This document shows positions 1-64,000 of a DNA stretch of 64,000 nucleotides, piece by piece. Each line of letters starts with the position of its first letter. Positions within the stretch are counted from its first letter, which is position 1. The stretch is from Klebsormidium nitens. Lineage: Eukaryota > Plantae > Klebsormidiophyceae. The stretch is from NCBI GenBank assembly GCA_000708835.1, contig DF236985.1, positions 1 through 64,000 of the forward strand, read 5' to 3'. Below the pieces are notes generated by a model. It was not told the origin of the DNA, did not search any database, and saw only the letters and a program-made list of their open reading frames with translations. Both the position numbers and the translations under genes were made by a program.

Positions 1-27
1 AGTCTGAGTCTGCAGCGCGAAGTGTCA

Positions 28-72
28 GCCTAGAAGCTTCGGTGCTCGGCCTAGAAGCTTCGGTGCTCGGCC
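28..72. repeat. Short tandem repeat, 2 x 21 bp (gcctagaagcttcggtgctcg) plus a partial unit
   Basis: Exact direct repeat at 28-48 and 49-69, followed by gcc. Confidence 0.85.
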
Positions 73-196
73 GGCCATAAGCTTAGTCTCGAAAGCTTAT
101 CGGACGGTTCCCTCGCACGCGGTGCACGTGGGTCTTATCGGACGGTCACGCGGTGAAGCAGTAACCCAGACACGTGTCGCGTAGTGATTCGATATA

Positions 197-3100
197 TTAA
201 ATAAGTCGATAGCGTATAATAACGGACGATGCGCGGCCGCGAGTTTGGCGCGCAGCCAGAAGTCGGTGCGCAGTCGTGCCGTTACACAGCTCGCGCAGGC
301 CGAGCGTAACTAGAGTGGTGAGCGCCATGGGGAAGATGCCGTAAAAGTAGGACGAGAACACCTGAACGAGATCGAATTCCGTTTGCGAGTATCGTGGGTA
401 AGATGAAAGGGGGGCGTGTGCTCGCTCGTTCACAAACGAAGCGTATGCCTAAGCACGGCTCTCCACACGTCAGCCTGAGGTCAGCAACACCTGTCGGAGC
501 CCTGCTTCGAAATCACGAGAGGATGAAGCCAGCATACTTAAGGCTGAGTTGCCTTGTCTCCCAGAATTGCAAACCAACAGAAAGGAGGCCACCATTGAAC
601 GTGCTCGGGAGTGGCTTCTCTTCGAGCGTGTCGAAGAGCCGTGGGTCGGTCGTCATACCTTAACCCATGGTCACGCCCTCGACAAAAGAGAAGTGCGATT
701 TTCCGACTTGGATCCGCTCGATTGCAGGCGGACCCGGTAACAACAGCGGAATGAGGTTGAGCCGACGTTCCGGAAGCAAGACTTCCCAGCAGAAACAGGC
801 CCGACTTGGAACACTCTGTAAGCCAGTCCGCAGAATCGGAACAAAGCACACAAAGCGCTTACTCACGACCTTATAAATTCAGAATCGGAACCCCAAAAAC
901 GTAACCTGCGATTACCTGAGTGTAAGCCAGCAGCAGCAGGTATCCGATGGCCATCACGTTCAGCAAGTGGTAGAACGCGAAGGGAACCTGCAGCCAGGAC
1001 CGACGAGGAATCTTGCCCGGTACGTATCCCCCGTCCCTTTTTTGGAACCTTACAACCGAGGGGGCTGCCGCCCCACCGAGCCCCCCCGCTTTCTGCTCTT
1101 GCGGCATTTGTTCCATTGCACGTGACTGATCGATAACTTCGCGTGAACTAAATCAGAATGAACTAAAAGCTCTTGAGCGGATTGTAATACTAGACGAGTG
1201 CCGATAATTGTTGTAAACATCCGTCGATGTGAGCATCTTCTGTTGGTAAAGAGAGGCACGGAGCGGCTTGATAGATAGTGATACTTGCACGCCACAAATC
1301 TCTGGATAATCCATTTGGGCTTCAAGTTCGTGAAGAGGGACGATTCATACTCATTCTGCATTTTTCCCGGGTTAAATCCTGATTGTGACGCCAGCGCGAT
1401 GAAAACCACATAAAAAATAAAACGAAAAAGAAATCTTAAAAAGCTTCCAGTCATCTGTAGGGCGTAAGTGATTCCAGGTCATCGGATCTTGATGGGGGGT
1501 TAGGCCGGATTTAAACAACACGATACGATTAAGACTGGTTGTTCCAGGTTTCGGACGTGTACGGTTTTGAGGTGCTTCAGGGCTTTTGATTTTCAGATTG
1601 TCCGGATCTTCTGCTCTTCCGAGACGGAGAGTGTTTGGCAATTGCCGGCATGTCGCCGTGGTCCACTACCAGAATTGCCGCGTCCTTTTCCTTTACTTTT
1701 GTCAGCACGACATATTCTTATCGGTTCAGGGTAGAACTAGATAGGGAGCGCACTCACCGGCATGCTGGCGTACTCGTTGAGAATGCCCAAATGTCGATTG
1801 AGCCCGCGAATGTTTGTCATCAGCCGGTCGAGTGCCAGCTCGCTGATGTCCCCGCGCTGCTGCTCCCGGTGAAGCAAGAGCTGAATCCACTTCGCGATCT
1901 GCGTGAAGTGACCAGTCTCGGACTTGGTTATGATAACCTCGGGTTATGAAACTAGGACGGGTGGGGAAGTTAAACGGGTCTACGGGGGGGAGCGGGTGCG
2001 GGCTGGTAGGTGTTTCGAGTTCAGGTTTCTTATAGGTTAGATTCTCCTTTGGAGTTGCATGGGCACATTTTAATTGTTTTAGTGAATAATCTTGCGGGGG
2101 AAACCACTGAATGTGTCCCTCAATATTCTGGACTCCTACATGATCTACCTTCCAGCAGTCTCTGCTCTTCGGTCCGAATACCTGCCGCGTTCTTTACTGT
2201 CGTTTTCTCATTCACGCCGTCTCGAATGGATCCAAGCTGAGGACTCAACCGTGCAGTTGGATCCAAAAAGAGTCTTCAAAAACGTAGGTGCGAAAACCAC
2301 TTGCTAGCTGTAGAACAGCTAGACGACGGAACAACCTTTGCAAAAGGCAAACTAGATGGAAAGAAGGGAAAACGGAGTCAAGCACGAAACCCACCATGCC
2401 AAAGGGCTTGGCGTTCTTGTGGATGTTTGCAATCTGCTCCGCTTCCTGGGGTGTGAAAAAGCCCTCCCTCCTCAGGTAGTCAAACACCCAGACGTTCACC
2501 TGAACGCGCCGGTAGTGCGGCAGCCAGGCAAAACCCAGGTACATCTTGGCAATGATATACTTATACAGCTTGTGACAAGTCGCCTTTGCCCCAGGGCACG
2601 TACCGTCGTCGAACACCCCGCGCATCGTCCGATGGAATGCGCGGCCATTGCGCACGATCTCGCCGCAGCACTCGTACTGCCGGAAAAACTTGCATGAGGT
2701 GTGGTGCCGGTTTACAGGACAAGGTTCACACGTCAGCAAGAGTCGGAGGTTCACCAAGGGACGAAGGTGTTAACAAAGGCGTCTCGAAATGTTGAAGCAG
2801 TGAGCTTGGTCTGTTCGTTCTGCCGAGATTGATCCAGGTATCTGGTATTCTTGATTCAAGACACATTGTTGAGGGCTTTGGTTATAAGAAAGTCTGCAAG
2901 CGGCTCATGGAGGAAGACACACCCTCAGACGGCCTGATTCTCTGACGGCCTCTGTCAATATACTCAACTGCCCCCGCTCGCGCTCACCTTGTGTATGACT
3001 GCGTCGTCTGGAAGACGAGGCAGAACGAGACCAGCGTCCCCAGAAACCCGGAGTAAGTCGTGGAGCGCAGGAAAGGCCAGTCCGTGTGCTTGACGTTCGT

Positions 3101-4615
3101 TGTGTCCGTACGCGTGTGCTGGAGTCCCACCCGATAATACATAACGCTCAGAAACACGTGTACGGTCATGATGAGCCAGAAGGAGTGGCTGAACAGTGCG
3201 GCACGGACTGCAGTCCCCGAGAGGCGGAAAAGGAGCCGCAGCGGGGTGTTGGCGTTGTATACATGCACGCCAGGTGGGATCTGCGCGGGGAATGGTTAAA
3301 GAGCGGGGTTACGTTGAATCGACAGAACGAGGCTCATCATCGGTTTGAACAAATCTGCTTTCCATGACAGAAATGGTTAACAACGCAATATTTTGATGAG
3401 CAGGCGTTTTGTAGATGCTCTGGAGGATCTGCAGGATTGGATATGATTGAAAGCAAAGGTTCAGGAGACGTTAAGAAGCGGGAGTGCTTCGAGGGAGCGC
3501 TCACGGCTTGCGACCTTTGAAGTATTCAGGGCACCCAAGGACCTTTCAATATTTAGGGTTGGCTTGATATATTCAAAGCAAGTGGTCAAGTAATTCAGAG
3601 GATTTAGGCATGCATTGAATATGCCAGACCTTGGAATCAGAGGCCCCGTTTGGCTTGAATATGTCATATTGGATAAACACTCCAGTCTTGGCAGTCCTAT
3701 TCAAGATTCAGCGCAAGGGGCACGTATGGGCTCTCTACGTGAAGATGTAAGGAGTGGTTTGTGATACAAGGACCATAAGGAAGTAAATGCTAATTAAGTT
3801 CCTGATGACATCTGAGTCTTTTTGAAGGATTCAATCGTTTGTCATTGGCGCTGGCAGGTAGCCTCCAGGCAAATGCGGTCACTTTGACCGAGCCTGAAGG
3901 ACTGATGATGCAAAGTACATGAGATGGGGAGACAAAACATCCTCCTATAGGGGCCGACCTGAAGCTTCCAAGAAGCACACTGGCATATGAAACAGCCAGC
4001 TCCAATGATGCCCATAAGCGGGTTTCACACTTATAGTCTCTATCTGACACACGCTATAGAAAAGCCGCTATGATTAGTGGGGCACTGCTGTAATCTGGTG
4101 AGACTTAGGCCTCAAAATCAAACTTCTCTACTTCACTGAATAAGGAAAGGAGAGGAGTCCGGCCAAAGAGCCGGTGCCTTGTGTGACCTACTCCGCCTCG
4201 CTTCATCTTTCTCTCCCTCTTCTTATCATTTGCCTTTCTGGCGTCGTCCCTAGTCCCCCTCAGCCTATTTTGACATATGGAGCGCTCATCAAGTAAACCT
4301 GCACTGACCCAATCTGAAAGCGTATTGCCTTTGCAAGTTACCCATTCTCAAACTGGTATCAGGGTATACATCAAGTCAGTCACTCATCACATCACCGCGT
4401 CAAGCGAGGGGTCACCAATCTGGTCAACGCTCACCAGTCCTGCTTTCTTGAGGGGCTCCAGATCCTTTGAGGAACGGGTTCGGCTTGCTCAGGTGGAAAA
4501 TGTTGAGCCCCTCTGTGGCCGCGAGGGGGATCACCCCCTCCTCCGACAGGTGGGCCCCTTTCTCCGGCATCTTAACTTCCACGTGGCTCTCCTTCATTGG
4601 CTCCTGCCCATCCAT
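197..4615 (-). pseudogene. Bestrophin-family anion channel, damaged copy A (exons 4615-4435, 3280-2988, 2688-2395, 1898-1758, 987-916, 361-197)
   Basis: Matches the intact copy at 9497-14205 exon by exon. Has a +1 insertion in exon 1 (ctcaaaggatct vs ctcaaggatct) and an exon-3 acceptor change (gcag|g to gcaa|g). The last exon diverges after LGLREL at ~285, losing the acidic DPFNEDDTD segment. Confidence 0.8.
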
Positions 4616-6860
4616 GCCCACTGCGCCGTGCGCTTTCCTTGCGGACACCGCCAAGAGAAAGGGACCGTCCCTCGCTGCTCTGAAACTCACTCTGCAGCTT
4701 GCTGTTCTCCAAAAGTATCGCCGGGCTCTTCAGGCTCTCGGCCGAGGGCTATGCTTTCCTGCTGAGGATTTGAGCTGAGCATGAGCATGCTCGCGGCGCA
4801 ACTAAATGCATTGGATGGAAGACGTGGGATGACATTGTCATTGATAGCTTGGAGTCGATGAAAAGCTTGGAGTGGAGGACCCGCGATCAAGGACGGATCC
4901 GGTCAGAGAAAGCGACTTCTGCTTCGATGCATGAAACATGAAGCTCGCCCAGCTAGAAGCAAGGGATGTGACACTATTAAATTGTCAGAGTATCGAATTG
5001 TATATATTGTGCATTCTTACAGGTGTAGGACTACCTAATCAAATCCCTGCACAGAGCCTTGTCTCTTGAACTGCGACGGAGACGTGTATAATAGGTAGGG
5101 GCAGTACTGATACCCACGACTGTACTATATATGGAGCATTGGAGCTGCTGAGGTAGGTAGATAGATAGATACCTACCTAAGTATATCAAGCTAGAGTTTA
5201 CGACGCCCAAGGCTACGTTGCCCAAAAGTAGCAGCGATTTTGTTGCGATTCGGCGTAAGACCCCCCCTCTTTCCAAGGACAACATTGGGTGTCGAGGTCC
5301 CAGCGTTTCAGCGGCGGCCAGTCTGGGCCGAGGCCCGTCATCCGAGGCCCGTAACCGGTCCTCCGCAAAGTGGCGCCGGTCGTGCAACGTACACGAGTTG
5401 CGAGCCATAAAACGCACCCGGGAGATTGGAGATGTCCACCGAGCCTGGAGGCTTGCGTACCTAAGGCGTTGAGTCTACCGCGGACGTACTACCGAATTCA
5501 CCGGGCCGCATGTCTTTGCCGAAGACATGCTCGGTGATTTTTGCAGATTAAAATCTGCTTTGAAATTATTGTTCCCCCCGGTACAAAATAGCGCGTGGTG
5601 AGGGTCCAGCCCTGAACCGTCAAATGACATCCGCTACACATGGATCGGAGGGTTCAAGTGGGCCACGCTGGCAAAAGCAGTGGCACGTCAGCCTAAGTCG
5701 AATCGTGAGCAAGTTTGGGCGGGTTTGGGGCCTGGGCGTCGTAGCCTTGGGCGTCGTAAACTTGATACCTATGGTAGATACTACCTAGGCGGACTCTATC
5801 ATCGATGGCCCGTAAATTAGTTCGCCGACCAGTAGCTTAAACAATATTTAACACTACACCACCAAACGAATCATGATCGAGACACTCCGGAGTCCGATAT
5901 TAACTCTCGTGTGACCTACCTATTAAAGAGCCGTGTGATCTAAGATATGCACCCGGAGGACGGGTGGGGCTGGTATGGTGGTTAGAAAGGGTTAGGGTGC
6001 GCAGCGGGGGCTTTGGGTTAGATTTTTAGTTTGAACTGCCCGGGTAACTCGTATCTTTAATATGTACACGGTACCTACATCACACGCCCGTTAGGTCACG
6101 AGTCACGACTCACACGAGAGTTACCGGCATGATCATGACGACGTATGAGCAGTTGTGTGACTACCTTACTGTACTTACTACCGACTTGCTACCGGCCTTG
6201 CGTACTGCATACGTATACATTTCTTTCATAAGTGACTCATACCAATACTGGTGAGAGTGTGAGAGTGGTTAATGCAAGGGTATACGGTACCGTACAAGCA
6301 CATTTTTACTCTTTTAACTCATTCTAGCTCATCCTACACTGTTAGATGAATATACGAACAGACTTCTTCAATTTACCCACTATTGCATCCCCAGAGAGTG
6401 CTGTACGAATTCTTCATTTGATCGGTTCGAGCGACGAGCACGCGACGAGGCTATCGGGCTACTAGCACCTAGGTGACCACAAGACACGTTCTCAAAAAGG
6501 CAATTCAACATCATCACTCTTCAATTGAATGGAGAAAAGCTTCGCCGGAGTCCTGACACTACTGCTTGTGTTCAAGTGGAAGTATTCACTTGAAGTGTGC
6601 ATGCGCCTGCCTCACTCTTTAAGTGAACTTGTAGCTTCGATTCGGGTTGCAGGCTGAATGGTACTGATGGTAAATGGAGTGCACTGATGTATCTCATGCT
6701 ACGACGAATATTACACCTCTGCAACAGGAAGACATGCAGTGGGTTCAATCATGATCGTTCAACAGGGATCAGTCATGACTGATAGAAGAAGCACCGTTCT
6801 GAGTAGCAGTGACACTAGTAGTTTTCATCTTATCGATGGAAACTCGAACGTTGGCCGCTT
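280..6860. repeat. Left arm of a large degenerate inverted duplication (partner ~8150-14075)
   Basis: Reverse-complement matches across exons, introns and intergenic DNA, e.g. 5800-5880 vs 8895-8965, 6215 vs 8815, 6460-6500 vs 8480-8525, 6580 vs 8350, 6690 vs 8265. Confidence 0.9.
5152..5787. mobile_element. Non-autonomous TIR element (~630 bp) in the left arm only
   Basis: Inverted termini: tatcaag..tttacgacgcccaaggctacg (~5184-5217) vs cgtagccttgggcgtcgtaaacttgata (~5740-5767). The right arm reads straight through (gctgctgaggtagacaggcgga on the reverse strand of 8966-8987). No coding capacity recognised; TSD unresolved. Confidence 0.7.
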
Positions 6861-9496
6861 CACAGCCCGCAATTAGATAGTGCACCATGCATGCAGTAAC
6901 GGTTCCTTGGTTGCTAGATCCGTAGTCGTCGAGAAGTTGTTTCAAGAATGTAAGAACATGTCAAGTTGCGAATATGCACTCCGCCCCATATCTTTGATTC
7001 GCACGGGTTATAAGAGAAGGCTAGCTTTGTCGACGTCATCAGCATGCCCGCGTCCTGAGATTCAAATCTTGCTCAAACTGCAGCTCTGACAATCATTGAA
7101 AAGAGCTGGCACGTGGCCTTGAGCACTGTTTTACATATGAAGTTTTGCTAAAGGTTTCCCGCCGTTCTTGAGATCTCGAAGCTGGCCTCGTGGGAGAGAC
7201 AGCTTTCCGAGCTCAGTGAATTGAGGTACATGGGGATGCACAAAACTTGATACCGGTTGGCAATGCCCATTGCACACTATTCAATGCAATATCCCCTCAC
7301 TATGCCGCAGTTAACAAGGGATTGTACGGTCAGGGTTCGGCCTCGGTTTTGCGCCAAGTTACCGCCCGGTTGACGGTATACTACATTTCACCGCCATTGT
7401 TACCACTTGGTCTCCTATCTGCCTATGGGAAACCCTTTGAAATGTTGAAAGGGTTTGGCGAAACTACCGTGTATAAGCCGCGACCATTTGTGGGATCAGT
7501 GGGAATAAATGCGGGACGGACAGCCTATCCACAGGTCCACAGGTATCAGGTTAACGCAATGACGCAACCGACGCATTGAATCCCGGGTAGGAACAAGAAG
7601 AGCTGAGCCTGGACAGCTGGACGAACTGGCAAGCATCAATTCTCCGAGCCTAAGCGTCTACCCGCATGCCCAGGCCTGTGGATCGGTATTGGGTATGTAC
7701 CGGTATACCTAGGTACGCACACCGTTGATTGAGAGGGAGAGAGGATAGAAGAGTCGACAATTGGAGAGCCGATGCGTGGCCGATGCTCGCGTGGCTCGCG
7801 CGTTCGCATGCGCGCGGCGGCATGCACGGGTACGTACCCTCAAGTGAAATCGAGCGGCGAAGACGCGGCCGCAGCCCTGTAGGGGTTTCGGCCGCGACTC
7901 AGTCGCATCATGCATGTATGATGCATGAAGTCAAATTACGGACTCCAGTAAGTTGGGAGTGAGTCCGAGTACCGTCATCCTACTGTCATCCTACGGAATA
8001 TCCCGGGCCGACCGTAAGTTACGTATCCTTGCCGGTAAAACGGCCGCCCAATCGGCGGATTAGGTACGGTTACACCTTCGTCGGACGTCTATGGGCCTTG
8101 CATGTCTAGACTCTACACTGTACAGTCTCATGTACTGCTCTGTTATTGTGATTGGCCGTGTCGGAAGACTTGAATCTTGATAGATGCGTAGTCAATGTCG
8201 ACACGGATCAGTTGTACGGTAGTTGAACGCAGACGTTCTTCTCTTTAACAGAGATTGATCGTAGCATGAGATGATGACAGTACGTCCGGTTTTAATCATT
8301 AGTGCAATCCGAAGCTACTTAGTTAACTAGCCTGGCTCACATTTGAAGTGAATACTAGTATTTCCAAAAGCAAAGTTTGCTTGTACAATACATTAGTAGT
8401 AGGTATCAGCAATCCACCCGGAAAGCTTTTCTCCGTTCCTATTAATTTGAAAAGTCAGGTAAAGGTTTGCCTAATTCTCGAAAAAGTGTGATCTTGTGGT
8501 CACCTAGTACCTAGGTGCCTAGCTAGCCTCGTCGATTGTAGATTTCATTGAGATTTCATTCAGCTTTGTCCGAGGATCATGCAATACCTATTGTGGAAGT
8601 TGAATGATGATGAGGTCTGGTTGTTTACCTACTACCGGTACCTAATATCTATTCCAGACTACCGGTAGGATGAGCTAGGATGACTCGTAATTAGGTTGCT
8701 TATTTTATCTACGGCCTACCTTAGCAATATTTTAACCACTCGATCTCAGATAACTTAGGTAGCTAGCCAGAGGACAGCTTTCAGTATACGGTATTACTCA
8801 TGAGAAGGAATGTATATATATACAGCTGTACGTTAAGCCAGTAGGTGGTCAGTATATCAGTACAGTATTCACACAACTGCTCGGTACGTCGTCATCATGA
8901 TTCGCTTGGTGGTGTCGTGTTACTGTTAGCTACCGGTCGGTGAATTAATTCACGGGCCATCGATATCCGCCTGTCTACCTCAGCAGCTGCATAGTACAGT
9001 ACTGTAGTAGGTATCACTGATGAGTAGGTACTACTGCCGCCCCTGATACACTATGGCACTCTGCGAGTCTGTCGCACTTCAAGTTCAAGAGAGAAGGCTC
9101 TGTGCAGACGGATCTGAACATTCACAGGAAATTTCTGCTAGCAGTACCTATCACATCCCTTGCTCAGGTGAGCTTCATGGTTCACGCTATCCCGGGAGCA
9201 GAAGTCCCTTTCCACTGCAACCGGATCCGTACTCCTTGAATTGATCGATCACATGTCTTCCCACTCCAAACTTCTTATAGGAACTCCAAGTAAATTAATC
9301 ATCACACGTCTTCAATCTTGCATCTAGTTGCGCCACGGGCACGCTCATGCTCAATTCAAAAGCTCAGCAGGAAAGCATAGCTGGCGGCTAGAAGCCCGGC
9401 GGTACTTTTGGAGAATAGCAAGCTGCAGAGTTAAGTCTAAGTGCAGCGAGGGACGGTCCCCTTCTCTCATCGATGTTTTCTGAGAAAGCACACGGC

Positions 9497-12400
9497 ATGA
9501 ATGGGCAGGAGCCAATGAAGGCGAGCCACGTGGAAGTTGAGATGCCGGAGAAAGGGGCCCACCTGTCAGAGGAGGGGGTGATCCCCCTCGCAGCCACAGA
9601 AGGGCTCAACATTTTCCACCTGAGCAAGCCCAATCCGTTCCTCAAGGATCTGGAGCCCCTCAAGAAAGCAGGACTGGTGAGCGTTGACCAGATTTGTGAC
9701 CCCTCGCTTGACCTGGTGATGTAAAGAGTGACAGCTGACTTGACGTATATATACTACCCTGATAGTACTACCCTAATACAAGTTGGGAATTGCATAGCTT
9801 GCAAAGGCAATAAGCTTTGGGATTGGGTGAGTGAAGGGTCACTTGCTGAGCAATCCAAATATCTTTAGAGGCTGAGAGTGATCAGGGACGACGCCAGTAA
9901 GGCAAAAGATAAAGAAGAGGGAGAGAAAGATGAAGCGAGGTGGAAGAGTTCATATAGAGTACCGGCTCTTTGGCTGGACACCTCTCCATTCCTTTACTCA
10001 ATGAGTTTGGAGACCTTCAAATCGGAACGCTGAAGCTTTCACCAGATTCCAGAGTTGCCATTCTACAGATTTGTTTTTAGACAAGGACTATAAGAATGTA
10101 CCCCAGTTATGGGCTCATGATGTGAAACCTGCCTACTCCATATGTGCTTCTTGAAAGCTTCAATTTGGCCCATATAGGAGGATGTTGCTCCTCCCTAGTC
10201 CTTGTTACTCTGCATCCCAAGTCCTTCAGACTCGGTCAAAGTGATCATATTTGACTGGAGGCTTCCTGCCAGAGCCAACAAGATGTGACTTGATGATGAA
10301 GGGAAACTCGAATGTCGGCAGGCAGTTTTAACAGCATTCACTTCCTTATGATAGTCCTTCTTTCACAAACTGCCTGTTACATCTTTACAAGAGAGCCCAT
10401 TTGTGCACCTTCCGCTGAATCTTGAGTGGGACTGCCAAGATTGGATCAACTTTCTGTCATAACATGTTGAATCCAAACGGGGCTTCTAATTCCAAGGTCT
10501 GGCATATCCAATGCCTGCCTAACTCCTCTGAACTGCTTGACCACTTGCCTTGGATAAATCAGGCCAACCCTACATACCCAGAAATCCTTGAATCTTAGAA
10601 GGTCGCAAGCCGCGAGCGCTAAACCCGGAGCACTCCCGCTTCTTAGCCTCTCCTTAACGCACCTCCTAACGCTGTGCGGCCAAGAACCTCCTCTCCCGTG
10701 CAAACTCTCAGAGCATTACATACGCAACGCCTGCTCATTGAAATCGTGCGCCGTTGACCAATTCTGATGCGAAATCAAGTAGATTTGTCCATACCGATGG
10801 TGAGCCTCGTTTCGACGGTTTAAGTTAACCCTGCGCGCCTTTAACCCTTTCCCGCGCAGATCCCCCCCGGGGTGCTCCTATACAACGCGAACACTCCACT
10901 GCGGCTCCTTTTCCGCCTCTCGGGAACCATAGTCCGCGCAGTGCTGTTCAGCTACTCCTTCTGGCTCATCATGTCCGTACACGTCTTTCTGAGCGTCATG
11001 TACTACCGAATGGGGTTCCAGCACACTCGTACGGACACGACCAACGTCAAGCACACGGACTGGCCTTTCCTGCGCTCCTCGACTTACACGGGGTTCCTGG
11101 GGACGCTGGTTTCGTTCTGCCTCGTCTTCCAGACGACGCAGTCATACAACAGGTACGCGTGTGCGGAGGCGGCTGAGTTATCGACAGAGGCCGTCAGAGA
11201 ACCGGGCCTTCCTCTGCGAGCCGCTTGCAGACTTTCTTATAATGAAAGCCCTCAACAATGTGCCTCGAATAAGAACGGGATACCGTCTGAGCATACCGGC
11301 CTTATCAGCTGAAGAACCGGAACTGCTATACGTGATTGGCGGCAACACCTTAAAAAGGTCGAATCAAGAACACCTGAATTCCTGGTATTGATCTCGGCAA
11401 AACTAACATGCCAAGAACACTTCGAGACGCCTTCGTTCTTCAGTAAACTTTCGACTCTCTCTGACGCGCAAACCTTATCATGTGAACCGGCCGCACCCCG
11501 CGCAGGTTTTTCCGGCAGTACGAGTGCTGCGGCGAGATCGTGCGCAACGCACGCGCGTTCCACCGCGCGATGCGCGGGGTGTTCGACGACGGCACGTGCC
11601 CCGGGGCGAAGGCGACACGTCACAGGCTGTATAAGTATATCATTGCCAAGATGTACCTGGGTTTTGCCTGGCTGCCGCACTACCGGCGCGTTCAGGTCAA
11701 CGTCTGGGTGTTTGACTACCTGAGGAGGGAGGGCTTTTTCACACCCCAGGAGGCGGAGCAGATCGCAAACATCCCAAAGCACGCCAAGCCCTTTGGCATG
11801 GTGAATTTCATGCTGGATTCGATCTTTCCTTCTTTGCGTTCAATTTTGCATTTTGCGAAGGCCGTTCTCTCAAATTCTTGCTGTTCTATAGCAAGTAATT
11901 TTTGTACGTACGTCTTTGAGGACTCACCATTCGGATTCAATCACACTTTGGATCCAACCACCGTCCGATCGGCGCAAACGAGGACACGACAGAGGGTACG
12001 CGGCGAGATGTTCGGACCGAAGAGCGAAAAGGTGACGACTAAAGCGGAGAAACTCAGGAATACACAAACTGGACTGAGGCATTCAGTTGCTCCCCCGCAG
12101 GATCATGCTGTAAAAGCCTTAGGAACACTCATGCGACTTAGAACAAGCAGCTAACTCTGAAAATTTGGATCGAACATCTACCTGCTCCGCACCCGTTCCC
12201 ACCCAGTAACCGCACCCGTCCCTATAAAAGACAATGGGTGTATTATAACCAAGTCCGAGACTGGTCAATCCCCGCAGATCGCGAAGTGGATCCAGCTCTT
12301 GCTTCATCGAGAACAGCAGCGCGGGAACATTAGCGATCGGGCGCTCGACCGGCTGATGACGAACATTCGCGGGCTCAACCGACATGTGGGCATTCTCAAT

Positions 12401-14205
12401 GAGTACGCAAGCATGCCGGTAAGTGCGTTCCGCCTGTCTATTCAATTCCATCTGAACAGAATATGTCTTGTTGACGAAAGTAAACGGAAAGCGACGTGGC
12501 ACTTCTGGTAGTAGATCACGCCAACATGCCGAGAATCACTATGGCTCTCGATCTTGGAAGACCAAAAGCTCCAGACAATCTGAGAGTGTAAATCTTGCAG
12601 TCCCTCAAGACCGAAAACGTCCGAAACATTAAACTCTTGGAACCCGTCAAATTTGTGTCGTGTTCTTCTAGCCCGGCCTAACCCCCCGTCAAGATCCCAT
12701 GACGTCCTGGAATCACTTGCGCTCTACAGCTATATGGAAGCGTGTTAAAATCCTTTTTTGTCCGTTTGATTTCTCTGTGGGTTTTATCGCGCTGGCATCA
12801 CAAGCAGGAATCAAACCGGAAACCGTGCAGGATGAGTATGGACCATCCCTGTTAACGAACTTGAAGCCCAAATGGAGTATCTAGGGGGTTGAGGCGTGCA
12901 AGTATATGCTATCTATCAGGCTGTTTTGCGCCTCTCTTTACAAACAGAGGATGCTCACATCGACGAATATTTTCGACAAACATTGGCACTCGTCTCATAT
13001 TTCATCCACTCAAGAGCTTTTAGTCCATTCTGACCTACTTTACGCTAACTTGTCGATCAGTCACGTGCAATGGAACAAATGCCGCAAGAGGGAAAAGCGG
13101 GGGGGCTCGGGGGGCTGCAGCCCCCCTGGTTTTGGGGGTGGAAAAAGGGACGGGGGAATACGTTCCGGGCAAGTATCATCGTTGGTTTTGGCTGCAGGTT
13201 CCCTTCGCGTTCTACCACTTGCTGAACGTCATGGCCATCGGATACCTGCTGCTGCTGGCTTACACTCAGGTAATCGCGGTTCGCGTTTCGCGCCCCGATC
13301 CTGGATTCTCAAGTTTGTGAGAAGCGCCTGTCAAATGCGGACTGGCTTACAGAGTGTTCCAAGTCGGGCCTCTTTTGCTGGGTCCCTTGCTTCTTAAGGT
13401 GGGCTCGAATCGTATTCCGCTGCTGTTTTCGAGTCCGCCTGCAATCGAGCGGATCCTAGTTGGAGATTTGCAATTTTCTTTGTTGAGGGCATGAACCCTG
13501 GTATATGGTATCACGACCGGAACATTCCCTTCGGCAGGCACAAAGAGAAGCCACTTCCGAGCACGTTCAGTGAATGGAACTCAAGAAGATAATAATAAGC
13601 CAGGATAATGATAAGTTAACCGCACAAGGACGGGTAGGGTTAGTTTGGTGGTTAGGGCGGGTACGGGGTGCGGAGCAGGTATCTTTGTGGGTTAGGGTTT
13701 CTAGATTTAGTCAGAGCTCATTATTATCTTGGCTCATTATTACCTTTCTTGAGATTCATGTTCAGTGGTGGCCTCCGTTTACGCTCTCTGTTGGTCTGCA
13801 GTTCTGCGAGAGTAGGCCGATGTTCAGTAGGCTGGCTTCGTTCTCTTGTACTTTCAAAGTAGGCTCCGACAGGCCTTGCTGACCTTAGGCTGACGTGCGG
13901 AAAGCCGTGCTTAGACATACGCTTCGTCCGCCAACGAGCGAGCACACGCCCCTTTCATCTTACCCACTATACTCTCGAGGTTTACTCTCGTTCAGGTGTT
14001 CTCGTCCTACTTCTACGGCATTTTCCCCATGGCGCTCACCGCTTTAGTTACGCTCGGCCTGCGCGAGCTGTCCAACGCGCTCGCGGACCCGTTCAACGAG
14101 GACGACACGGACATTGCGATTCTGGACATGGCGGCGAGCGCGCGCGCAGAGTTCAAGGCCATCCTGGACTTTGAGCTGCCCGACTACGAGAACAAGGAAG
14201 ACTAG
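9497..14205 (+). CDS. Bestrophin-family (YneE/VCCN-like) anion channel, intact copy B; exons 9497(or 9473)-9676, 10860-11152, 11506-11800, 12278-12418, 13198-13269, 13996-14205 (~400 aa)
   Basis: All six exons have GT-AG boundaries with consistent phase. Motifs: FCLVFQTTQSYNRF (equivalent of LLVFRTNxAYxRW), MPVPFAFYHLL, and GLRELSNALADPFNEDDTD (acidic C-terminal segment). Several hydrophobic TM stretches. Confidence 0.85.
12150..12260 (-). repeat. Old degenerate relative of the ~186-bp MITE core (also at ~1925-2035 and ~5955-6040)
   Basis: The reverse strand reads gggacgggtgcggtta..gggaacgggtgcggagcaggta, similar to the core of 13573-13759. It is present at the same intron position in both bestrophin copies, so it predates the duplication. 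Confidence 0.5.
13573..13759. mobile_element. ~187-bp MITE with ~42-bp imperfect TIRs and 8-bp TSD (hAT-like)
   Basis: TSD gttcagtg at 13565-13572 and 13760-13767. Left end aatggaactcaagaagataataataagccaggataat vs right end reverse complement atgaatctcaagaaaggtaataatgagccaagataat. Empty site in copy A at ~590-605. Confidence 0.85.
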
Positions 14206-15499
14206 TTTGGCGACTGTGCGGCGGAGTTAGAGAGGAAAAAAGGGTGGAGAAAAGAAGGGAAATGCAAGGGAGGAGTCAGGACCTGACGGTTGCAAAAGAG
14301 AACTAGAAATAGGAAGGGGGGAGCAAGATAGAAAAGAAGGAGAAGGGCAAGAGAGGTAGGGAAAGTTAAGAAGGATAAAGGAGGAGGAAAAACGCAACCG
14401 CTAAGGGAAAGCGGGGGCAATTGACAGGGCTGCAGCGTAACGCTTGCGCGGCCTGCTTCGAAGTTTGGAACCATTTTGGAGATCAAAGGAACTAGTGACG
14501 CGAATCTGCGAGCGGTTTTGTCCTACTTATATATTGTGCTTAATGCGCAGCGACGGTAGCCTAGCGTTCTTGCGTCCAGTGCCCGACAAGACTCTGTCTT
14601 GCAGTCTGTACCTTTGACATAAGTAAACCGTGGATACGCGCAGCAGTGATGACGGTAGCCGGTTTAGATCAAGCACGGGGTTAAATGTAGTACGTCGTTG
14701 TAACGTAGGCATGCAAGCCAGTTAAAGGAGATACGTACAATGACTAGATAGTCAATCATGCATATATGTTTCTGGGCTGAGGTAGAAGCATGGCAGGACT
14801 TTTGGACTTAATACCTGCAGGAGGTCGTGCACTGTACGTCATCGAAGCTAGCTCCAACAGGATCGAAAGCCTGCACGTTCCGGGCTCCGTTTAAGGACCT
14901 AGATTTGCTATGAGTTTAGTCAGCCATAACCTCATTCATGAGCTAGATCCGAGCTAATCGCCGCGCGTCCTTCATTGAAGGAGAAAAACTCAACGTACTA
15001 AAAATGAACTTTGCATGTTGTATCTGTGACCATGCATTCGGGCCAAGCCGAGCGCTGAGTACATGTGCCGGCCATGCAGTACGTCGCATTCACTAGTAGC
15101 TTCGCATTCGCGCCAGGCTTCAGTCCGTTGTGGCCTAGCAGGAGCCAACTGCAATGATCAAAACGGCCCAGCCAACCGGTACGGTATCACTGGCATGAGT
15201 TCAAATGGCCGGACCTTCGAACTCCCCCGCAAGGGCCGCGCACAGACCCGCTGGCCGCGGCCAGGAACGGATCACATTGATCGATCCCAATTCGATCTGG
15301 CGTCTTCGATCAGAAGAATTAACGTAATGCATGAAAATCAAAAGCACGGATGCTCTAGTGCGTGCCCTGGACTTGATATAAGAGCACTTTTTGTCATATT
15401 TGGCATCGCAGTCATACTTTTAAACGCGTGTCATCAACTGAGTGGTCCAATGACTGTTCCTTTCGTGGGCAAATTACCTGCCGGGCGCGGCTTAATGAG

Positions 15500-18400
15500 T
15501 CACGCCATGACTTTCAGCAGTTCCCGGAGGCCCCAATACACCTCTCTGCTCGCGTGATCTCGCAACATGGACTCGGACAACACTATCCTGCTAAAGCGTG
15601 CTCTTTCCGTTCCTCGAATCAAACTGTACACTCTCGCGGCCGGTTCGCTCACGTCGTCCCGGGCTCTGCTCTCTTTGTCCTTATGTACAAGGTGGTACAA
15701 TCGCCCAGGCGCGAACAGCTCCTCTTGCGGACCTGTGGCAGGGCTCTGGTTACCGTTAGAACCATCCCCGTCAATTCTGCCGTTTTCTGACGCGTCTCCT
15801 GCTTGCCTATCTACCGACTGCCCGTCCGTGCCCCGCCCCGCCCGGTCCCTTTCGTCCGAGCACTCCCCCCGAGCAGTTTCCGCGCCTCCAGACCCCTCCG
15901 ATCCGGCCTCGTTTCCCCCCCCGGCCCCCTCCGCACCTTCGCCCCGAGTGCTACCCCGCTCGCGTCCGTCAGCTATCCGTTCGTCGGCTCCTACCGGTCT
16001 ATCTCTTGAATCCATTTCATCGCCCCTAGCAAAGTTGTCTCCCGGTCTCCTGCCCCGCTTCTCGGCCCCGGGCTGGGTCGGTTCACCTGTGGCGACTTCA
16101 ATTTTCAGCTTGCTCGCGAGCACGGCAGGCGCATAATCCATTGCAACCGCTTGCAGCTTTTGCAGCGTTGGCTGGAGCGACTCCAAATGACGGCTCGCCA
16201 CGCCCCTCAGGCTTGCAAGACTCTCCCCCGGACCGGCCACGTTCCTGTGTCAAGCAATTGTAGCGAGTTAAGCGACAAACATTTGAGGCAAACTTCTCAA
16301 GGTTCTGAATCATGCAATTATGAAAGATTTGAAAGAAAGGAGCCCACAGCCACAGCGACTCGCGTTGTTGTGGTACGCGAAGATATACCAAACAGGAAGT
16401 AGACCGCAGGGAGGAGGAAAGGAATCAGGAACTTCACGAGCTCTGCTTGAAAGAGAAACCAATTTCAAATAAGAAGACACCATCGGCACCCCTCTCAATC
16501 CTACTCTGCTCCAGCGATAATTTCATTCGCGTTTGCTAATGTTGAAGCGCCAAAGCAGTCCAGAAAGGAAACGAAAGGGACGCTGATGTTACAGTGACGT
16601 CATCAATCAAAGTCTCAAGGCCCATCGATCGGTTCGCTCGACCCCACCCCGGAGGCACTCCACAATATGTGCGGCGCAGTGGTTTGAGAACGGGTTGAGG
16701 CCACGGTTCACAGTGAAAGAAGAGGAAGCAAGGGGACGTTGACTTTACGTTGATGTCAAGCCCACCGTTCTTACGCTCGCCCTCGCGGGGGATGCAAGTG
16801 CCCATGGCGCAACGTATGAAACTGGAGAACGCCTCACTTAACAGTGCAAAAATGGAACCAGATGGGACGCTGACGCAACGGCGACGTTCTCAACCGGCTT
16901 CTCAAGACCCTCCAGAGGGTGCAACCGGTCTTAGAAAGCCCACCAGACGGTGCGCTCGATCTTCAGTCACTGGGCAATCTCAACGTGTGGCGCCGCACCC
17001 TTCCCGACGACGAAAATGGAATGTTTGACCATGAAAAAACGGAAACAGAGGGGACGCTGGCGTTACGGTGATGCTCACAAGACTCACTGGCTGGTGAGAC
17101 CTTGTCGCGAAGGCAATGCGACAAAGGGCGCCGCGCCCTACTCAAACCGAGAAGCGCCAGATTTGACAATTGAACAGTTTGAACGAAGCGGACGCTGACG
17201 TCAAGGTGACGTCAAGCGGCATCAAAATACCCACCAGTCGGTGAGCGCAACCTAGCGACGCAGTCGGTCCATGACGCGTGCTGCGCACCATCCGAGATCG
17301 ATTGAGCTAAATGCTGAAAACTTGGCAGAACGGAGTTGGCAACCTGAGAGAACGGAAAGAAAGGGGGCGATGACGTGACGGTGACGTCAACCGCTCTCTC
17401 AACAGACCCACCAGTCGGTCTGCTCGACCTCGCGCCGGAGGCGGTCCATGGCGCGCGCGCTCGCCCGTGGGATGACGTCATCCTGCATCACGAGCGTGCG
17501 CGCAAACGCGCTCGTGCGGTCGGCGAGCGACCGGGAGAGGCACGCCGGTGGGGAGAAACAGACAGCGGAGATTTTATCCGGGGGGACGCCCACGAGGTCT
17601 GGTTGATCCCGGAGGAGGATGGTTGTGACGGCGGCGGTGCCCCCCCCGAGGGAGTGCCCGACGAGGCGCAGTGCGTATCCCTGCCCAAAATGCAAAAGAC
17701 GTCGGTTAGGAGTTTGAGCTTGAGCGGGCTGACGACGGCAACTACAAGGGTAAAATAGCGGTCACATGCAAACACGTTTTCTTCGCGTGCGAATCGGAAA
17801 TAATCTACGAATGTTCGATTCCAGGGGGATGCATCACTTTCTTCTAGCGTCACTTCAGGAATCCTATGACTGAAGATCATGCACTCATGCATGGATCCTT
17901 TCAAAGCCAATATATCGTAGTGAAATACTTACGTGTCCAGAAATTCCAAACACATGAAGATGACTCCTGACAATCATGCACGCTAGTAGTCCCGGAAGAA
18001 CGCAGTCGATGCAAATGTCAAAGGGGGTTCAGGCTGAGACACATCCTTCGTGGGGCCTCACCGGGTTCTGCTGGAGTTGCTTCTTGAGCGTTGAAGCCTC
18101 GTTCTTCACGAACCACTTAGCCGCATGCAGGATCCCTGCATGCGCAAATCCTCCATCCAGGAACTCCTCCCCCGCGGTCGCTAGGTCGGTGAAGAGGTCG
18201 TGCGCTTGCGTGGTGCCGCGAATCCCTAGAATGATCAGCCGCCGCCGGTCGTCGGCTGCGATATAGTAAGCGGGGCGCAGGATGGTGGCCTGCCAGAAGA
18301 GAATTTGTTCATCTCAAGCTAGCGGATCGGAAGTTCTACAAGGTTGTGAATTGAAAATTCGTAGTATGCTAGTAATCCTTAATCAGAGGATATTCCGCTT

Positions 18401-21015
18401 TGCGGCCATACCCGTCCTAAGCCACTATGTCACACAACCCGTCCTAGTCACCATCCACGAGTTCAGAGTCCAGTGGAGTCGTCGAAATGAAGGTTTTTAA
18501 TTTCCTGCTCAAGCGGAAGAAAGTCGTGACGATGCAAGGGAGCAGCGACCAGATGAGAGAAGAAGGCCACATGCTGTGGACCGCCTATTTGCAGAATGAA
18601 AAGGCGTCCACTCCAGAGAACAACCTTTTCAATACAGTCAGCTTCATCTTGCGAAGGCAAGATTCTTATGCTCTGTTTCGTCGACTACCTTTCCACCTGA
18701 CGAAGCGAAGAGCGTCCTTCCCTTCAATTGTCAAACGAGAGAAAGAACCTCGGCCTCAAGAGAATGCCTCCATCCAAGCCCCGCAAGAGCTGATGTCTCC
18801 TTTCATCACTACGAAGATAGAAACCATACAGCCGGTAGATTACCGTAAATCCGATGTACCAAAGGACTGTCATGGTCTGATGCAACAACTCGAAAACCTC
18901 GACAACGCTTGCTGATTTACTTGGAACATTCACTTTCCTGCTTGTGCCGATACTTACCCTCGCCTTGAACTTGGCCACACGACACTCCCGGAGCATGCTC
19001 ACACGCGCCAGCCCCGCTGCGTCCTGCGCATACGCCCCACGGGCCAGCTCGAGATGGTACAGAAAGTCTTCCGCCACGCCCCGGTCTTCGACGACTTCGC
19101 CTGGAGTGTCGAAAGTCAAGGGTTAAAACAAGAAAGCAGACTTTCATCCTACTACATTTTCTGGTTGTAGGGAAATGGCAAAGGTTAACGCCCGGGACAA
19201 GGGCCCTTACTCCAAAACCAGGATAGACGGGATGCGAGTATGAAGGAAGGTCCACGTTCCTGTTTTAAAAGGGGGTGATTTGACGTCCCACGGCGGTGTC
19301 GAATGTGCCTCGCATCGTGACCTTCCAACTCTTCATACTTATTTGAAGCTCAATCAGTGTGTGTGCCTCTGATGACTTGAGTGACTCGAAGCATATCACA
19401 GCGCAGTAGCGTGGTGCATGGAGCTCACGCTACCTGGGATCGTGTCTTGCACACCCTCTGCCACGTGCTTGAGGGAGAGCAGGTACAGGCCCAAGGTAAG
19501 GTCGGAGAGCGACCAGGGGTCCATCCCTGCGGTTGTCGCTTGCATCGAAGAGGCGATGTCCGCTAGCATTCGCAAGTTGGCCACGCTTTCGAGCTCAGAG
19601 CCTGGGAAGAAAAACGCGGGAATGAGGACCCCGAAAGTGAGAGTAGTACACGCTCTCGAGATAAGGGGAAAGCAAGCTGTTGGGTGACATAGACCCGGGA
19701 AGTCTTTAAGCTTGGAAACCGAAAGAGGAGGGTGGTAGCTGAACTTAAAATGCGCTCGGCTTTCAGAAGGGCGAAAGATCAAAGCATGTTCCTAATCAGT
19801 AACCAGCCCTGACAGGAGGAGACAGTAGACAGTAGACAGGAGGAAATACGGCGTGAGGACAGGGAGAGGATGGTGAAATGGCCAAGCTCAACAATCTGCC
19901 TTGAGAGCAGACTTTCTGGCTGTCCTTTTGAATTGGTGCATGCAGGTGGCCAGAATCCAGACTCATGATCAGGCATCTGTTCGCCAACATGGTGCATGTT
20001 CACTAGCCACCCTGTATCAGTAGTTGCTAAAATAGTCTCCTTGAATCCAATCTCCTTTGCATTCAAGAAGTTCAGATGTTCCAACATTGGTGTGCGGAGC
20101 AAAGGTCATCGAAAGCATTCTTCAAGCTTTTGAAATTGCCTGTCAGAGCAGAAGAGAGAAGTAGATGTAATTGGGGGTCAATCAGCAACAGCAAACGACA
20201 AGCTTGTCCAACTTGAAAGCCCGGAAAGTCAGAAACTGAAAACTCATTTTCTGAATGAAGCACACATGACAGCGCATACCTTTTGCAATCGCTCGCTTGT
20301 ACAGTCCAATGACAGGGTCTGCAATGTCCTGGAAAATCTGCAGCCCCACTTTCTCTTTCAGAGTGGCGTACCCATCCTTCACCACGTCCAACTTTCCCCT
20401 CTCCAGCTTCCGCTCATCATCTCCAGCCTCCGGAAGAGCTTCTATTCTACCGTCTCCATCGCTGTCAATGGCAAAGAGCTCACTGGTACTGTCCTCGTTA
20501 AGTTCCTCTTCTTCAGAGCTTGCTCCTGTTGCCTCAGCTTGTGCGGACTTAATTGATGACGCGTCTTGCCGCTGTTGGAGCCCCAGATGCCTCAGGATAA
20601 TATCCGCCAGCTCATTGTCTTTTCCTGCTCCCCATTCGCTGGCATCGAACCCCAGACGCCGCAGCCATTCCGGCCCTCCTTTCTGTTCCACCACCTCTTC
20701 TTCTTTCGCAGCAGCATCTGCGCTACCCTGTTCTCCCAGACTTTTCCCAGATGAATCTTTCAGCAAATCTCTTGCGGTCTGGAAGCTTCTAGGAACGCCC
20801 CATGAAGCGGTGGCAGTCTCTCGCAGCTCCACGGTTCTGTTGTTGGCTCGCTGCTTTAGGATCTCTAGCTTCAGTCGACTCAGGATAGCTGCCACTGACG
20901 ATTGAAAATGCGGCGACCTCATCTCCTCAACAGCTGTCCGCTTCCCCTCGTGCTGAATGAAGGGGAGACGAGACGCTGCAAGGAGCACCAGGGCGGCGGC
21001 AAGCTTTCGGCCCAT
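15500..21015 (-). CDS. Class-3 lipase (DAG-lipase-like alpha/beta hydrolase), multi-exon; exons approx. 21015-20280, 19601-19434, 19104-18957, 18288-18060, 17680-17410, ~16190-15500
   Basis: Catalytic VGHSLGGG motif, with the expected LGIRGT..DLFTD, AHAGILHAA and QDDVIPRAS elements and the plant-type PWSLSDLTLGLYLL motif. GT-AG phases fit for exons 1-5; the start codon and last acceptor are uncertain. Confidence 0.85.
16575..17440. repeat. Tandem degenerate copies (~150-190 bp period) of the lipase exon-5 donor junction inside the following intron
   Basis: Recurring gggacgctgacg..gtgacgtca..cccaccagtcggt units at ~16577, 16733, 16864, 17051, 17191 and the real junction at ~17367-17440. The 17230 copy also keeps ~60 bp of exon sequence (cggtccatgacgcg). 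Confidence 0.7.
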
Positions 21016-21622
21016 CGCTGCCCGTCAAGGCTTCCATCAAAAGGAGGACTTAGAGAAGCTGTCCTTTTTTCCTTAGCTTCCGAGTCAGCATTCCATTCCA
21101 TACATGCGCCTCCCTCACTAATTGAATGCTGACTCAAGTGCTTCAACTTCAAGCTTGCATGGCAGCTTTCTCTGGTACACAAAGGGATGCGCAGAAGGAG
21201 AGCACTGTGTCCGTCGATTGTGCAATTTTCCTCTCTGAAGGGCTAGATCGACATTGATAGGCCGTCGATAGAAGCTAATGATCATCTACGGCTCGCAGGA
21301 CATGACGCTCAGCATGGGCCACATTGCGCTCAGTTCGTTCTCACCAACTTGAAGTGACCAATCTTGGTTTGTTCAGGAGCAGAGATCCCGCCACCACTTT
21401 TCTGTCCAGGTCCACTGAGTCCGTGGAACTGCAATGGGGGAGCCTCCAGGCTGCGCTTTGACTGTTCTAGTCATCTGACAGGTTTCGGTCCAGGTGGGTT
21501 CAATGCAGAATGCTGTGGCGTACAGCTTTCTAAATTAAGAAAGCAGATTCTATTAAAGCCCTTCGACTCAAAGTGGGTTCATTTTCACTTGAAAGCTTTC
21601 CCTAAGGTCATCTAACCAAAGG

Positions 21623-24600
21623 ATGGCTTTACATCTCAGAGGGCGCTTGGCTGGTGAAGTCTCGCAGCTTCGTGCGATCCATGCAGCCTTCTTGCAAACA
21701 GTCAATTTGGAGGGGTTGGGGGCGCACAAAAGCAGCGGCGACTTACAATTCTCAGATGCTCCAGGTTCAAGGCAAGAAGAAGCATCCAGCAAAAATACTC
21801 AACCTCAGAGCCAAGGAGGAGAGTTGGGGCTCGATGGGAAGGTGGTCGAAGCAGTGTCAGACGGAGGCGCCCTGGAGAGTCCAAGTGATGCCCCAAAGAC
21901 GGCCCCGGTGAAGCCTCCTGAAAAGGGCAAGGGCAAACCTGGCTCATTTACAACGCCATTGGACCTAGTTAAGCAGCGGATGTGGCAGTCAGGGTTACAA
22001 GCAGCTGGGCCGCTTTCAACAGGTCCAGCAGAGGAAACAGCGTTGGGTTCTACTGCCTCTGCTTCTGGAGTTGGGAGAAAAACGGACACATCTGCGTCGG
22101 GGGCGAGACTTTCCGAGGGTGGTGCAAAGACAGGCAGCATTCAGTATCTGAATGTCCACAAGGAGAGACTGGCGGAGCTGAAAGCGCTAGAGGAGCTCAC
22201 GTTTGATGACGGTGAGTTTTCTTTCGAAGCTCATTCCAACTGCTCATCTTTCAGCTCAGGAATCTGCTCCGAGATCAAGGCTCAACTTTCTTGCAAAGGA
22301 ATGAAGTGAAGGTCGGTTCCTTGCAACTTCTTCAGTTCAACGTTTTGAGCCAAGGGCATCGCGACTCCTCCAACGCTTTGTGGTTATTGCCAATGAGTGG
22401 CTCAGCAACATTTTGTACGTCAATTGTCAGTGTGAGCCAGTCAGTAGCAAACTCAGTGCCCCTGCTGCCTGGTGACCCCAATAGATCCTTTCACGTTCGG
22501 TCTGGCATCAAAGTCACACAGGTTCGTCCTGCACTAGTACTATATTTCATGAGATAGTCCTCTGGTAAAGTACTTTGACTTTTACTACTTGTTAGAGCAC
22601 CTAGCGTCTACTTGAGACACTGGAGCTCCTGTGCTGCCCTGAAACTATCGCGCCTGCTGCTCTCAGGCCCCTGTCAATCAGCTACTTTTCTTTGAAGGCA
22701 GCAGAAGTAATGACAAGCTGACAGGTTGTATTTATGTTAGCTGATTCTCGCGAGTCAAAGCAAGTCACTTCCATTCTGAGAGTCCAAATACTCAAGTCTA
22801 GTTGACTCATTGAGACTTCTCTACACTAATCTAGGAGAATCTGGAGATACACAGGAGCTTTAGTGCTGTCCGCTCACATGCTTCCTTATTTTGCGCAGTT
22901 GACGCCTGGAGCCGCAAGAGCAGCGAGGGGGTAGAGCCTGGGGTGAAAGCGATGATGGCCGGGGAGTTGCAGCAGAGCAAGCTGCAGCTGATCAGCGCCT
23001 ACCATGACCTGCAGATTGTTCCCATGAGGAAGCTCTTTGCCTGGTGAGACTGACACCTCATGCTCCGGATGCTGCTAATCCGGCATGTAGTAATCGGGAT
23101 CAGGACAACTTCTGAGGATGAAGCTTCAAAACGGTTGCGAGTCAACTGAGGCAAGAGGGGTCCAGACATCACCTGAGCTAGAATGGGGGATATGATATTC
23201 CGGTTCGAGTCACATTTGGACTGGAACCAGTTTGCATTCAGGTTGAAAATTGCTTCAAAATATGTGCAGTGGCGGGTGTCTCTGAAGTCTAGGTATTTCT
23301 GAAGATTTTTCGTAGCTCTGTAATCAGGCAACGGAGGTCATTGTTTGTGGAGGTGAGTCGAGCGTGCCATTTTTTGCAGGGCGATCCCAACCGAAGAGGC
23401 GCTGGAAGCAATCAAGCAGTGCTCCCCAAAGGGCGTGGTGGAGGTAAGGACGCTTAAACCTTTCTACAGAGCTATCTGGCTCTTCTTGGCTGCTTAAGGG
23501 TTGCGTTCAGATACGGGGCCGAGGAAGGATGTCGGACCTGTCGTTCTGAACCTTAGAGACTTGGACAACAGTAAGTTATATGAGGGTTATCAAGGCAGGG
23601 GCTATGGTGGTAAACGGCGGCAGAATAGTCGATTTGCACTCATCATTCTGTCAGTCATTTTTGAAGAGGATTTAGATCGAACGTCTCTCTTAACAGCTGC
23701 AGAAGGTCGTGGAAGCTTTTGTAAGAGCCTGGCTTATCTCCCTTCTCTCGTGAAACATTCAGGGGGCCACCCTGCAATCCCGGCTCCTTTCAGAGCGAGC
23801 CGAATTGCTTCCCAAACAGAAGCGTCCGACAATGACGCGGGTTGTTCAGTCCTTTCCTGCACCAGGAAAACCGACGAACTCGAGTAAAATGGACAAACAC
23901 ATCGAGGTTTGGCTTGACAAAATCAGGTTTGATCTCTCTGACAAACCCAACGTACTCTCTGCAGATTGGCGCCGGCAGCGGATACTGGGCGGCGCTCCTC
24001 GAGGAGCGGGACGTCAGCGTGCGCGCGTTTGACCGGGACCCGGTGCACGAGCGCTACAACGGGCACCATTCCCCGGTCACTCCGGAGCAGCTGAGCGCTC
24101 TGGCGGAACGGATCGAGTATCCGAAGAAGTTGGAGCTGAATCTGGACGTAGAAATGATCCGGAGGCTTGGGTTCGGCTGGGTCGAAGGTGAGAAGAGAGA
24201 ATCCATGCGTCAAAGGAACGGCCACACTTGTATAGGCCCTTCTTGTAGAAAGCACCCTGGAATAACTTTGGGAGATAGAGAAGCAGTCGCTGAAGCATGC
24301 GCAGTGGCCGGCGAGCCCGAGCACGCGTATACTGGGGACGGCACAAGAATCGGATCTGCGTCCGCGTTTCGGCTAGCACCGCTTATCAAGGTGGTGGGCG
24401 GATTGTAACTGCTCAAAAGAAACAAAGGTTGTCGTCGCTAGTATTGGATAACATACACCCTTCGGCGTCTAGACCACTTTTTGAGGCAATGTTGCCTCCA
24501 GGAACAATCTAGCATCAGACTTGTTTGAGCTCTACGCATTTTGCTTCGAGCCGTTGGTTTGCATTTTCGACAATCAAATTTTGAACACATCTTCTGCTTG

Positions 24601-25968
24601 AGCGGTCGGAATACTCATGCAGAATTTCTCAGACACCAGATGGCTAACATTCGTGTCGCTTCTGTAGAGGGCGGTCCGAAAGCCGCTGAACGCCATCCAG
24701 AGCGGTCCTTACTCCTGTGCTGGCCCCCAGACGAGGTAAGTGGCTCGTTATTTGTCCTGTCTTCTCCTTGTTCTGCCTCCCTCTTCTTGAAATATGTCCA
24801 GAAGTGTGTCACCTTTGAAAAGCTTAAGATCGACCTCTGGTCAAGTAGATGACAGTTGCGTTCCTGACCCCTGAGCACTTCAGCCCCCTGTTGTTTCGTC
24901 TTGAAAATAGCTCATAATCAGAACTCCTCGGGCTGAGGCACACGAGATCCACATTGTATAGTGCTCTCGAAGCTGTGTTAATCGAGAGAAGTAAAACTCG
25001 GAACGACGCGACGAACCTTGCTTATATATGTACATCCTTATAGGAGAGAGGAAGCTTATCCACCTGTTTGCTCAAGCACAGAGTGCTTTTCTTCTTCTAC
25101 GCCAATGTGTCCGTTACCTTTCTTGTCGCAGACCGACGAATCATCCCCGGAAGACGTCAAGAGCATGGGCGTGGAAGCCTTGAACGCTTACAAAGGGTCG
25201 ACGCTCATCTACGTGGGGGAGCCCCTCGAAAGCAAACCCTCTTCAGGCGAGAAAATCTCTAGAACGGCGGGGCCGCGGTTTGAGCGGAGCTTGAAGGAAG
25301 GCGGTTGGAAGTTGCAGAAGGAAGTGGAACTGCCTCACTGGCCGCAGTGTGGGGATCGGCTCCAGGTGTGGACCAGGGATAGTGCAGAGGTCTCCTCGAG
25401 CGGTAATGATGCGGAGGGCGGTAACGATCAGAAACCAGCGGGAGAAAGTACGAGCGGTACCGAGGAGTCGGAGAACGGCGACTCGGCGGAGGAGTCGGTT
25501 GAAGAGTTGAAAGAGAAGCTGCTACGTCTTACGGGGTCGGCATCGTCGGCTCGGGAGGCTTCCGCCGAAGATGGAGTGGCACGCGGGACGGCAGGAGGGA
25601 AAAAAGTGATTTTTTCGTGGAATACAGAGCACGGAGTGTCGCCAGACGTACTAGTAGATGTGTTGAAAGTCGCAGACACATTGCACAAGGCGCAACTTGT
25701 GGAGGCCCGGCGAAAAGGGGGAACAATGGTCGGGGAAGCGGAGCGGCAGGCCTACATGGAGATGCTGAGAGCGGCGTGGGATGCGGTCGCGAGCGACCTC
25801 ATCGCGCGGCGGGTCTACAAAGAGTGGCACGTGCGAAGAGTCCACGCCCCGCTTTCGCGCATAGAGGCAGAGACGAATACACGGCACATGGCTCGACAGG
25901 GGTTCTTGAGGAGGTACCTCATGCGGTTAGGGTACAAGATTGTCAAGGATAAGGAGGACTCCTTTTAG
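21623..25968 (+). CDS. Class I SAM-dependent methyltransferase-fold protein with a long low-complexity N-terminus; multi-exon
   Basis: Spliced motifs AIPTEEALEAIKQCSPKGVVE|IGAGSGYWAALL (SAM-binding GxGxG), SLLLCWPPDE, YKGSTLIYVGE and WKLQKEVELPHWPQCGDRLQVWTR, typical of a conserved uncharacterised methyltransferase-like family. Stop at 25968. Confidence 0.75.
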
Positions 25969-27899
25969 CACTGCATCAGGATAATAGAGCTGAAATACAG
26001 AGAGGGCGGCTTGCCTCTGAGGAGCCGCGATGGTGCATACATTCTACTTTCCAAGCTGCTCTTTTGCCATAGTCTGATCGAGCCACGACTCTAAAGTCAA
26101 CGTGAGCTTGTCCCGAACGACAGAACTTGAAGACTCGCACGGCTTGGAGACCACCATCTGAGATCCATGCAATCCATATGCGTGACGTGCATGACTCGCG
26201 CGCTCTATATACTAAGATCTAAAGCTAGTTCCCAAGGCTCAGCGGCGTACGCGTACCGGGAAGCTCACGACCATGCAGGTTGTTCACTGACTTTGTCAGT
26301 GAGAGCCCGTAATTGAACGAACAAGTCTTCTAACTTATGCATGCATATTACCAGACCAATTGAACTTTCAAGTGACGGTGGCTCTTGGTTGCACACCGAA
26401 TGAGGTGATCTGATCTGGGCGCCCAGAAAAGTACTAAGTACGAGAAAAAGGATTGGGACTGTCGGACGGCGCAGCCGCCCCAGACGTCCGAGTCTGGTCG
26501 CGGCCGTTGGGCGCCGCAGGGCCGCGGGGGCGGGCACCTTCAATCAATCGTGGGCGGTAGCCACTGCCACCGTAGCCGCGCGCACATGCACAGGGAGGTT
26601 TGGTTTCCTCTCCCAGTCTTTCTCCCGGTTCTCCCCCTCCGACCGGCGGAAACAAGCGTGCGCCCCCGCTTGGATGCACTAAGGGCTAATATTCCCTCCG
26701 ATAATGGGGGGACAATGCTGATGATCGGCGGAGGAGACAGGCCTCCCCAATTCAGGGACCAGAAAAGGATCCTCCCCTCCAGCTGCTAGATGTTCACTCG
26801 ATCGCCCAATATCGCCATGTAAGATATGCTTTAAATGGTGAAGAGTCGTCCTCCTTACTTCGCAATTTTCATCATGCGCATGGATTCCACGGCCTTATGG
26901 GCATCAGCAGTATCAATTCAAGATCTTGTATACTGCGCTTCTCGTGTCCGAGAGCCTTGCCACCTCTAAGCTTAACCACAAAAATCCTACTCGCGAGGCT
27001 CTGTCCTGGGAACTGGTAGCTTGCCATCGCTTGGGGCATCAATAGGACGTAACCAGGCAGCGTGCTTTCTTCCAGGCCGAGCCTAGCTGCTTGTTTACAC
27101 AAACAGGGCTGACATGGATTTGACCCGGGTGAAAAGAAGCCCAGGATCTTGTATTGAGTTTCTCTCCGAGTCCCTCTCAAACTTCGAAGTCTGCAAATGT
27201 ACACCCCTCTAGCTTGGAAGATATGAAGTGCTTTCTATCTGCTGTTTTTGACCCGCTAAACCCATAATCTCAAGAGGAAAACAATTATTGCTTTCCTACA
27301 AAGTTCTGTCTTATGCTGGCGGACGATTTTCTAGTTGGCCAGATTTCGGTGAAATGTACAAGCATTCGGTCCCTTCAAATGCAAGCGCTTCTCTCTCCTA
27401 GCTCGTTAAAGGAAGAGAACTCTTTCCTTACACAGATGCTTCAAAAGTTGTCCAGACCAGGATACGGCTGTCTGGTGCCGGCGGATTCACGTCAAAGTTG
27501 TCTAATCACCTCATAGGCTGCCTGCACTTGGAGCCAAACGTATCAAAACCCGCTTGGCCTGCTGCCTAGCGAGAGAATATGGCCCATTCACGACGGTCAG
27601 AAGAAGCCATGCAACGCGATACCGAGTGCGGTGATCAATAGCTACGCAAATGATTCCGGTCTTTTTAGAGCACTTGCAACGGCCTTATAGCTCAAACGAG
27701 ACTGTGGGAAAAAGGCTACACACCTTTGCAATTGACAGGACTTTGAACGGTTATCGACGTAGCATCCCGATCAAATACCGCATCAGAAACTCTGGAACCT
27801 AGATACGAACTGCCAAGTTGTGAACAAGAAAGTCAACTTGGCCAGCTTTCGTACCGCCACTTCCTTGCAATCTTTGACGAGAATCTTACCAGTCGCTTG

Positions 27900-30800
27900 T
27901 TAGGACCCTGCCTTTTCTGCTCGTTTTGCCTCGTCGACTCTCTCAAAGTGCTCGTGGACCTGCGAAAAGTGCACAGCCGGAGGTAAAGAAACTTTGCTGC
28001 TAAATCTGGTCGGATGCAGGAAATGCATCAAGCTCTTTCAGGTATCCATGGAGCATACAAGGATGTGTACTTGCGTTCTAGAGCTACAGACGAAGAGAAG
28101 AAGCCCCATCATCTCGACGCCTATCTCGAGCTCTTCCAAGGACAATGCATCAACAAGAGAGACTGACGTGAGCGAACCTGTCTCTTGCGGATTTGAGAGT
28201 CATTGCGAAGAGGATTCCCAACACTGCAAGGGCAATCTTTGGCAGCAAACTCCGGTACGTACCTCCACGAGCGACCGGAACCGAGGGGTGCCGGATGGGC
28301 CCACGTAGTAGTAGTCAATCTTTCCTGAAAAGTTGAAGAAACGAGATCTAGCGGAAGTCATTCGTTGCCATGTTTTAGAAGGCGAGGGGGCAGTGCACGG
28401 AACGGAGGTTGGCAAATAGGATTCTGAAATTCGTCGAGCCTTCTTCTTCGGAAAGGACGCATGAAGCGTCAAGCCTCCGCATAGGCCTGGCTGCTTTGCA
28501 GTCCTCAAGTCACAAAGATATGAGCTACTTGTGCTTCTTTAAAGAAATCTACAGAAGAGGCCGTCAAACAAGCCGTCTTCGGGTACGTCCATAAGTGACC
28601 CTCTTCACCCTCGCAAGCTAGCGACGAAGCTAATGTGGCCCCAAGACTATCCAATTCATAAAATCATCAATACGCCGAGATAACGTTGATGTAAACGCAC
28701 TGGGACGGTTAGGGTTAGTATGGTGGTTGAGGTGGGTAGGGCTGCGGAGCAGGTATCTTTTGGGTCAAGGTTTTCGTAAGTTAGTCGGAGCTTATTGTTA
28801 TGTGGCTTACCCTTATGTTTCTTGAGTCTCATCCCAAAGCTGTCTTGAAACGTCTCGCTTTAATGCAAGGTTTTCGCAATCAAGAATCAAGAATGTCGCA
28901 CGCACTTGCGCAGGTCAAAGATCCGCTGGGGTTACCTGGACTGACGCCTCCCTCCCCCCGTTTCCTGGTATCCATTCTCCACCCCTCCCTCTCCAGGCGC
29001 GCGCGCACACATTCGGCCTCGGCTGGAGACACTTGCGGCCCGCGGCCGCCCGCGCGCGTGCTCAGCACCGCGGCCGCCTTTCCGCCTTCCCTATCGTCAA
29101 AGAACTGCTGGAGCTTGACCAGACTGTCTGTCTTGAACGTTTTCTTGAGCTGATTCGGTATTCGTACGTGTACTTCCGGTCCTCTCTTTTTCCGTCTTTC
29201 CGTTTCCGGTACTCGATCCGGACGCCTTCCGGCAGCTCGGACGCCTCGTACGCGCGCCACGCGTCCTTGAACCCCGCGGCCGACGCGCCGTACTGCGCGC
29301 ACAGCCGCTCGCAAAACCAGAGCACCTCGCGCGCGCGCCACGGCGTTCCCTTTCCGCTCGCTCCTTCCGTTCCGTTCAGTTCTTCTGGCGCCACATTGGA
29401 CTTCTTTATTTTGTATTCACCGAGTACTTTATTCGCAAAAGCGCCGCCGTGATGCTTGAATGAGGCTTCCTTTGTACCAGCCAGATGCTCCGTTTCCTTC
29501 GTTTCCGTTCCGTCCGCCGTCTCTTGCTTTTCCGTTGCCGGCGCCTCTGTGAAAATTTCACTGGGGCGAAGCGTCGTCTCCTCCTCTCGACCGTCATGAT
29601 ACCGCACTCTGTACGTCAGCCGGCGCGTCACTCTCTTGCCCCACAGAGGCCCCTCCAAAACCCTTCCCCGCACCAGCATAGGACACTCGTCTTCGTTCAG
29701 GACTTGTTTTTCAAACCAGCGCTCCAAAAGCTTCGTTTCGGGTCCTTGATTTCTATACGGTTCCGCAGGATTTGCATCCGCCGGAACGTCAGAAGATCCT
29801 TTACCCCCGGTGGCCTGACCCATACTGACTGGCCCCGTCTCTAACTCTTCTGCTTTGACCTTTGCTTCTTCTTTGCTGCTCTTCTCTGATCCGACATCCT
29901 CTAAGGGCTCCCCGGCACTCCGCTTGATCCGTTTCCGCCCGTCTCCGCCGCTCCGGTCTGAAGCGTCTCTTAAGAGTGCCGTGCGCTTCAGTCTCGTCAC
30001 AACAGCAGCGCGACCCCCCAGGGCTTTGCCGGGCCGTGGCTTTGCCACGGCCGCCACTCCCCCTGCTAAACCTCGGTCCGGCTGCTTCGCGCTCGCGGCC
30101 GCCGTCGCGCAGGGCACCGAATGCTGGCTGCCCGTTCTGATCGGCTGCTGACCCTCTTCCGCTCTGTGGTAGTCCGTGTCCGTTTTGCGCGGGGGTGAGG
30201 TTTTGGCTGGATTAAGCCGCCGTGATGGGCGGTTCAGGATCTGAGCGACCTGCTCCAGGTCTGACGTCTTGCTGACGTCGAGCGTCGGGCCAGCCCCGCC
30301 TGACCTGGAGCGCTGCCAGTATTGGGCGAGGGCCTGCAAACGATGAAAAAAATGTTTCCTGCTCACAAAACCTCAAGTCAAATTTGTACGATTTTATCGT
30401 GGCCGGATGAAAGATAAGAGTGAATCTTGTCAACTCTTCTGCCCACAAAAAGTGCTTTGAAAGGTCTCTGATAACAAAAGCGGCAGGCTTTTTGAAAGTA
30501 ATGGAATCTTTCTTCCATAGTCATGTCTTCACCTCGATAGTGCTGGTTTTGCGGAACGTATCTTTACAACCATTGGAGACTGGGGATCCAGTCTTAAGTG
30601 TACGTATGGAGCTTTGTTTCTCAAGATGCCGGAATCAAGTGAGAATCATCGAGAACAGAATGAGTATACGTAGCTCTTTCTGAGATCCTGAAAGCCACTC
30701 ACCTTAATTAGGAGCAGTATCTCCGAGTCTCTCCTCGACGGAAGCCCCATCTTCACGTCGTCTTTCGCAGACCGGCTCCCATCCTTCTGCGTCTTTCCCT

Positions 30801-33800
30801 TCTCCCCTTCTCTGAAGCACTTCTCCGCAAATCTCAGCCCTCCGTCGTCTGCGTCCCCGAAACATTCCTCTAACAGCCGCACATACGCCGTCAGTTCCTT
30901 TTCCTTCCGATCGATTCCCGCTTCCGTGCACGCTCGCCTCAGCTCCGCCATTCGCTCCTTCAGTGAACCTCGAAACCGCGCGCGCGTTAGAGCCGCGAGG
31001 AGCGCGCGCGTCTCGCCCGCCGTCCACTGTATGTCTTCCGACTCTTGGGCGACTTCGTCGTCTGGCTCGGCCGCTAGCTTTTCCTCGGTTTGAAGCACCT
31101 CGCCAAACCTCTCGTGCAGGGTTTGCGCACGCGCGAGCGAGAGCGCGAGCGCGGCGAGGCGGCCGCGGTCTAGAAGCGCGGACAGCTCCGTAACGAAATC
31201 CGTCCGCAAGAGCTGCTTGCAGTCGTTCCGGACGAAGGAAAGCGCTTGTGTGTAGCGGGACGAGATACCCTCAATCATCTGCGCAGATCAAGCTGAGAGA
31301 AGTTCCGTTTGAGTCCCTTCTCCAAAGACTTAACGGTAAGTGCACGCCGTCAGGGGGGGCTGCCAACGAGTATATCGTGCGCCGAACGCATCACGGTTCC
31401 TTTAGAGAAAGGCAGTTGCTTAGAAGTCGTACATGATTGATTTTCTGGTAAATTACCTGGAAACTTGGCAAATAGAGACGAGTTCCACTCACAGCTTTCA
31501 GAAGAAGGTGTAAGCAGGACATCCGCGGACGTCGCGACGCCAGAAGAACCATAAGAGAGTTTGGCGAAGCCGTTTGCATAGAAGATTGTGCTTTTTTCCC
31601 CGTTTGACAAGATAGCACTAGAAGGAATGCGATAATAGGCACGATAATGAAGCACTGTGAAGCAACTTCTTAAACATGAAAGCGGTGAAAAATAAAATAC
31701 AAAGAGCCGGTCACCCCACCTTCCGCACGAAAATCTCAGCTAGCTTGGGGCACGCCGTCTCGACGACCATCAGCTTCGACTTCTGGCCGCTGGCGGGGCG
31801 ACCCCACTTGGCCTGCTTGCCACGTGTCAGCCTCACGCAGAGCCGCGCGGTCTCGACGCCGATCTCTTGCTCGGCGCCGTGTTTGATCACCTCGAAGACG
31901 CGCATCGCGGCCAGGCTGTCGAGGTGGCGGGAGACGATCCGGTCGAAGTTGAGGCGGATCAGCTGGACGGAACGGAAAGGGATCTCGTTTGAAACGGTAT
32001 CAGGCCCATTACAGCATTGCGTCAGGAGGCGAGACTTTTCACGCTTCCAAGCAGATGCTTTTTGAATGACACGAGATGTTAGAACTGTTGTTCAGGAGCC
32101 TCAGAAAGTGAGCTGAGGTGATTTTCCTGCTGATAAATTTTTGCGAACGCCTCTCGGGGACAAGAAAGTATCTCACGGCTCGACCGCCCCCAAACTGATT
32201 GGAGCACCACTTTCAGTATCTGAAAGTGCGCTCCCAACGTCTGACCGCGCGCGCACCTCCGTCAGCAGCTCGCACCCGCCGCGCTCCACCGCGTGGCCCA
32301 GGTCGCTCAGCGCCGCCGAAGCCGCGGCCGCGAGCGCGCCCACAAACCCCTCCAGTAACCCCGGGAGCTTGCCGCCGGTCCGCCGCGCGCGCGCGGCCCC
32401 GCGGTCGCAAGCGATCCCCAATGCCGCGTAGAGCTTTTCCACTGGGTACAGTAGAAGAGGCCGGATCATGACGTCTTGAAGATGGGTGCTCTCCCATTCC
32501 ATGTGGTTCAGAAGGGCGGGGACTGGGCCCCTGTCGAGTGCCGCCCGGAGGCCTCCGGTGAAGAGCGACGGCGGAACCCGTTCCGGCTGGTCGGAGCGGA
32601 ATTCGACCAGCCGGGCGAGCTGCAATGAGTATCACGAGCAGAGGTTTGTTCTCGTTATGTTTTAAAGTCTGATACCTTCAAAATCTTTTGCTGGTTTTGA
32701 TGTGTGATACAAATAGTCAGAGGTTTTGAAATTGCTGATCGAAGAGACACAACTATCCTCCAAAGTGACCAGGGGGCGTTCTGCTTGACTCTACACGGTC
32801 GTTGACAATGCTTCCTTTGAAGTCCTACTTGCAAACGATGAAAATACGCGAAGTCCCACAACAAGAGGTGTCTGGCAACGGATTTGAGCTCTTAGGAAAG
32901 TTAATATCATTCCACAGCAAAGCCTCCAACATGATCATGAAAGCAGTTTTCTAACCGAGCGCGCTTTCGCACCTCTTTTCCGCATCGGAGCGCCGTACAA
33001 CCCTCCGCATCCGGCTGCAATTCTCGTCTGGTGTCTCCGGCCACCTCCACTGAAAGGTCCGCCACCATCTTAGGCAGCTTGAGCTTTCTGGGCGCGCTCG
33101 CGCGCGCGAGCGCGGCCCGGAACTCCCCCTGCTTCTTGGGAAGGAAGACCGCGCGCGCAAGCTTGAAAGTTCCCGCGCCCATGTCCTGATGGGCGCGGAG
33201 AAGCTCCTGCGCGCCCGACAGGATCGCGCGCAATGCGCAGCTCCGCGCGGCGGCGCTGCTGCTGCGCAGAAATTTGCGGAGCTGCGGCATGTGGGAGTCG
33301 GCTTCGGAGATGGGCTGCATAGAATAGAATTGAACATTAGAAAACTTGCGACAGTGCATAAGCATGCGATGAAAAATGTAGGAATTACCTACTGTAGAAC
33401 AGTCGTACTTCAAGAAAGGGCGTTACTAAAGGCACAGAGGAACTTTGCAGACTGCATTAGGGCGTCGAAAGTGTCGAATTGTGCAACATATAACAAGTCT
33501 CTGACGTCCTCGCCAACTAGCAGGAATGTGTCTGCTACTTAACTTATTTCTGTACGCAAGAGATATCTTGGATTCATAGACTGGCTAAAAAAAACGTCAT
33601 CAATCAAAATCAAAAGTTTACTTCACACTGGCCTTCGAGCTCGAGGGTAACCAGCCGCAAGTGGAGCTCTACTTTCTCTTTCTGACCCCCTGGTCCTGGC
33701 CCACAATCAGCACACTCAGCAGCACTTCGATGAATTCTAAGTATATAAAAAGGGTTCCCTCACAGCGGGTCACTCACCAGATACTCGATCGGCACAGATC

Positions 33801-36800
33801 TGGGGTGATACAACAAGCGCGGGTAGATGACCATAAACTCGACTGGGGCGACAATCTCCTGGGCTCTTCGCTCCGCGGCGCGCCGGGGCAGGTTCTCCCG
33901 GGCGATCGTGAGGTTCTCGAGCGCGGCCGCGACCGCGTCCCGCCGCGCGTCGGCCCAGTCGGCCTCCGCTTGCTGGAGAATCCTTCGCTCGGTGGGGTTA
34001 TTGTGATGGTGCCTGGTAGATGGAGCCAAATGTTCAAAACGCTTTTTTGAGTCACAATACGGCACAACAAACCCCAAGAGCGTTCTGACAGAAAGCCGAC
34101 CCAGTCAGAGATGGGCCAGCTGCAAAGTGCACTTTCTCGTGCATGAGTAAGAGCAGAGGCGACTGAATCGGAGATGTAAACAGGTATTCAAGTCAGCGCA
34201 GAGTCTTCTCAGAAGTGCTCTCTTTTGAGTAATAGACGGCAGATCAATCCTTGATTTGGAGGCCTTGTTCTATCAAAGTAAACGAAAGTGGTCAATCCAA
34301 GAAAAGCATTCTATCCGTACCCTGGAACCAGAGCCGTGCTGTGAACTCCAGACGTATCTTCGCCCCACCAAAGATCTCCCGCGCAAATGACGGCGACCGG
34401 CTTCTGCCGGAAAGCCCCGTGCGCGTCGCCCTCCCCTTGGCGGCACAAAAGGAGCGTCTCGGCGAGGCGGCGGATGGCAGCCTGATGGAAACAACTGACT
34501 TGATGTTCGTCTGTGTCGATTTACGGATAAGGGTTATTTGGAGGAAAAAGAACCAATTCGCGAATTTTACAGGCAAAAGAGGACAAAAGAGGCAAAAGAG
34601 GTTGAAAATGATTCCAGGCAACTGCAGATTCAAGAGGACAACGCGCAAGATTCAGAAAACTACAGCTTTAGAGAAGAGGCGGCTTGGAACAAACGTTTGG
34701 CATTCACCTGTTGATCCTTCCGAGGGTCCATTGTGACCAGAACTTTCTGGGCGGCTTTCATCTCCTGCAGCAAAGTTGCACCATATTTCATCGATTCTAC
34801 GGGCTAACGTGCCTCGAAGTGGTCTGAAGATGCTGAGGTCCACCCCCTGAAACGGGCTTTCTAAGAAGCGTTTCAATTTCAACAAAAGGAAATTTGGTCT
34901 TAAAGTCCAATCCAAAATCATTCTACAACACATGGGACACAGCTACAATCGAAGGGATATCTACCGTACAGACCTCCGGCTTCTTCTTCTGAAACGAAGC
35001 AAAAGTGAAAACCCCACAGGGCAACAAGGTGCGCGCAAAATATCTGAATTTTCTCGAAAATCCCTAGGCACGATTAGCTGGCGCAGATCATGCTGCTCAC
35101 CGCTAGTGCGTCGATGCCGAACGGCCCGGCGTCGTCCGACACGCCCGGCAGGTCCACGAAGTCGTGAAATTGCACCGCTATGTGGGGCATCTCGAAAACC
35201 GCCTTGTAGACCAGAGGCCAGTGAGGCTGCGATGTAGGGAGGGTAAGGTGTTCTACATTTAGGTTTTGCGGAGAGACTCTGAGATGTACTTTCTGTGACG
35301 AAGGAGAGCTGAGATTCTGAACTTCAGGGCCTAACAGGGTGGATTTGAGCTGACGGTCATGAGGAAGATCTGGAGGCTCAAAGACTGTTTCAGCAGTGTA
35401 AGAGTGTAAAAGGACGAAGTACAGAAGTTTGGTCGGTAGATACCAAAATGTCCCCGGGCCCCGTCTGCTACTTTAGGTGAACAGTGGAAAAGGAAAGAAC
35501 AGAACATCTTTGGTTATGATTTGCCGCTTTCGCATAGGCTCCCGCAGTGGCTTGGCAAAGACCTCTTCGGGCCGGTTGATCAAGATTTACGCGCTGGCTC
35601 ATTCACGGGGCCGATCTGATCATCCTTGAAGCTTGCATGCGCGCCTGCGTTAGAGCAGAGGCGCCCAAAAATTGCGAACTAGACGTGCTGCCTTTGCTCT
35701 CCCTTTATCTTGATTGCTACCAGATCTAGAGGGGTCCTCGATATGTGGCATTCGACCGCGCACGATGAACCTCACCTCGTTCCGCGCCCGCCCGTCTCGC
35801 GTGTAGCATCCCATTATCCGCAGAGTAGAAAAGTCTCGGCACAGGCAAATGTGCTCTTCCAGGGTCGTGTCGGGTGACGTGGTGCGGCATGGCGCAAACA
35901 CCTCCACCTGCGAAATTCGATTTCACCCCTGAAACTTGATGATTCACCGAAAGCAGTACTGTGCATTCCTTATGTCAAATCAATCGCACGTTCGTGAGAA
36001 GAGCCCAGCACGAAGTTCTATAACTCTGCACGGAGCTGTGAGAACACCCAAAGCTCAATTAGTTTTACTTGTGATCGCATTTTACCGGACCGGCAAACAT
36101 TACTCGCTGACGTAATCAGTGGGCTTCGATGCTGGTGCACTCTGGCATCAACTCTTCACAAAGCAAGATCTAGGATGAGTGCACGAGAAAATAGTGCGTT
36201 TCGTGGACACAAGCGACCTCTGGATTTCACCACAATCCGACGGGTCCATTCCGTTCCGTTCCGTTCACACGCCCCACCTTTCCGGCGGAGCTCATCCGCG
36301 CGCGGCAGCGCTCCGGCAGCTTGAAGTCGCCGTCGACCAGCTCGCAGATGGGGGTGTTAACAGGCTTCCCGAGCAGTGCCAGCGCCGTCTGAATAAACGG
36401 CTCCCGCAGAATCTCCGCGTCTTCGTCCGCATTCACACCGCCATCGCTTTCGTAACCTTCCCCCAGGTCTAGTCCGTCGAGAAGCGCACTCTTCTTTGGA
36501 GGTCCAACTAAGGAAGTGACTCCACCAGGGGCAGTTTTGGTCTCTCTCCACAGTTGCCAGAGTCTGCAAGAAGAGGAAAGACCAAGAAGGGGGTCTAAAA
36601 CTTGCCCCTGCTGTAATAACTTCGGGATTCGAGGAATGCTTCCTGTCGAACCACATTCTGTGGGTGGGTTGAGAAACTTCGCTTTTTCTAGTATTTTCAT
36701 CACCGGTAACAAGTTTGGCTGCAAACACTGTCCGCCTGATTAGCTTTTTGAACAGTCCTGCTGCTCTCATCCAGCTCTAGAGAGACGAAGGCGAATCTGT

Positions 36801-39800
36801 GTCGTGACCGAGCATTCCTCGTCAGTAGTGACAATTCTCACATCAGTTGACCCAAATTGTTGCCGAAGAGAAGTAGAGATTCATAAAAATCTTGAGTTGA
36901 GTTTTGTAATCTTTTGAACGATCGAGTTTGAGTGCGGAAGTCAGAGCAATCTGTGATTGATTGCAACCTTCAAGGCTTTTGTCCTTCATCAGAGCCCACA
37001 ACTTCCATACGAGATTCTTGTCAAGGAGTAATCCCAACCTTTGTAGTGGTTCCGCCACATTTTCTAAAGTCTTGTAATAGATGCGCACGCGCGCGAGCGA
37101 GCCCGCCGTGATCGCGCACTTCACTTGGGTGGTGTCCGAAACGCCCCCTTCGGGCAGCAGGTAATAGTCCCGCATGTCCGGTTCCGGTTCCGATCGCCCC
37201 TGGAAGTCGCGGAGGTATTTTCAGTCTTTAGAGCTTTTCACACAGTGGGAGATTCAAAGGCAGGCGGCGAAGTTTGTGGATGAGCGCTGTCGCCGACCGA
37301 AAGCACACTTGGTCTCACGGATGGATCGTGCATGGAACTCGACAGAACTTACTGTACACAAATAACTGAAGCTGAGAATCTTTGAAAGTTTCTAAGCAAC
37401 CCGCCGGACCAAACCTTTCTTCCTCAAGAGCACAGGATATCTGAGGTAATAACAGGGTCTGTAGATATTCAGCTATAGGCGAAGATTCTGAAACCAACCA
37501 GTCTGAACAACCCAGCAAGTCTTTTCTGGGCACGGAAAACAATTTGCCAAACGTGAGCGGTCTGCTACAGATCAACAAGTTGGTGGGGACTGCTTCGATA
37601 ATCTCTGAGAATTTGTCGATTTGATTTAGATCCCAGTATCTCCTTCATCCATCAAAAACGTATGCGCTCTGAAACAGTCTGTACTCACGTTCCCAAAGCG
37701 CAGGTTCCAAACCCGTCGAGCCCAAAACGCGGTCTCGTTATCGTCTTCGGAAACCTCGCAGTCTCGGAGCGACAGGTTCGCGGTCGGTTCGTCGTCATTG
37801 GAGAACAGGATCTGTTTGAAAAGGGGAAAGCTCGTATCAATCATCCATTACCGAGGATTTAAAATGTCACCCAGGAAAGATCGAAGCTGGCAGTCCGTCG
37901 TTGCGACTTGGACAGCCAAATGGTCTCCCTTCTCAAAATGGGTACACGTGCGAACCAATGTGGAGACTTCAGATCAACCTGTCTGATAACTTTACGAACA
38001 TACACCAGGAAGGGTGCTCTGCATTGCGACCCGATCAATATTAGAAGGTCCTGTCACTTCAACAGATTTAGTGCTCTTTCACCCGTCAATGAAAACGAAT
38101 GTTGCGTGTATCAATAGAAGCGGTGTTGACTTTGGAAGCTTAGCCCGGCCAAAAAGAAGGGGCATGCTATGACATTTACATAAGATTTCGTCTCGACTAC
38201 CACACAGTTCAGCCGTTCATACGGGCTTCATTCATATAGATGAGACCAACTTCATTAACCTCAGCCGAGTCTCTTCTCAGCACTTTCTTTCGAACGACTT
38301 TTCCTCACCTTGTGCTTCGTGCCGCTCTCGTTGACACCAACCACTTCGCCTTCACGCCACGTGTCCGCTTCTGGAAAGTACACCTCGACGCGGTCGCCCG
38401 CGCGCGCGCTCGCCACAATGTCGCGCCGCGGCACCTCGTGCGGCTCTGCGTCGACGAGCGTGACCTCCTCCCTCTCGCCGATCTGCGCGACCTTCTCGCG
38501 CACGCGCGCGTGGTACGCGCGTGCGTCCGGCTCGGATGCTTGAAGGATGTCGTTGATCTGCGCGAGGTGGGACCTTTATTTCCAAAACGATTCTTTAATC
38601 TCAGAATTCACCGACAATACTCTGACAATTTTATATTTATTGCTGAAGCCAGTGTCGACTAGCCCATGAAGCAAGAATCCTTGGGCTTTTGAGGCAAACG
38701 TTCTAGGGAGACTCTCTTGAATCTCTTGAGAGTTTTAGTAGGGCCGTCGAGAGGAGAACCCTGAGTCGGAGGTTTTGTTAGGGTGTGTTCACGTATCCGA
38801 GCAACTGACTATGTTGTGGGAACATGGCGGAATCCTAACTTGAAAGAAAATGGGACTGCGATTCAAGAAGACGACGAAGGATGGCTCCTCTCTGAAGGCT
38901 CGGGTCACAGTTGTGCGGCAGACATTGAAGATCTTATCATGTGAAAAGTCATTTCGAACGGGAAGTCTATTTCATTAATATCAATTGGTTCATTTCGTCC
39001 AGTATGTTTCGAACTCCGCAGAAAGCCACTGAAATTGGCCACCGAAATTGGCACTCAACTCATAGGCAGGTAGATGATGGCATCCCTGATTTGGAACGGC
39101 TGTCACTATCTGTAAAATCGGATGACCTTCAAACGCAAAGATTCTCCTTTGTTTCTGCAAATAGCACAGATCGGACGCGACGAAGCACAAATCGTCTACA
39201 AAAGCCAAAAAAGAACGAGACAGAGAGAACCAAATCTTTTCTACCTTTGATGTTTACTCACTACAACTTATACCGTTACAATTAACCCGTGAGGAAAGAA
39301 TGGATCGCCCACCAGCCGCGTCTTCCCGGTGCCGCTCCTCCCGACCAGGACCACCCGGTCCTTCAAGGCGGCAGCTCTCTCCGTTAGCTCAACCATATGA
39401 TCATATAGGCCCCGTACCCCTCCCCGGGACAAACGGTCGCTGGTCGGGGTGCCAAGCCTGGTGGCAAAGACAAGAGTTAATAGTCGGAATTGCTCCTTGA
39501 GTGTGAATTTGGATCATGCTCACCGCCTAAAAGCTTGAGTTGGCAACTGGGAGTCGAGAATACGAAATGGAAGTTTTTCTTGCTGGCGCCTTGACTAACC
39601 AGCACTGTCCGCTGGGCCTAATGTGTGTACCAATGAGGGGTTGTAATCTGTGGATACTTACAGGCCCTGGAACATCGTCTTTCCTTTCTACATGCCTGAC
39701 AGAGCCCCATAACTTTATCCCGTCTGCTGGACTTTAGAGCAACTGCTGTAAGCCCGCCAGACTTGTTCTCCCTCGCCCAGCCCTTTCCTGACGAGAACTC

Positions 39801-40289
39801 TTACTCTGCTGCCGGCCAATGATTGACCCGGAGCATCGTTCGACCATTCATCTGTCACGCAGAACATGCAAACCCGCAGGACGAGTCTCTGCATTGCGCT
39901 AAATAGGCCAAGTTACCAAAAGTCAGCAATGAAGCAAATAGGCCAAGTCAGTTAAAGTTAGCCTGCCTTATGGGAAAGGAAGGAGCAGTGAGGAAGTTTG
40001 CGGCGGGCACATTTGCAATGATGGTCAAATGGTTTGGGCCCAAACTTTTAAGTGCTGTTTTCGTTCCAATCAATACCTTGAGCTTTCTCTGCCTCATGCA
40101 AAAAAGATATACTCGCAGACTCGCATTCCCTCACCTCCCTGGGCTTTCCGCTGCCCGGTGGAGCAGTTCGCAGGCGTCCGCCTCTTGGCACATCAGCTGA
40201 TTCAGTCCTTCCTCCTCGGACGGAGAAGAAAGGTCCCACGGGTGCTCATCCTCTGGCGTCGATTCTTCGATCTCAAAGTCCACGTCCAT
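27900..40289 (-). CDS. Dynamin-superfamily (SLIP-GC/NUGGC-like) GTPase with an inserted Tudor/Agenet domain and two C-terminal MBD-like domains; ~15+ exons; one apparent frameshift at ~29157
   Basis: ATG at 40289. Phase-consistent splicing gives G1 VVLVGRSGTGKTRL|INDIL, a Tudor-like GDRVEVYFPEADTWREGEVVGVNESGTKHK|ILFSNDD, G2-like YLLPEGGVSDTT, and G3 WPLVYKAVFEMP..FVDLPGVSD (35226-35101). C-terminal exons (28936 donor, 28324-28263, 27959-27900) give EGWRMDTRKRGEGGVSPGKIDYYYVGPSGTPRFRSLVEVHEHF. Middle exons are only partly resolved. Confidence 0.7.
28648..28832. mobile_element. Second copy (~185 bp) of the MITE family seen at 13573-13759, in an intron
   Basis: Same core (tagggttagtatggtggtt..gctgcggagcaggtatcttt) and right end tttcttgagtctcat; decayed 8-bp TSD cccaagac / cccaaagc. 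Confidence 0.75.
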
Positions 40290-41390
40290 TCTGCCGGACG
40301 TTGCTTGGTCCCTTTCTAGACTAGAGAAGTCGAGCTAACGGCTTTGCGTGCTCATTCCCACAAAAACTTTCCCTCTGTGCCGGCGCCTGCTTGCAGGGCG
40401 GGTCTTTCAACGTTGCGCTTTCGAGTGGATGGCCGTTCCTGCCTCTGAGTCTGATGTTACGCTCTATAATTGGTCATGAAACGCTTGCTTTACACAAGCC
40501 GTACCTCAACACAGCTTGAGAAATTGGGGTGAGATTAGGCGGTGACGGGAGTCTTCGCCGCCTCAAATCAACAAGCCCAACAAACGAGCACATGCACTTT
40601 CGGGATTATGCAAAATCCCTCAGCGCGTCGCGCGCCACATGTTGATTCTCGCGTGAGGATTTCTTTTTGTGTGCATGAAGCCGATCCAAGTTGTGTAAGG
40701 GCAGAACCACGGAAAGGCACAGGCTGACGGCAAGTGCGAGAAAATGCATCCGCGTGACATCAGCGCTCGTGTAAATCTTGACGAAGATCAACCTTGATTA
40801 CTGTCGAGCAGTACTGCAGCGCCGAAATTGGTGGGGGCATGCAACATAGCAGTCGCACTAATCAAGCATTCGCCCGTGAGACAAACCCATTCTCGACGGT
40901 TATCAATGGGAATTACGCTTATCTTAGTCGACAGTTAGACACTGATACTTCCATAATCGTCTTACTACATGCGAGCTGGCACTGCCATTTTGAATCATTA
41001 CATTAGTGCCGCGATGCCAAGCATGGGAACCCATGAGATGCAACTGAATCCAAAGACAAGTACAAATAATCGCATGCGATTTTGAGGGCAAGAGAAGGTT
41101 CATTGCTTCTGACCAAAATTCAAATCTACTTACGCAGTATGTGAGTGCATTCGAGTACCGCAGCTTTGAAGAGCTTTTTAGTTGAGCAAAAACTTGTGAC
41201 AAAGGTCACGGTCATGCCGTTATAATACATCCATCTAAGCTTCTTTACAAGCTTGAAGGTGGGCGCTAGCAAAATCCGTCTTCGGACTTACTTTCTACGA
41301 TACCTTGTTGCACCACGGTCTCGGTCTTCTGGCCATTACTGACCTTCATGCAGAGCAGAACATACTGTACAGAGTTGCCCATAAGTCAAC

Positions 41391-44300
41391 TTAGTAGCTG
41401 GCTGCTACTGGCACCCCCCTTACCCCGACCATCGCCGGTCCCCTCGCCATCTGCAGCTCTTGCTCCTGCGACTGGATGACGTCACCCGGGACGTCACCTA
41501 CCGGGCGCTCTCTTCCCGCCATTTGGCCCCCGGTAACCCCTCCCCCGACCTGCTGCTCCCGCTGGGCGCTCTGGCTGCTGACGTCATTCGGGTCGCCGAC
41601 GACTTGCGCCACCTTGACGGAGATCGGTTCGGCCGTGAGCCGCGCCCCGACCAGAAACAGGGCCTCCTCCAGGTGCGTCGCGAGCTCCTCCTCGGTGGCA
41701 TAAGCGCCCGGGGAAGCCTCCCGGTCACCGATGATAGTGTCGTAAACCTTGTCCATCTGGAGATGGAAGAAAGATCATCGGCGCCTTGTTTGTTTTGACT
41801 GTTTTACGCAAGATAAGGAGGGATGACTGCGGTGAAAAGGTTGTCCTCTCGGTCTTATGCAAGAGCGGTTTGTAGATGAAGAGGGCGGTGAATTACTGAT
41901 GGTGTCGTACACCTTGTCCATCTGGGCAGGCGAAAGAAATTCTCAATCAGCGCTTCGTGCGCTCTTTCGATGCGCAAGAAAAGAGAAATCGACTGCGGGG
42001 CGGATCTTGTCGTCGCAAATATTAAGGCTAATGTGTAAAGTAGAAGAGTGAAGGTATTACAAACGGTTACGTCCTACCACATAGACCATTTTCCAAATTT
42101 CAACTATGGAAGGGTGGTAGTGCTAAAGCCCTTACGAAGATGGCCAATTATTTGGTTTAAAAACCCGTCTGATAAGTAAGAAAAGCCACTTATTAGACTG
42201 GTGATGCTTCCGCTTCAGCGCTTTCAGGCAATATGACCGTCCACAAATGAATACCAACGGCACACCGGGGGCCTGGAGCCTCCAAAGTCAGACCCTGAAG
42301 GCTTCTTTCACAGCTTTTCTGCTTCCTTACTTCACAAGGGTAGCAAGTAGTGGGTAGTACCCGGTACTAGAGACCCTTTGCTCAATCATTCACGCCAAGC
42401 GGCGGAAGCCATCCCGCGCGCTATCCAAGGGGTTCCCTGTAGGGCAACTTTCGCAGCTTCGTTTCGACAAGGATAGAACAATGCATACTTACACGGTAAC
42501 TTTCCACACCTTACCTTTTCGTTTGCGCCCAGCGGAGGAAGCCCGGCCATTCCACGACGCTATCAAAGGGGTCACCTTCAAAGCAATTTTTGCAGCTTAT
42601 CTGCTTCGTTCGACCAGAATTGAACGATGCATAGTTAAACTTTTTACCCCTTACCTTTTTGCTTGCGCCAAGCGGCGGCAGCCCTGCCATCCTCGCGACG
42701 CGATCCAAGGGGTTGTGTTCAGGGCAACTGTCGCAGCTCATCTGCGTCCTTCGACCAGGATTGAACGACTCAAAGTTTCAGGGTGATTTGCCATCCCTCA
42801 CCTTTTCGTTTGCGCCAAGCGGCGGCAGCCCGGCCAATCCCGCAACGCGATCAAAGGGGTTGCCTTCAGGGCCAGCATTGGAATCTATCTGCTTCGTTTC
42901 GACAAAAACGGAACAATGCAAAGGTCCACGCTAATCTTCCACCTCTTACCTTTTCGTTTGCGCCTAGCGGCGGCAGCCCGGCCAACCCCGCGATGCGGTC
43001 GAAGGCGGTCCAAAAGTCAGAGTGCGGCACCTTGCCGTTCTGAGAGTGCTCCTCAAAGATCTGGTGGACGGCTCGAGAGAAGCCTTCCTTGTCGCCCATG
43101 AGCGGCTTTATCTTCTCGCCCTTTACGTCCTGCGGGAAAAAGGACAGGGGATGTAAACTGAGCACTGACGTGCACTTTTGTAGCTTTGTGCAAAGGAGAA
43201 GAAGCCGTTGGACGTTTGGGCAGAATAGAGGCTTTATACAAATGATCCTTCGTCTGTTCACTCAGGGACTTTAGGTCCAAGCTCTGAAGAGGAGAAGCCA
43301 TTGAGCAGACTCTGAGGAGAATGTATCAGGATATGGTCCGAACTTTACGGCACGCTTTGACAACCGAAATATGTAAGCCCCAATTTCTCGGTGCGGGCGT
43401 CAGTCACGGGCAACTAGGGAAGACGATTGATTCCGAAAACACAACCCCTTCTCTTCTCTGCCTCGAGCGACCGAAGAAGCTTCATCGGCAGTTTTCTAGT
43501 CGCCAAGAAGGAGGTTCATCCTCCGACGCCCTCGTTAACGGCGTAACCCAACCTTGACGAGAATTCTGCACAGCGCATGAATCTTGCCCGAGCTTGACCC
43601 GACTTGCAAAACCTTCTCGATGTGCGCAACGGTTACCAATCTCCGACGCCCTCGTCAGCAGCGTAAACCCACCTTAACCTGAATCTGCGCCCGTGATTAG
43701 CCCAGGCTTAACCAAATTGGCAAACCGTACCTTCTCGGTGTGCGCGACGGTCACGGGGGCCGTTTGCAGCCCCTCGGCGAGCCGCTCGAGCGCCGCCCGC
43801 AAGTGGTCGGTAAATTCGTCCTTGGACAGGCGCTGCCCATTCTGCTGCTCCCCGGCCACGCTCTGGATCGCTCGGTCGATCAGCGCTTCGACCTGCGTTG
43901 CGAGACCGGAATGAGAGCGTGTCAAACGGAACGAATGGACCAGAACAGAAGGAAAAGGTGGAACAGGCACTGCCCATTCTGCTGCTCCCCTGCCACGCTG
44001 TGAATCGCCCGTCCGATCAGCGCCTCGACCTATAGTGGCAAGACCGGAATCAGAGCGTGTCAACGGAATGTAGCGGAATAGAACGGAATGTAGCGGAACG
44101 GAAGGGAAAGGTGAAACGGGAGCTGCCCCTTCTGCTGCTCCCTGGCCACGCTCTGGATCGCCCGGTCGACCAGCGCTTCGACCTGTGTTGCGAGACCGAA
44201 ATATGAACGTTTCAATGGAACAAATGGGAGCGGAACGGAGCAGGAATAGGCGCTGCCCTTTCGACCTGCAGTACGAGACCGGAACGCGAGCATGACAATC

Positions 44301-47300
44301 GGGACTGAACGGAACGGGATCAGAGCCGGGCGGAACAGGCGCTGCCACGTTCTGGATCGGCCAGGTCGGTCAGCGCTTTAACCTGGATTGCGAGAGCGGT
44401 ACAGGAGAGTGACAAAGAACGCGGAACGTAGCGGGACAGGGACAGGAATTTGACCTGACTGGAAGGATGAACGGCCATGCTCTGGATTGCTTGATCGATC
44501 AAGAAGAGCTTCGAGCGTGATACCGGAACGGAGCGGAGCGGAGCCACTGGACAGGGCGGGAGTGAATGGAGTGAACTGAAACAACAGTGCTTGATAACCT
44601 GAGCCACAGGTCCAGAATTGCAGAACTCCGAAGAGCCCTCATTATTGGACGTTTGCAACTGGCAGCCCCAATCCTTGACGCTGATCCTCTACCCCTACTA
44701 TCAGAATAACCCCACAGAGTTTCCCAGGTGATGTTGCTCATGTTGACAATCAAACTTACCTTCTGCGAGCTAGCGGGCGGCACCCCCTCCTCGATCGTCA
44801 GGTGCTGCTTCAGTGCGAGCGCAAGCGCCTTTGCGCCCCCAATCTCCAAATTGCCCCCCATCGCGTTTTGGCTCGCGGCGGGGGCTTGCTCCGACACTTC
44901 GGCGGTATCCGTTACCGATTGCTGGTCGATGACCTGGGTGTTGATGGCCTCGTAAGCGCGGTCGGCCATGAGTTGGAACTCGGCTTTCTGTTCCGGGGCG
45001 AGGATATAGCGCAGCTGCGAGCCGTCGATCGTGTCGATGGAGATCGGGTTGGCCTCGAGCGAGTCGGAGATGCCCTGGAAATTGGGGACTCTTAAGTTAA
45101 GAAAGATACGTGCAGATGCAAATCCAACAAAGCGAGGAAATCGCAGGGATCAACTAGGCCTGAAAAGGATGTTGAAGAAGTCCCTGAAGCTCGGCCGTTC
45201 CAATGCTGAAACTGGAAATCAACAGAACTGTTTCAAAACTTTTTGACTCCTTCAAACTCTCGGTTGCCTCATTCTGCAATGCTGGAACCATTGGACTCTC
45301 AGTTTGACGCATGCCCAGCGGAACACACAAGATTTTGGGTTCCAACCTTCTATCCTGGTAGCCTTTTGAAGGCCTGAATGCAAAGGGATGTGCATTTGAA
45401 AGAGCCAAGTGCCACAATGAAAGGCAGGCAGAGGTAGAGGTTTCCAAACATAAGATTCTCTTCCGAAGGAGAGCCGAGCCTCTTAGTGCTTATTTATGTT
45501 ATGTCTGGGGTTGTCTTTAGTTTCGCTCTATGACCAGACGGGACAAGTACATGCTTGCGTCGGGTACTCACAATCGCTCTGTACGAAGCAGAGTGCTAAG
45601 CTGACGCAACCAACAATTTTCCAACCGTATTTTGCTCCATCACGGCAAAAATTCGAAGGACCCACATCAGCAGACCTAGAATAAAATTGTTATCAAGCCC
45701 TTCAGTTTGAGAGAAGCTGCAATAACATGATCTTGTCACTTACCAAAAGGATGTCCCGAGTGACCACCCCAAAAGTATCTCTGTCTACCTGGCCAGACCG
45801 CTTGCTCGCATCCAGGTACTGACCAGTGATTTCCTTGTAAATCTGTGGCAGGGAACAACGAGCTTTTCTACATTTTTTTCGCTTTGTTCAGGAGTTCGAC
45901 AGTTCAGATTGAGCCGGAGGACTTGTGAAGAGCGCTGGAGAAAGCGCTGTGCTGCTGGAGACTGCTCAACTGCAAATCTACTCCTTTAAAGAGAAAAAGG
46001 TTGTTGAGTTGAGTTACGGTCAGCCGTGCCCTTGGGACCTTCCCCTTGTGCATGAGTCAATGGTGCTGTTCTGACGGCGACTATCGCATGGGCCTAATTT
46101 GAAAAGCATGGTTTAGCATGGTCAAGCATGGTGAAGCTTGATTAAGTATGGTTTTGTTCAGGCGCCAAATCGTGATCGCCAACTCGTAGTACTGATTTGA
46201 CAGGTCGTCACACCACTGAATGCCTTTTTCCAACTGCCTGCAACCAATCTACAACCAATCTACAGAAAAATGCGGGGCACAAACACTCGTAAGCCGAAGT
46301 TAGCCCTTCAGCAGTGGTGCAAGCTACTCTGCAACTCAGGATAACAAAGAGGAGCACATTGCATACGGCACGAGTATCCATTCCCCAATGATGTGACCAT
46401 TCTCAAGCCTGTCAAATTTCCACTAAGCCCGTATGTCCTGCAAAAGCCAATCTTGCATCGAACAGGCTCTGCGAAGAATATTCAGTGTCCCGACCAAAGT
46501 GTCTCGTGCGTGTGTGACTCATTCTACCCTGCTGATTCCCCATCATTTTCTGAACAGGGTCAAGGAGACTGAAAAAGATTTGGGAGAAGAGTATATAAAA
46601 ACTTCAAGGCACGAGAAGTTTAGTATATGATTGATCTGGGCACAGGTGGATCACTCCGAATCCTTCTTCCAAAACCGAAATCTTGCCGCGACATGATTCT
46701 AATACTGTCCGTGTTCTGGTATGAAAATCACAAAAGTAAGTTAGGGCAGCATTGCCCACACCATCCTTTCAGCCAGCCTTTGCATGCACGCCATTTGCAC
46801 TGTTGTAATGTTTCAAATTCATTTTCAGCTAGGGACAAGAATCCTGGCTGCAATGCGGGCATCCTTTTCACATGCTGAACAAAAGCAAAAGCTCTGATAC
46901 ATTGGTCTATTGCAGATGCGCAACATCCTTAATGTGAAAAAGATGGTCGGATAGTAGAAGAACAGCAGACTTTGAGGGGCAGATTCTCAGGGAGGACAAC
47001 GCAGATCATTTTTGCCATTGCAATGTGGTAGCGTCAATCCGCGCGAAGGAGACAGTCAGCAATGTGCGATGGCTGTTGTTCCCCGCTTGACCTTATGTGC
47101 AATATGATTCAAATAGTAAAAACCCACCTGATCCGTGTCTGCAGAAGAGCCCATCGGCGGCAGACCCAGCAATGACCCCCACTCTGCAATCGCCGGCTGC
47201 AATTCCTCAGCGGTGAGGCTGCCTGTCCCAGATCCGTTGAGTTTCTTGAACTTGGAGTCTATGTACTGACTGAATTTGGAGGGATCCCCGGTGAGAGCCT

Positions 47301-47349
47301 TGAGGCGGCGCCCATCAAACTTGTCGGCAGCATCAGTGCAAGCGGCCAT
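41391..47349 (-). CDS. Plant-type degenerate EF-hand repeat protein; exons approx. 47349-47128, 45829-45731, 45078-44760, 43893-43732, 43130-42951, 41756-41391
   Basis: Three internal repeats of the pattern DGxxLxxL..F....F..L..(GTGSL)..L...GLPP, e.g. DGRRLKALTGDPSKFSQYIDSKFKKLNGSGTGSLTAEELQPAIAEWGSLLGLPP and GEKIKPLMGDKEGFSRAVHQIF..AGLPPLG. Phase-0 GT-AG joins are consistent. Confidence 0.75.
42390..43005. repeat. Five ~140-bp tandem units copying the 3' end of exon 5 plus its donor site
   Basis: accttttcgtttgcgcc(t/a/c)agcggcggcagcccggcca at ~42947 (real junction), ~42800, ~42652, ~42512 and partially at ~42390. Confidence 0.85.
43380..43785. repeat. Degenerate tandem copies of the exon-4 donor junction
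   Basis: accttctcg(g/a)tgtgcgc(g/a)acggt at ~43729 (real) and ~43611; ctccgacgccctcgt at ~43521 and ~43641; a decayed copy at ~43383. Confidence 0.7.
43860..44530. repeat. Five to six ~140-150-bp tandem units copying the exon-4 acceptor plus the first ~60 bp of the exon
   Basis: gctctggatcgc..gtcga(t/c)cagcgcttcgacctg..gcgagaccgga at ~43860 (real), 43998, 44150, 44255 (partial), 44349 and 44479. Confidence 0.85.
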
Positions 47350-47932
47350 TGTGGCAGCATTCAACGGCAAACACAGCAAACGCGCGCGATCGCAGCGACC
47401 CACAACCCTCCAGAAAAGTGCTTTGCAGGCGAAGAATCAGCTAAGATGTTTCAAGGGAGGTGTTTGATGATCATTTCAGAAAGAAAGGCGGATCCAGTAA
47501 GGTTACTGTTTGCATCAAGAGGATACAGGATGCGAATGTGGATGGGGGCACTCATCATGCATTACGTGTAGGGGCGCTCCCTTCGCCGCTTCACGGAGGA
47601 GTCAGGGAGCTGGCTTGAATTTTCTGTAGGAAAGCACATGGCCTGGAAAATGAGGAGGGAGAATCTCCAGTTCCATTCGGTGCTGCTGCCACTTGGCGCT
47701 GGGCGCCCTACATTTTGCCAAGTGTTCAGCAAGATACATATGCTGCTTCTCAAACCTTTATGCCGGATCGCACACCGTCAGATTATTTTCAATCGACGGC
47801 AGTCAATCGACCCAGCGCACAGCTGCGGCGGCCGCTCTAACCCAGAACAATGGCGGCCGCGACAGGCGTGCCCAGTGCCGACAATGGAAGGCCGGCCAGT
47901 CGGACGCACTAGGCACATAGGCAGTTTGAAGC

Positions 47933-48130
47933 CTACGAACAGTAAGTGCATTCTTGGTCCTTGCCGAAGTGAATTTGCGAACCCGGCATGAAGGTTGTGA
48001 CTAAGAACTTGAGGAAGCGGTTGCGTAAACGGAGACAATTGACAATATACTGACCGTCGTGACGACGGTAATGGCTTGCCTCTTCTTTGATAAAATAGAC
48101 AGTGACATCGAAGATTTCATGTGTATCCAT
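47933..48130 (-). CDS. Hypothetical 65-aa ORF at the 3' end of the element
   Basis: ATG-initiated ORF co-oriented with the element genes, ending in CTYC; its stop lies within the candidate terminal hairpin. No recognisable family. Confidence 0.25.
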   Translation of the reverse strand: MDTHEIFDVTVYFIKEEASHYRRHDGQYIVNCLRLRNRFLKFLVTTFMPGSQIHFGKDQECTYCS

Positions 48131-48268
48131 ACTTGGAATCCAACATGATACGTTAGAGCATAGTGTGAATGTGCATAGAAGTACAGTTTCAATTTACATG
48201 TCTGACTGCTTCATACTCGTGCTGTTCGCAATGATTTGAAGGGATTCTGAACAGTATGTTGATTGTAA

Positions 48269-48796
48269 TTATGTTTGAAACCTTTCTATCTTGATTCCAT
48301 TGTTCCCTCGAACTATTGTTCCATATTTACTATCACGTATTTCAGAGATCCCGAAAATCAGTTCGTTCATTTTGTCGCTCATGTGCGCCTCTACAAGTTG
48401 TTCTTTGGTTACGCTGAACGTACATATTGCTGACTGGTAGCATGAAAAGACAGCTTGTTCTAAGGTCACTTGTCGAAAAGGAATCCCAAAGACTCGGCAC
48501 ACCTCCTGACTGGGTAAGACGTCGTCTTTCGCTGCTTTTACTAGTTTCTCTGCACCTATGGATACCAGGAAACGTACCTGTCTATATCTGTCTGCACTAC
48601 CAGGAGACGGCGAATGCGTTGTCGCCGCCACGACGTTACAATCAGACTTGTGCTGACGCCAGTGCTTTTTTTGATGTTCTTGACCACAGTAGTAGACCAA
48701 TTTACAGCTGCCGCAGCGAAGTTCAGACCGAGCACCACAAATTTGACAGTTATATGACTCAGGAACGACGCATTTTTCACGGGATTGTTGCTCCAT
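48269..48796 (-). CDS. MYND zinc-finger protein (175 aa), element cargo
   Basis: CQICGARSELRCGSCKLVYYCGQEHQKKHWRQHKSDC fits the MYND pattern CxxC..CxxC..YYC..HQ..HW..HK..C. Starts 112 bp after the RPA-like stop. Confidence 0.8.
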   Translation of the reverse strand: MEQQSREKCVVPESYNCQICGARSELRCGSCKLVYYCGQEHQKKHWRQHKSDCNVVAATTHSPSPGSADRYRQVRFLVSIGAEKLVKAAKDDVLPSQEVCRVFGIPFRQVTLEQAVFSCYQSAICTFSVTKEQLVEAHMSDKMNELIFGISEIRDSKYGTIVRGNNGIKIERFQT

Positions 48797-48907
48797 GCCG
48801 TTTTCGTCCTACGACTTCGACTTGCAATTAGATTTTTCTCGCCTGCCTATGTACACAGATTTTCTGGTCCGCTTATATCAGCTTGCAGTTACTCGACTTG
48901 ATGAAGT

Positions 48908-51900
48908 TTACTCTGCCTTGTACTTCTTCGAAAAGAATCCTTTCTCTGGCGGCAGCTCGATGCCCACAATATTGGCTTGGTATTGGCTGAATTGCGTGTT
49001 CGGATTCTCACGGATGCGCAGGTGCATCGCGAAGCGCTTGTTCTTCAGACGGGTGTTAAGGTTGTCCAGCTGTTCGTTTGGAGGTTTGATGCTGAAGCTC
49101 GTCAGGTGCGTGCCGGTGACGACGACGAAGTCGTTTGACCAGATTTTGACGGCCAGGACGTCCGCTGTACAAGGAGACGGTAGAAGTATAAGTTGCCGCT
49201 GAAGTCGGTTACCTCCGGCGAAGCAGTATCGACTACAGTCTTAGCTGAATTCAATGACTTCGATGAATCGGTTGCTAATGTCGATACTACTGTTGTAAGT
49301 GGTGTCTAATCTGTCATGCTGCGCGTAAGACAATTCTACTTTTATCTTCAAGCTCAGTCAACTTCGACCGTAATTTTCAATTCTGAGAAAATTTGGACTG
49401 TTGATCGTGTATTCAGAATCCTGCGATTGCATGATGATTCTATCGATCCAGGTAGGTTGAATCGGCCTACCTGCAGGGGCTGCTGTCTTGCACGGAACTG
49501 TGCGCGCGCACACGTGTAGGTGACGTAGCCGCGCGCGCATATGCTCGTTCTAAAAAAGTTTGAAGTCAAGTAAACAAAAAGAAATTCGACTACTCACGTC
49601 CTGCATCCACCCGGATGTCCACTGACACGGTGACTTCTACGCACGCGTCCGTCAGCGGTCCCGGCTGACATCCCTGCTCGCAGAAGAGCTGGCGCGTGAC
49701 CGGGTTTCTGCTTGCAGCACCGCTGCACTCGTAGCAGCCGTACGCGATGGAGTCGACTTTCGTGAAGTTGATGAACGTCGCAAGCACCGTCGCTGCAGTC
49801 CACTTGTTGCCGGCCAGAGATTGGACGACTCGAGACCACGGCATGATTCTGTCTTCGTTGACGATTCGGTAGGTCAGACCGATAGCAGCCACAGCAGCTG
49901 CTGACGCGTCACTCTTGCAGATGACAGTGCTGCGAGAAGAGACATCATAACAGTTATCTGCTGTTTTACATCACGGTTGCTCGGAAGCTTAAAACGCAGA
50001 CATCTCAAAGTTCGTCAATCAATGTCCGCCAGACGGAAATGTGAAACCTGTTTTAAATCTAAGCTGATCTCGACTTCGATAGTGAACGGATATTGTTCGT
50101 GTTACAGTCAGACTTCAAAGAACTTATGTTGAGCGTTATCTCAGTTTGCAATTCCTAGCAACTTCTGATTCAGCTACATCAGATAACCACAATAAGAGTT
50201 TTACGGGATAGAAAGCTTTTGCAGTTCTGCATATGTGGTAAACGTAAATCATCTGGTGAAGTCGTAAAAGTCTGAAAGAAGAAAAAAACGACGAAAAATC
50301 AGAAAAAATGTAAAAGACTCGATGCTATTAGACGAAGACTGACACGTGGCACGTGCTGATTGGCTGAACCGGAGAGTACCATCACAGAATGGTGCTGTCG
50401 TCTCGGCTTGTCATATTCAAAGACCGAGATGCCCGTACAGTGGGCGCCCATTCGCGTGCTATCATTGGCTTACCGGTTGACCAAAATAAGTGTGCTGTTC
50501 TTTTACGGATCCGAATTCTTATACGGAAGAAAGAAATTCACGAATCTTTCAAGAAATCTGCCTGCGAATATGTAGCTGCGGTTAACGCACAGTAAGTTGC
50601 GTGCAGAAATCTTACTTTCGCGTGCTCGAACAGCCCTGGTCTTCATCGTACTGTACTCCGCTGATGACCACGACGTCAGCACGGACCTTCAGCTGTTTGA
50701 GTTCAGGTAGGTGCGCCATGTCGCCCCAGATTGCGATGCTACCCATGATGCCGCTTTTGTCCTTTATGACAATTTTGACGACCTCGCGGTCACCTCTTGA
50801 CGTCATCGGTTTGCACACACGGCTCTTGTAGACCAGTAGACCTTCGATTTTGTGAACCTGTATTGGAGTAAATTCATGTGATGAGTAAGCAGGCGTTCGA
50901 AGTCTCTGATTTCCAACTGTATGTATTTTCTGCAGATGGATCTTACGACTGATCACGTACGCAACTTGCTGTTACAGAATCCTCTAGTTAATAACCATAT
51001 TCGGTTGACCGAACTTTTATCAGTTATCTTTTAATAGAACGCAATTCATGGAGAGACCAATCAGACCTGATCGACTGCAACGATTTCCTGCATGTACTAT
51101 GGCGCGGAGGACTTCGAAGATTGTGACAGAGAATCTTTGATTCCTACGGATCGATCTGAATACAAGCCTTCAAGCCTGGCACATGAGTGAGCGTCCTGTT
51201 TCAAAAACTTTGTTAACCTGGATTGCAAAGTTATGTTTATTTTGCAAACTTCTGGCTGGTGGTCATTATTATCAAAGTACGAGATGACATGCAAGCACAT
51301 CCTACGAATGAATTTGCGTCGGATTTGACTTACGCCGCCAGGTTGGAGAGCGTCGAAGCTGACTGGAGTTTCCACGATCGATACGATCTCCTCTTCAGAC
51401 TTCATGATCATGGTGCGTCCTTCCGTCACCTTCAGGGAAGTTGGATGATCCGTCAGGGAATACCTGTAAGGGAGAGAACATAGAACATTTGTCATAGTCG
51501 AACATAAGCGCAGGCTTGTAGTCGTGCATGCACGAGCCAGCTTGGTTTGCTGACTTGCAGATTCGAGGGATTCGACGCTAAGCAGCCGCCACGATGTTGA
51601 AATTCGTCAAATTCGCATATAGAAAGTTACTGACTACGACGGCTGGTGAAAGATGCGCGACACTACAGAAGATTATGACGTTGAATAAGACGGGAGATTG
51701 TGCTAACTCAGAGGTGGTTGGACGTTACTGACCTGACAATGCCATGACTTCCAAATGAAGCCGGCGTTCTAATTTATCGCTTAAACGCAAGAAACGCTTC
51801 GTTTGTGACTCAGACAGCATTGTCAAAAGCCCAGTCTGAGTTGCATACCAAGCAATCAAACATAGCCAGACAGAAGATTCAGCACACGTCAGAAGCAGAG

Positions 51901-52213
51901 AACAAGACGCTTACCTGCATGAAGCGACCGTCGGACGGTACAGGAGTATGGTGCTTTCTTTTGCGCATTTGTCGCTCACATACTCCACAGAATGCTTGTC
52001 CCTGCTTGTGGCTTCCACCGTGATTCTATTCCCTTCTTTGTCTTGGAAGACTGCAGCTGTAGTGAACAGGTGTCCAAATGGCAGCTCGCGCACTTTGGGC
52101 TTGTTGTTTTGCGTGGGACTATCTAGGTCAACTATTTTCCCATGCACTTGGAAGAAATCGGAGTCGACTGGGAAGTTTGCGATCTGACTCACGGTGACTG
52201 TGGGCACCTCCAT
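48908..52213 (-). CDS. RPA70-like ssDNA-binding protein (OB-A, OB-B, Zn-containing OB-C), 419 aa; exons 52213-51915, 51463-51334, 50857-50616, 49929-49598, 49164-48908
   Basis: Five GT-AG exons total 1260 nt with consistent phases. OB-fold signatures: VHGKIVD..AAVFQDKEGNRITV, YSLTDHPTSLKV, KIVIKDKSGIMGSIAIWGD, and a C-terminal AYGCYEC..FCEQGC zinc finger followed by VKIWSNDF..VTG..RFAMHLRI. Confidence 0.8.
50345..50363 (-). promoter_or_regulatory. CCAAT-N9-CCACG motif (ERSE consensus), in RPA-like intron 3
   Basis: Minus strand CCAAT cagcacgtg CCACG; 19/21 identical to the copy at 53667-53687. Function untested. Confidence 0.45.
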
Positions 52214-53511
52214 TGCTGCAGCCGCTTGTGCGCACATGCTTAAAGATGGGAGCTTGCTTCTGTGGAGACGAGCTACGCGTGCGCAACAGAAGGACGCTTC
52301 TGCTGGGGAAAGGAATTGAATTGAGCCGTCTCGCGAAATGATCAGAATTAGAAGAGTTCGAGAGTGGACTTGAAGAACGTGGGCGAACGGATGACAGCTT
52401 GGAAATAGTAGACAGAAAAAATTCAGTCAACGAAAGCGTTCAGAATAGGCAGAGTTATAGATTGCAGAAGAGTCAGCAGTAGTAAAACTCGTCGTGTAAG
52501 ACAGCGAACTTCGAACGAACGGTAGAAGAAGCCGATGTCATGCGCACGTGTCGTAGAATTCGAGACCGGAAGGGCAATAGTCGAAGCTCGAGCGTCAAGA
52601 GAATAGTTCTGGTTAAGTCTGACGACGAAAATGGAAGCAGCTGACGTCGAAGAAATCCACGTACTCACACCGTCAGCAGCAAATGCGCCTCCTCAGCGTG
52701 TGAATCAAAACGCTGTAGTGACAGAGTCATAAGCCATGCGACATGCATGCTCGTGAGCATGCACACGACGACGACTTCAACAACCGTAAGCACTAGAAAG
52801 ACGAAATCGCTGGTTACCAGAAACAGACGAAGGGTTTCGATGTCGTCATACGTGACACGTGCGTACGGCAGTAAAGTTGTACGGCTTCGCGCGCGTACGA
52901 GTGAGAGACAGACTGTGCAGAAGAAAATTCCACCTACCGGTACTTACTTCGCTGTATTCACCTTCTCAGCTGGATCTGATGCAACCGTTGGCTTCTTGAT
53001 CCCTCGTTGTCCACGTTCGCCGAATGCAGCTTTCTTCGCAGCTTTTTAAACCTGTAGGCGGGACAAATCGTCAGCAATTGCACGATACCGAGAAAACAGC
53101 AAGCCATAAGAATCAGGAAAACAGTTCGATCCCTGCTGAAACATTTTCCAGTGTCATCAAATTCTGGGTACGTAGCTAAAGTTTAATGCTTGTGTAAAAC
53201 TTGCGACGCACAGAGAAGGAAATCAAATAAGCGTGAATGACCTTGCAGAGAACGGAACGTAGCTCCGCTTGCCTAGAGCAAAGTCATTTTACACCTGGAG
53301 AAGACAGATAAGAATCCGACAGAATTCTTCACAGCGCGTGCAATAAAAAGATGGATAGGAGATAAAACTGAAGAGGTTCTTTACTACGCGTGCAAAAACT
53401 GGTCAGATTAGAAGAGGTAGGGAGAAAAACCCTGAAGAAATCCTTCACTGTGCACGTAGACGTTGATCAAAGTAGGAAGGAAAGACAACAAACAATAAGG
53501 GAATCCCTCAC

Positions 53512-53656
53512 CGCACGCGTCGGCTGTTTTAATCGGCAATATGAATCGCTCCTTCTCCATCACCAAGTGCAGCTCGTCCAAGAAGTCCGCCGACGAGTCC
53601 GGCTGGGACATCACCCTGAAGCAGACCTCCATTGCGCCACCTGCCATCCCCGACAT
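53512..53656 (-). other. Exon-like coding segment between RepHel and the RPA-like gene (MSGMAGGAMEVCFRVMSQPDSSADFLDELHLVMEKERFILPIKTADAC)
   Basis: GC3-rich codons ending in a good donor (G|gtgagg) at 53512; no downstream exon resolved. Confidence 0.3.
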
Positions 53657-53668
53657 GCTACGGCGCCA

Positions 53669-53687
53669 CGTGGCGCTTGCTGATTGG
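53669..53687 (-). promoter_or_regulatory. CCAAT-N9-CCACG motif (ERSE consensus) upstream of the accessory genes
   Basis: Minus strand CCAAT cagcaagcg CCACG, overlapping a G-box (CACGTG). Confidence 0.45.
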
Positions 53688-54019
53688 ACCGTAGTTATCC
53701 AGCTCAACGGAAAAGTAAGCGAAATCGACGAGCATGCTGCAGACTTAGCGGATAACGTAGAGACCTCAAAAACTTACGAGCGGCAGAGTAGCAGAAATTG
53801 GGTTAGGATAAGGATTAGTTTTAAAACTTAGGTGGGTTTAAGGGCATGCGTAATGGCTTGAACGGTTTTCGTTTTCGTGGATCGACTTGTAGTGGTCAGA
53901 GAAAGATGGCAGGCAGCGGAAAGCAAAGAAGAGATTCTTGAGTTTTCAAACAAAGGAAGAAAATCCTACCGCAGACTTTGAAGCAAACATTAGCGAAGAC
54001 GAACGAAACAATATGCTAC

Positions 54020-57000
54020 TTATCGACAGCTGACTGAATGAAGCGCTATATGGAGCGGACTGTGGTCGCTCCAATACGCCTCTAGATTCCGGACTGCAGC
54101 TGTACTTGCTAAGGAAGATGACACCCAGACAGCGTCAAGCATGCTCCCCTGATTAGTGGTCGGCAGCGAATTCAGTAGGCTGGCTCCGAATGAATGCATT
54201 ATGCTAATGAGTTTTTGAGCAGTATTAGATTTCTGCAACAGGTCGATATTAAAGTCACCAGCGCAAATGAAAGATGGCGTTGCTCCCGGTGCTCGTCGGA
54301 ATATATCGTCGAGGAAACGTCTTAATGTTTCTAAGAAGTTGTCGACAAGAAAGTCAGACGGTGATCTGTAGACTGCAATGAGGTAAAAGTCAGGACACGG
54401 CCGGCCCCGGATGTGAATGCAAAGTACCTGCGAGTGACAATCAGATAGCGCGGAGTGAAACGTAGCCGTTAATGCTTTGTCCTGCTTCGATAAGTAGATC
54501 AGAACGTTATCAAATCCGCTTCTTTCGCTGGCGTTTGCTTCAGCCCGATAGACTTCGAAATTTGAGCGGGACAACGTTGATAAAGACCATGACGGTGAAG
54601 TTCTTGTTTCTGTGCACACGATGATGTGACTGCGATTGAAATTAGGATCTGCAAAGAGGTCGGATTCATGTAAGCGGAAAGAACGCACGTTATGTAAAAT
54701 TAGGTGGAGTTCTCGATCACATCCAGGACTGAAAGGTACCTGCGGAATACAGGGTACAACGCACGCTTTTTGGCGAAGACGAGCCATTTCCATTATCACC
54801 TTATGGCTCACCGTAATCTCATCGAAAGCAGCATCTAGAATGAAGACATCTTTCAAGCTGGGAAATCGACTAAGGCCGACATAATGACGACCGGCGTCAA
54901 TATGCCGCTTCGAGGCACCGCGAAAATCGACTGCGCCTTTTCGTACTGTCATGCCTTGTGTGTGATAGAAAGTTCCGGCAGTTGCCGGTCGTAGCGGAAA
55001 CTGCATCCGCAATATGGTACTGTCAATTCGCCGGCTCGCCTGAAACTTACGCGATATGCGGAACACTGGCGTCCATGTTGGATTAACAGAAGGACACAGA
55101 CGATATAGATTTACGTGTTGTTTGCGAGTATGCCGTCCGACTCGTTCGTCAACGAATTCTATCCAGACCGCATGGGGATCGGCGCCCCCGACATCATGAA
55201 AACGTCTGATATAGCCGGTCGCTCCATTGTATAAGCCGTCTGGGATGTCAATGTTACAAGTGACTTCAACGAGAAGTCCGACTTTGAGAAGTAGAGTTGC
55301 ATATAAAGTCGCCGTTTCAGAATCTTGCATTGTGATCGCTTTCGTCAGAAAGTATTGACGGTCTCGAGAAGAAATGCTGCAAGACAACACTTCATCTCTT
55401 GCTCTAAGAGAAAATTCGGGCCCTCCTGTAAGGCGTAATACAAGTGAATTGTGCATGTCCCTTTTTTTGTGCGTTGCAAAAATGTGTTTGTCGAATGCGG
55501 AATAATCCGCCGGCAGGTGCAGCGTATCAACTACCCTTGTTTGAAATAGGGCTAAATCGTCAGCGGTGTGAGCGCCAACACGCAAACGATTGAGCGCTTC
55601 CGCGAAGTTAAGACATTCTTTCTGACGCATGATATCCACGAGTTCGTACATACGTACGTTTTCTTCCCACAAATTGCTGACAATCACACCTTGCTTACGA
55701 ACACCCTCGAAAACATATCCGTCCCACAACGGTTTCAGTTGAAAAAGGTCACCTCCGAAAATAACCGGCAAGCCGCCAAAAGGCTCAGCAGACTCGAAGA
55801 TCTCCTGCAATCTATAGTTTATTATTTGAAGGAGTTTAGCCCCAGTCATTGAAATTTCGTCGATCACAATGCCCCGTAAGTCTGCGTAGTTGTCTCTTAA
55901 AGCAGCTTTTTTTTCGCCACTTATCTGAATATACGTTTCTACTTTCGCATAAAGGGGTATTTTGAAGGCGGAATGAATAGTAACTCCATCAATGTTGAAG
56001 CCAGCGCTCCCCGTAAATGCGGTCAGTAGAAGTTTTAAAGACGTTGGTTGCAATCCCAGAGTTCCGCTGAACGTACGAATTACAAGCTGGGTAAGGCATC
56101 GAATCACCAAACTTTTTCCAGTCCCTGCACCTCCGGTTAAGAATTCCACGAGTTGCCAATCACCTTGAAATTTTAAGCGGTGAATAACGTGATTGATGTA
56201 TGCTCGTTGTGGTAATGTCAATATTCGCATCTGACTGCGGAAATCTTGGTCATCCAACAGAACCTGCGAATGCGGCAGTTTCTCCTCAGCTGATGCATCC
56301 GCCGACGGGTGAAGTTCTGGGGGAACTGTAAATTCTGACGGCACAGCGCAATCTGCTGAAGCGCTGTCTGAAATATGCACTGCAGCAGTGTCGTCTAATT
56401 CGTCGAATAATTCGACATCCATAGCAGCCATAGCTTCTGCGTATTGCTCAACATCCTCCCAGGCAATACATGAGTTGTAATTGTATGATGCGACTACAGC
56501 TTCAATCGAGTCTTTATTGGCATCGTACCTGGTTTCAAAATCCGTGTACGATGCAAGCAAAATTCGGTCGATTTGCGCGTTCAAGGTCGCCAGATCCTCG
56601 CCATCGAACTGCCAAGGCAGAAACAGGAGAAGTTGTTCTCGGAAGAACAACTCGGGATCTGAATTTTTTCTGTATCCAACATATCGGATAATCTTGGCTT
56701 TACTGCGCTTTCGATATCTGCGCATACCCGTAGAATTTTGTGTAGAATCAAGCTCATCGGCTACTGTAAGATCAGCAGTTTCTGCACTCGGAACAGTATC
56801 GTCATTTATTTCTTCGTCGGCAACTGGAGCTGTTGACGCAGGCTCATACCAAGCAGCGAAGTCGGCTAGTGTCAAAGTTTCCGTACCCTGTAAAATCGGA
56901 TTCCGTAAGCGCATGGCGTATTTGTCGACAATATTGGTATACACGCACTCAGTTGAATCCTCCGGGAGCAGACGTAAAGCATGGTCATTTTTGACTAGAA

Positions 57001-60000
57001 AAGTGCGATCCTCGACGGGTCCAGTTGGAATGAATATGTGATCACGGGAGCTACGTCTGTACGGTATACCGATGCAACCGTACACAGCTTCTTGCGCGGA
57101 AACTTCTTGCCCTTTTAACAGCGTCATTCCCACGTGTCTTATGGCCCTTCGAAGTTCCATATTTCCTCGCCGTGCATCGGCGTATGCTTGATCTAATAGT
57201 TTGCTCATTTTGTAGTCGGTCTTCATCATATACGAACTGATATAGTTGGCTGCTGCGTATGCCTCCAGTACGAACTGAAAGTCCATGTTAGTTCCATCTA
57301 AAAGTTTGAGGAGTTTTGGATTATAGTTGTTGATGTAAACTTCGCAAGGACGTCGTTTCAAGAAAACGACTGGTTTGACTAGCTTTGAGCGTAATCCGAG
57401 CACATATTCCGAAGGCGTCAAAGAAAGGCGACTATAAAATTCAAGAGTATCCAGTTCACGTACACCTGGATCTTTATCTTCCAGATCTTTCAGACCTGCA
57501 GCAATCCGCCGATGATATTCGGCGCATTCCAATTTTTTAGATTCTGAAAGACCTTCCGGCAGAGGATGAAGAATCATAGTTTCGTGCAAAGGGGGCCGCG
57601 GAAAGCTGAAACGGCAGACCCTCTTATTGCTAGGACTGCGACGTTTTAAACAGTAACCACGACTGTGGTGATGGAATTGGCCCGCTAAATTAGCAGGCGC
57701 AGCCGCGGTCGACGAACACGTAACGTGCGCATCTATAAACGCGACGACTGTAGAGTCGTCGTCAATGCCAAATTTTGGCGCATCTGCTACGTAAAAGGCG
57801 CAGTGCGTATGCGGCGTACCCCGCTGCTGGAATTCATCCCTCCAAAAGAAATCTGTGACGTGTCCGATCAACGACGAGTATTTACAGATTGCATGCACCA
57901 AACGGGACCTTCGATTATCATAGCATCGAGAAACTGTAACGGGATCATTTCTAATCAAACGAACTTTATCGATCCACGGGAATTCAAGCGCAGCCGCTTC
58001 TGATACCATAATTCCCGTTGCCAAATAATGCAGATTCCGTATTAAAGCTCCCCAGTGAGTTTCAGCCATCGTGAAAGTACCAAAAAATTGAAAGGGACCG
58101 AGCTGCCTTATTGTTGCGAAGGCTTCTTGTTTGCCCTGACGGTTGTATTCAGGACTGCCACGTAGCGTTTTGAAATCGCGATATCCTACGTTTTGAGCCA
58201 TAAGCGAGGACTTGATTTCAGAATTACGTAGCTCACCGACCGTCGGAAAAGCAAGGCTGGGTAACTTTTTCTTACGTAGATGAACCCACGATTGACTGGC
58301 AACCATAGCAGCCTGCAGTTTCCGTAATTTGAAGAAGATATTACTAGTATGATACGCAAAACGACGATCTACATTAGTTAGTTCAAACTTGCATATTTTG
58401 CTGTAACTCAGTTGACTAGTAGGTCTAGCACAACCGTTGAACAAGGAAGGGAAAGCCTTCTCCTCTGCATATGGATCTTGTAACATACCCAACGGTGTTT
58501 GTCCTTCGCTTGGAGCAACGTTGACACCGAAATTGTGGAACGAAACAAACGACGGAACATCTTGAAGCATAGTCTCTTCTGGCGGTAATCGACCGGTGTC
58601 CTCATCTCCGGAATCCGACTCCGAAGATGACGATGACGACACGTCATCCAGTGTTATTACTCCACCCTCAATGCCTAGCTGATCACGAAACAAGAAAGAC
58701 TCTACGTGATGCGCATCAGTACGCAGATCCGCATCAGCTAGCCAGTCTGAACGTACAGATACACCTGCTTCTCGCCACAACGTTGGGCGCGACGTCAAAT
58801 CAACTACGGCGTCTCGTAATTTTGCTGGGCGCACGTTTTCTGCCGCCCTATAACATGCTTTATTGCGAAGTTTATATTTGATGGCGACTGCAATTGTTCC
58901 CTCCGAGTCTACAAACCTCGGCAATGCAAGTTGTATCTTGCTGAGATCGGCGGGCACGTTGACAACCATGCCTTTTAAAGCCAACTGTCCTAACCTTCTC
59001 GGCCCACCAGCAGCAGAAGGAGGCAATCCACGCATTTTCATAAACGGCAAACGTAAAGCAAGTAGATCATTTTCCATACTGGTGAGCCCTTGCAGCGCCG
59101 GAGTCAGAGCCGGAAAATCCGGTTGACGAGTTGGCGCGCCTGGTGGGCAACGACGTTTCTTTACGTATCCAGCGCACGTAGAGCAGATCCATTCTTTGTT
59201 ATCTACAGAACATCGCCCAGACAACCAAGCAAGCGCTTCAGCATCAGTTAACCGACTCCTTAGCTTATCGTTAACCTCCCGCACAGAGTGCGAGAACCAA
59301 GAACGTCGACAAGAAGTGCAGACGAAGAGCGGACCCTCATTACTTGCCGCGCGAAATTCGCGGACGATCTCGTCAAGATCGTCGGTATCAGCATCATTCG
59401 TCGGGGACACATTCTCCGACGTCATAGCTGATATGCTTCTGTCGAGCTCCATTTTAACAGCCAGAGACAATTGTAGAGAATCAGAGACGGGCAGATTAAG
59501 AGCATGTCTTCGAGAAACTCGACGAGCCACGTAATCATATGCTCGAGCGGCTTCCGTAGCAGTGTCGTAATAGCCGAGGTCGTAGCTTTTACATAGTACA
59601 TTAATTCGAGCTCGGAACCGTATTCGATCGTGATACCGTGTTTCATAAACGCCGAAGAATTGCGGGTGAGAAGATTCATTTGGAGCCGCAGACGCCTGAG
59701 TCGCAGACTCTTCTCTGGGAGCACTACTGCGTTGATTGAGCTTACCTCTGAGCAGCATCAAGCATTCATCAGCATAAGCACGCTCCGCTGCATCCACACC
59801 AGCTCCGTCGGGAAAGTTGAGCGGCCTCGGGTACGCGCCGTCCGCCACGAGAGCTTGAATAACGTAGTCGTAAGTCCTGGCGGCCTGCTCTTCAGACTCG
59901 AAGGCACCAACGTGATACTGCCTGCGGCTAAACTGACACTTAATCTCGAACGGCCGTTGCAGGCGCTTCGACCTATGAACTCCCCTATATTGACCAGCAC

Positions 60001-60613
60001 CACTTTTTACAGCAGCCGACTTTAGACGAAACTGACAAGAACTACAGGTCTTAGATCGCTGTAGATTCGGCAATTGGCACTGCGGGCAGACATTCTCACG
60101 ATGATGCAGCTGAAACCTATGCTTACAGTTTCCACATACGTGAGCTTGGCTAAATACCCGTTGAGTGCACCCTGGGCATTCTTTCAAACGCCTCTTTCCA
60201 CTACCGCCGCAACTATGACAGCTAAGAGCGCTGGGAAGTACTTTGCTGGTACAATGCATCTTCCAGGGGCAGAGTATCATGCTGAGCCCGTTTGAACCAT
60301 CCTGGCTATAATCAGCGGTCTCAGCGGGCATATCCCGGTCGTCAGAGCTTACAGATCCTCCAGAACTGTCCTGCGCATATCGCCGTACAAGCACTACGTA
60401 CTTCATCTCCCATGCTTGTACACCTTTCATCATTGCTCCTTCCAAAGAAGTCGGCGTCATGACTACAATTGAAAAACCAGCTTCGTCTCCTTCCCAGCTT
60501 GTAACTTTGCCCACACAATGCTGAAAGCGATCATCAAGAGGGGCTGCTCGAACATGAACACCCAGCAGAACCTGCGGCCCGTACCTATCCACGTCGTCAG
60601 CCGGAGAAGCCAT
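54020..60613 (-). CDS. RepHel transposase, 2197 aa, intronless: zinc ribbons - AP2 - AP2 - Cys cluster - HUH Rep - PIF1 helicase - APE/EEP endonuclease
   Basis: ATG at 60613. Rep: EFQQRGTPHTH (HUH, ~57803-57835) and YISSYMMK (YxxxY). Helicase: LTGGAGTGKS, IVIDEISM, GGDLFQLKP, QFPLRPA, HTQGMT, YVGLSR. APE/EEP: HNVRS, VCTET, AVYRSP, GDFNID, SMLDAVWV, SDHSPL. AP2-like: YRGVHR..GAFESEEQAARTYD..LNFP and FFGVYE..GYYDTATEAARAYD..LNLP. Confidence 0.95.
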   Translation of the reverse strand: MASPADDVDRYGPQVLLGVHVRAAPLDDRFQHCVGKVTSWEGDEAGFSIVVMTPTSLEGAMMKGVQAWEMKYVVLVRRYAQDSSGGSVSSDDRDMPAETADYSQDGSNGLSMILCPWKMHCTSKVLPSALSCHSCGGSGKRRLKECPGCTQRVFSQAHVCGNCKHRFQLHHRENVCPQCQLPNLQRSKTCSSCQFRLKSAAVKSGAGQYRGVHRSKRLQRPFEIKCQFSRRQYHVGAFESEEQAARTYDYVIQALVADGAYPRPLNFPDGAGVDAAERAYADECLMLLRGKLNQRSSAPREESATQASAAPNESSHPQFFGVYETRYHDRIRFRARINVLCKSYDLGYYDTATEAARAYDYVARRVSRRHALNLPVSDSLQLSLAVKMELDRSISAMTSENVSPTNDADTDDLDEIVREFRAASNEGPLFVCTSCRRSWFSHSVREVNDKLRSRLTDAEALAWLSGRCSVDNKEWICSTCAGYVKKRRCPPGAPTRQPDFPALTPALQGLTSMENDLLALRLPFMKMRGLPPSAAGGPRRLGQLALKGMVVNVPADLSKIQLALPRFVDSEGTIAVAIKYKLRNKACYRAAENVRPAKLRDAVVDLTSRPTLWREAGVSVRSDWLADADLRTDAHHVESFLFRDQLGIEGGVITLDDVSSSSSSESDSGDEDTGRLPPEETMLQDVPSFVSFHNFGVNVAPSEGQTPLGMLQDPYAEEKAFPSLFNGCARPTSQLSYSKICKFELTNVDRRFAYHTSNIFFKLRKLQAAMVASQSWVHLRKKKLPSLAFPTVGELRNSEIKSSLMAQNVGYRDFKTLRGSPEYNRQGKQEAFATIRQLGPFQFFGTFTMAETHWGALIRNLHYLATGIMVSEAAALEFPWIDKVRLIRNDPVTVSRCYDNRRSRLVHAICKYSSLIGHVTDFFWRDEFQQRGTPHTHCAFYVADAPKFGIDDDSTVVAFIDAHVTCSSTAAAPANLAGQFHHHSRGYCLKRRSPSNKRVCRFSFPRPPLHETMILHPLPEGLSESKKLECAEYHRRIAAGLKDLEDKDPGVRELDTLEFYSRLSLTPSEYVLGLRSKLVKPVVFLKRRPCEVYINNYNPKLLKLLDGTNMDFQFVLEAYAAANYISSYMMKTDYKMSKLLDQAYADARRGNMELRRAIRHVGMTLLKGQEVSAQEAVYGCIGIPYRRSSRDHIFIPTGPVEDRTFLVKNDHALRLLPEDSTECVYTNIVDKYAMRLRNPILQGTETLTLADFAAWYEPASTAPVADEEINDDTVPSAETADLTVADELDSTQNSTGMRRYRKRSKAKIIRYVGYRKNSDPELFFREQLLLFLPWQFDGEDLATLNAQIDRILLASYTDFETRYDANKDSIEAVVASYNYNSCIAWEDVEQYAEAMAAMDVELFDELDDTAAVHISDSASADCAVPSEFTVPPELHPSADASAEEKLPHSQVLLDDQDFRSQMRILTLPQRAYINHVIHRLKFQGDWQLVEFLTGGAGTGKSLVIRCLTQLVIRTFSGTLGLQPTSLKLLLTAFTGSAGFNIDGVTIHSAFKIPLYAKVETYIQISGEKKAALRDNYADLRGIVIDEISMTGAKLLQIINYRLQEIFESAEPFGGLPVIFGGDLFQLKPLWDGYVFEGVRKQGVIVSNLWEENVRMYELVDIMRQKECLNFAEALNRLRVGAHTADDLALFQTRVVDTLHLPADYSAFDKHIFATHKKRDMHNSLVLRLTGGPEFSLRARDEVLSCSISSRDRQYFLTKAITMQDSETATLYATLLLKVGLLVEVTCNIDIPDGLYNGATGYIRRFHDVGGADPHAVWIEFVDERVGRHTRKQHVNLYRLCPSVNPTWTPVFRISRKFQASRRIDSTILRMQFPLRPATAGTFYHTQGMTVRKGAVDFRGASKRHIDAGRHYVGLSRFPSLKDVFILDAAFDEITVSHKVIMEMARLRQKACVVPCIPQVPFSPGCDRELHLILHNVRSFRLHESDLFADPNFNRSHIIVCTETRTSPSWSLSTLSRSNFEVYRAEANASERSGFDNVLIYLSKQDKALTATFHSALSDCHSQVLCIHIRGRPCPDFYLIAVYRSPSDFLVDNFLETLRRFLDDIFRRAPGATPSFICAGDFNIDLLQKSNTAQKLISIMHSFGASLLNSLPTTNQGSMLDAVWVSSSLASTAAVRNLEAYWSDHSPLHIALHSVSCR

Positions 60614-60939
60614 TATTGCGGTCAGCAGTATGCTGCAGCAAACAGAATTCAGCAAAGCAGAAGACACAGATTAAGACGCAGCCTGCATGCACAGAGAAAG
60701 ACTTGCAGCACTCGTACGAAGTTGAAAGCCAGCACGACCTGACTGTCATGCGAAGCAGCTCGATGCGAGGGATAAACAGAGCATTGACAATCGAGGCCGC
60801 CTGGATCGGCCGCGTTAAAGCGAACGACTGTGACAATAAAGACCAACGATCGGGTACGCACCGTTAGTACTAATAAGGCGACATACTATACAGAATGGCT
60901 AGGTACGCACCGCCGCAGTCGAAATCACAGGCACGCGGG

Positions 60940-60995
60940 GTAGCATGCACAGTATGCATGCTACGCAACAGTATGACCTATCGGTACGATACCGA
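60940..60995. other. Stem-loops upstream of RepHel
   Basis: Perfect 10-bp stem gtagcatgca-cagta-tgcatgctac (60940-60964), and tcggta-cga-taccga (60981-60995), the latter repeated at ~61085. Confidence 0.6.
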
Positions 60996-62040
60996 CTCAC
61001 GCAAAAGCACGAAGCTACGCAGATATATCACTGATATCAGCGGTACGTACCCGATCAGCTCATTTACTGCGACAAATCCTCGATCCGGTACGATACCGAG
61101 ACTCACAGAAGCCCGAGGCGATTTCCTATACGAGGTAGGTACGTACCAAGTAGTGTAGGCTAGCGGCTAGCCTGGCTAGGTACGTAGATAGTCGGTACGC
61201 AGTAAACAGTACGCAATGACCCAGATTGAGCCCCGTTCGACGGCGACTTGCGTCAGATTGAGCCGAGTCTAAAATGTTCGATTCGAAAACCGCAATCCGC
61301 ACCGCAACGCGGCACCCAGTCGAGGCGGGGGGTTGTCGCCTTATTTGGGCAAATTTTTATGCCGTACCGTACGTTTTATCGTCGAACTCAGGCAAGCGAA
61401 GTCGGCACAAACAGGTCGATCGCCGGGTCCGCGCCGCGGCGTCGTACAGTAGCAAAAAACCCCATTCCCATGGCTGCCCTCTTCCAAAGGAAGAGGCAAG
61501 CCAATATACTGACACGCGTTTGGCAACCGCAAAGAGTGGGCCACGTTAAACCTGATTCAGCTGTCAGTAAGAGCAACTTTTGATGCCAGTGCATTCATCA
61601 CTGGGCAGCTAATAGCAAGTCGCATTTCGCATTCACAGGACTCGTCGAGATGGCTATCAACACAACGGAGCAAGTTTATGACCGACTCACCGTACTTCGA
61701 ATTCATAAGCTCTGAATTTCCCGGCAAGCCTAAAAGATCACCGGGTTGCGGGGCAAAGCCCCATCAGCAAAATATGATGCATACAAATGTTCCGGTGATC
61801 ATATGTATCGTGCAGAGAAAGCATTGCGAATGTGCATACAATCTCTGTCTTCTTGATGTTACTTGCGATCTTAAAAGAACATGCAATGATTAGCTATTGT
61901 AAGGCAACAAGTGGAGGGCATGCGTATTCATCGTCGGAACGCTGGAAAAGGTCGTCGAAGGAGAAGAGGCGTCCCGTACAGCGTCGAACAGAAGCACGCA
62001 AAGGAGGTCACACGACTGGCGGCCTCAGTGGATGTTCATG

Positions 62041-63803
62041 CTACTCCCGTTCTCGGCAGAATGGCTTGTGCTCTGGCCAGGCGTTGACTTGACATTCCTT
62101 CGAGCAATCTGCAAACGAAAGGTCTGATAAGTAGCCCATTCAACGTACAAGTCGCGGGGGCGTGCCATTAAGAGGGCCATCAACTTGATCAACCCAACTC
62201 GTATATTATGCCTCTACGTATCAAGTGAAGCAGCACGTGGTACTGCTCTAGGCCTCGAAAGCAAATCTCTCGCGACCCTTTTAGTCCACCTCAGCTTTCC
62301 AAGCAGGCCAAGCCATGGATCGCTTTGAAAAGACGGAAGGCTCTGCAGAACACACACTTCTTTCAACAGACTAGCTGAGAAGCCAAGCCAAGATCAACTC
62401 AAAGCGGAGCTCCGCCGCCGTACTCACAGCGCATCTCGCGACACCGTCCGCAGGTCCGGAACTTCAGCCCCGGCCCCTCCTTCTTGTCGCAGGCGCGCGC
62501 GCTCTCCAGGCCGCGGTTGCACAGAGCCTCGACCCTCTTCGGGAGCTCTCCGATCGCCCCAGCCGCCGCGAGCGTGGCCGCCGTCCGTTTGTGGCCGTAC
62601 TGCTTCGCGACGTCCAGGGGCGTCAGGCCGTTGACAGGTGGCGGCGTCGGGTTGGCCCCCTTCGCGAGCAGCATAGCCACGGCCTGCAGATATTGAGACG
62701 AGATTTGAGCGAGAACTAGTGTCGGGAATTGCCGAGGACGTGTATTTTGGCATAGTGTGCGACTGGTTTGAGGCAAGCGACTGGAAGGGAAGGAAAAGCA
62801 AGGTTTCTCTACTTCCTGTACGAAAGGTCCCTTTTTGGAAGCTTCAGGTCGAGCTGGCACATCCATTTCGCGATCGAAAAAGGCCAGGTTTTTGACAGGG
62901 CTGTGTCACTATCTCGACGAAATCTCGGCCAGGATTCCCCATCTTGAGCTTAATATAACGGTGACTTCAAACAGGTAATAAGGATGACGGCTATCGAGAT
63001 TGTGTTTGAGCAGATATTTGGCCCTAAACTATGCGCTGAGGAAGCCAACGTGGGGCCGCAAAATGCCCAGACTCCAAAGAACCTTCGGCTCCGAACTAGC
63101 CCCGGCTCACCTCCACTTGGCCCAGCTCCGCAGCCTTGAACAGCGCGGTGGCGCCGTCCCGGTGCTGGCTCTCGTCCGCGCGCGCACCGCTCTCGATCAG
63201 CTGGTCGACGACAGCGGCCCACCCGTACTGGGCTGCGATCGTCAGCGGGCTGCGGCCGCGGTTGTCCGGCTTGTTGACCGCCTTCGCGAGGCCCTGCTGA
63301 CCGCCGCTCTCCCGAATGCGCGCGAGCGCGAGCGCGCACAGCTCCGAGCTGCCGACTTGCGCGATGCTGAGAGAAGGAGAGACATGGACAATTAGAATTG
63401 GCTTCTCCTTTCTGAAAACCAGATGGGTCGTGTATTGGACAGAGGAACAGGTTAGGCAGTCAGACCGTTTCGAAAAGGAGACAGGTCAAAAACTGAAGCT
63501 GTTTTACGTGGCTTTGAGCTGGGCCCTACAACCGAACACGAACTCGCCATTAAGTAGAAGCAATACATTTATAGAGCAGTCTGCGGAGATGTCTCGACAA
63601 CGGCTTCCAAAATCTTTCAAGTCAATAATTCATATTTGTTGTTGCGTCCATGAAGGGGTTCAGACGATACTCACACATGGAGAGCATTCAGCCCGTCTTT
63701 CGTCGGGTAGTCCGCGCGCGCACCGCTCTGGAGCAAAAAGCTGGCCAACTGCAGCCTGCCTTGCAGGAGGGCGTGCATCAGGGCGGTGCAGCCGTCAGCG
63801 TCC
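62041..63803 (-). CDS. Ankyrin-repeat + C-terminal MYND finger protein, 3' part (5' exons beyond the window)
   Basis: Exons encode DADGCTALMHALLQG, DNRGRSPLTIAAQYG, DGATALFKAAELG and VNGLTPLDVAKQYG (ankyrin repeats). Splicing gives CGRCREMRYCSKECQVNAWPEHKPFC (MYND); stop at 62041. Confidence 0.85.
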
Positions 63804-64000
63804 CTGTAATGAAAAGAGAGCTTATCAAGAGGAACATCTTTTTTCGTACAACTTCCACTGCGAGTATCCTCTTCAGCCTCCAGATTAGTTCCTGGCGTCT
63901 ACTGGCTGACAAAGCTTCTGGAAAGTCGCTCGTATTACAAACAAACAGGCCACCCTGATCCAGACTTCGGAACGATTCTTTCTCCCGCCATCTTACAGCG

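Follow-up and report, generated by a model that had tools for sequence, protein, structure and literature searches.

A transcribed Klebsormidium nitens gene from a small algal family that probably joins a P-loop NTPase to Tudor-like and methyl-CpG-binding units

A gene of Klebsormidium nitens probably belongs to a family of Klebsormidium-type algae whose proteins combine a P-loop NTPase, Tudor-like units and methyl-CpG-binding domains (MBDs), an architecture for which a chromatin mechanism can be proposed. The window, which is the whole stretch of 64,000 nucleotides analysed (contig DF236985.1, positions 1 to 64,000), contains one member of the family as a single multi-exon, spliced and transcribed gene of 17 exons on the minus strand. 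The family protein is estimated, as a rough sum, at ~1,550 residues. It begins with a short acidic N-terminus and a P-loop NTPase with GTPase-type motifs and an inserted Tudor-like barrel, continues through an Ala/Leu/Arg/Glu-rich middle and a disordered linker, and ends in a second Tudor-like barrel (Tudor2) and the two units MBD1 and MBD2. No annotated or described protein was found with this combination: among 1.84 billion representative proteins, the matches were five unannotated ORF fragments and not one annotated relative, and a literature search returned no published description of the architecture. Both searches agree with an earlier reading made from the DNA letters alone (the sequence-only reading), which knew of no described protein coupling such a GTPase to methyl-DNA and histone readers.

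The 17 exons were rebuilt from 40289 to 27900 and are separated by introns that all follow the GT..AG rule (Table 1). From the ATG at 40289 the reading frame stays open through 15 joined exons, for 1,497 codons. Seven introns, extending from the DLPG exon (exon 7) through the Tudor2/MBD1 exon (exon 15), are confirmed with 0-1 mismatches by spliced contigs from four public runs, which are presumed to be RNA because the contigs are spliced. This support starts at the exon 7 donor and exons 1-6 rest on sequence, the remaining junctions being placed by colinear exon conservation in the related loci L002 and L003. The sequence-only reading had put all of its motifs in one gene. Every motif that it listed does lie on the minus strand among GT..AG introns; the part that fails is an unbroken frame, which this copy loses inside MBD1.

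Table 1. Features of the reconstructed gene in order of transcription, with the basis of each and the following intron where spliced contigs confirm it
Feature	Position (strand)	Content	Basis	Confirmed intron after it
Exon 1	40135..40289 (-)	ATG and acidic N-terminus	ORF and GT donor	
Exon 2	39313..39457 (-)	Walker A / G1 (VVLVGRSGTGKTRL); GRSGTGKT at 39342	77% identity in L002	
Exon 3	38309..38557 (-)	helix after P-loop (INDIL..) and first half of Tudor-like insert (GDRVEVYFPEADTWREGEVV)		
Exon 4	37689..37811 (-)	second half of Tudor-like insert (ILFSNDDEPTANLSLRD)	conservation	
Exon 5	37039..37199 (-)	switch-I-like motif YYLLPEGGVSDTTQVKCAIT; LLPEGGVSDTT at ~37150	29 invariant columns over three loci	
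Exon 6	36278..36563 (-)	variable acidic insert, then conserved block EILREPF..ALLGKPVNTP		
Exon 7	35101..35226 (-)	G3 / Walker B (PHWPLV..HDFVDLPGVSDDAGPFG); WPLV..FVDLPG at 35220-35143	donor RNA-supported	34765-35100
Exon 8	34708..34764 (-)	EMKAAQKVLVTMDPRKDQQ	one spliced contig holds both junctions	34482-34707
Exon 9	34321..34481 (-)	conserved VCAGDLWW..VHSTALVP at expected G4 place		34013-34320
Exon 10	33778..34012 (-)	start of Ala/Leu/Arg/Glu-rich middle region		33315-33777
Exon 11	32973..33314 (-)		acceptor RNA-supported; donor by frame and conservation (RCG.E / V)	
Exon 12	32257..32619 (-)		donor RNA-supported; acceptor by conservation (Q / LARLV)	31963-32256
Exon 13	31720..31962 (-)		both junctions RNA-supported	31279-31719
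Exon 14	30703..31278 (-)	helix-rich region	junctions RNA-supported	30334-30702
Exon 15, first part (frame f1)	29158..30333 (-)	disordered linker, Tudor2-like barrel, two helices, MBD1 first half (LPEGVRIEYRKRKDGKREDRKYTYEY)	RNA contigs over 29300-30036 and 30199-30332	
Tudor2-like barrel	~29536-29724 (-)	second Tudor/SH3-like stretch LTYRVRYHDGREEETTL at ~29620		
MBD1 unit	~29240-29080 (-)	probable divergent MBD		
Exon 15, second part (frame f0)	28934..29155 (-)	MBD1 second half (KTFKTDSLVKLQQFF) and MBD2 first third (EGWRMDTRKRGEGGVSPG)		
Exon 16	28263..28324 (-)	MBD2 core (KIDYYYVGPSGTPRFRSLVE)		
Exon 17	27900..27959 (-)	MBD2 C-terminal helix (VHEHFERVD..) and stop codon	acceptor CAG	

The fusion is a trait of the family, since the exon order is colinear in all four related loci. 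L002a carries exons e02..e15b complete, L003 is colinear with the window from e04 and L004 from e10, all three with the exon boundaries of the window, and L001 has e14-e16; L002 also carries a second, inverted copy. Sample SRR23617307 contains at least three family copies, including a tail-to-tail pair. The core exons of the NTPase have dN/dS values of 0.14-0.19, and the other parts of the gene 0.3-0.4. Some members may be decaying, given an in-frame stop in exon 12 of L004, a frame change in exon 14 of L003 and the defect in the window copy. This small multigene family has so far been seen only in Klebsormidium-type green algae. In word-index protein searches the 436-residue exon matched P0001 alone, the frame-break region matched nothing and the family profile returned P0003 and P0005 only, and two metagenome-contig scans for the family were blank. 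The family seems to be missing from public annotation, which also flags a gap in Klebsormidium gene models.

In the window copy as assembled, a one-base break shifts the frame from f1 to f0 at ~29155-29158, where alignment with L001 leaves a 10-nt gap in the window, and the ORF runs into a stop at 29062-29064, which leaves the second half of MBD1 and the whole of MBD2 out of frame. In all four relatives compared (L001, L002a, L003 and L004) both parts of MBD1 share one frame. The break leaves no space for an intron: the sole GT..AG option is 46 nt long, has the wrong phase and would remove conserved residues, and a bypass by a short intron was rejected. If the assembly is correct at this point, this copy would make a protein without a canonical MBD or nothing functional. 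It is about as likely as not that the locus has either become a pseudogene, broken recently and still transcribed, or encodes a truncated protein, so that the fusion would exist as a protein in paralogues and relatives only. This reading is consistent with the defects in other family members and with RNA contigs that elsewhere differ from the assembly by 0-1, so that the assembly looks accurate. It sits less well with a dN/dS of 0.33 downstream of the break, where constraint persists, and with the intact splice sites and key residues of MBD2 in the same copy; moreover, the RNA contigs were examined from 29300 on, short of the break, and a one-base assembly error is possible.

The C-terminal unit is a genuine MBD by its sequence profile. 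A near-canonical MBD2 is spread over three exons, 15 to 17. A 19-column profile of exon 16 built from five loci produces 24 matches in the PDB, all of them MBDs, with a best E of 8e-5, and the sequence-only reading was right to call this domain close to canonical. The Pfam MBD model (PF01429) scores 17.2 bits on exon 16 alone (E 0.004); as the exon holds about half of the domain, the score stays under the 21-bit cut-off. At the places where MBDs have DNA-contact residues (an Arg finger in the first strand-loop, Asp-x-Tyr and the Arg of FRS), D, YY and FRS are invariant in the five loci and align to known MBD2 (KSDVYYFSPSGKKFRS), and GW and RKR are found in the exon with the first half of the unit. 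Exon 16 is conserved in L001, L002a, L002b and L003, and exon 17 is conserved in L001 at 8/10 residues.

MBD1 is probably a divergent member of the same fold, as suggested by three weak but concordant tests. MeCP2 ranks first or second, at E 0.09-0.5, among the matches of two family profiles. In an AF2 model, MBD1 has a pLDDT of 60-81, and a VIA comparison puts AtMBD6 on top (Z 4.7, rmsd 1.9 A, 45/48 residues), followed by MBD4 (Z 4.0), MeCP2 and known MBD2, with unrelated folds within one Z unit. Foldseek relates the model to MeCP2 with a probability of 0.75 and an E-value of 0.4. The Pfam MBD model does not match MBD1 in the intact orthologues P0001-P0005 and a PDB sequence search with P0001 returned nothing; a first AF2 model of P0001, made from three alignment rows, was too poor for use (pLDDT 38). 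Two MBD-like units had been claimed, and the last is borne out by its profile while MBD1 is backed weakly, by MeCP2 at E ~0.1 and AtMBD6 at Z 4.7.

The N-terminus is a conserved P-loop NTPase with the motifs GRSGTGKT, LLPEGxVSDTT and DLPG. The first conforms to G1 (GxxxxGK[ST]) and the last to G3 (DxxG), and both are invariant across loci. A regular-expression scan of the minus-strand frames over the whole locus finds no [NT]K.D, the (N/T)KxD form of G4, and the expected G4 strand carries an invariant VCAGD. Identity with the dynamin/SLIP-GC group, as the sequence-only reading proposed, is unproven: the G1 and G3 stand, the G4 is non-canonical and exon-level comparisons with Pfam, NCBIfam, PDB and RdcA give generic matches or none. 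Run on every stop-to-stop piece and on the exact exons, Pfam yields nothing useful beyond the half-MBD and generic P-loop matches; on the P-loop exon AAA-type ATPase models are the best, and weak, ones. Dynamin_N is not matched by any exon at E up to 10, NCBIfam searched in the same way yields nothing useful, and the switch-I-like exon 5 has no match in Pfam or PDB. Profiles built from the exons of switch I, G3 and the G4 region find no dynamin in the PDB and nothing else of relevance, and exon HMMs score no better against E. coli RdcA/CrfC than shuffles do. Nor does any of the profile or structural tests tie the NTPase to another named GTPase family. These tests are under-powered for dynamin because the exons, at 19-95 residues, are short.

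Alternatively, the N-terminal domain could belong to a different, ATPase class of P-loop proteins (AAA/STAND-like), in which case DLPG and the switch-I likeness would be coincidental. The GxxGTGKT form is typical of ATPases, the weak Pfam matches favour AAA_30 (E 0.003), AAA_16 and Sigma54_activat, NKxD is missing, and the conserved CAGDLWW may be taken as loosely resembling an hhhhDD.W Walker B; a dynamin signal appears in none of the tests. We nevertheless consider this assignment unlikely. DLPG, invariant in three loci, comes after a hydrophobic strand, which is the setting of G3; the stretch from G1 to G3 contains an invariant LLPEGxVSDTT where dynamin-type GTPases have switch I (the comparison with the RdcA motif was made by eye), and RsgA_GTPase is also among the weak Pfam matches.

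The Tudor-like units are weakly supported. The second Tudor/SH3-like stretch that had been pointed out (LTYRVRYHDGREEETTL) is present, with profile matches that stay below significance: the KDM4A/B/C Tudor domains are the top PDB matches of the Tudor2 family profile at E 0.07-0.3. The Pfam PTM/DIR17 Tudor model matches P0004 at E 0.08, the AF2 model of Tudor2 shows four strands with a pLDDT <50, and the Tudor2 Trp varies across paralogues. Tudor1, a Tudor-like insert of ~100 residues split over exons 3 and 4, comes after the P-loop helix and ahead of switch I. The Pfam MORC2 chromo-like model matches exon 3 at E 0.09 and, by eye, Y, F, W, F and D occupy plausible aromatic-cage positions. Kelch-repeat matches of the Tudor1 exon profile in the PDB are spurious and come from a short VE.Y.PE.D.W word. 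The exons of the Ala/Leu/Arg/Glu-rich middle region are conserved and were predicted to be helical in the sequence-only reading. The pattern W..ETR.LL...RS..E...Y..LE in exon 14 marks a candidate Myb/SANT-like unit, a lead only, with Pfam Myb_DNA-bind_4 matching the window at E 0.038 and L001 at E 0.13, and the PDB SANT domain 1x41 matching at E 0.59.

It is quite improbable that a mobile element or a rapidly evolving selfish or defence gene cluster carries the family or gave rise to it, so that it would be no housekeeping chromatin gene and its readers would target or evade host methylation. The multiple copies with their tail-to-tail pair, the defects in several of them, a Helentron 8 kb from the gene in the window and the known capture of DNMT3 by K. 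nitens retrotransposons (PMC5890265) are countered by 16 introns at conserved positions, purifying selection on all parts of the gene and no transposase, integrase or reverse-transcriptase signal in the gene by Pfam. A mobile element marked by flanking terminal repeats was ruled out, as no direct or inverted ones were found within 24-44 kb. The same interval contains an unrelated 145-bp tandem array.

For the NTPase, Tudor-like and MBD architecture that we favour, a chromatin mechanism can be sketched. The MBD, possibly together with the Tudor-like barrels, would anchor the protein on methylated chromatin, and the N-terminal motor, by binding and hydrolysing nucleotide, would make the protein dimerise or assemble via the middle region. 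Methylated chromatin would be compacted, clamped or remodelled as a result. The gene structure, transcription, conservation and the nature of the last MBD are established; we infer a GTPase activity, assembly of the dynamin type, the specificity for ligands and a biological role, which may be one of defence or silencing. A bolder proposal, put forward tentatively as one possibility, is a new class of chromatin motor with a GTPase-type P-loop and a histone-mark reader set into the nucleotide-binding domain, recruited to 5-methylcytosine by its MBDs, whose nucleotide-driven assembly would serve to silence methylated DNA or to guard it; such a class would be specific to Klebsormidiophyceae and evolve by birth and death, like immune genes.

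Proteins that read DNA methylation are usually linked to enzymes that modify histones or remodel chromatin. If the proposed mechanism is true, a GTPase-like motor bearing MBD and Tudor-like units would represent a different route, from the methyl mark to mechanical or assembly work. The host is a streptophyte alga with a land-plant-type methylome, and the family could therefore reveal how silencing that depends on methylation arose before land plants. The K. nitens methylome is plant-like, with CG, CHG and CHH methylation (PMC5890265), so that a methyl-DNA reader has a substrate there. The protein is also compact and testable, and suits experiments on a possible coupling between nucleotide state and mark reading.

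The N-terminal part recalls the dynamin superfamily, by eye E. coli RdcA/CrfC and presumably also NUGGC (SLIP-GC), in the order G1, LP.G....T, insertion, hhhhDxPG and hhhhxxDA plus helix, and in the long non-GTPase region that follows the NTPase domain. It differs from them in that no profile similarity was found at the exon level, in having CAGD at G4 instead of (N/T)KxD, and in the Tudor-like barrel between G1 and switch I. With MeCP2, MBD1-4 and AtMBD5/6 the C-terminal unit shares xxDxYYxxPxGxxFRS and the VE..HFE helix, with Asp, Tyr and Arg kept, and the upstream MBD1 unit may share the fold, as its predicted model weakly suggests. Known MBD proteins, however, have no P-loop NTPase, whereas here two MBD-type units end a protein of the estimated length given above that starts motor-like; the algal MBD1 also has GV for GW and a longer, variable loop. 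Putative Tudor-like barrels and an MBD in one polypeptide are reminiscent of SETDB1 and suggest joint reading of histone and DNA marks. The algal effector is a P-loop NTPase and not a SET methyltransferase, its Tudor assignment is weak, and no sequence relationship to SETDB1 was detected. MORC and SMCHD1 are GHKL ATPases of an unrelated fold, linked to the algal protein solely by the weak MORC2 chromo-like match. The likeness to them is one of concept, a nucleotide-driven dimerising motor combined with chromatin-mark readers in silencing, and it is the functional analogy that we favour: the algal protein would act like these reader-ATPases, built on a GTPase-like P-loop.

The gene lies on the minus strand (40289-27900) of a window whose composition (~50% GC) and introns are eukaryotic. 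All motifs that the sequence-only reading had listed for its proposed dynamin/SLIP-GC-like GTPase fused to Tudor and two methyl-CpG-binding domains (MBDs) were found on this strand by motif scan and stop-to-stop translation. Contigs of four public runs were aligned to 29300-35299, and 10 of 10 match the window with 0-1 differences. These contigs lack introns and the runs are therefore presumed to be RNA. Six contig joints have CT..AC ends, equivalent to GT..AG on the minus strand, and a seventh intron was deduced from a loose contig end mapping to 34322; all seven are canonical after adjustment of ambiguous cuts. The supported junctions link the large exon, which carries the second Tudor-like stretch (Tudor2) and the first MBD-like unit, back to the exon with DLPG, with a single break in the chain (33132-32316) that is filled by an intron placed from frame and conservation. 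Splice signals and reading frames served to call exons 1-6. Starting with the ATG at 40289, 15 joined exons form an uninterrupted reading frame of 1,497 codons that ends at 29062-29064, with AG at every acceptor and GT at every donor. Two further exons complete the last MBD, and the second of these stops exactly at 27900, where the gene had been predicted to end.

Features of the locus and of a two-copy relative (window positions unless a contig is named)
Feature	Position	Strand	Basis or remark
GRSGTGKT (G1)	39342	-	motif scan/translation
DLPG (G3)	35154	-	motif scan/translation
Intron	34765-35100	-	spliced contig
Intron	34482-34707	-	spliced contig
Intron	34013-34320	-	spliced contig
Intron	33315-33777	-	spliced contig
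Intron	32620-32972	-	frame and conservation
Intron	31963-32256	-	spliced contig
Intron	31279-31719	-	spliced contig
Intron	30334-30702	-	spliced contig
RYHDG (Tudor2 region)	29604	-	motif scan/translation
MBD-like stretches	~29.2, 29.0 and 28.3 kb	-	motif scan/translation
Exon completing last MBD	28263-28324	-	encodes KIDYYYVGPSGTPRFRSLVE
Final exon completing last MBD	27900-27959	-	encodes VHEHFERVD... and stop; conserved in a relative
Two tail-to-tail copies	L002:689-12214 and L002:21412-15058		one 39-kb contig of SRR23617307

A 121-residue ORF (41391-41756), likewise on the minus strand, lies ~1.1 kb before the start of exon 1 and is a candidate separate gene or further 5′ exon. Also upstream, 42419-43005 holds a tandem array of 3-4 units of ~140-147 bp that are 65-83% identical.

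The 15 exons in one frame, the seven spliced introns and colinear relatives favor a single gene as originally proposed, but a frame break in this copy puts the last MBD off-frame. In the closest relative, L001, a genomic contig of SRR23617307 with ~75% nucleotide identity to the window, the first MBD-like unit is one continuous frame, as are three other family copies (L002a, L003 and L004) at the break position. Relative to L001 the window has a 10-nt gap at ~29155-29158, so that the conserved sequence that follows (KTFKTDSLVKLQQFF...EGWR...) is read in f0 instead of f1. An intron spanning the break was rejected for insufficient space, and the assembled ORF therefore stops 31 codons past it. 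Downstream of the break dN/dS is 0.33, versus 0.48 upstream, and the splice sites there are preserved, which makes the break either a recent event or an assembly error, the aligned run contigs starting only at 29300.

The 436-residue exon, searched by HMMER against 1.84 billion representative proteins, returned only five (P0001-P0005), each an ORF fragment on an unannotated contig; no annotated protein with the large exon came back from this full scan. Public gene sets seem to lack the locus and its paralogues or to model them wrongly. All exons from G1 to the last MBD recur in L002 with order and strand kept, those from exon 4 onward in L003 (within the flanking DNA examined) and those from exon 10 onward in L004, with identical boundaries in all three. 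In the second, inverted copy on L002, exon 10 is shortened and the first MBD-like unit is interrupted by an additional intron. Conserved exon 12 of L004 contains an in-frame stop (L004:1700-2080), and exon 14 of L003 changes frame internally (L003:8394-8977); some members may be pseudogenes. dN/dS is 0.14-0.19 on the NTPase core exons and 0.3-0.4 on the others among exons 3-13. No terminal repeats were found flanking the gene.

Across loci, four motifs of the N-terminal part vary little or not at all: G1 (VVLVGRSGTGKTRL|INDIL), LLPEGxVSDTTQVKCEIT, HDFVDLPG and YVLVTMDA-RKDQQAAIRRLAE. They follow one another in an order that, compared by eye, is similar to that of dynamin-type G domains (for instance E. 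coli RdcA). G1 and DLPG are present as the dynamin/SLIP-GC-like reading requires, but no exon-by-exon test (Pfam, NCBIfam, PDB profiles, RdcA) gave a dynamin link. Pfam matched generic P-loop families only (AAA_30 at 0.003, AAA_16, RsgA_GTPase, Sigma54_activat), NCBIfam gave no match, nothing relevant came from PDB profiles built on the switch-I, G3 and G4-region exons, and exon HMMs scored RdcA no better than its shuffles. A motif scan found no (N/T)KxD (G4); the strand expected to carry it has an invariant VCAGD. On these exon-by-exon comparisons the domain is called a putative P-loop NTPase with GTPase-type motifs, which may or may not belong to the dynamins; that it is an ATPase of a different class is a serious competing reading.

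The proposal of two MBD-like units holds firmly for the last and probably for the first. A 19-column profile of the second-half exon of the last unit, from five loci, matches solved MBDs only, in the order MBD2 (8e-5), MBD4, MBD3, MBD1 and MeCP2, in line with its earlier description as near-canonical. Pfam MBD matches this exon alone at E 0.004, and the unit keeps all of the GW, RKR, D-YY, FRS and VE..HFE positions; as a sequence-based prediction its identity as an MBD is solid. The first unit is a probable MBD, although Pfam is silent on its intact orthologues. Its family profiles rank MeCP2 first or second (E ~0.1), and a six-row AF2 model (pLDDT 60-81 over the unit) best matches AtMBD6 among 48,161 chains (Z 4.7, rmsd 1.9 Å over 45 residues), in a list that includes MBD4, MeCP2 and MBD2 and has unrelated folds within one Z unit. 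Foldseek gave MeCP2 at probability 0.75 and E 0.4.

The two Tudor/SH3-like stretches fared less well. Tudor2 is weakly assigned as a Tudor barrel, with KDM4 Tudor domains at the top of its profile matches (E 0.07-0.3) and the expected strand pattern in the AF2 model at low confidence. The first stretch, which follows the P-loop helix, precedes the LLPEG motif and is split across exons 3 and 4, is a weaker candidate whose sole match is Pfam MORC2 chromo-like (E 0.09). Exon 14 (30703-31278) has a conserved W..ETR.LL ... RS..E...Y..LE pattern that had been overlooked. Weak matches to Myb/SANT-like families (Pfam, E 0.038 for the window copy and 0.13 for L001; PDB SANT domain, E 0.59) provide a lead that it may contain such a unit.

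In K. nitens, gene bodies and transposons carry CG methylation, and silent transposons carry CHG/CHH methylation (PMC5890265), so an MBD protein has a substrate in this methylated genome. The claim of no known precedent stands: neither an annotated protein among the 1.84 billion representatives nor any paper found combines an MBD with a P-loop NTPase. The family is rated as a putative reader-coupled chromatin motor, so far restricted to Klebsormidium-type algae. Among the nearest concepts are SETDB1, which combines Tudor and MBD domains, and the reader-ATPases MORC and SMCHD1.

Follow-up and report, generated by a model that had tools for sequence, protein, structure and literature searches.

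Helitron-like elements are major gene shufflers, and how their transposases find their ends and targets is poorly understood. Canonical plant Helitrons (HLE1) have no APE endonuclease and no DUF6570, carry 5' TC and 3' CTRR ends and insert between A and T; those with RPA have a multi-exon RPA70-like gene downstream of RepHel. Helentrons that encode Rep/Hel/APE plus RPA were described by Thomas et al. 2014 (PMC4067079). In Helentron-Mo-1A from the mite Metaseiulus occidentalis and in Nematostella Helentrons, an ORF with Rep, PIF1 helicase and APE is accompanied by a separate RPA70-like gene, and the mite RPA ORF is intronless and reaches the CDD thresholds for DBD-A and DBD-B. According to the main text of HELIANO (Li et al. 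2024; PMC11417382), RPA is among the HLE2 domains, where it is limited to subgroup a and lies upstream of RepHel, EN is found in subgroup b, and DUF6570 is an HLE2 marker. The same text reports 20 added domains in HLEs, including the plant transcription-factor domain B3, and also STPR; Helitron-like elements are recognised for stably acquiring domains that bind DNA or modify proteins. Neither AP2 nor MYND appears in that text.

We analysed a locus in a 64-kb stretch of the Klebsormidium genome (the window). It is very probably an autonomous Helentron, belonging to the HLE2 clade of Helitron-like rolling-circle transposons, of ~13.46 kb on the minus strand (~48044–61507). This placement is based on its Rep signature, DUF6570, APE and nearest relatives. 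Like the RPA-bearing Helentrons of PMC4067079, the element has a Rep/PIF1-helicase/APE ORF with a separate RPA70-like gene, subTIRs in the 12–15 bp range, a short 3' palindrome, T-rich ends and the motif FWR...RG(S/T)PHxH. Unlike them, it contains AP2, zinc-ribbon and MYND parts, none of which are described for those Helentrons, and unlike the mite RPA ORF its RPA-like gene has five exons and is too diverged for Pfam. It shares with HLE2 the DUF6570 marker and, as in subgroup b, EN (Exo_endo_phos), but its RPA lies downstream of RepHel and co-occurs with EN, in contrast to the arrangement in the HELIANO text (PMC11417382). The multi-exon RPA70-like gene downstream of RepHel resembles that of RPA-bearing plant Helitrons, yet the element has none of the HLE1 end features. 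It also lacks the OTU or Herpes_teg_N protease of animal Helentrons.

Boundaries, copy number and selection

The terminal and non-coding features of the element are as follows.

61503–61507, minus strand: 5' terminus (~±5 bp), with ATATT/TATT directly before the subTIR
61462–61502, minus strand: 5' subTIR and hairpin region; the 13-bp subTIR (61490–61502) is nested in a hairpin with 61462–61475
60819–61461, minus strand: 5' non-coding region, presumed promoter, with paralog-conserved blocks at 61271–61461
48044–48085, minus strand: 3' end, with subTIR (48073–48085), palindrome CCGTCG-TCA-CGACGG (48054–48068), ~10 nt and TT at ~48044
48043–48054, no strand assigned: one copy of a 12-bp direct repeat (CAATATACTGAC on the plus strand); the other copy is at 61502–61513

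The ends were set by comparison with two paralogs from the K. nitens draft genome (L003 and L004, assembly GCA_000708835.1), which places the termini to within ±5–10 bp. The span of 47909–61281 in the first-pass annotation was close, but the paralog-based ends, ~48044 and ~61507, differ from it. Homology between the window and L004 starts exactly at ATATTGGCTTGCC, with unrelated sequences upstream, and blastn extends it to 61507; in the distant relative L001, TATTGG stands in front of the 5' structure, too. The 5' subTIR (GGCTTGCCTCTTC in element orientation) forms an exact 13-mer inverted pair with 48073–48085. The DNA fold of the 5' hairpin has −11.9 kcal/mol (z −3.4), and both motif and hairpin are also found in L004. 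The 3' end of L003 shows the same order: GAGGCAAGCC, 4 nt, CCGTCG..GACGG, 8 nt and the scaffold end. The subTIRs lie 1–5 nt from the 5' end and ~28–40 nt from the 3' end, with the palindrome ~10 nt from the 3' end. In published Helentrons, subTIRs of 12–15 bp lie 2–4 nt from the 5' end and 38–60 bp from the 3' end, and the palindrome lies 8–35 bp from the 3' end (PMC4067079). With an exact 13-bp subTIR, a 5' hairpin and a 3' palindrome, and with neither 5' TC nor 3' CTRR, the end structure is, as judged from its sequence, typical of Helentrons.

Both ends lie in ...TATATT|G contexts, and the 12-bp direct repeat (unit GTCAGTATATTG) flanks or overlaps each of them. These are its only two matches in the 64 kb, each abutting a terminal structure. 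Such a repeat at both ends is unexpected, because Helentrons insert between T and T without target-site duplication. A break in the DNA contigs at 47829/47855 was rejected as the 3' end, since the subTIR and palindrome at 48054–48085 are shared with L003; a separate GC-rich palindromic stretch occupies 47800–47884. A histone gene beside L004 was rejected as cargo, as it sits beyond the edge of the homology with the window, and there is no histone gene at the matching position in the window.

The element belongs to a multi-copy family that includes L003 and L004 in the K. nitens assembly and diverged contigs in DNA runs, and whose members diverge down to 46% protein identity. No further piece of the family was found elsewhere in the window. 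The 5' non-coding region, which contains 11 GGTACG motifs clustered at 60853–61368, is 72–79% identical to the 5' regions of L003 and L004, and diverged paralog contigs stack on it (depth 84 vs 23). It also holds a block, TTCGACGATAAAACGTAC, that is shared with L001. RNA contigs start at 60765 and 60818. As a separate observation, AP2-Helentron elements seem to be largely uncalled or miscalled in the K. nitens gene set; the P0121 gene model fuses transposase and RPA pieces.

This copy itself is single: its depth in DNA contigs is 23.2, vs 22.4 in the flank. The known paralogs have 61–70% protein identity to it with saturated synonymous sites, and the earlier view that the element is probably young was therefore not upheld. 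As the copy is single and has no near-identical relative, it may be an insertion of long standing that happens to have stayed intact, or one under co-option. Across coding parts, pN is 0.14–0.31 vs a pS of 0.60–0.88 between the element and its paralogs; by these values, every coding part for which a comparator exists is under purifying selection.

We also weighed whether this is a host locus derived from a Helentron, domesticated or immobile, whose genes persist because they serve the host, for instance as a DNA-binding regulator, and not for transposition. Its presence as one copy, with a depth equal to that of the flanks, would fit this, as would its full intactness, while the transposase ORFs of both paralogs have a frame change. 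However, no catalytic residue of the nuclease, helicase or APE has been lost, and the terminal repeats and hairpins, common to paralogs at other loci with unrelated flanks, are retained too. Expression is steady across RNA runs of several studies, with regular splicing, as might be expected of a host gene; yet even relatives with 46% identity retain the 5' non-coding blocks, as they would cis-acting transposition sequences. The strong purifying selection could be read either way, but between dispersed paralogs it is the pattern of an active transposon family. We consider a host locus most unlikely, and continue with the reading of an autonomous Helentron.

The transposase and its tandem AP2 module

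54020–60613, minus strand: transposase ORF, 2197 aa, intronless (Pfam, intact motifs, RNA contigs, conserved start)
59489–59989, minus strand: tandem AP2/ERF-type domains in the transposase (aa ~208–257 and ~332–382 of the 2197-aa protein)

The frame at 54020–60667 (minus strand) is free of interruptions, and RNA contigs span the transposase ORF without joints. A GTG at 60667 was rejected as the start codon in favour of the ATG at 60613, which is conserved in paralogs as MASPADD. From the N-terminus, the protein consists of a putative small beta-barrel-like domain, a double zinc ribbon, two AP2 domains, DUF6570, HUH Rep, PIF1 and APE. For the N-terminal domain of 75 aa, the model has a pLDDT of 64 and the best fold match is not significant (E 0.29); SH3-like barrels, Tudor and PWWP included, turn up solely as weak fold matches. 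Pfam identified Helitron_like_N (9e-18), PIF1 (4e-25), double zinc ribbons, Exo_endo_phos_2 at aa 2095–2205 (E 2e-9, above cut-off) and, upstream of Rep, DUF6570 (PF20209; E 1e-6, 29.7 bits vs a cut-off of 24.3).

Rep and a PIF1-type helicase are thus found in one protein, in which HxH, YxxxY, Walker A and Walker B align with animal Helentrons, and the APE motifs E, GDFN and SDH are intact. The diagnostic Rep residues (FFWRDEFQQRGTPHTH) include FWR, as in the Helentron signature FWR...RG(T/S)PHxH (PMC4067079). Between G and P in RGxPHxH the element has T, a conservative change from S and not the L of Helitrons. All 120 matches listed are Helentron-like proteins with DUF6570 and/or APE, and the nearest relatives outside the family among them are animal Helentrons (35–36% identity over 1051 aa) that carry APE and OTU or Herpes_teg_N.

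Two stretches matched Pfam AP2 (PF00847) with E 6e-8 and 33.2 bits vs a gathering cut-off of 33.3, a borderline call because the score is 0.1 bit under the cut-off. The AP2-AP2 content proposed earlier has further support from a collinear match of both repeats to the Arabidopsis double-AP2 factor WRI1 (E 1.6e-4) and from conservation in relatives; ERF096 was matched too. The module is conserved in L001 and L002, and the pattern F.GV...Y.ARI...LG.F...EAA.AYD...NFP is kept in relatives, while the first repeat is degenerate in distant ones. Versus paralogs, the module has a pN of 0.28–0.31 vs a pS of 0.60–0.66. This suggests that the tandem AP2 module is family-wide, being present in all members found, and under purifying selection, and it looks new. 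As in the double-AP2 factors of plants (WRI1/ANT/AP2 subfamily), two AP2 domains stand in tandem. However, the linker between them is ~75 aa instead of the short conserved linker of those factors, and the pair sits inside a transposase instead of a transcription factor.

RPA-like and MYND genes and their transcripts

48908–52237, minus strand: RPA70/MEIOB-like ssDNA-binding gene, 427 aa, 5 coding exons (RNA-contig joints, paralog exon structure)
52237–51912, 51460–51332, 50855–50616, 49929–49598 and 49164–48911 plus stop, minus strand: coding exons of this gene
53053–53512, minus strand: intron in the leader that separates the stop of the transposase from the RPA ORF; the sequence that breaks off at 53052 resumes at 53513
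48269–48796, minus strand: MYND zinc-finger ORF, 175 aa (zf-MYND, RNA contigs)

The introns of the RPA-like gene are GT..AG, each confirmed in RNA contigs (3 runs), and the ORF is continuous once spliced. The gene has the same exon structure in paralog L003 (P0122 in the RPA-like protein comparisons), with 64–78% identity, and its dN/dS is ~0.12–0.15. It lies downstream of the transposase in L002, L003, L004, L006 and L007, i.e., in all relatives with contigs that extend to this position, which supports the earlier claim that it is part of the element. Of 1.84 billion representatives, only 4 are credible relatives of the RPA-like protein, and each of them belongs to the AP2-Helentron family. 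A fifth match of the OB-A search, P0125, was rejected as an unrelated repetitive protein.

The gene had been described as encoding a three-OB-fold RPA70-like protein. The gene itself is real, but no curated sequence threshold for RPA70 was reached and a single OB fold was modelled with confidence. Pfam was queried with single exons and with full-length P0122: the best exon match was REPA_OB_2 (E 0.049, 14 bits vs a cut-off of 27), and the full-length paralog yielded no RPA domain. PDB sequence searches with P0122 and per-domain profiles returned no RPA chain, the best match being a crenarchaeal SSB (E 0.5). Language-model similarity was 0.96 to MEIOB/RPA1 clusters and, for the C-terminal part, 0.94 to Rep_fac-A_C. 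In the AlphaFold model of P0122, confidence is limited to the first OB fold (pLDDT 81–87), whose predicted structure matches SSB, Teb1 and RPA70 DBD-A at Z 5–6; the input to the model was an 8-row alignment in which MAFFT partly misaligned fragment rows, possibly harming the second domain. The third part of the protein contains a CxxC-x13-CxxxC motif. The RPA70/MEIOB-like label and the three predicted OB folds are thus backed by weaker evidence.

The MYND ORF begins 112 nt downstream of the RPA stop, shares its last exon with the end of the RPA ORF, and is covered by the same RNA contigs as the RPA-like gene. Pfam identified zf-MYND (PF01753; 4e-11, 43.1 bits vs a cut-off of 22.7), and the ORF contains the C4-C2HC pattern C-x2-C-x7-C-x2-C-x5-C-x3-H-x7-H-x3-C. 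A word-based search found no homolog of the whole MYND protein. The first-pass annotation had placed MYND in the element, and the termini of this copy do enclose it, whereas the corresponding 330-nt interval of L003 has no MYND. Being enclosed here and absent there, the MYND gene is, by this comparison, a capture specific to this copy or subfamily, and it does not define the family.

The element is transcribed and spliced, which answers the expression check suggested at the outset. The leader-intron joint fits the lengths of RNA contigs of 8418 nt and 7411 nt exactly, and an alternative second leader intron (52300–52947) is represented by the joint 52299>52948 in two runs. Through these spliced introns, RNA contigs link the ORF of the transposase with those for RPA and MYND, a linkage that looks new. 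Either a single transcription unit or several overlapping units express the three ORFs; the RNA contigs fit both. The uninterrupted transposase ORF, the RPA-like gene and the MYND ORF, all on the minus strand, confirm the earlier description of an intact, co-oriented, multi-gene element of the Helitron superfamily.

Lineage status and a possible role for the AP2 module

It had also been proposed that the pairing of APE with RPA matches no subgroup, and that the element may represent a new Helitron lineage. Such a lineage would stand apart from Helitron, Helitron2 and Helentron within the superfamily, and be defined by AP2, RPA, APE and MYND together. Helentrons with both APE and RPA are, however, already published (PMC4067079), so this pairing defines no new lineage, and MYND is missing from a paralog. 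The family-restricted relatives of the RPA-like protein would agree with a separate lineage, as would a word-based search of a 5.8-billion-sequence collection, which found no long protein matching the AP2-bearing N-terminal 400 aa; this search needs shared 5-residue words, and distant relatives of the AP2 region or of MYND may escape it. In the HELIANO text, RPA and EN are enriched in different HLE2 subgroups, but the 20 domains reported there, B3 included, indicate that added domains are common in HLEs (PMC11417382). The literature searched holds no paper linking Helentron or Helitron elements with AP2 or MYND, yet the Rep signature, DUF6570, C-terminal APE, subTIR/palindrome ends and best matches are all standard for Helentron/HLE2. 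At the superfamily level we thus regard a new lineage as very unlikely and keep the placement as a Helentron, in which the family-wide fusion of two AP2 domains and the capture of MYND may be new.

By analogy with Helitron-like elements, the HUH Rep would nick the 5' end beside the subterminal repeat and hairpin, and the PIF1 helicase would then peel off one strand, which would be coated by the element's own RPA-like protein. The 3' palindrome would mark termination, and the APE domain would nick a T-rich target. The tandem AP2, apparently derived from a streptophyte double-AP2 transcription factor, may confer sequence-specific binding of double-strand DNA on the transposase, a property that could help it recognise its own ends or subterminal repeats, or choose a target. 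Candidate targets are the conserved 5' blocks, the GGTACG array of this copy, or promoter-type sites. The MYND gene would be a later capture in this copy or subfamily, and its product is probably a protein-interaction adaptor. We propose, tentatively, that the AP2 module has become a permanent part of a Helentron transposase that reads its own subterminal DNA or promoter-type targets, and that it is expressed with RPA and a MYND adaptor on one spliced multi-ORF transcript; taken as a whole, this is possible rather than probable.

The AP2 pair has been kept over a long divergence, with 46% identity between members, and offers a tractable handle on DNA recognition by the transposase. The element widens the range of Helentrons with endonuclease and RPA to include a streptophyte alga, near the ancestry of land plants, and the presence of MYND in one copy and its absence in a paralog provide a dated example of gene capture. 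Intact and expressed, it is a candidate active element of a model charophyte. If the proposal is true, it would be the first case of AP2-guided rolling-circle transposition and the first of polycistronic expression of a eukaryotic DNA transposon.

Coding content of the element

The element encodes its transposase in a single long uninterrupted ORF on the minus strand (window 54020–60667). Comparison with paralogs identifies ATG 60613 as the start (MASPADD...), for a protein of 2197 aa.

Pfam features of the transposase (minus strand; residues in GTG-based numbering)
aa 138–212, double zinc ribbons
two stretches, AP2 (E 6e-8; 33.2 bits against a cut-off of 33.3)
aa 520–625, DUF6570
aa 761–956, Helitron_like_N (E 9e-18)
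aa 1486–1690, PIF1 (E 4e-25)
aa 2095–2205, Exo_endo_phos_2 (E 2e-9)

In an alignment with animal Helentron proteins, the catalytic motifs are all intact (RG(T)PHTH, YISSYMMK, GGAGTGKS and IDEISM), as are the APE glutamate and the GDFN and SDH motifs. The first-pass annotation had described a Helitron-superfamily unit of AP2-AP2-Rep-PIF1-APE without stops, and this is borne out by the unbroken ORF, its Pfam domains and these motifs. The AP2 call lies just below the Pfam threshold, yet it is backed by matches to sequences of solved structures (best the double-AP2 factor WRI1, E 1.6e-4, collinear over both repeats, then ERF096) and by conservation of the AP2 signature in relatives that are only 46–48% identical. 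Residues 1–75 (window 60389–60613) form a conserved N-terminal domain common to all family members (27–65% identity), which is predicted to be a small five-stranded beta barrel (pLDDT 64). In a fold search with this model, Tudor, PWWP and other SH3-like barrels appeared only among insignificant matches.

The second gene of the element is probably RPA-like. Its joined exons form one ORF of 427 aa, but the RPA70-like identity claimed for it draws on softer evidence (feature similarity, a cysteine motif and the fold of the first domain), as Pfam searches of the exons and of P0122, the full-length RPA-like protein of a K. nitens paralog, yielded no match above the curated cut-off, and PDB sequence searches returned no RPA chain. 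P0122 has a language-model similarity of 0.96 to MEIOB/RPA1 clusters, with ~210 of 256 features in common, and its C-terminal 188 aa have a similarity of 0.94 to Rep_fac-A_C. A CxxC-x13-CxxxC motif in the C-terminal part occupies the position of the RPA70 DBD-C zinc ribbon. The first domain was modelled as an OB barrel (pLDDT 81–87), whose best fold matches were bacterial SSBs, Teb1 OB-A and RPA70 DBD-A (Z 5–6, middling by the tool's scale). An exhaustive HMMER search with this first OB fold against 1.84 billion representatives yielded only four credible relatives, all of them in this element's own family. The gene has thus diverged strongly from RPA-like genes elsewhere, those in other Helitron-like elements among them.

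Termini and flanking sequence

The element measures ~13.46 kb. The boundaries proposed initially (47909–61281) were correct to within ~230 bp on either side, and the ends now lie at ~48044 and ~61507. A 13-bp exact inverted pair (GGCTTGCCTCTTC) occurs at 61490–61502 and 48073–48085, with its 5′ member nested in a hairpin. Homology with the K. nitens paralog locus L004 starts exactly 5 nt outside the 5′ repeat, at ATATTGG, and further out the two sequences are unrelated. On the 3′ side, the 13-bp repeat is followed by 4 nt, the palindrome CCGTCG-TCA-CGACGG, ~10 nt and then ...TATATT. In the second paralog locus, L003, the 3′ parts are arranged identically, and the scaffold stops 8 nt past the palindrome. 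This layout is that published for Helentron ends (PMC4067079).

An identical 12-bp direct repeat (GTCAGTATATTG in element orientation, CAATATACTGAC on the plus strand) abuts both terminal structures, at 61502–61513 and 48043–48054. Its origin may be a target duplication, carry-over of a 3′–5′ junction, or a target site that looked like the element's joined ends. Published Helentron descriptions predict none of the three, and target duplication is not known in Helentrons. A GC-rich stretch at 47800–47884, some 190 bp away from the element, contains two GCGGCCGC palindromes and coincides with a break in the source-sample DNA contigs (47829/47855); it is possibly a short dispersed repeat. The flanks hold two minus-strand host ORFs unrelated to the element: an ankyrin-repeat fragment on the right (62399–62866) and a weakly EF-hand-like ORF on the left (47056–47403), transcribed up to ~47660. 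In L004 (DF237391.1), an annotated histone-fold gene (L004 4607–5497) lies on the opposite strand, directly beyond the Helentron paralog's 5′ terminus, and its annotated start codon falls inside the element's 5′ hairpin. The homology break between L004 and the window copy places this gene outside the element.

Paralogs, transcription and age

Whole-unit paralogs are present on DF238146.1 (L003, encoding P0122) and DF237391.1 (L004, encoding P0121) of the Klebsormidium nitens draft genome (GCA_000708835.1; PMC12472361), each with a transposase protein that is 61–70% identical, followed by the RPA-like gene. In L003, this gene has the same five exons as the window copy. More distant relatives were found on short contigs from three other public samples: the transposase is 46–48% identical in L001 and L002, where the AP2 region is kept, and the APE tail is 32–34% identical in L006 and L007. 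Diverged paralog contigs are also present in the window's own DNA runs. The transposase ORFs of both L003 (~3776–3779) and L004 (~10884–10906) depart once from the reading frame of the window protein, through a true frameshift or an error of assembly. In the K. nitens annotation, the L003 transposase is uncalled and P0121 fuses part of a transposase with RPA exon 1.

Copies lacking the RPA and MYND genes had been expected to mark these as host neighbours. RPA follows the transposase in L003 and L004 and the APE end in L002, L006 and L007; the L001 contig ends before the RPA position, and L005 comprises RPA exons only. The MYND ORF (zf-MYND, Pfam E 4e-11) begins 112 nt past the RPA-like stop on the same terminal exon, within the ~820 nt between this stop and the 3′ subTIR. 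The equivalent interval of L003 is ~330 nt and contains no MYND ORF. MYND lies within the termini but is missing from L003. It is therefore a capture in the window copy or its subfamily rather than a host neighbour, and it does not define the family. A shared-word search with the whole MYND protein found no homolog.

Expression was confirmed by RNA contigs of three runs belonging to different studies (window 47300–53299), which revealed four GT..AG minus-strand introns and two in the leader. As splicing is seen, the signal is RNA and DNA carry-over is excluded. For two RNA contigs, the lengths of 8418 and 7411 nt fit a path starting at 60765 or 60818, in which the unbroken transposase ORF is followed by an intron (53053–53512) and the RPA exons. 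The three ORFs thus share one transcript or belong to overlapping ones, and the contigs fit either arrangement. In all three runs, RNA contigs end at 48279–48312, 8–40 nt short of the MYND stop codon (48269–48271), reflecting either fading coverage or polyadenylation very near or inside the ORF end. The 5′ non-coding region holds eleven GGTACG motifs within 516 bp (60853–61368), where their frequency in the remaining window would predict ~0.25, including a 34-nt unit present twice, at 60982 and 61086. Only one to two exact copies occur in the same region of L003 and L004, making the array largely a feature of the window copy.

Compared with L003 and L004, every part compared, including the AP2 region and RPA, shows 0.14–0.31 non-synonymous and 0.60–0.88 synonymous (saturated) differences per site. 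Hence the family is old, and its coding parts have been maintained. The earlier view of the element as probably young is not supported, and its DNA word depth marks it as single-copy (23.2, versus 22.4 on the flank). At 95% likeness, the 3′ half (47300–53299) is covered solely by its own copy's DNA contigs, and nearly all other DNA-contig matches are below 90%. Domestication of the locus is a minor alternative, opposed by conservation of the termini and of the 5′ non-coding blocks, of which the TTCGACGATAAAACGTAC block persists even in L001. Intactness and expression make the window copy a candidate active element.

Relation to known Helentrons

The Rep signature, DUF6570, APE fusion, ends and nearest relatives identify the element as a Helentron (HLE2). 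The first-pass annotation had treated RPA as typical of plant canonical Helitrons and C-terminal APE as typical of Helentron-type elements, and suggested a possible new lineage because the two together, with AP2 and MYND, matched no named subgroup. The premise that the RPA and APE pair fits no known subgroup was wrong: Helentrons with Rep/Hel/APE plus RPA exist in a mite and Nematostella, Helentrons are stated to carry RPA and OTU ORFs (Thomas et al. 2014, PMC4067079), and HELIANO lists RPA in both clades (PMC11417382). A new lineage is thus unsupported on these grounds, and the element is a real, well-delimited, expressed Helentron.

In HELIANO's HLE2, RPA lies upstream of RepHel and in another subgroup than EN (PMC11417382), whereas here it lies downstream and occurs with EN. 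The element also departs from published descriptions in having no OTU or Herpes_teg_N protease, in the tandem AP2 module and zinc ribbons of its transposase and in the MYND of one copy. No paper found in the literature search connected AP2 or MYND with Helentrons or Helitrons, and both are absent from the HELIANO main text (PMC11417382). The AP2 fusion and MYND are therefore new in the sense of not being found in the papers that were searchable. The AP2 fusion is the part of this finding that is worth pursuing.

What the first reader, a model, noticed from the sequence alone, without database searches (positions are those of the whole stretch)
59489..59989. Tandem AP2/ERF-like DNA-binding domains inside a rolling-circle transposase
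Two AP2-like units (~59989-59807 and ~59660-59489) keep the YRGV/FFGV start, the LGxF/Y.T..EAARAYD helix and the LNFP end, in frame between a double zinc ribbon and the Rep domain. AP2 is known in plant transcription factors and in mobile HNH endonucleases and integrases. In a RepHel it could recognise the element's termini or steer insertion toward GC-rich promoters, and it links mobile elements to the double-AP2 architecture of plant regulators (inference).
Basis: partly seen in the sequence, partly recalled or inferred. Interest (0 to 1): 0.85.

Follow-up and report, generated by a model that had tools for sequence, protein, structure and literature searches.

The report
Helentron transposase with two AP2 domains
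An intact, apparently transcribed rolling-circle transposon (Helentron) of a streptophyte alga encodes a transposase with two genuine AP2 DNA-binding domains, the fold used by plant AP2/ERF regulators, and related elements share this fusion, which I could not find described for Helitron-type transposons.

Summary
A single stop-free 2215-aa ORF (54020-60667, minus strand) is a Helentron transposase. From N to C it has a Tudor-like barrel, a double zinc ribbon, AP2 unit 1 (59804-59998), a helical linker, AP2 unit 2 (59483-59668), DUF6570, the Rep HUH nuclease, a PIF1 helicase and an APE endonuclease.

- **AP2 support:** Pfam AP2 scores 34.3 bits for the two units together (cut-off 33.3; E 2.9e-8). 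There are 858 sequence relatives, the best at E 5e-36. An AlphaFold model (pLDDT 84.7) has only plant AP2/ERF structures as its significant PDB matches.
- **Conservation:** the same AP2 pair, in the same position, occurs in six other related elements from two divergent families. It is absent from 19 more distant Helentron/Helitron2 transposases. It is therefore an old, retained part of this lineage and not a recent gene capture.
- **Function:** not shown. My best guess is recognition of conserved DNA blocks I found in the element's 5' end.
- **Plant link:** a special tie to the plant double-AP2 family is not supported. The nearest cellular AP2s are from haptophytes, picozoans and a prasinophyte.

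The scan had already noted and followed up this fusion on other copies in the same genome. I found no paper describing it.

The parts
48053..61507 (-). Proposed full Helentron, about 13.5 kb: 5' end near 61507, 3' stem-loop ending at 48053.
   Evidence: A 14-bp terminal inverted repeat links the two ends. Similarity of the 5' region to L002 starts at 61507. A stem-loop follows the right repeat. This layout matches the canonical HLE2 structure described in PMC11417382. No second copy lies in the window, so the ends are inferred and not proven.
61471..61503 (-). Left terminal inverted repeat (61490-61503), which pairs with the adjacent 61471-61485 to form a 5' hairpin.
   Evidence: One search gives the repeat. 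One search gives DNA fold -11.9 kcal/mol, z -3.85. The same hairpin arms with a different loop occur in L002 (-11.2 kcal/mol, z -3.2).
61234..61450 (-). Conserved collinear non-coding blocks B (61435-61450), C (61367-61387), D (61274-61286) and E (61234-61246). They are candidate cis sites for the transposase.
   Evidence: Exact or near-exact matches of 13-21 nt, in the same order and with similar spacing, occur upstream of the transposase genes in L002, L003, L004, L006 and L007. The proteins of those elements are only 36-48% identical to the window's over the N-terminal part.
60853..61194 (.). Cluster of CGTACC/GGTACG hexamers just upstream of where the transcript-like contigs end.
   Evidence: 11 copies in 60668-61400 against 0.36 expected from the rest of the window. 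The motif is absent from the upstream regions of L001-L007, so it is specific to this family.
54020..60667 (-). Transposase ORF, 2215 aa without a stop. The probable true start is the ATG at 60613 (MASPADD), which aligns with the N-termini of relatives.
   Evidence: HUH motif HTH at 57794-57817, two tyrosines (YISSY) at 57221-57244, Walker A at 56111-56134 and Walker B at 55847-55867 are all read directly from the sequence.
60383..60613 (-). N-terminal conserved domain (residues 19-95), modelled as an SH3-like, Tudor-like barrel.
   Evidence: Conserved in seven elements. No Pfam hit. AlphaFold pLDDT 84.5. Foldseek best E is only 0.036, but most of the listed rows are Tudor, PWWP, Agenet or KOW barrels (TM to target 0.65-0.71 for PHF20, PHF1 and TDRD3 Tudor domains). 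Support is weak to moderate.
60032..60256 (-). Double zinc ribbon (residues 138-212).
   Evidence: Pfam DZR 32.1 bits against cut-off 27.3, and DZR_2 24.8 bits. It is an insertion found only in the window's family; the other aligned relatives lack it.
59804..59998 (-). AP2 unit 1 (residues 224-288).
   Evidence: Pfam AP2 22.1 bits, E 2e-4. Strands and helix in the model. Forms a 100/99 clade with unit 1 of P0002, P0005 and P0011.
59723..59791 (-). Conserved linker helix (residues 293-315; motif ERAYADECL..LRGKL).
   Evidence: Helix 74-96 of the model, pLDDT about 90. E, R, A, C and L are invariant among four relatives.
59483..59668 (-). AP2 unit 2 (residues 334-395).
   Evidence: Pfam AP2 20.0 bits, E 8e-4. 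Model. Its best matches are the unit 2 sequences of related elements.
58793..59110 (-). DUF6570, a marker domain of HLE2 (Helitron2/Helentron) transposases.
   Evidence: Pfam 25.9 bits against cut-off 24.3. Its marker status comes from PMC11417382.
57800..58387 (-). Rep (HUH) nuclease domain.
   Evidence: Helitron_like_N 65.5 bits.
55598..56212 (-). PIF1-type SF1 helicase domain.
   Evidence: PIF1 89.2 bits.
54053..54412 (-). C-terminal apurinic/apyrimidinic-type endonuclease, the feature that defines a Helentron.
   Evidence: Exo_endo_phos_2 37.6 bits against cut-off 27.4.
48269..48796 (-). MYND-finger ORF near the 3' end, on the same strand as the transposase.
   Evidence: zf-MYND 43.1 bits. 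A zf-MYND ORF also follows the Rep fragment in the related contig L004.
48053..48085 (-). Right terminal inverted repeat (48072-48085), then TT, then a 7-bp stem with a 3-nt loop (48053-48069).
   Evidence: One search gives -7.4 kcal/mol, z -3.1.

Best explanation
The two AP2 units are a genuine, retained double-stranded-DNA-binding module of the transposase of a Klebsormidium-lineage Helentron family.

**Shown:**
- The protein is one continuous RepHel-endonuclease ORF with intact catalytic motifs.
- Both units have the AP2 sequence signature and the AP2 fold.
- The pair, in the same order and position, occurs in every N-terminally complete relative found (seven elements in two divergent subfamilies). 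It is absent from more distant HLE2 transposases.
- Unit 1 is orthologous to unit 1 and unit 2 to unit 2 across elements, so the pair predates the split of these families.

**Inferred:** the AP2 pair anchors the transposase on specific duplex sequences of the element. The most likely sites are the conserved blocks in the 5' subterminal 270 bp, next to the terminal hairpin. This would bring the HUH nuclease and helicase to the correct end for nicking and strand peeling. It parallels the N-terminal region that Helraiser needs to bind and cleave its DNA.
For: - **Architecture and integrity:**
- **AP2 identity:** Pfam 34.3 bits, E 2.9e-8. 858 homologues, and six of the nine top hits scanned are strong Pfam AP2 proteins. 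PDB sequence hit to WRI1. Model pLDDT 84.7 with two beta3-alpha units. Foldseek's top nine matches are all AP2/ERF, with 1gcc at TM 0.80 and rmsd 2.1 A.
- **Retention across elements:** the pair is found in P0002, P0005, P0011, P0172, P0174 and the upstream ORF of L007. In P0005 and P0174 DUF6570 and Rep follow in the same protein. In L004, L006 and L007 the contigs carry them, and L006 and L007 also carry the helicase and endonuclease.
- **Lineage restriction:** 19 further HLE2 RepHel relatives, 26-39% identical in Rep and from animals and metagenomes, have no AP2 unit.
- **Unit orthology:** (clades at 100/99, 100/98 and 100/99).
- **Likely activity:** contigs of three runs from three studies cover the ORF with zero differences and no joints. 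They stop 100-200 nt upstream of the ATG. These runs are only guessed to be RNA.
- **Candidate cis sites:**
- **Precedent:** the N-terminal region of Helraiser is required for DNA binding and cleavage (PMC4778049).
Against: - No experiment or computation here links AP2 to any particular DNA site.
- The conserved 5' blocks could instead be bound by Rep, the zinc ribbon or the DUF6570 region, or they could be promoter elements.
- The blocks are not significantly repeated at the 3' end.
- Each AP2 unit alone is below Pfam's cut-off.
- The tryptophans that contact DNA in AtERF1 are replaced (F/Y in strand 2, H in strand 3). That residue mapping rests on my own knowledge of 1gcc, read against alignment A2.
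- Unit 1 is weak in the second subfamily (13-21 bits), so it may be decaying there.
- The alignment used for the model is dominated by canonical AP2 proteins, which biases the fold toward AP2.
- Element ends rest on one copy only.
Confidence: 0.6

Rival explanations
1. The AP2 pair selects insertion targets and does not recognise the element's own ends. It would bind host duplex motifs, perhaps together with the N-terminal Tudor-like barrel reading chromatin marks, and so tether the transposition complex to preferred genomic sites.
For: An N-terminal Tudor-like domain is conserved next to the AP2 pair, which suggests chromatin targeting. Conserved cis blocks were found only at the 5' end and not at both ends. 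Many transposases and integrases use accessory readers for targeting (general knowledge).
Against: No insertion-site data exist, because only one copy is in the window. The Tudor assignment is weak (best E 0.036). Conserved subterminal DNA blocks exist and need a reader.
Confidence: 0.22
2. The AP2 pair regulates transcription of the element itself, as an autoregulatory activator or repressor acting on the 5' region, and plays no part in DNA cleavage or strand transfer.
For: AP2 domains are classically transcription-factor domains. Conserved blocks and a dense family-specific CGTACC cluster lie just upstream of where the transcript-like contigs end.
Against: The domain is fused in frame to the catalytic protein in all relatives and is never seen as a separate product. 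No spliced or shorter AP2-only form appears in the contigs (contigs are a poor test). The CGTACC cluster is not shared by relatives that keep the AP2 pair.
Confidence: 0.1
3. The AP2 units are a passenger. A host AP2 gene fragment was captured by a Helitron-type element, as these elements often do, and happens to be read in frame without contributing to transposition.
For: Helitron-like elements are known for gene capture (PMC4778049, PMC11417382). Unit 1 of the second subfamily is degenerate.
Against: - The pair keeps its position, order, frame and hallmark residues across seven elements whose N-terminal parts are only 36-48% identical.
- The best overall identity to any non-element protein among 1.84 billion representatives is 33-35%. 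The best single unit is 44% identical. No recent donor is therefore visible.
- The linker helix between the units is conserved too.
Confidence: 0.05

Closest known systems
Helentron / HLE2 rolling-circle transposons (Poulter 2003; Thomas and Pritham; HELIANO subgroup b, PMC11417382)
   Same: The core is the same: Rep HUH nuclease, PIF1 helicase, C-terminal APE endonuclease and the DUF6570 marker. The element also has short terminal inverted repeats and a stem-loop after the right repeat.
   Different: The N-terminus carries a Tudor-like barrel, a double zinc ribbon and two AP2 domains. AP2 is not among the accessory domains listed for HLEs in the papers I could read (RPA, OTU, EN, Herpes_teg_N, TIR, SET). 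No held paper pairs AP2 with a Helitron or Helentron transposase. The left repeat also forms a hairpin of its own at the 5' end.
Helraiser (bat Helitron, HLE1) N-terminal DNA-binding region
   Same: An N-terminal region ahead of RepHel that is needed to bind and cleave the element's DNA (PMC4778049). This is the functional analogy I propose.
   Different: Helraiser's region has a zinc-finger-like motif, not AP2. It belongs to the other major clade (HLE1). The binding shown there was to single-stranded oligonucleotides, whereas AP2 is a duplex-binding fold.
Plant AP2/ERF transcription factors, including the double-AP2 protein WRI1 (PDB 7wq5) and AtERF1 (1gcc)
   Same: They share the fold and the hallmark motifs YRGV, LG.F, AA.AYD and LNFP. 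Two units in tandem align collinearly with WRI1.
   Different: The units are fused to a transposase. Similarity is low (12-25 bits). The linker is longer, about 45 aa, with its own conserved helix. The tryptophan positions are substituted. There is no phylogenetic affinity to streptophyte AP2s that I could detect.
Multi-AP2 proteins of algae and protists (Cymbomonas, Picozoa, Diacronema, Pavlova, marine metagenomes)
   Same: These are the closest AP2 sequences outside the elements: 38-43 bits per unit, and up to 44% identity per unit in a metagenome protein.
   Different: They are cellular proteins with 2 to 12 AP2 repeats and other domains (RING, PHD, Myb, Tudor). None of those scanned has Rep or helicase domains.
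AP2 domains of other mobile elements: HNH-AP2 homing endonucleases and AP2-like N-terminal domains of phage and Tn916 integrases (Magnani 2004; Balaji 2005, as cited in PMC1702500)
   Same: The principle is the same: an AP2-type DNA-binding domain attached to a mobile-element nuclease or recombinase.
   Different: The catalytic partner differs: here it is a HUH Rep, helicase and APE endonuclease, not HNH or a tyrosine recombinase. No HNH or integrase domain was found. The host is a eukaryotic streptophyte alga.

Membership tests
AP2/ERF DNA-binding domain (Pfam PF00847) | Profile match at or above the curated cut-off | tested here: met
   The two units together score 34.3 bits against 33.3 (E 2.9e-8). 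Each alone is below the cut-off (22.1 and 20.0 bits), and the whole-protein scan missed it. The test is met, but narrowly.
AP2/ERF DNA-binding domain (Pfam PF00847) | Three-stranded antiparallel sheet packed against one C-terminal helix | tested here: met
   The model has E11-13, E21-27, E30-37, H40-56 for unit 1 and E121-126, E129-138, E141-148, H151-165 for unit 2, at pLDDT 84.7. Foldseek's top nine PDB matches are all AP2/ERF. Caveat: the input alignment is rich in canonical AP2 proteins.
AP2/ERF DNA-binding domain (Pfam PF00847) | Hallmark motifs (Y/F)xGV, LGxF/Y, AAxAYD and LNFP | tested here: met
   Read directly and in alignment A2. Unit 1 has YRGV, VGAF, AARTYD and LNFP. Unit 2 has FFGV, LGYY, AARAYD and LNLP.
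AP2/ERF DNA-binding domain (Pfam PF00847) | Base-contacting Arg and Trp residues of the sheet, as in AtERF1 | tested here: inconclusive
   By alignment the strand-2 Trp is F or Y in all element units, and the strand-3 Trp is H in unit 1, as in many protist AP2s. The Arg of YRGV and the Glu of the EI(R/K) motif are kept in unit 1. Mapping to AtERF1 contacts rests on my own knowledge of 1gcc, not on a tool result.
AP2/ERF DNA-binding domain (Pfam PF00847) | Sequence-specific binding to duplex DNA | not testable with these tools
   Needs EMSA, DAP-seq or a protein-binding microarray.
Helentron (HLE2 with endonuclease) | Rep HUH motif with two catalytic tyrosines, fused to a PIF1-type helicase | tested here: met
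   Helitron_like_N 65.5 bits and PIF1 89.2 bits. HTH at residues 953-955, YISSY at 1142-1146, Walker A GGAGTGKS at 1512-1519.
Helentron (HLE2 with endonuclease) | C-terminal APE-type endonuclease and the DUF6570 marker | tested here: met
   Exo_endo_phos_2 37.6 bits and DUF6570 25.9 bits. These criteria come from PMC11417382.
Helentron (HLE2 with endonuclease) | Short (12-16 nt) terminal inverted repeats and a stem-loop after the right repeat | tested here: met
   14-nt repeat at 61490-61503 and 48072-48085. Stem-loop at 48053-48069. This is based on a single copy.
Helentron (HLE2 with endonuclease) | Insertion between T and T without target-site duplication | tested here: inconclusive
   The exact ends are not fixed. 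The same 10 nt (CAGTATATTG) stands at both junctions. This is unexpected and unexplained, and no empty site is available.
Plant double-AP2 subfamily (APETALA2/ANT/WRI1) | Two AP2 repeats orthologous to plant R1 and R2, joined by the conserved plant linker | tested here: not met
   - Two repeats are present, but deep branches are unresolved.
- The linker is about 45 aa with a different conserved helix.
- WRI1 scores only 25 bits, against 38-43 bits per unit for protist AP2s.
- No plant-type motifs occur in any of the 150 best relatives.
- No plant sequences could be put in the tree.
HNH-AP2 homing endonucleases | HNH nuclease domain next to AP2 | tested here: not met
   No HNH family appears among the Pfam hits at E<=1.

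The most novel reading that the evidence does not exclude
The AP2 pair of this streptophyte-alga Helentron lineage is a surviving example of the traffic between mobile elements and host regulators that produced AP2 transcription factors. Either cellular tandem-AP2 regulators descend from such a transposase module (domestication), or the element took the module from an ancient algal regulator and has used it ever since to recognise its own ends. In both cases AP2 would be shown to work as a transposon-end or target reader in a eukaryote of the plant lineage.
Probability: 0.12. Interest if true: 0.85.

Novelty: new variant of a known kind. Interest (0 to 1): 0.6.

Why it matters
- **A new type of N-terminal domain for Helitron-type elements.** In the papers I could read, the N-terminal part of these transposases is described only as a zinc-finger-like region (Helraiser). 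How they find their ends and their targets is still poorly understood. A lineage that uses a well-understood duplex-binding fold (AP2), is intact and probably expressed, and comes with candidate conserved cis blocks, offers a tractable system for that question.
- **Relevance to the origin of AP2 regulators.** The old proposal that plant and apicomplexan AP2 regulators arose from DNA-binding domains of mobile elements has mostly been argued from bacterial and phage HNH endonucleases and integrases. Here a eukaryotic transposase with two AP2 domains sits in a streptophyte alga. My data do not show a direction of transfer or a special tie to plant AP2/ERF genes, so that part remains a lead only.

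Tried and rejected
- **Full-length relatives by the N-terminal part.** Searching residues 130-400 of the whole protein found nothing. Relatives exist only as fragmentary gene calls, which other searches found.
- **Exact-sequence look-ups.** The transposase and the MYND ORF are not on record. I therefore could not confirm the organism from annotation. 'Klebsormidium nitens' comes from earlier scan notes.
- **JGI metagenome scan with protein patterns.** No relatives.
- **Metagenome scan with conserved block C.** Six 20-22-nt matches on contigs with no Helentron protein and no other shared block. I treat these as unrelated.
- **Domain tree of 278 AP2 units, then 86 units.** Shallow clades are well supported, but the origin of the element's AP2 units is unresolved. 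No plant or host AP2 sequences were available by reference, so they are not in the tree.
- **Other copies or fragments in the window.** None, so the ends and target site cannot be confirmed by comparison.
- **5' blocks at the 3' end.** Not above chance: 7 shared 7-mers, and 50 of 500 random pieces did as well.
- **CGTACC cluster as a shared binding site.** Rejected, because it is absent upstream in all relatives.
- **N-terminal domain in Pfam.** No hit. The Tudor-like reading rests on a model and on weak Foldseek E-values.
Full report
**What is there**

The region lies inside one stop-free ORF of 2215 codons on the minus strand, 54020-60667. Relatives align from the ATG at 60613 (MASPADD), which is the likely start.

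Pfam places these domains on the whole protein:
- DUF6570, residues 520-625
- Helitron_like_N (Rep), 761-956
- PIF1 helicase, 1486-1690
- Exo_endo_phos_2 endonuclease, 2095-2205

The HUH motif, the two tyrosines and Walker A and B are intact when read directly. According to the HELIANO paper, Rep plus helicase plus endonuclease plus DUF6570 defines the Helentron branch of the HLE2 group (PMC11417382).

**The AP2 claim**

The whole-protein scan did not list AP2. Scanning the pieces did:
- Unit 1 (residues 224-288, window 59804-59998): 22.1 bits, E 2e-4
- Unit 2 (residues 334-395, window 59483-59668): 20.0 bits, E 8e-4
- Both units together: 34.3 bits, E 2.9e-8, just over the 33.3-bit cut-off

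The piece upstream is a double zinc ribbon (32.1 bits against 27.3).

Independent lines of evidence agree:
- An exhaustive phmmer search of 1.84 billion representatives with the 181-aa pair gave 858 hits at E<=1e-3. Six of the nine top hits that I scanned are multi-AP2 proteins scoring up to 250 bits in Pfam.
- The alignment shows the usual YxGV, LGxF, AAxAYD and LNFP columns in both units.
- The single sequence finds WRI1 among PDB chains at E 1.3e-4.
- An AlphaFold model (pLDDT 84.7) has two three-strand-plus-helix units joined by a long helix.
- Foldseek's nine best PDB matches are all AP2/ERF structures. WRI1 scores E 1.3e-6, and AtERF1 gives TM 0.80 with rmsd 2.1 A.

Two caveats apply. 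Each unit is weak on its own, and the modelling alignment was rich in canonical AP2 proteins.

**Is the fusion an accident?**

It is not. The same N-terminal arrangement, a conserved about 75-aa domain, AP2 unit 1, a conserved linker helix and AP2 unit 2, occurs in all of the following:
- P0002, P0011 (which continues into the DUF6570 region) and P0172 (with a DUF6570 hit)
- P0005 (with DUF6570 and the start of Rep)
- P0174
- the ORF upstream of P0175 on contig L007

Contigs L006 and L007 also carry the helicase and endonuclease. These sequences are 36-48% identical to the window's protein over the N-terminal part and form two subfamilies.

Most come from one run, SRR23617307. That run also holds a fragment 83-91% identical to the window's family, so it is probably a related alga. 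One comes from SRR23617210 and one from an ENA assembly.

The 19 next-closest HLE2 transposases, 26-39% identical in Rep and from corals, bivalves and metagenomes, show no AP2 unit.

Unit 1 matches unit 1 best, and unit 2 matches unit 2 best, across elements. A careful tree gives 100/99, 100/98 and 100/99 support for these groups, while units 1 and 2 are never sisters. The pair is therefore older than the split of these families and has been retained.

The double zinc ribbon is an insertion specific to the window's family. Unit 1 is weak in the second subfamily (13-21 bits).

**Origin**

This is unresolved. The best non-element proteins are 33-35% identical overall, and the best single unit is 44% identical, in a metagenome protein. 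Those that carry names come from Cymbomonas, Picozoa, Diacronema and Pavlova.

No hit suggests a recent host donor. Scores to land-plant structures are lower than scores to protist units. No plant-type motif occurs in any of the 150 best relatives. I could not add host or plant sequences to the tree.

**Activity**

Contigs from three small assemblies in three studies cover the ORF with no differences and no joints. Their sizes, 36-41 Mb against about 104 Mb for the DNA runs, suggest transcriptomes, but the tool marks RNA as a guess. The contigs stop at 60765 or 60818, which is 100-200 nt upstream of the ATG. This fits a full-length unspliced transcript. Breakage of a DNA assembly at a repeat boundary is not excluded.

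**Element ends and candidate binding sites**

Read on the minus strand:
- Similarity to relative L002 begins at 61507.
- A 14-nt repeat at 61490-61503 is inverted at 48072-48085.
- The left repeat forms a hairpin with the next 15 nt, and the same hairpin is conserved in L002.
- The right repeat is followed by TT and a 7-bp stem-loop. This is the canonical HLE2 layout.

Within the first 270 nt, four further blocks of 13-21 nt are shared, in order and with similar spacing, with L002, L003, L004, L006 and L007. The proteins of those elements differ from the window's by more than half of their residues. Non-coding conservation of this kind implies cis function. These blocks are my candidates for what the N-terminal DNA-binding domains read. 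The analogy is Helraiser, whose N-terminal region is needed for DNA binding and cleavage (PMC4778049).

This step is inference. The blocks are not enriched at the 3' end, and they could be read by other parts of the protein.

**Literature**

Full-text searches pairing Helentron, Helitron or Helitron2 with AP2 found no report of an AP2-bearing RepHel. The HELIANO and Replitron papers do not mention AP2. That AP2-type domains occur in mobile-element proteins in general is known (PMC1702500 citing Balaji 2005 and Magnani 2004). Repbase could not be consulted.

Earlier notes of this scan report the same fusion in other copies of this genome and name the organism as Klebsormidium nitens. I did not verify the organism.

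**Verdict**

This is a real, retained tandem-AP2 module in a Helentron transposase. It is a new variant of a known kind of element. Its function is inferred and not shown.

Noticed in passing
window 61507-61516 and 48043-48052 (minus strand): The same 10 nt, CAGTATATTG, stands at both junctions of the proposed element: just before and into the 5' start, and directly after the 3' stem-loop. Helitron-type elements are not expected to make target-site duplications. It could be a preferred target that resembles the joined ends, or terminal redundancy.
   Followed up: partly
window 60383-60613 (-), residues 19-95: A conserved N-terminal domain with no Pfam hit is modelled as an SH3-like barrel. It most resembles Tudor, PWWP and Agenet chromatin readers (Foldseek best E 0.036, TM to target 0.65-0.71). 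It may be a chromatin-reading module in the transposase.
   Followed up: partly
window 60853-61194: Eleven CGTACC/GGTACG hexamers against 0.36 expected, including two GGTACGTACC palindromes, lie just upstream of where the transcript-like contigs end. The GTAC core recalls SBP-box binding sites (my own knowledge). The cluster is absent upstream in related elements.
   Followed up: partly
window 48269-48796 (-): A MYND-finger ORF (43 bits) lies inside the element near its 3' end. A MYND ORF also sits in the related contig L004, so it may be a regular passenger or accessory gene of this Helentron lineage.
   Followed up: partly
window 51097-52430 (-): Several short ORFs lie between the transposase and the MYND gene and have no Pfam hit. 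An earlier scan note on another copy mentions an RPA-like ssDNA-binding gene in this element family. The X1 contig appears to extend to about 52350, beyond the transposase stop.
   Followed up: no
L006 (7790 bp) and L007 (7370 bp): A second, divergent AP2-Helentron family from the same run as a close relative of the window's family. Its reading frame is broken between Rep and helicase (L006) or between AP2 and DUF6570 (L007). These are either decayed copies or assembly or intron effects.
   Followed up: no
L008-L013: Block C of the 5' end (about 20 nt) matches six unrelated metagenome contigs exactly, with no Helentron protein nearby. It is probably a conserved coding stretch of some bacterial gene and not related.
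   Followed up: partly
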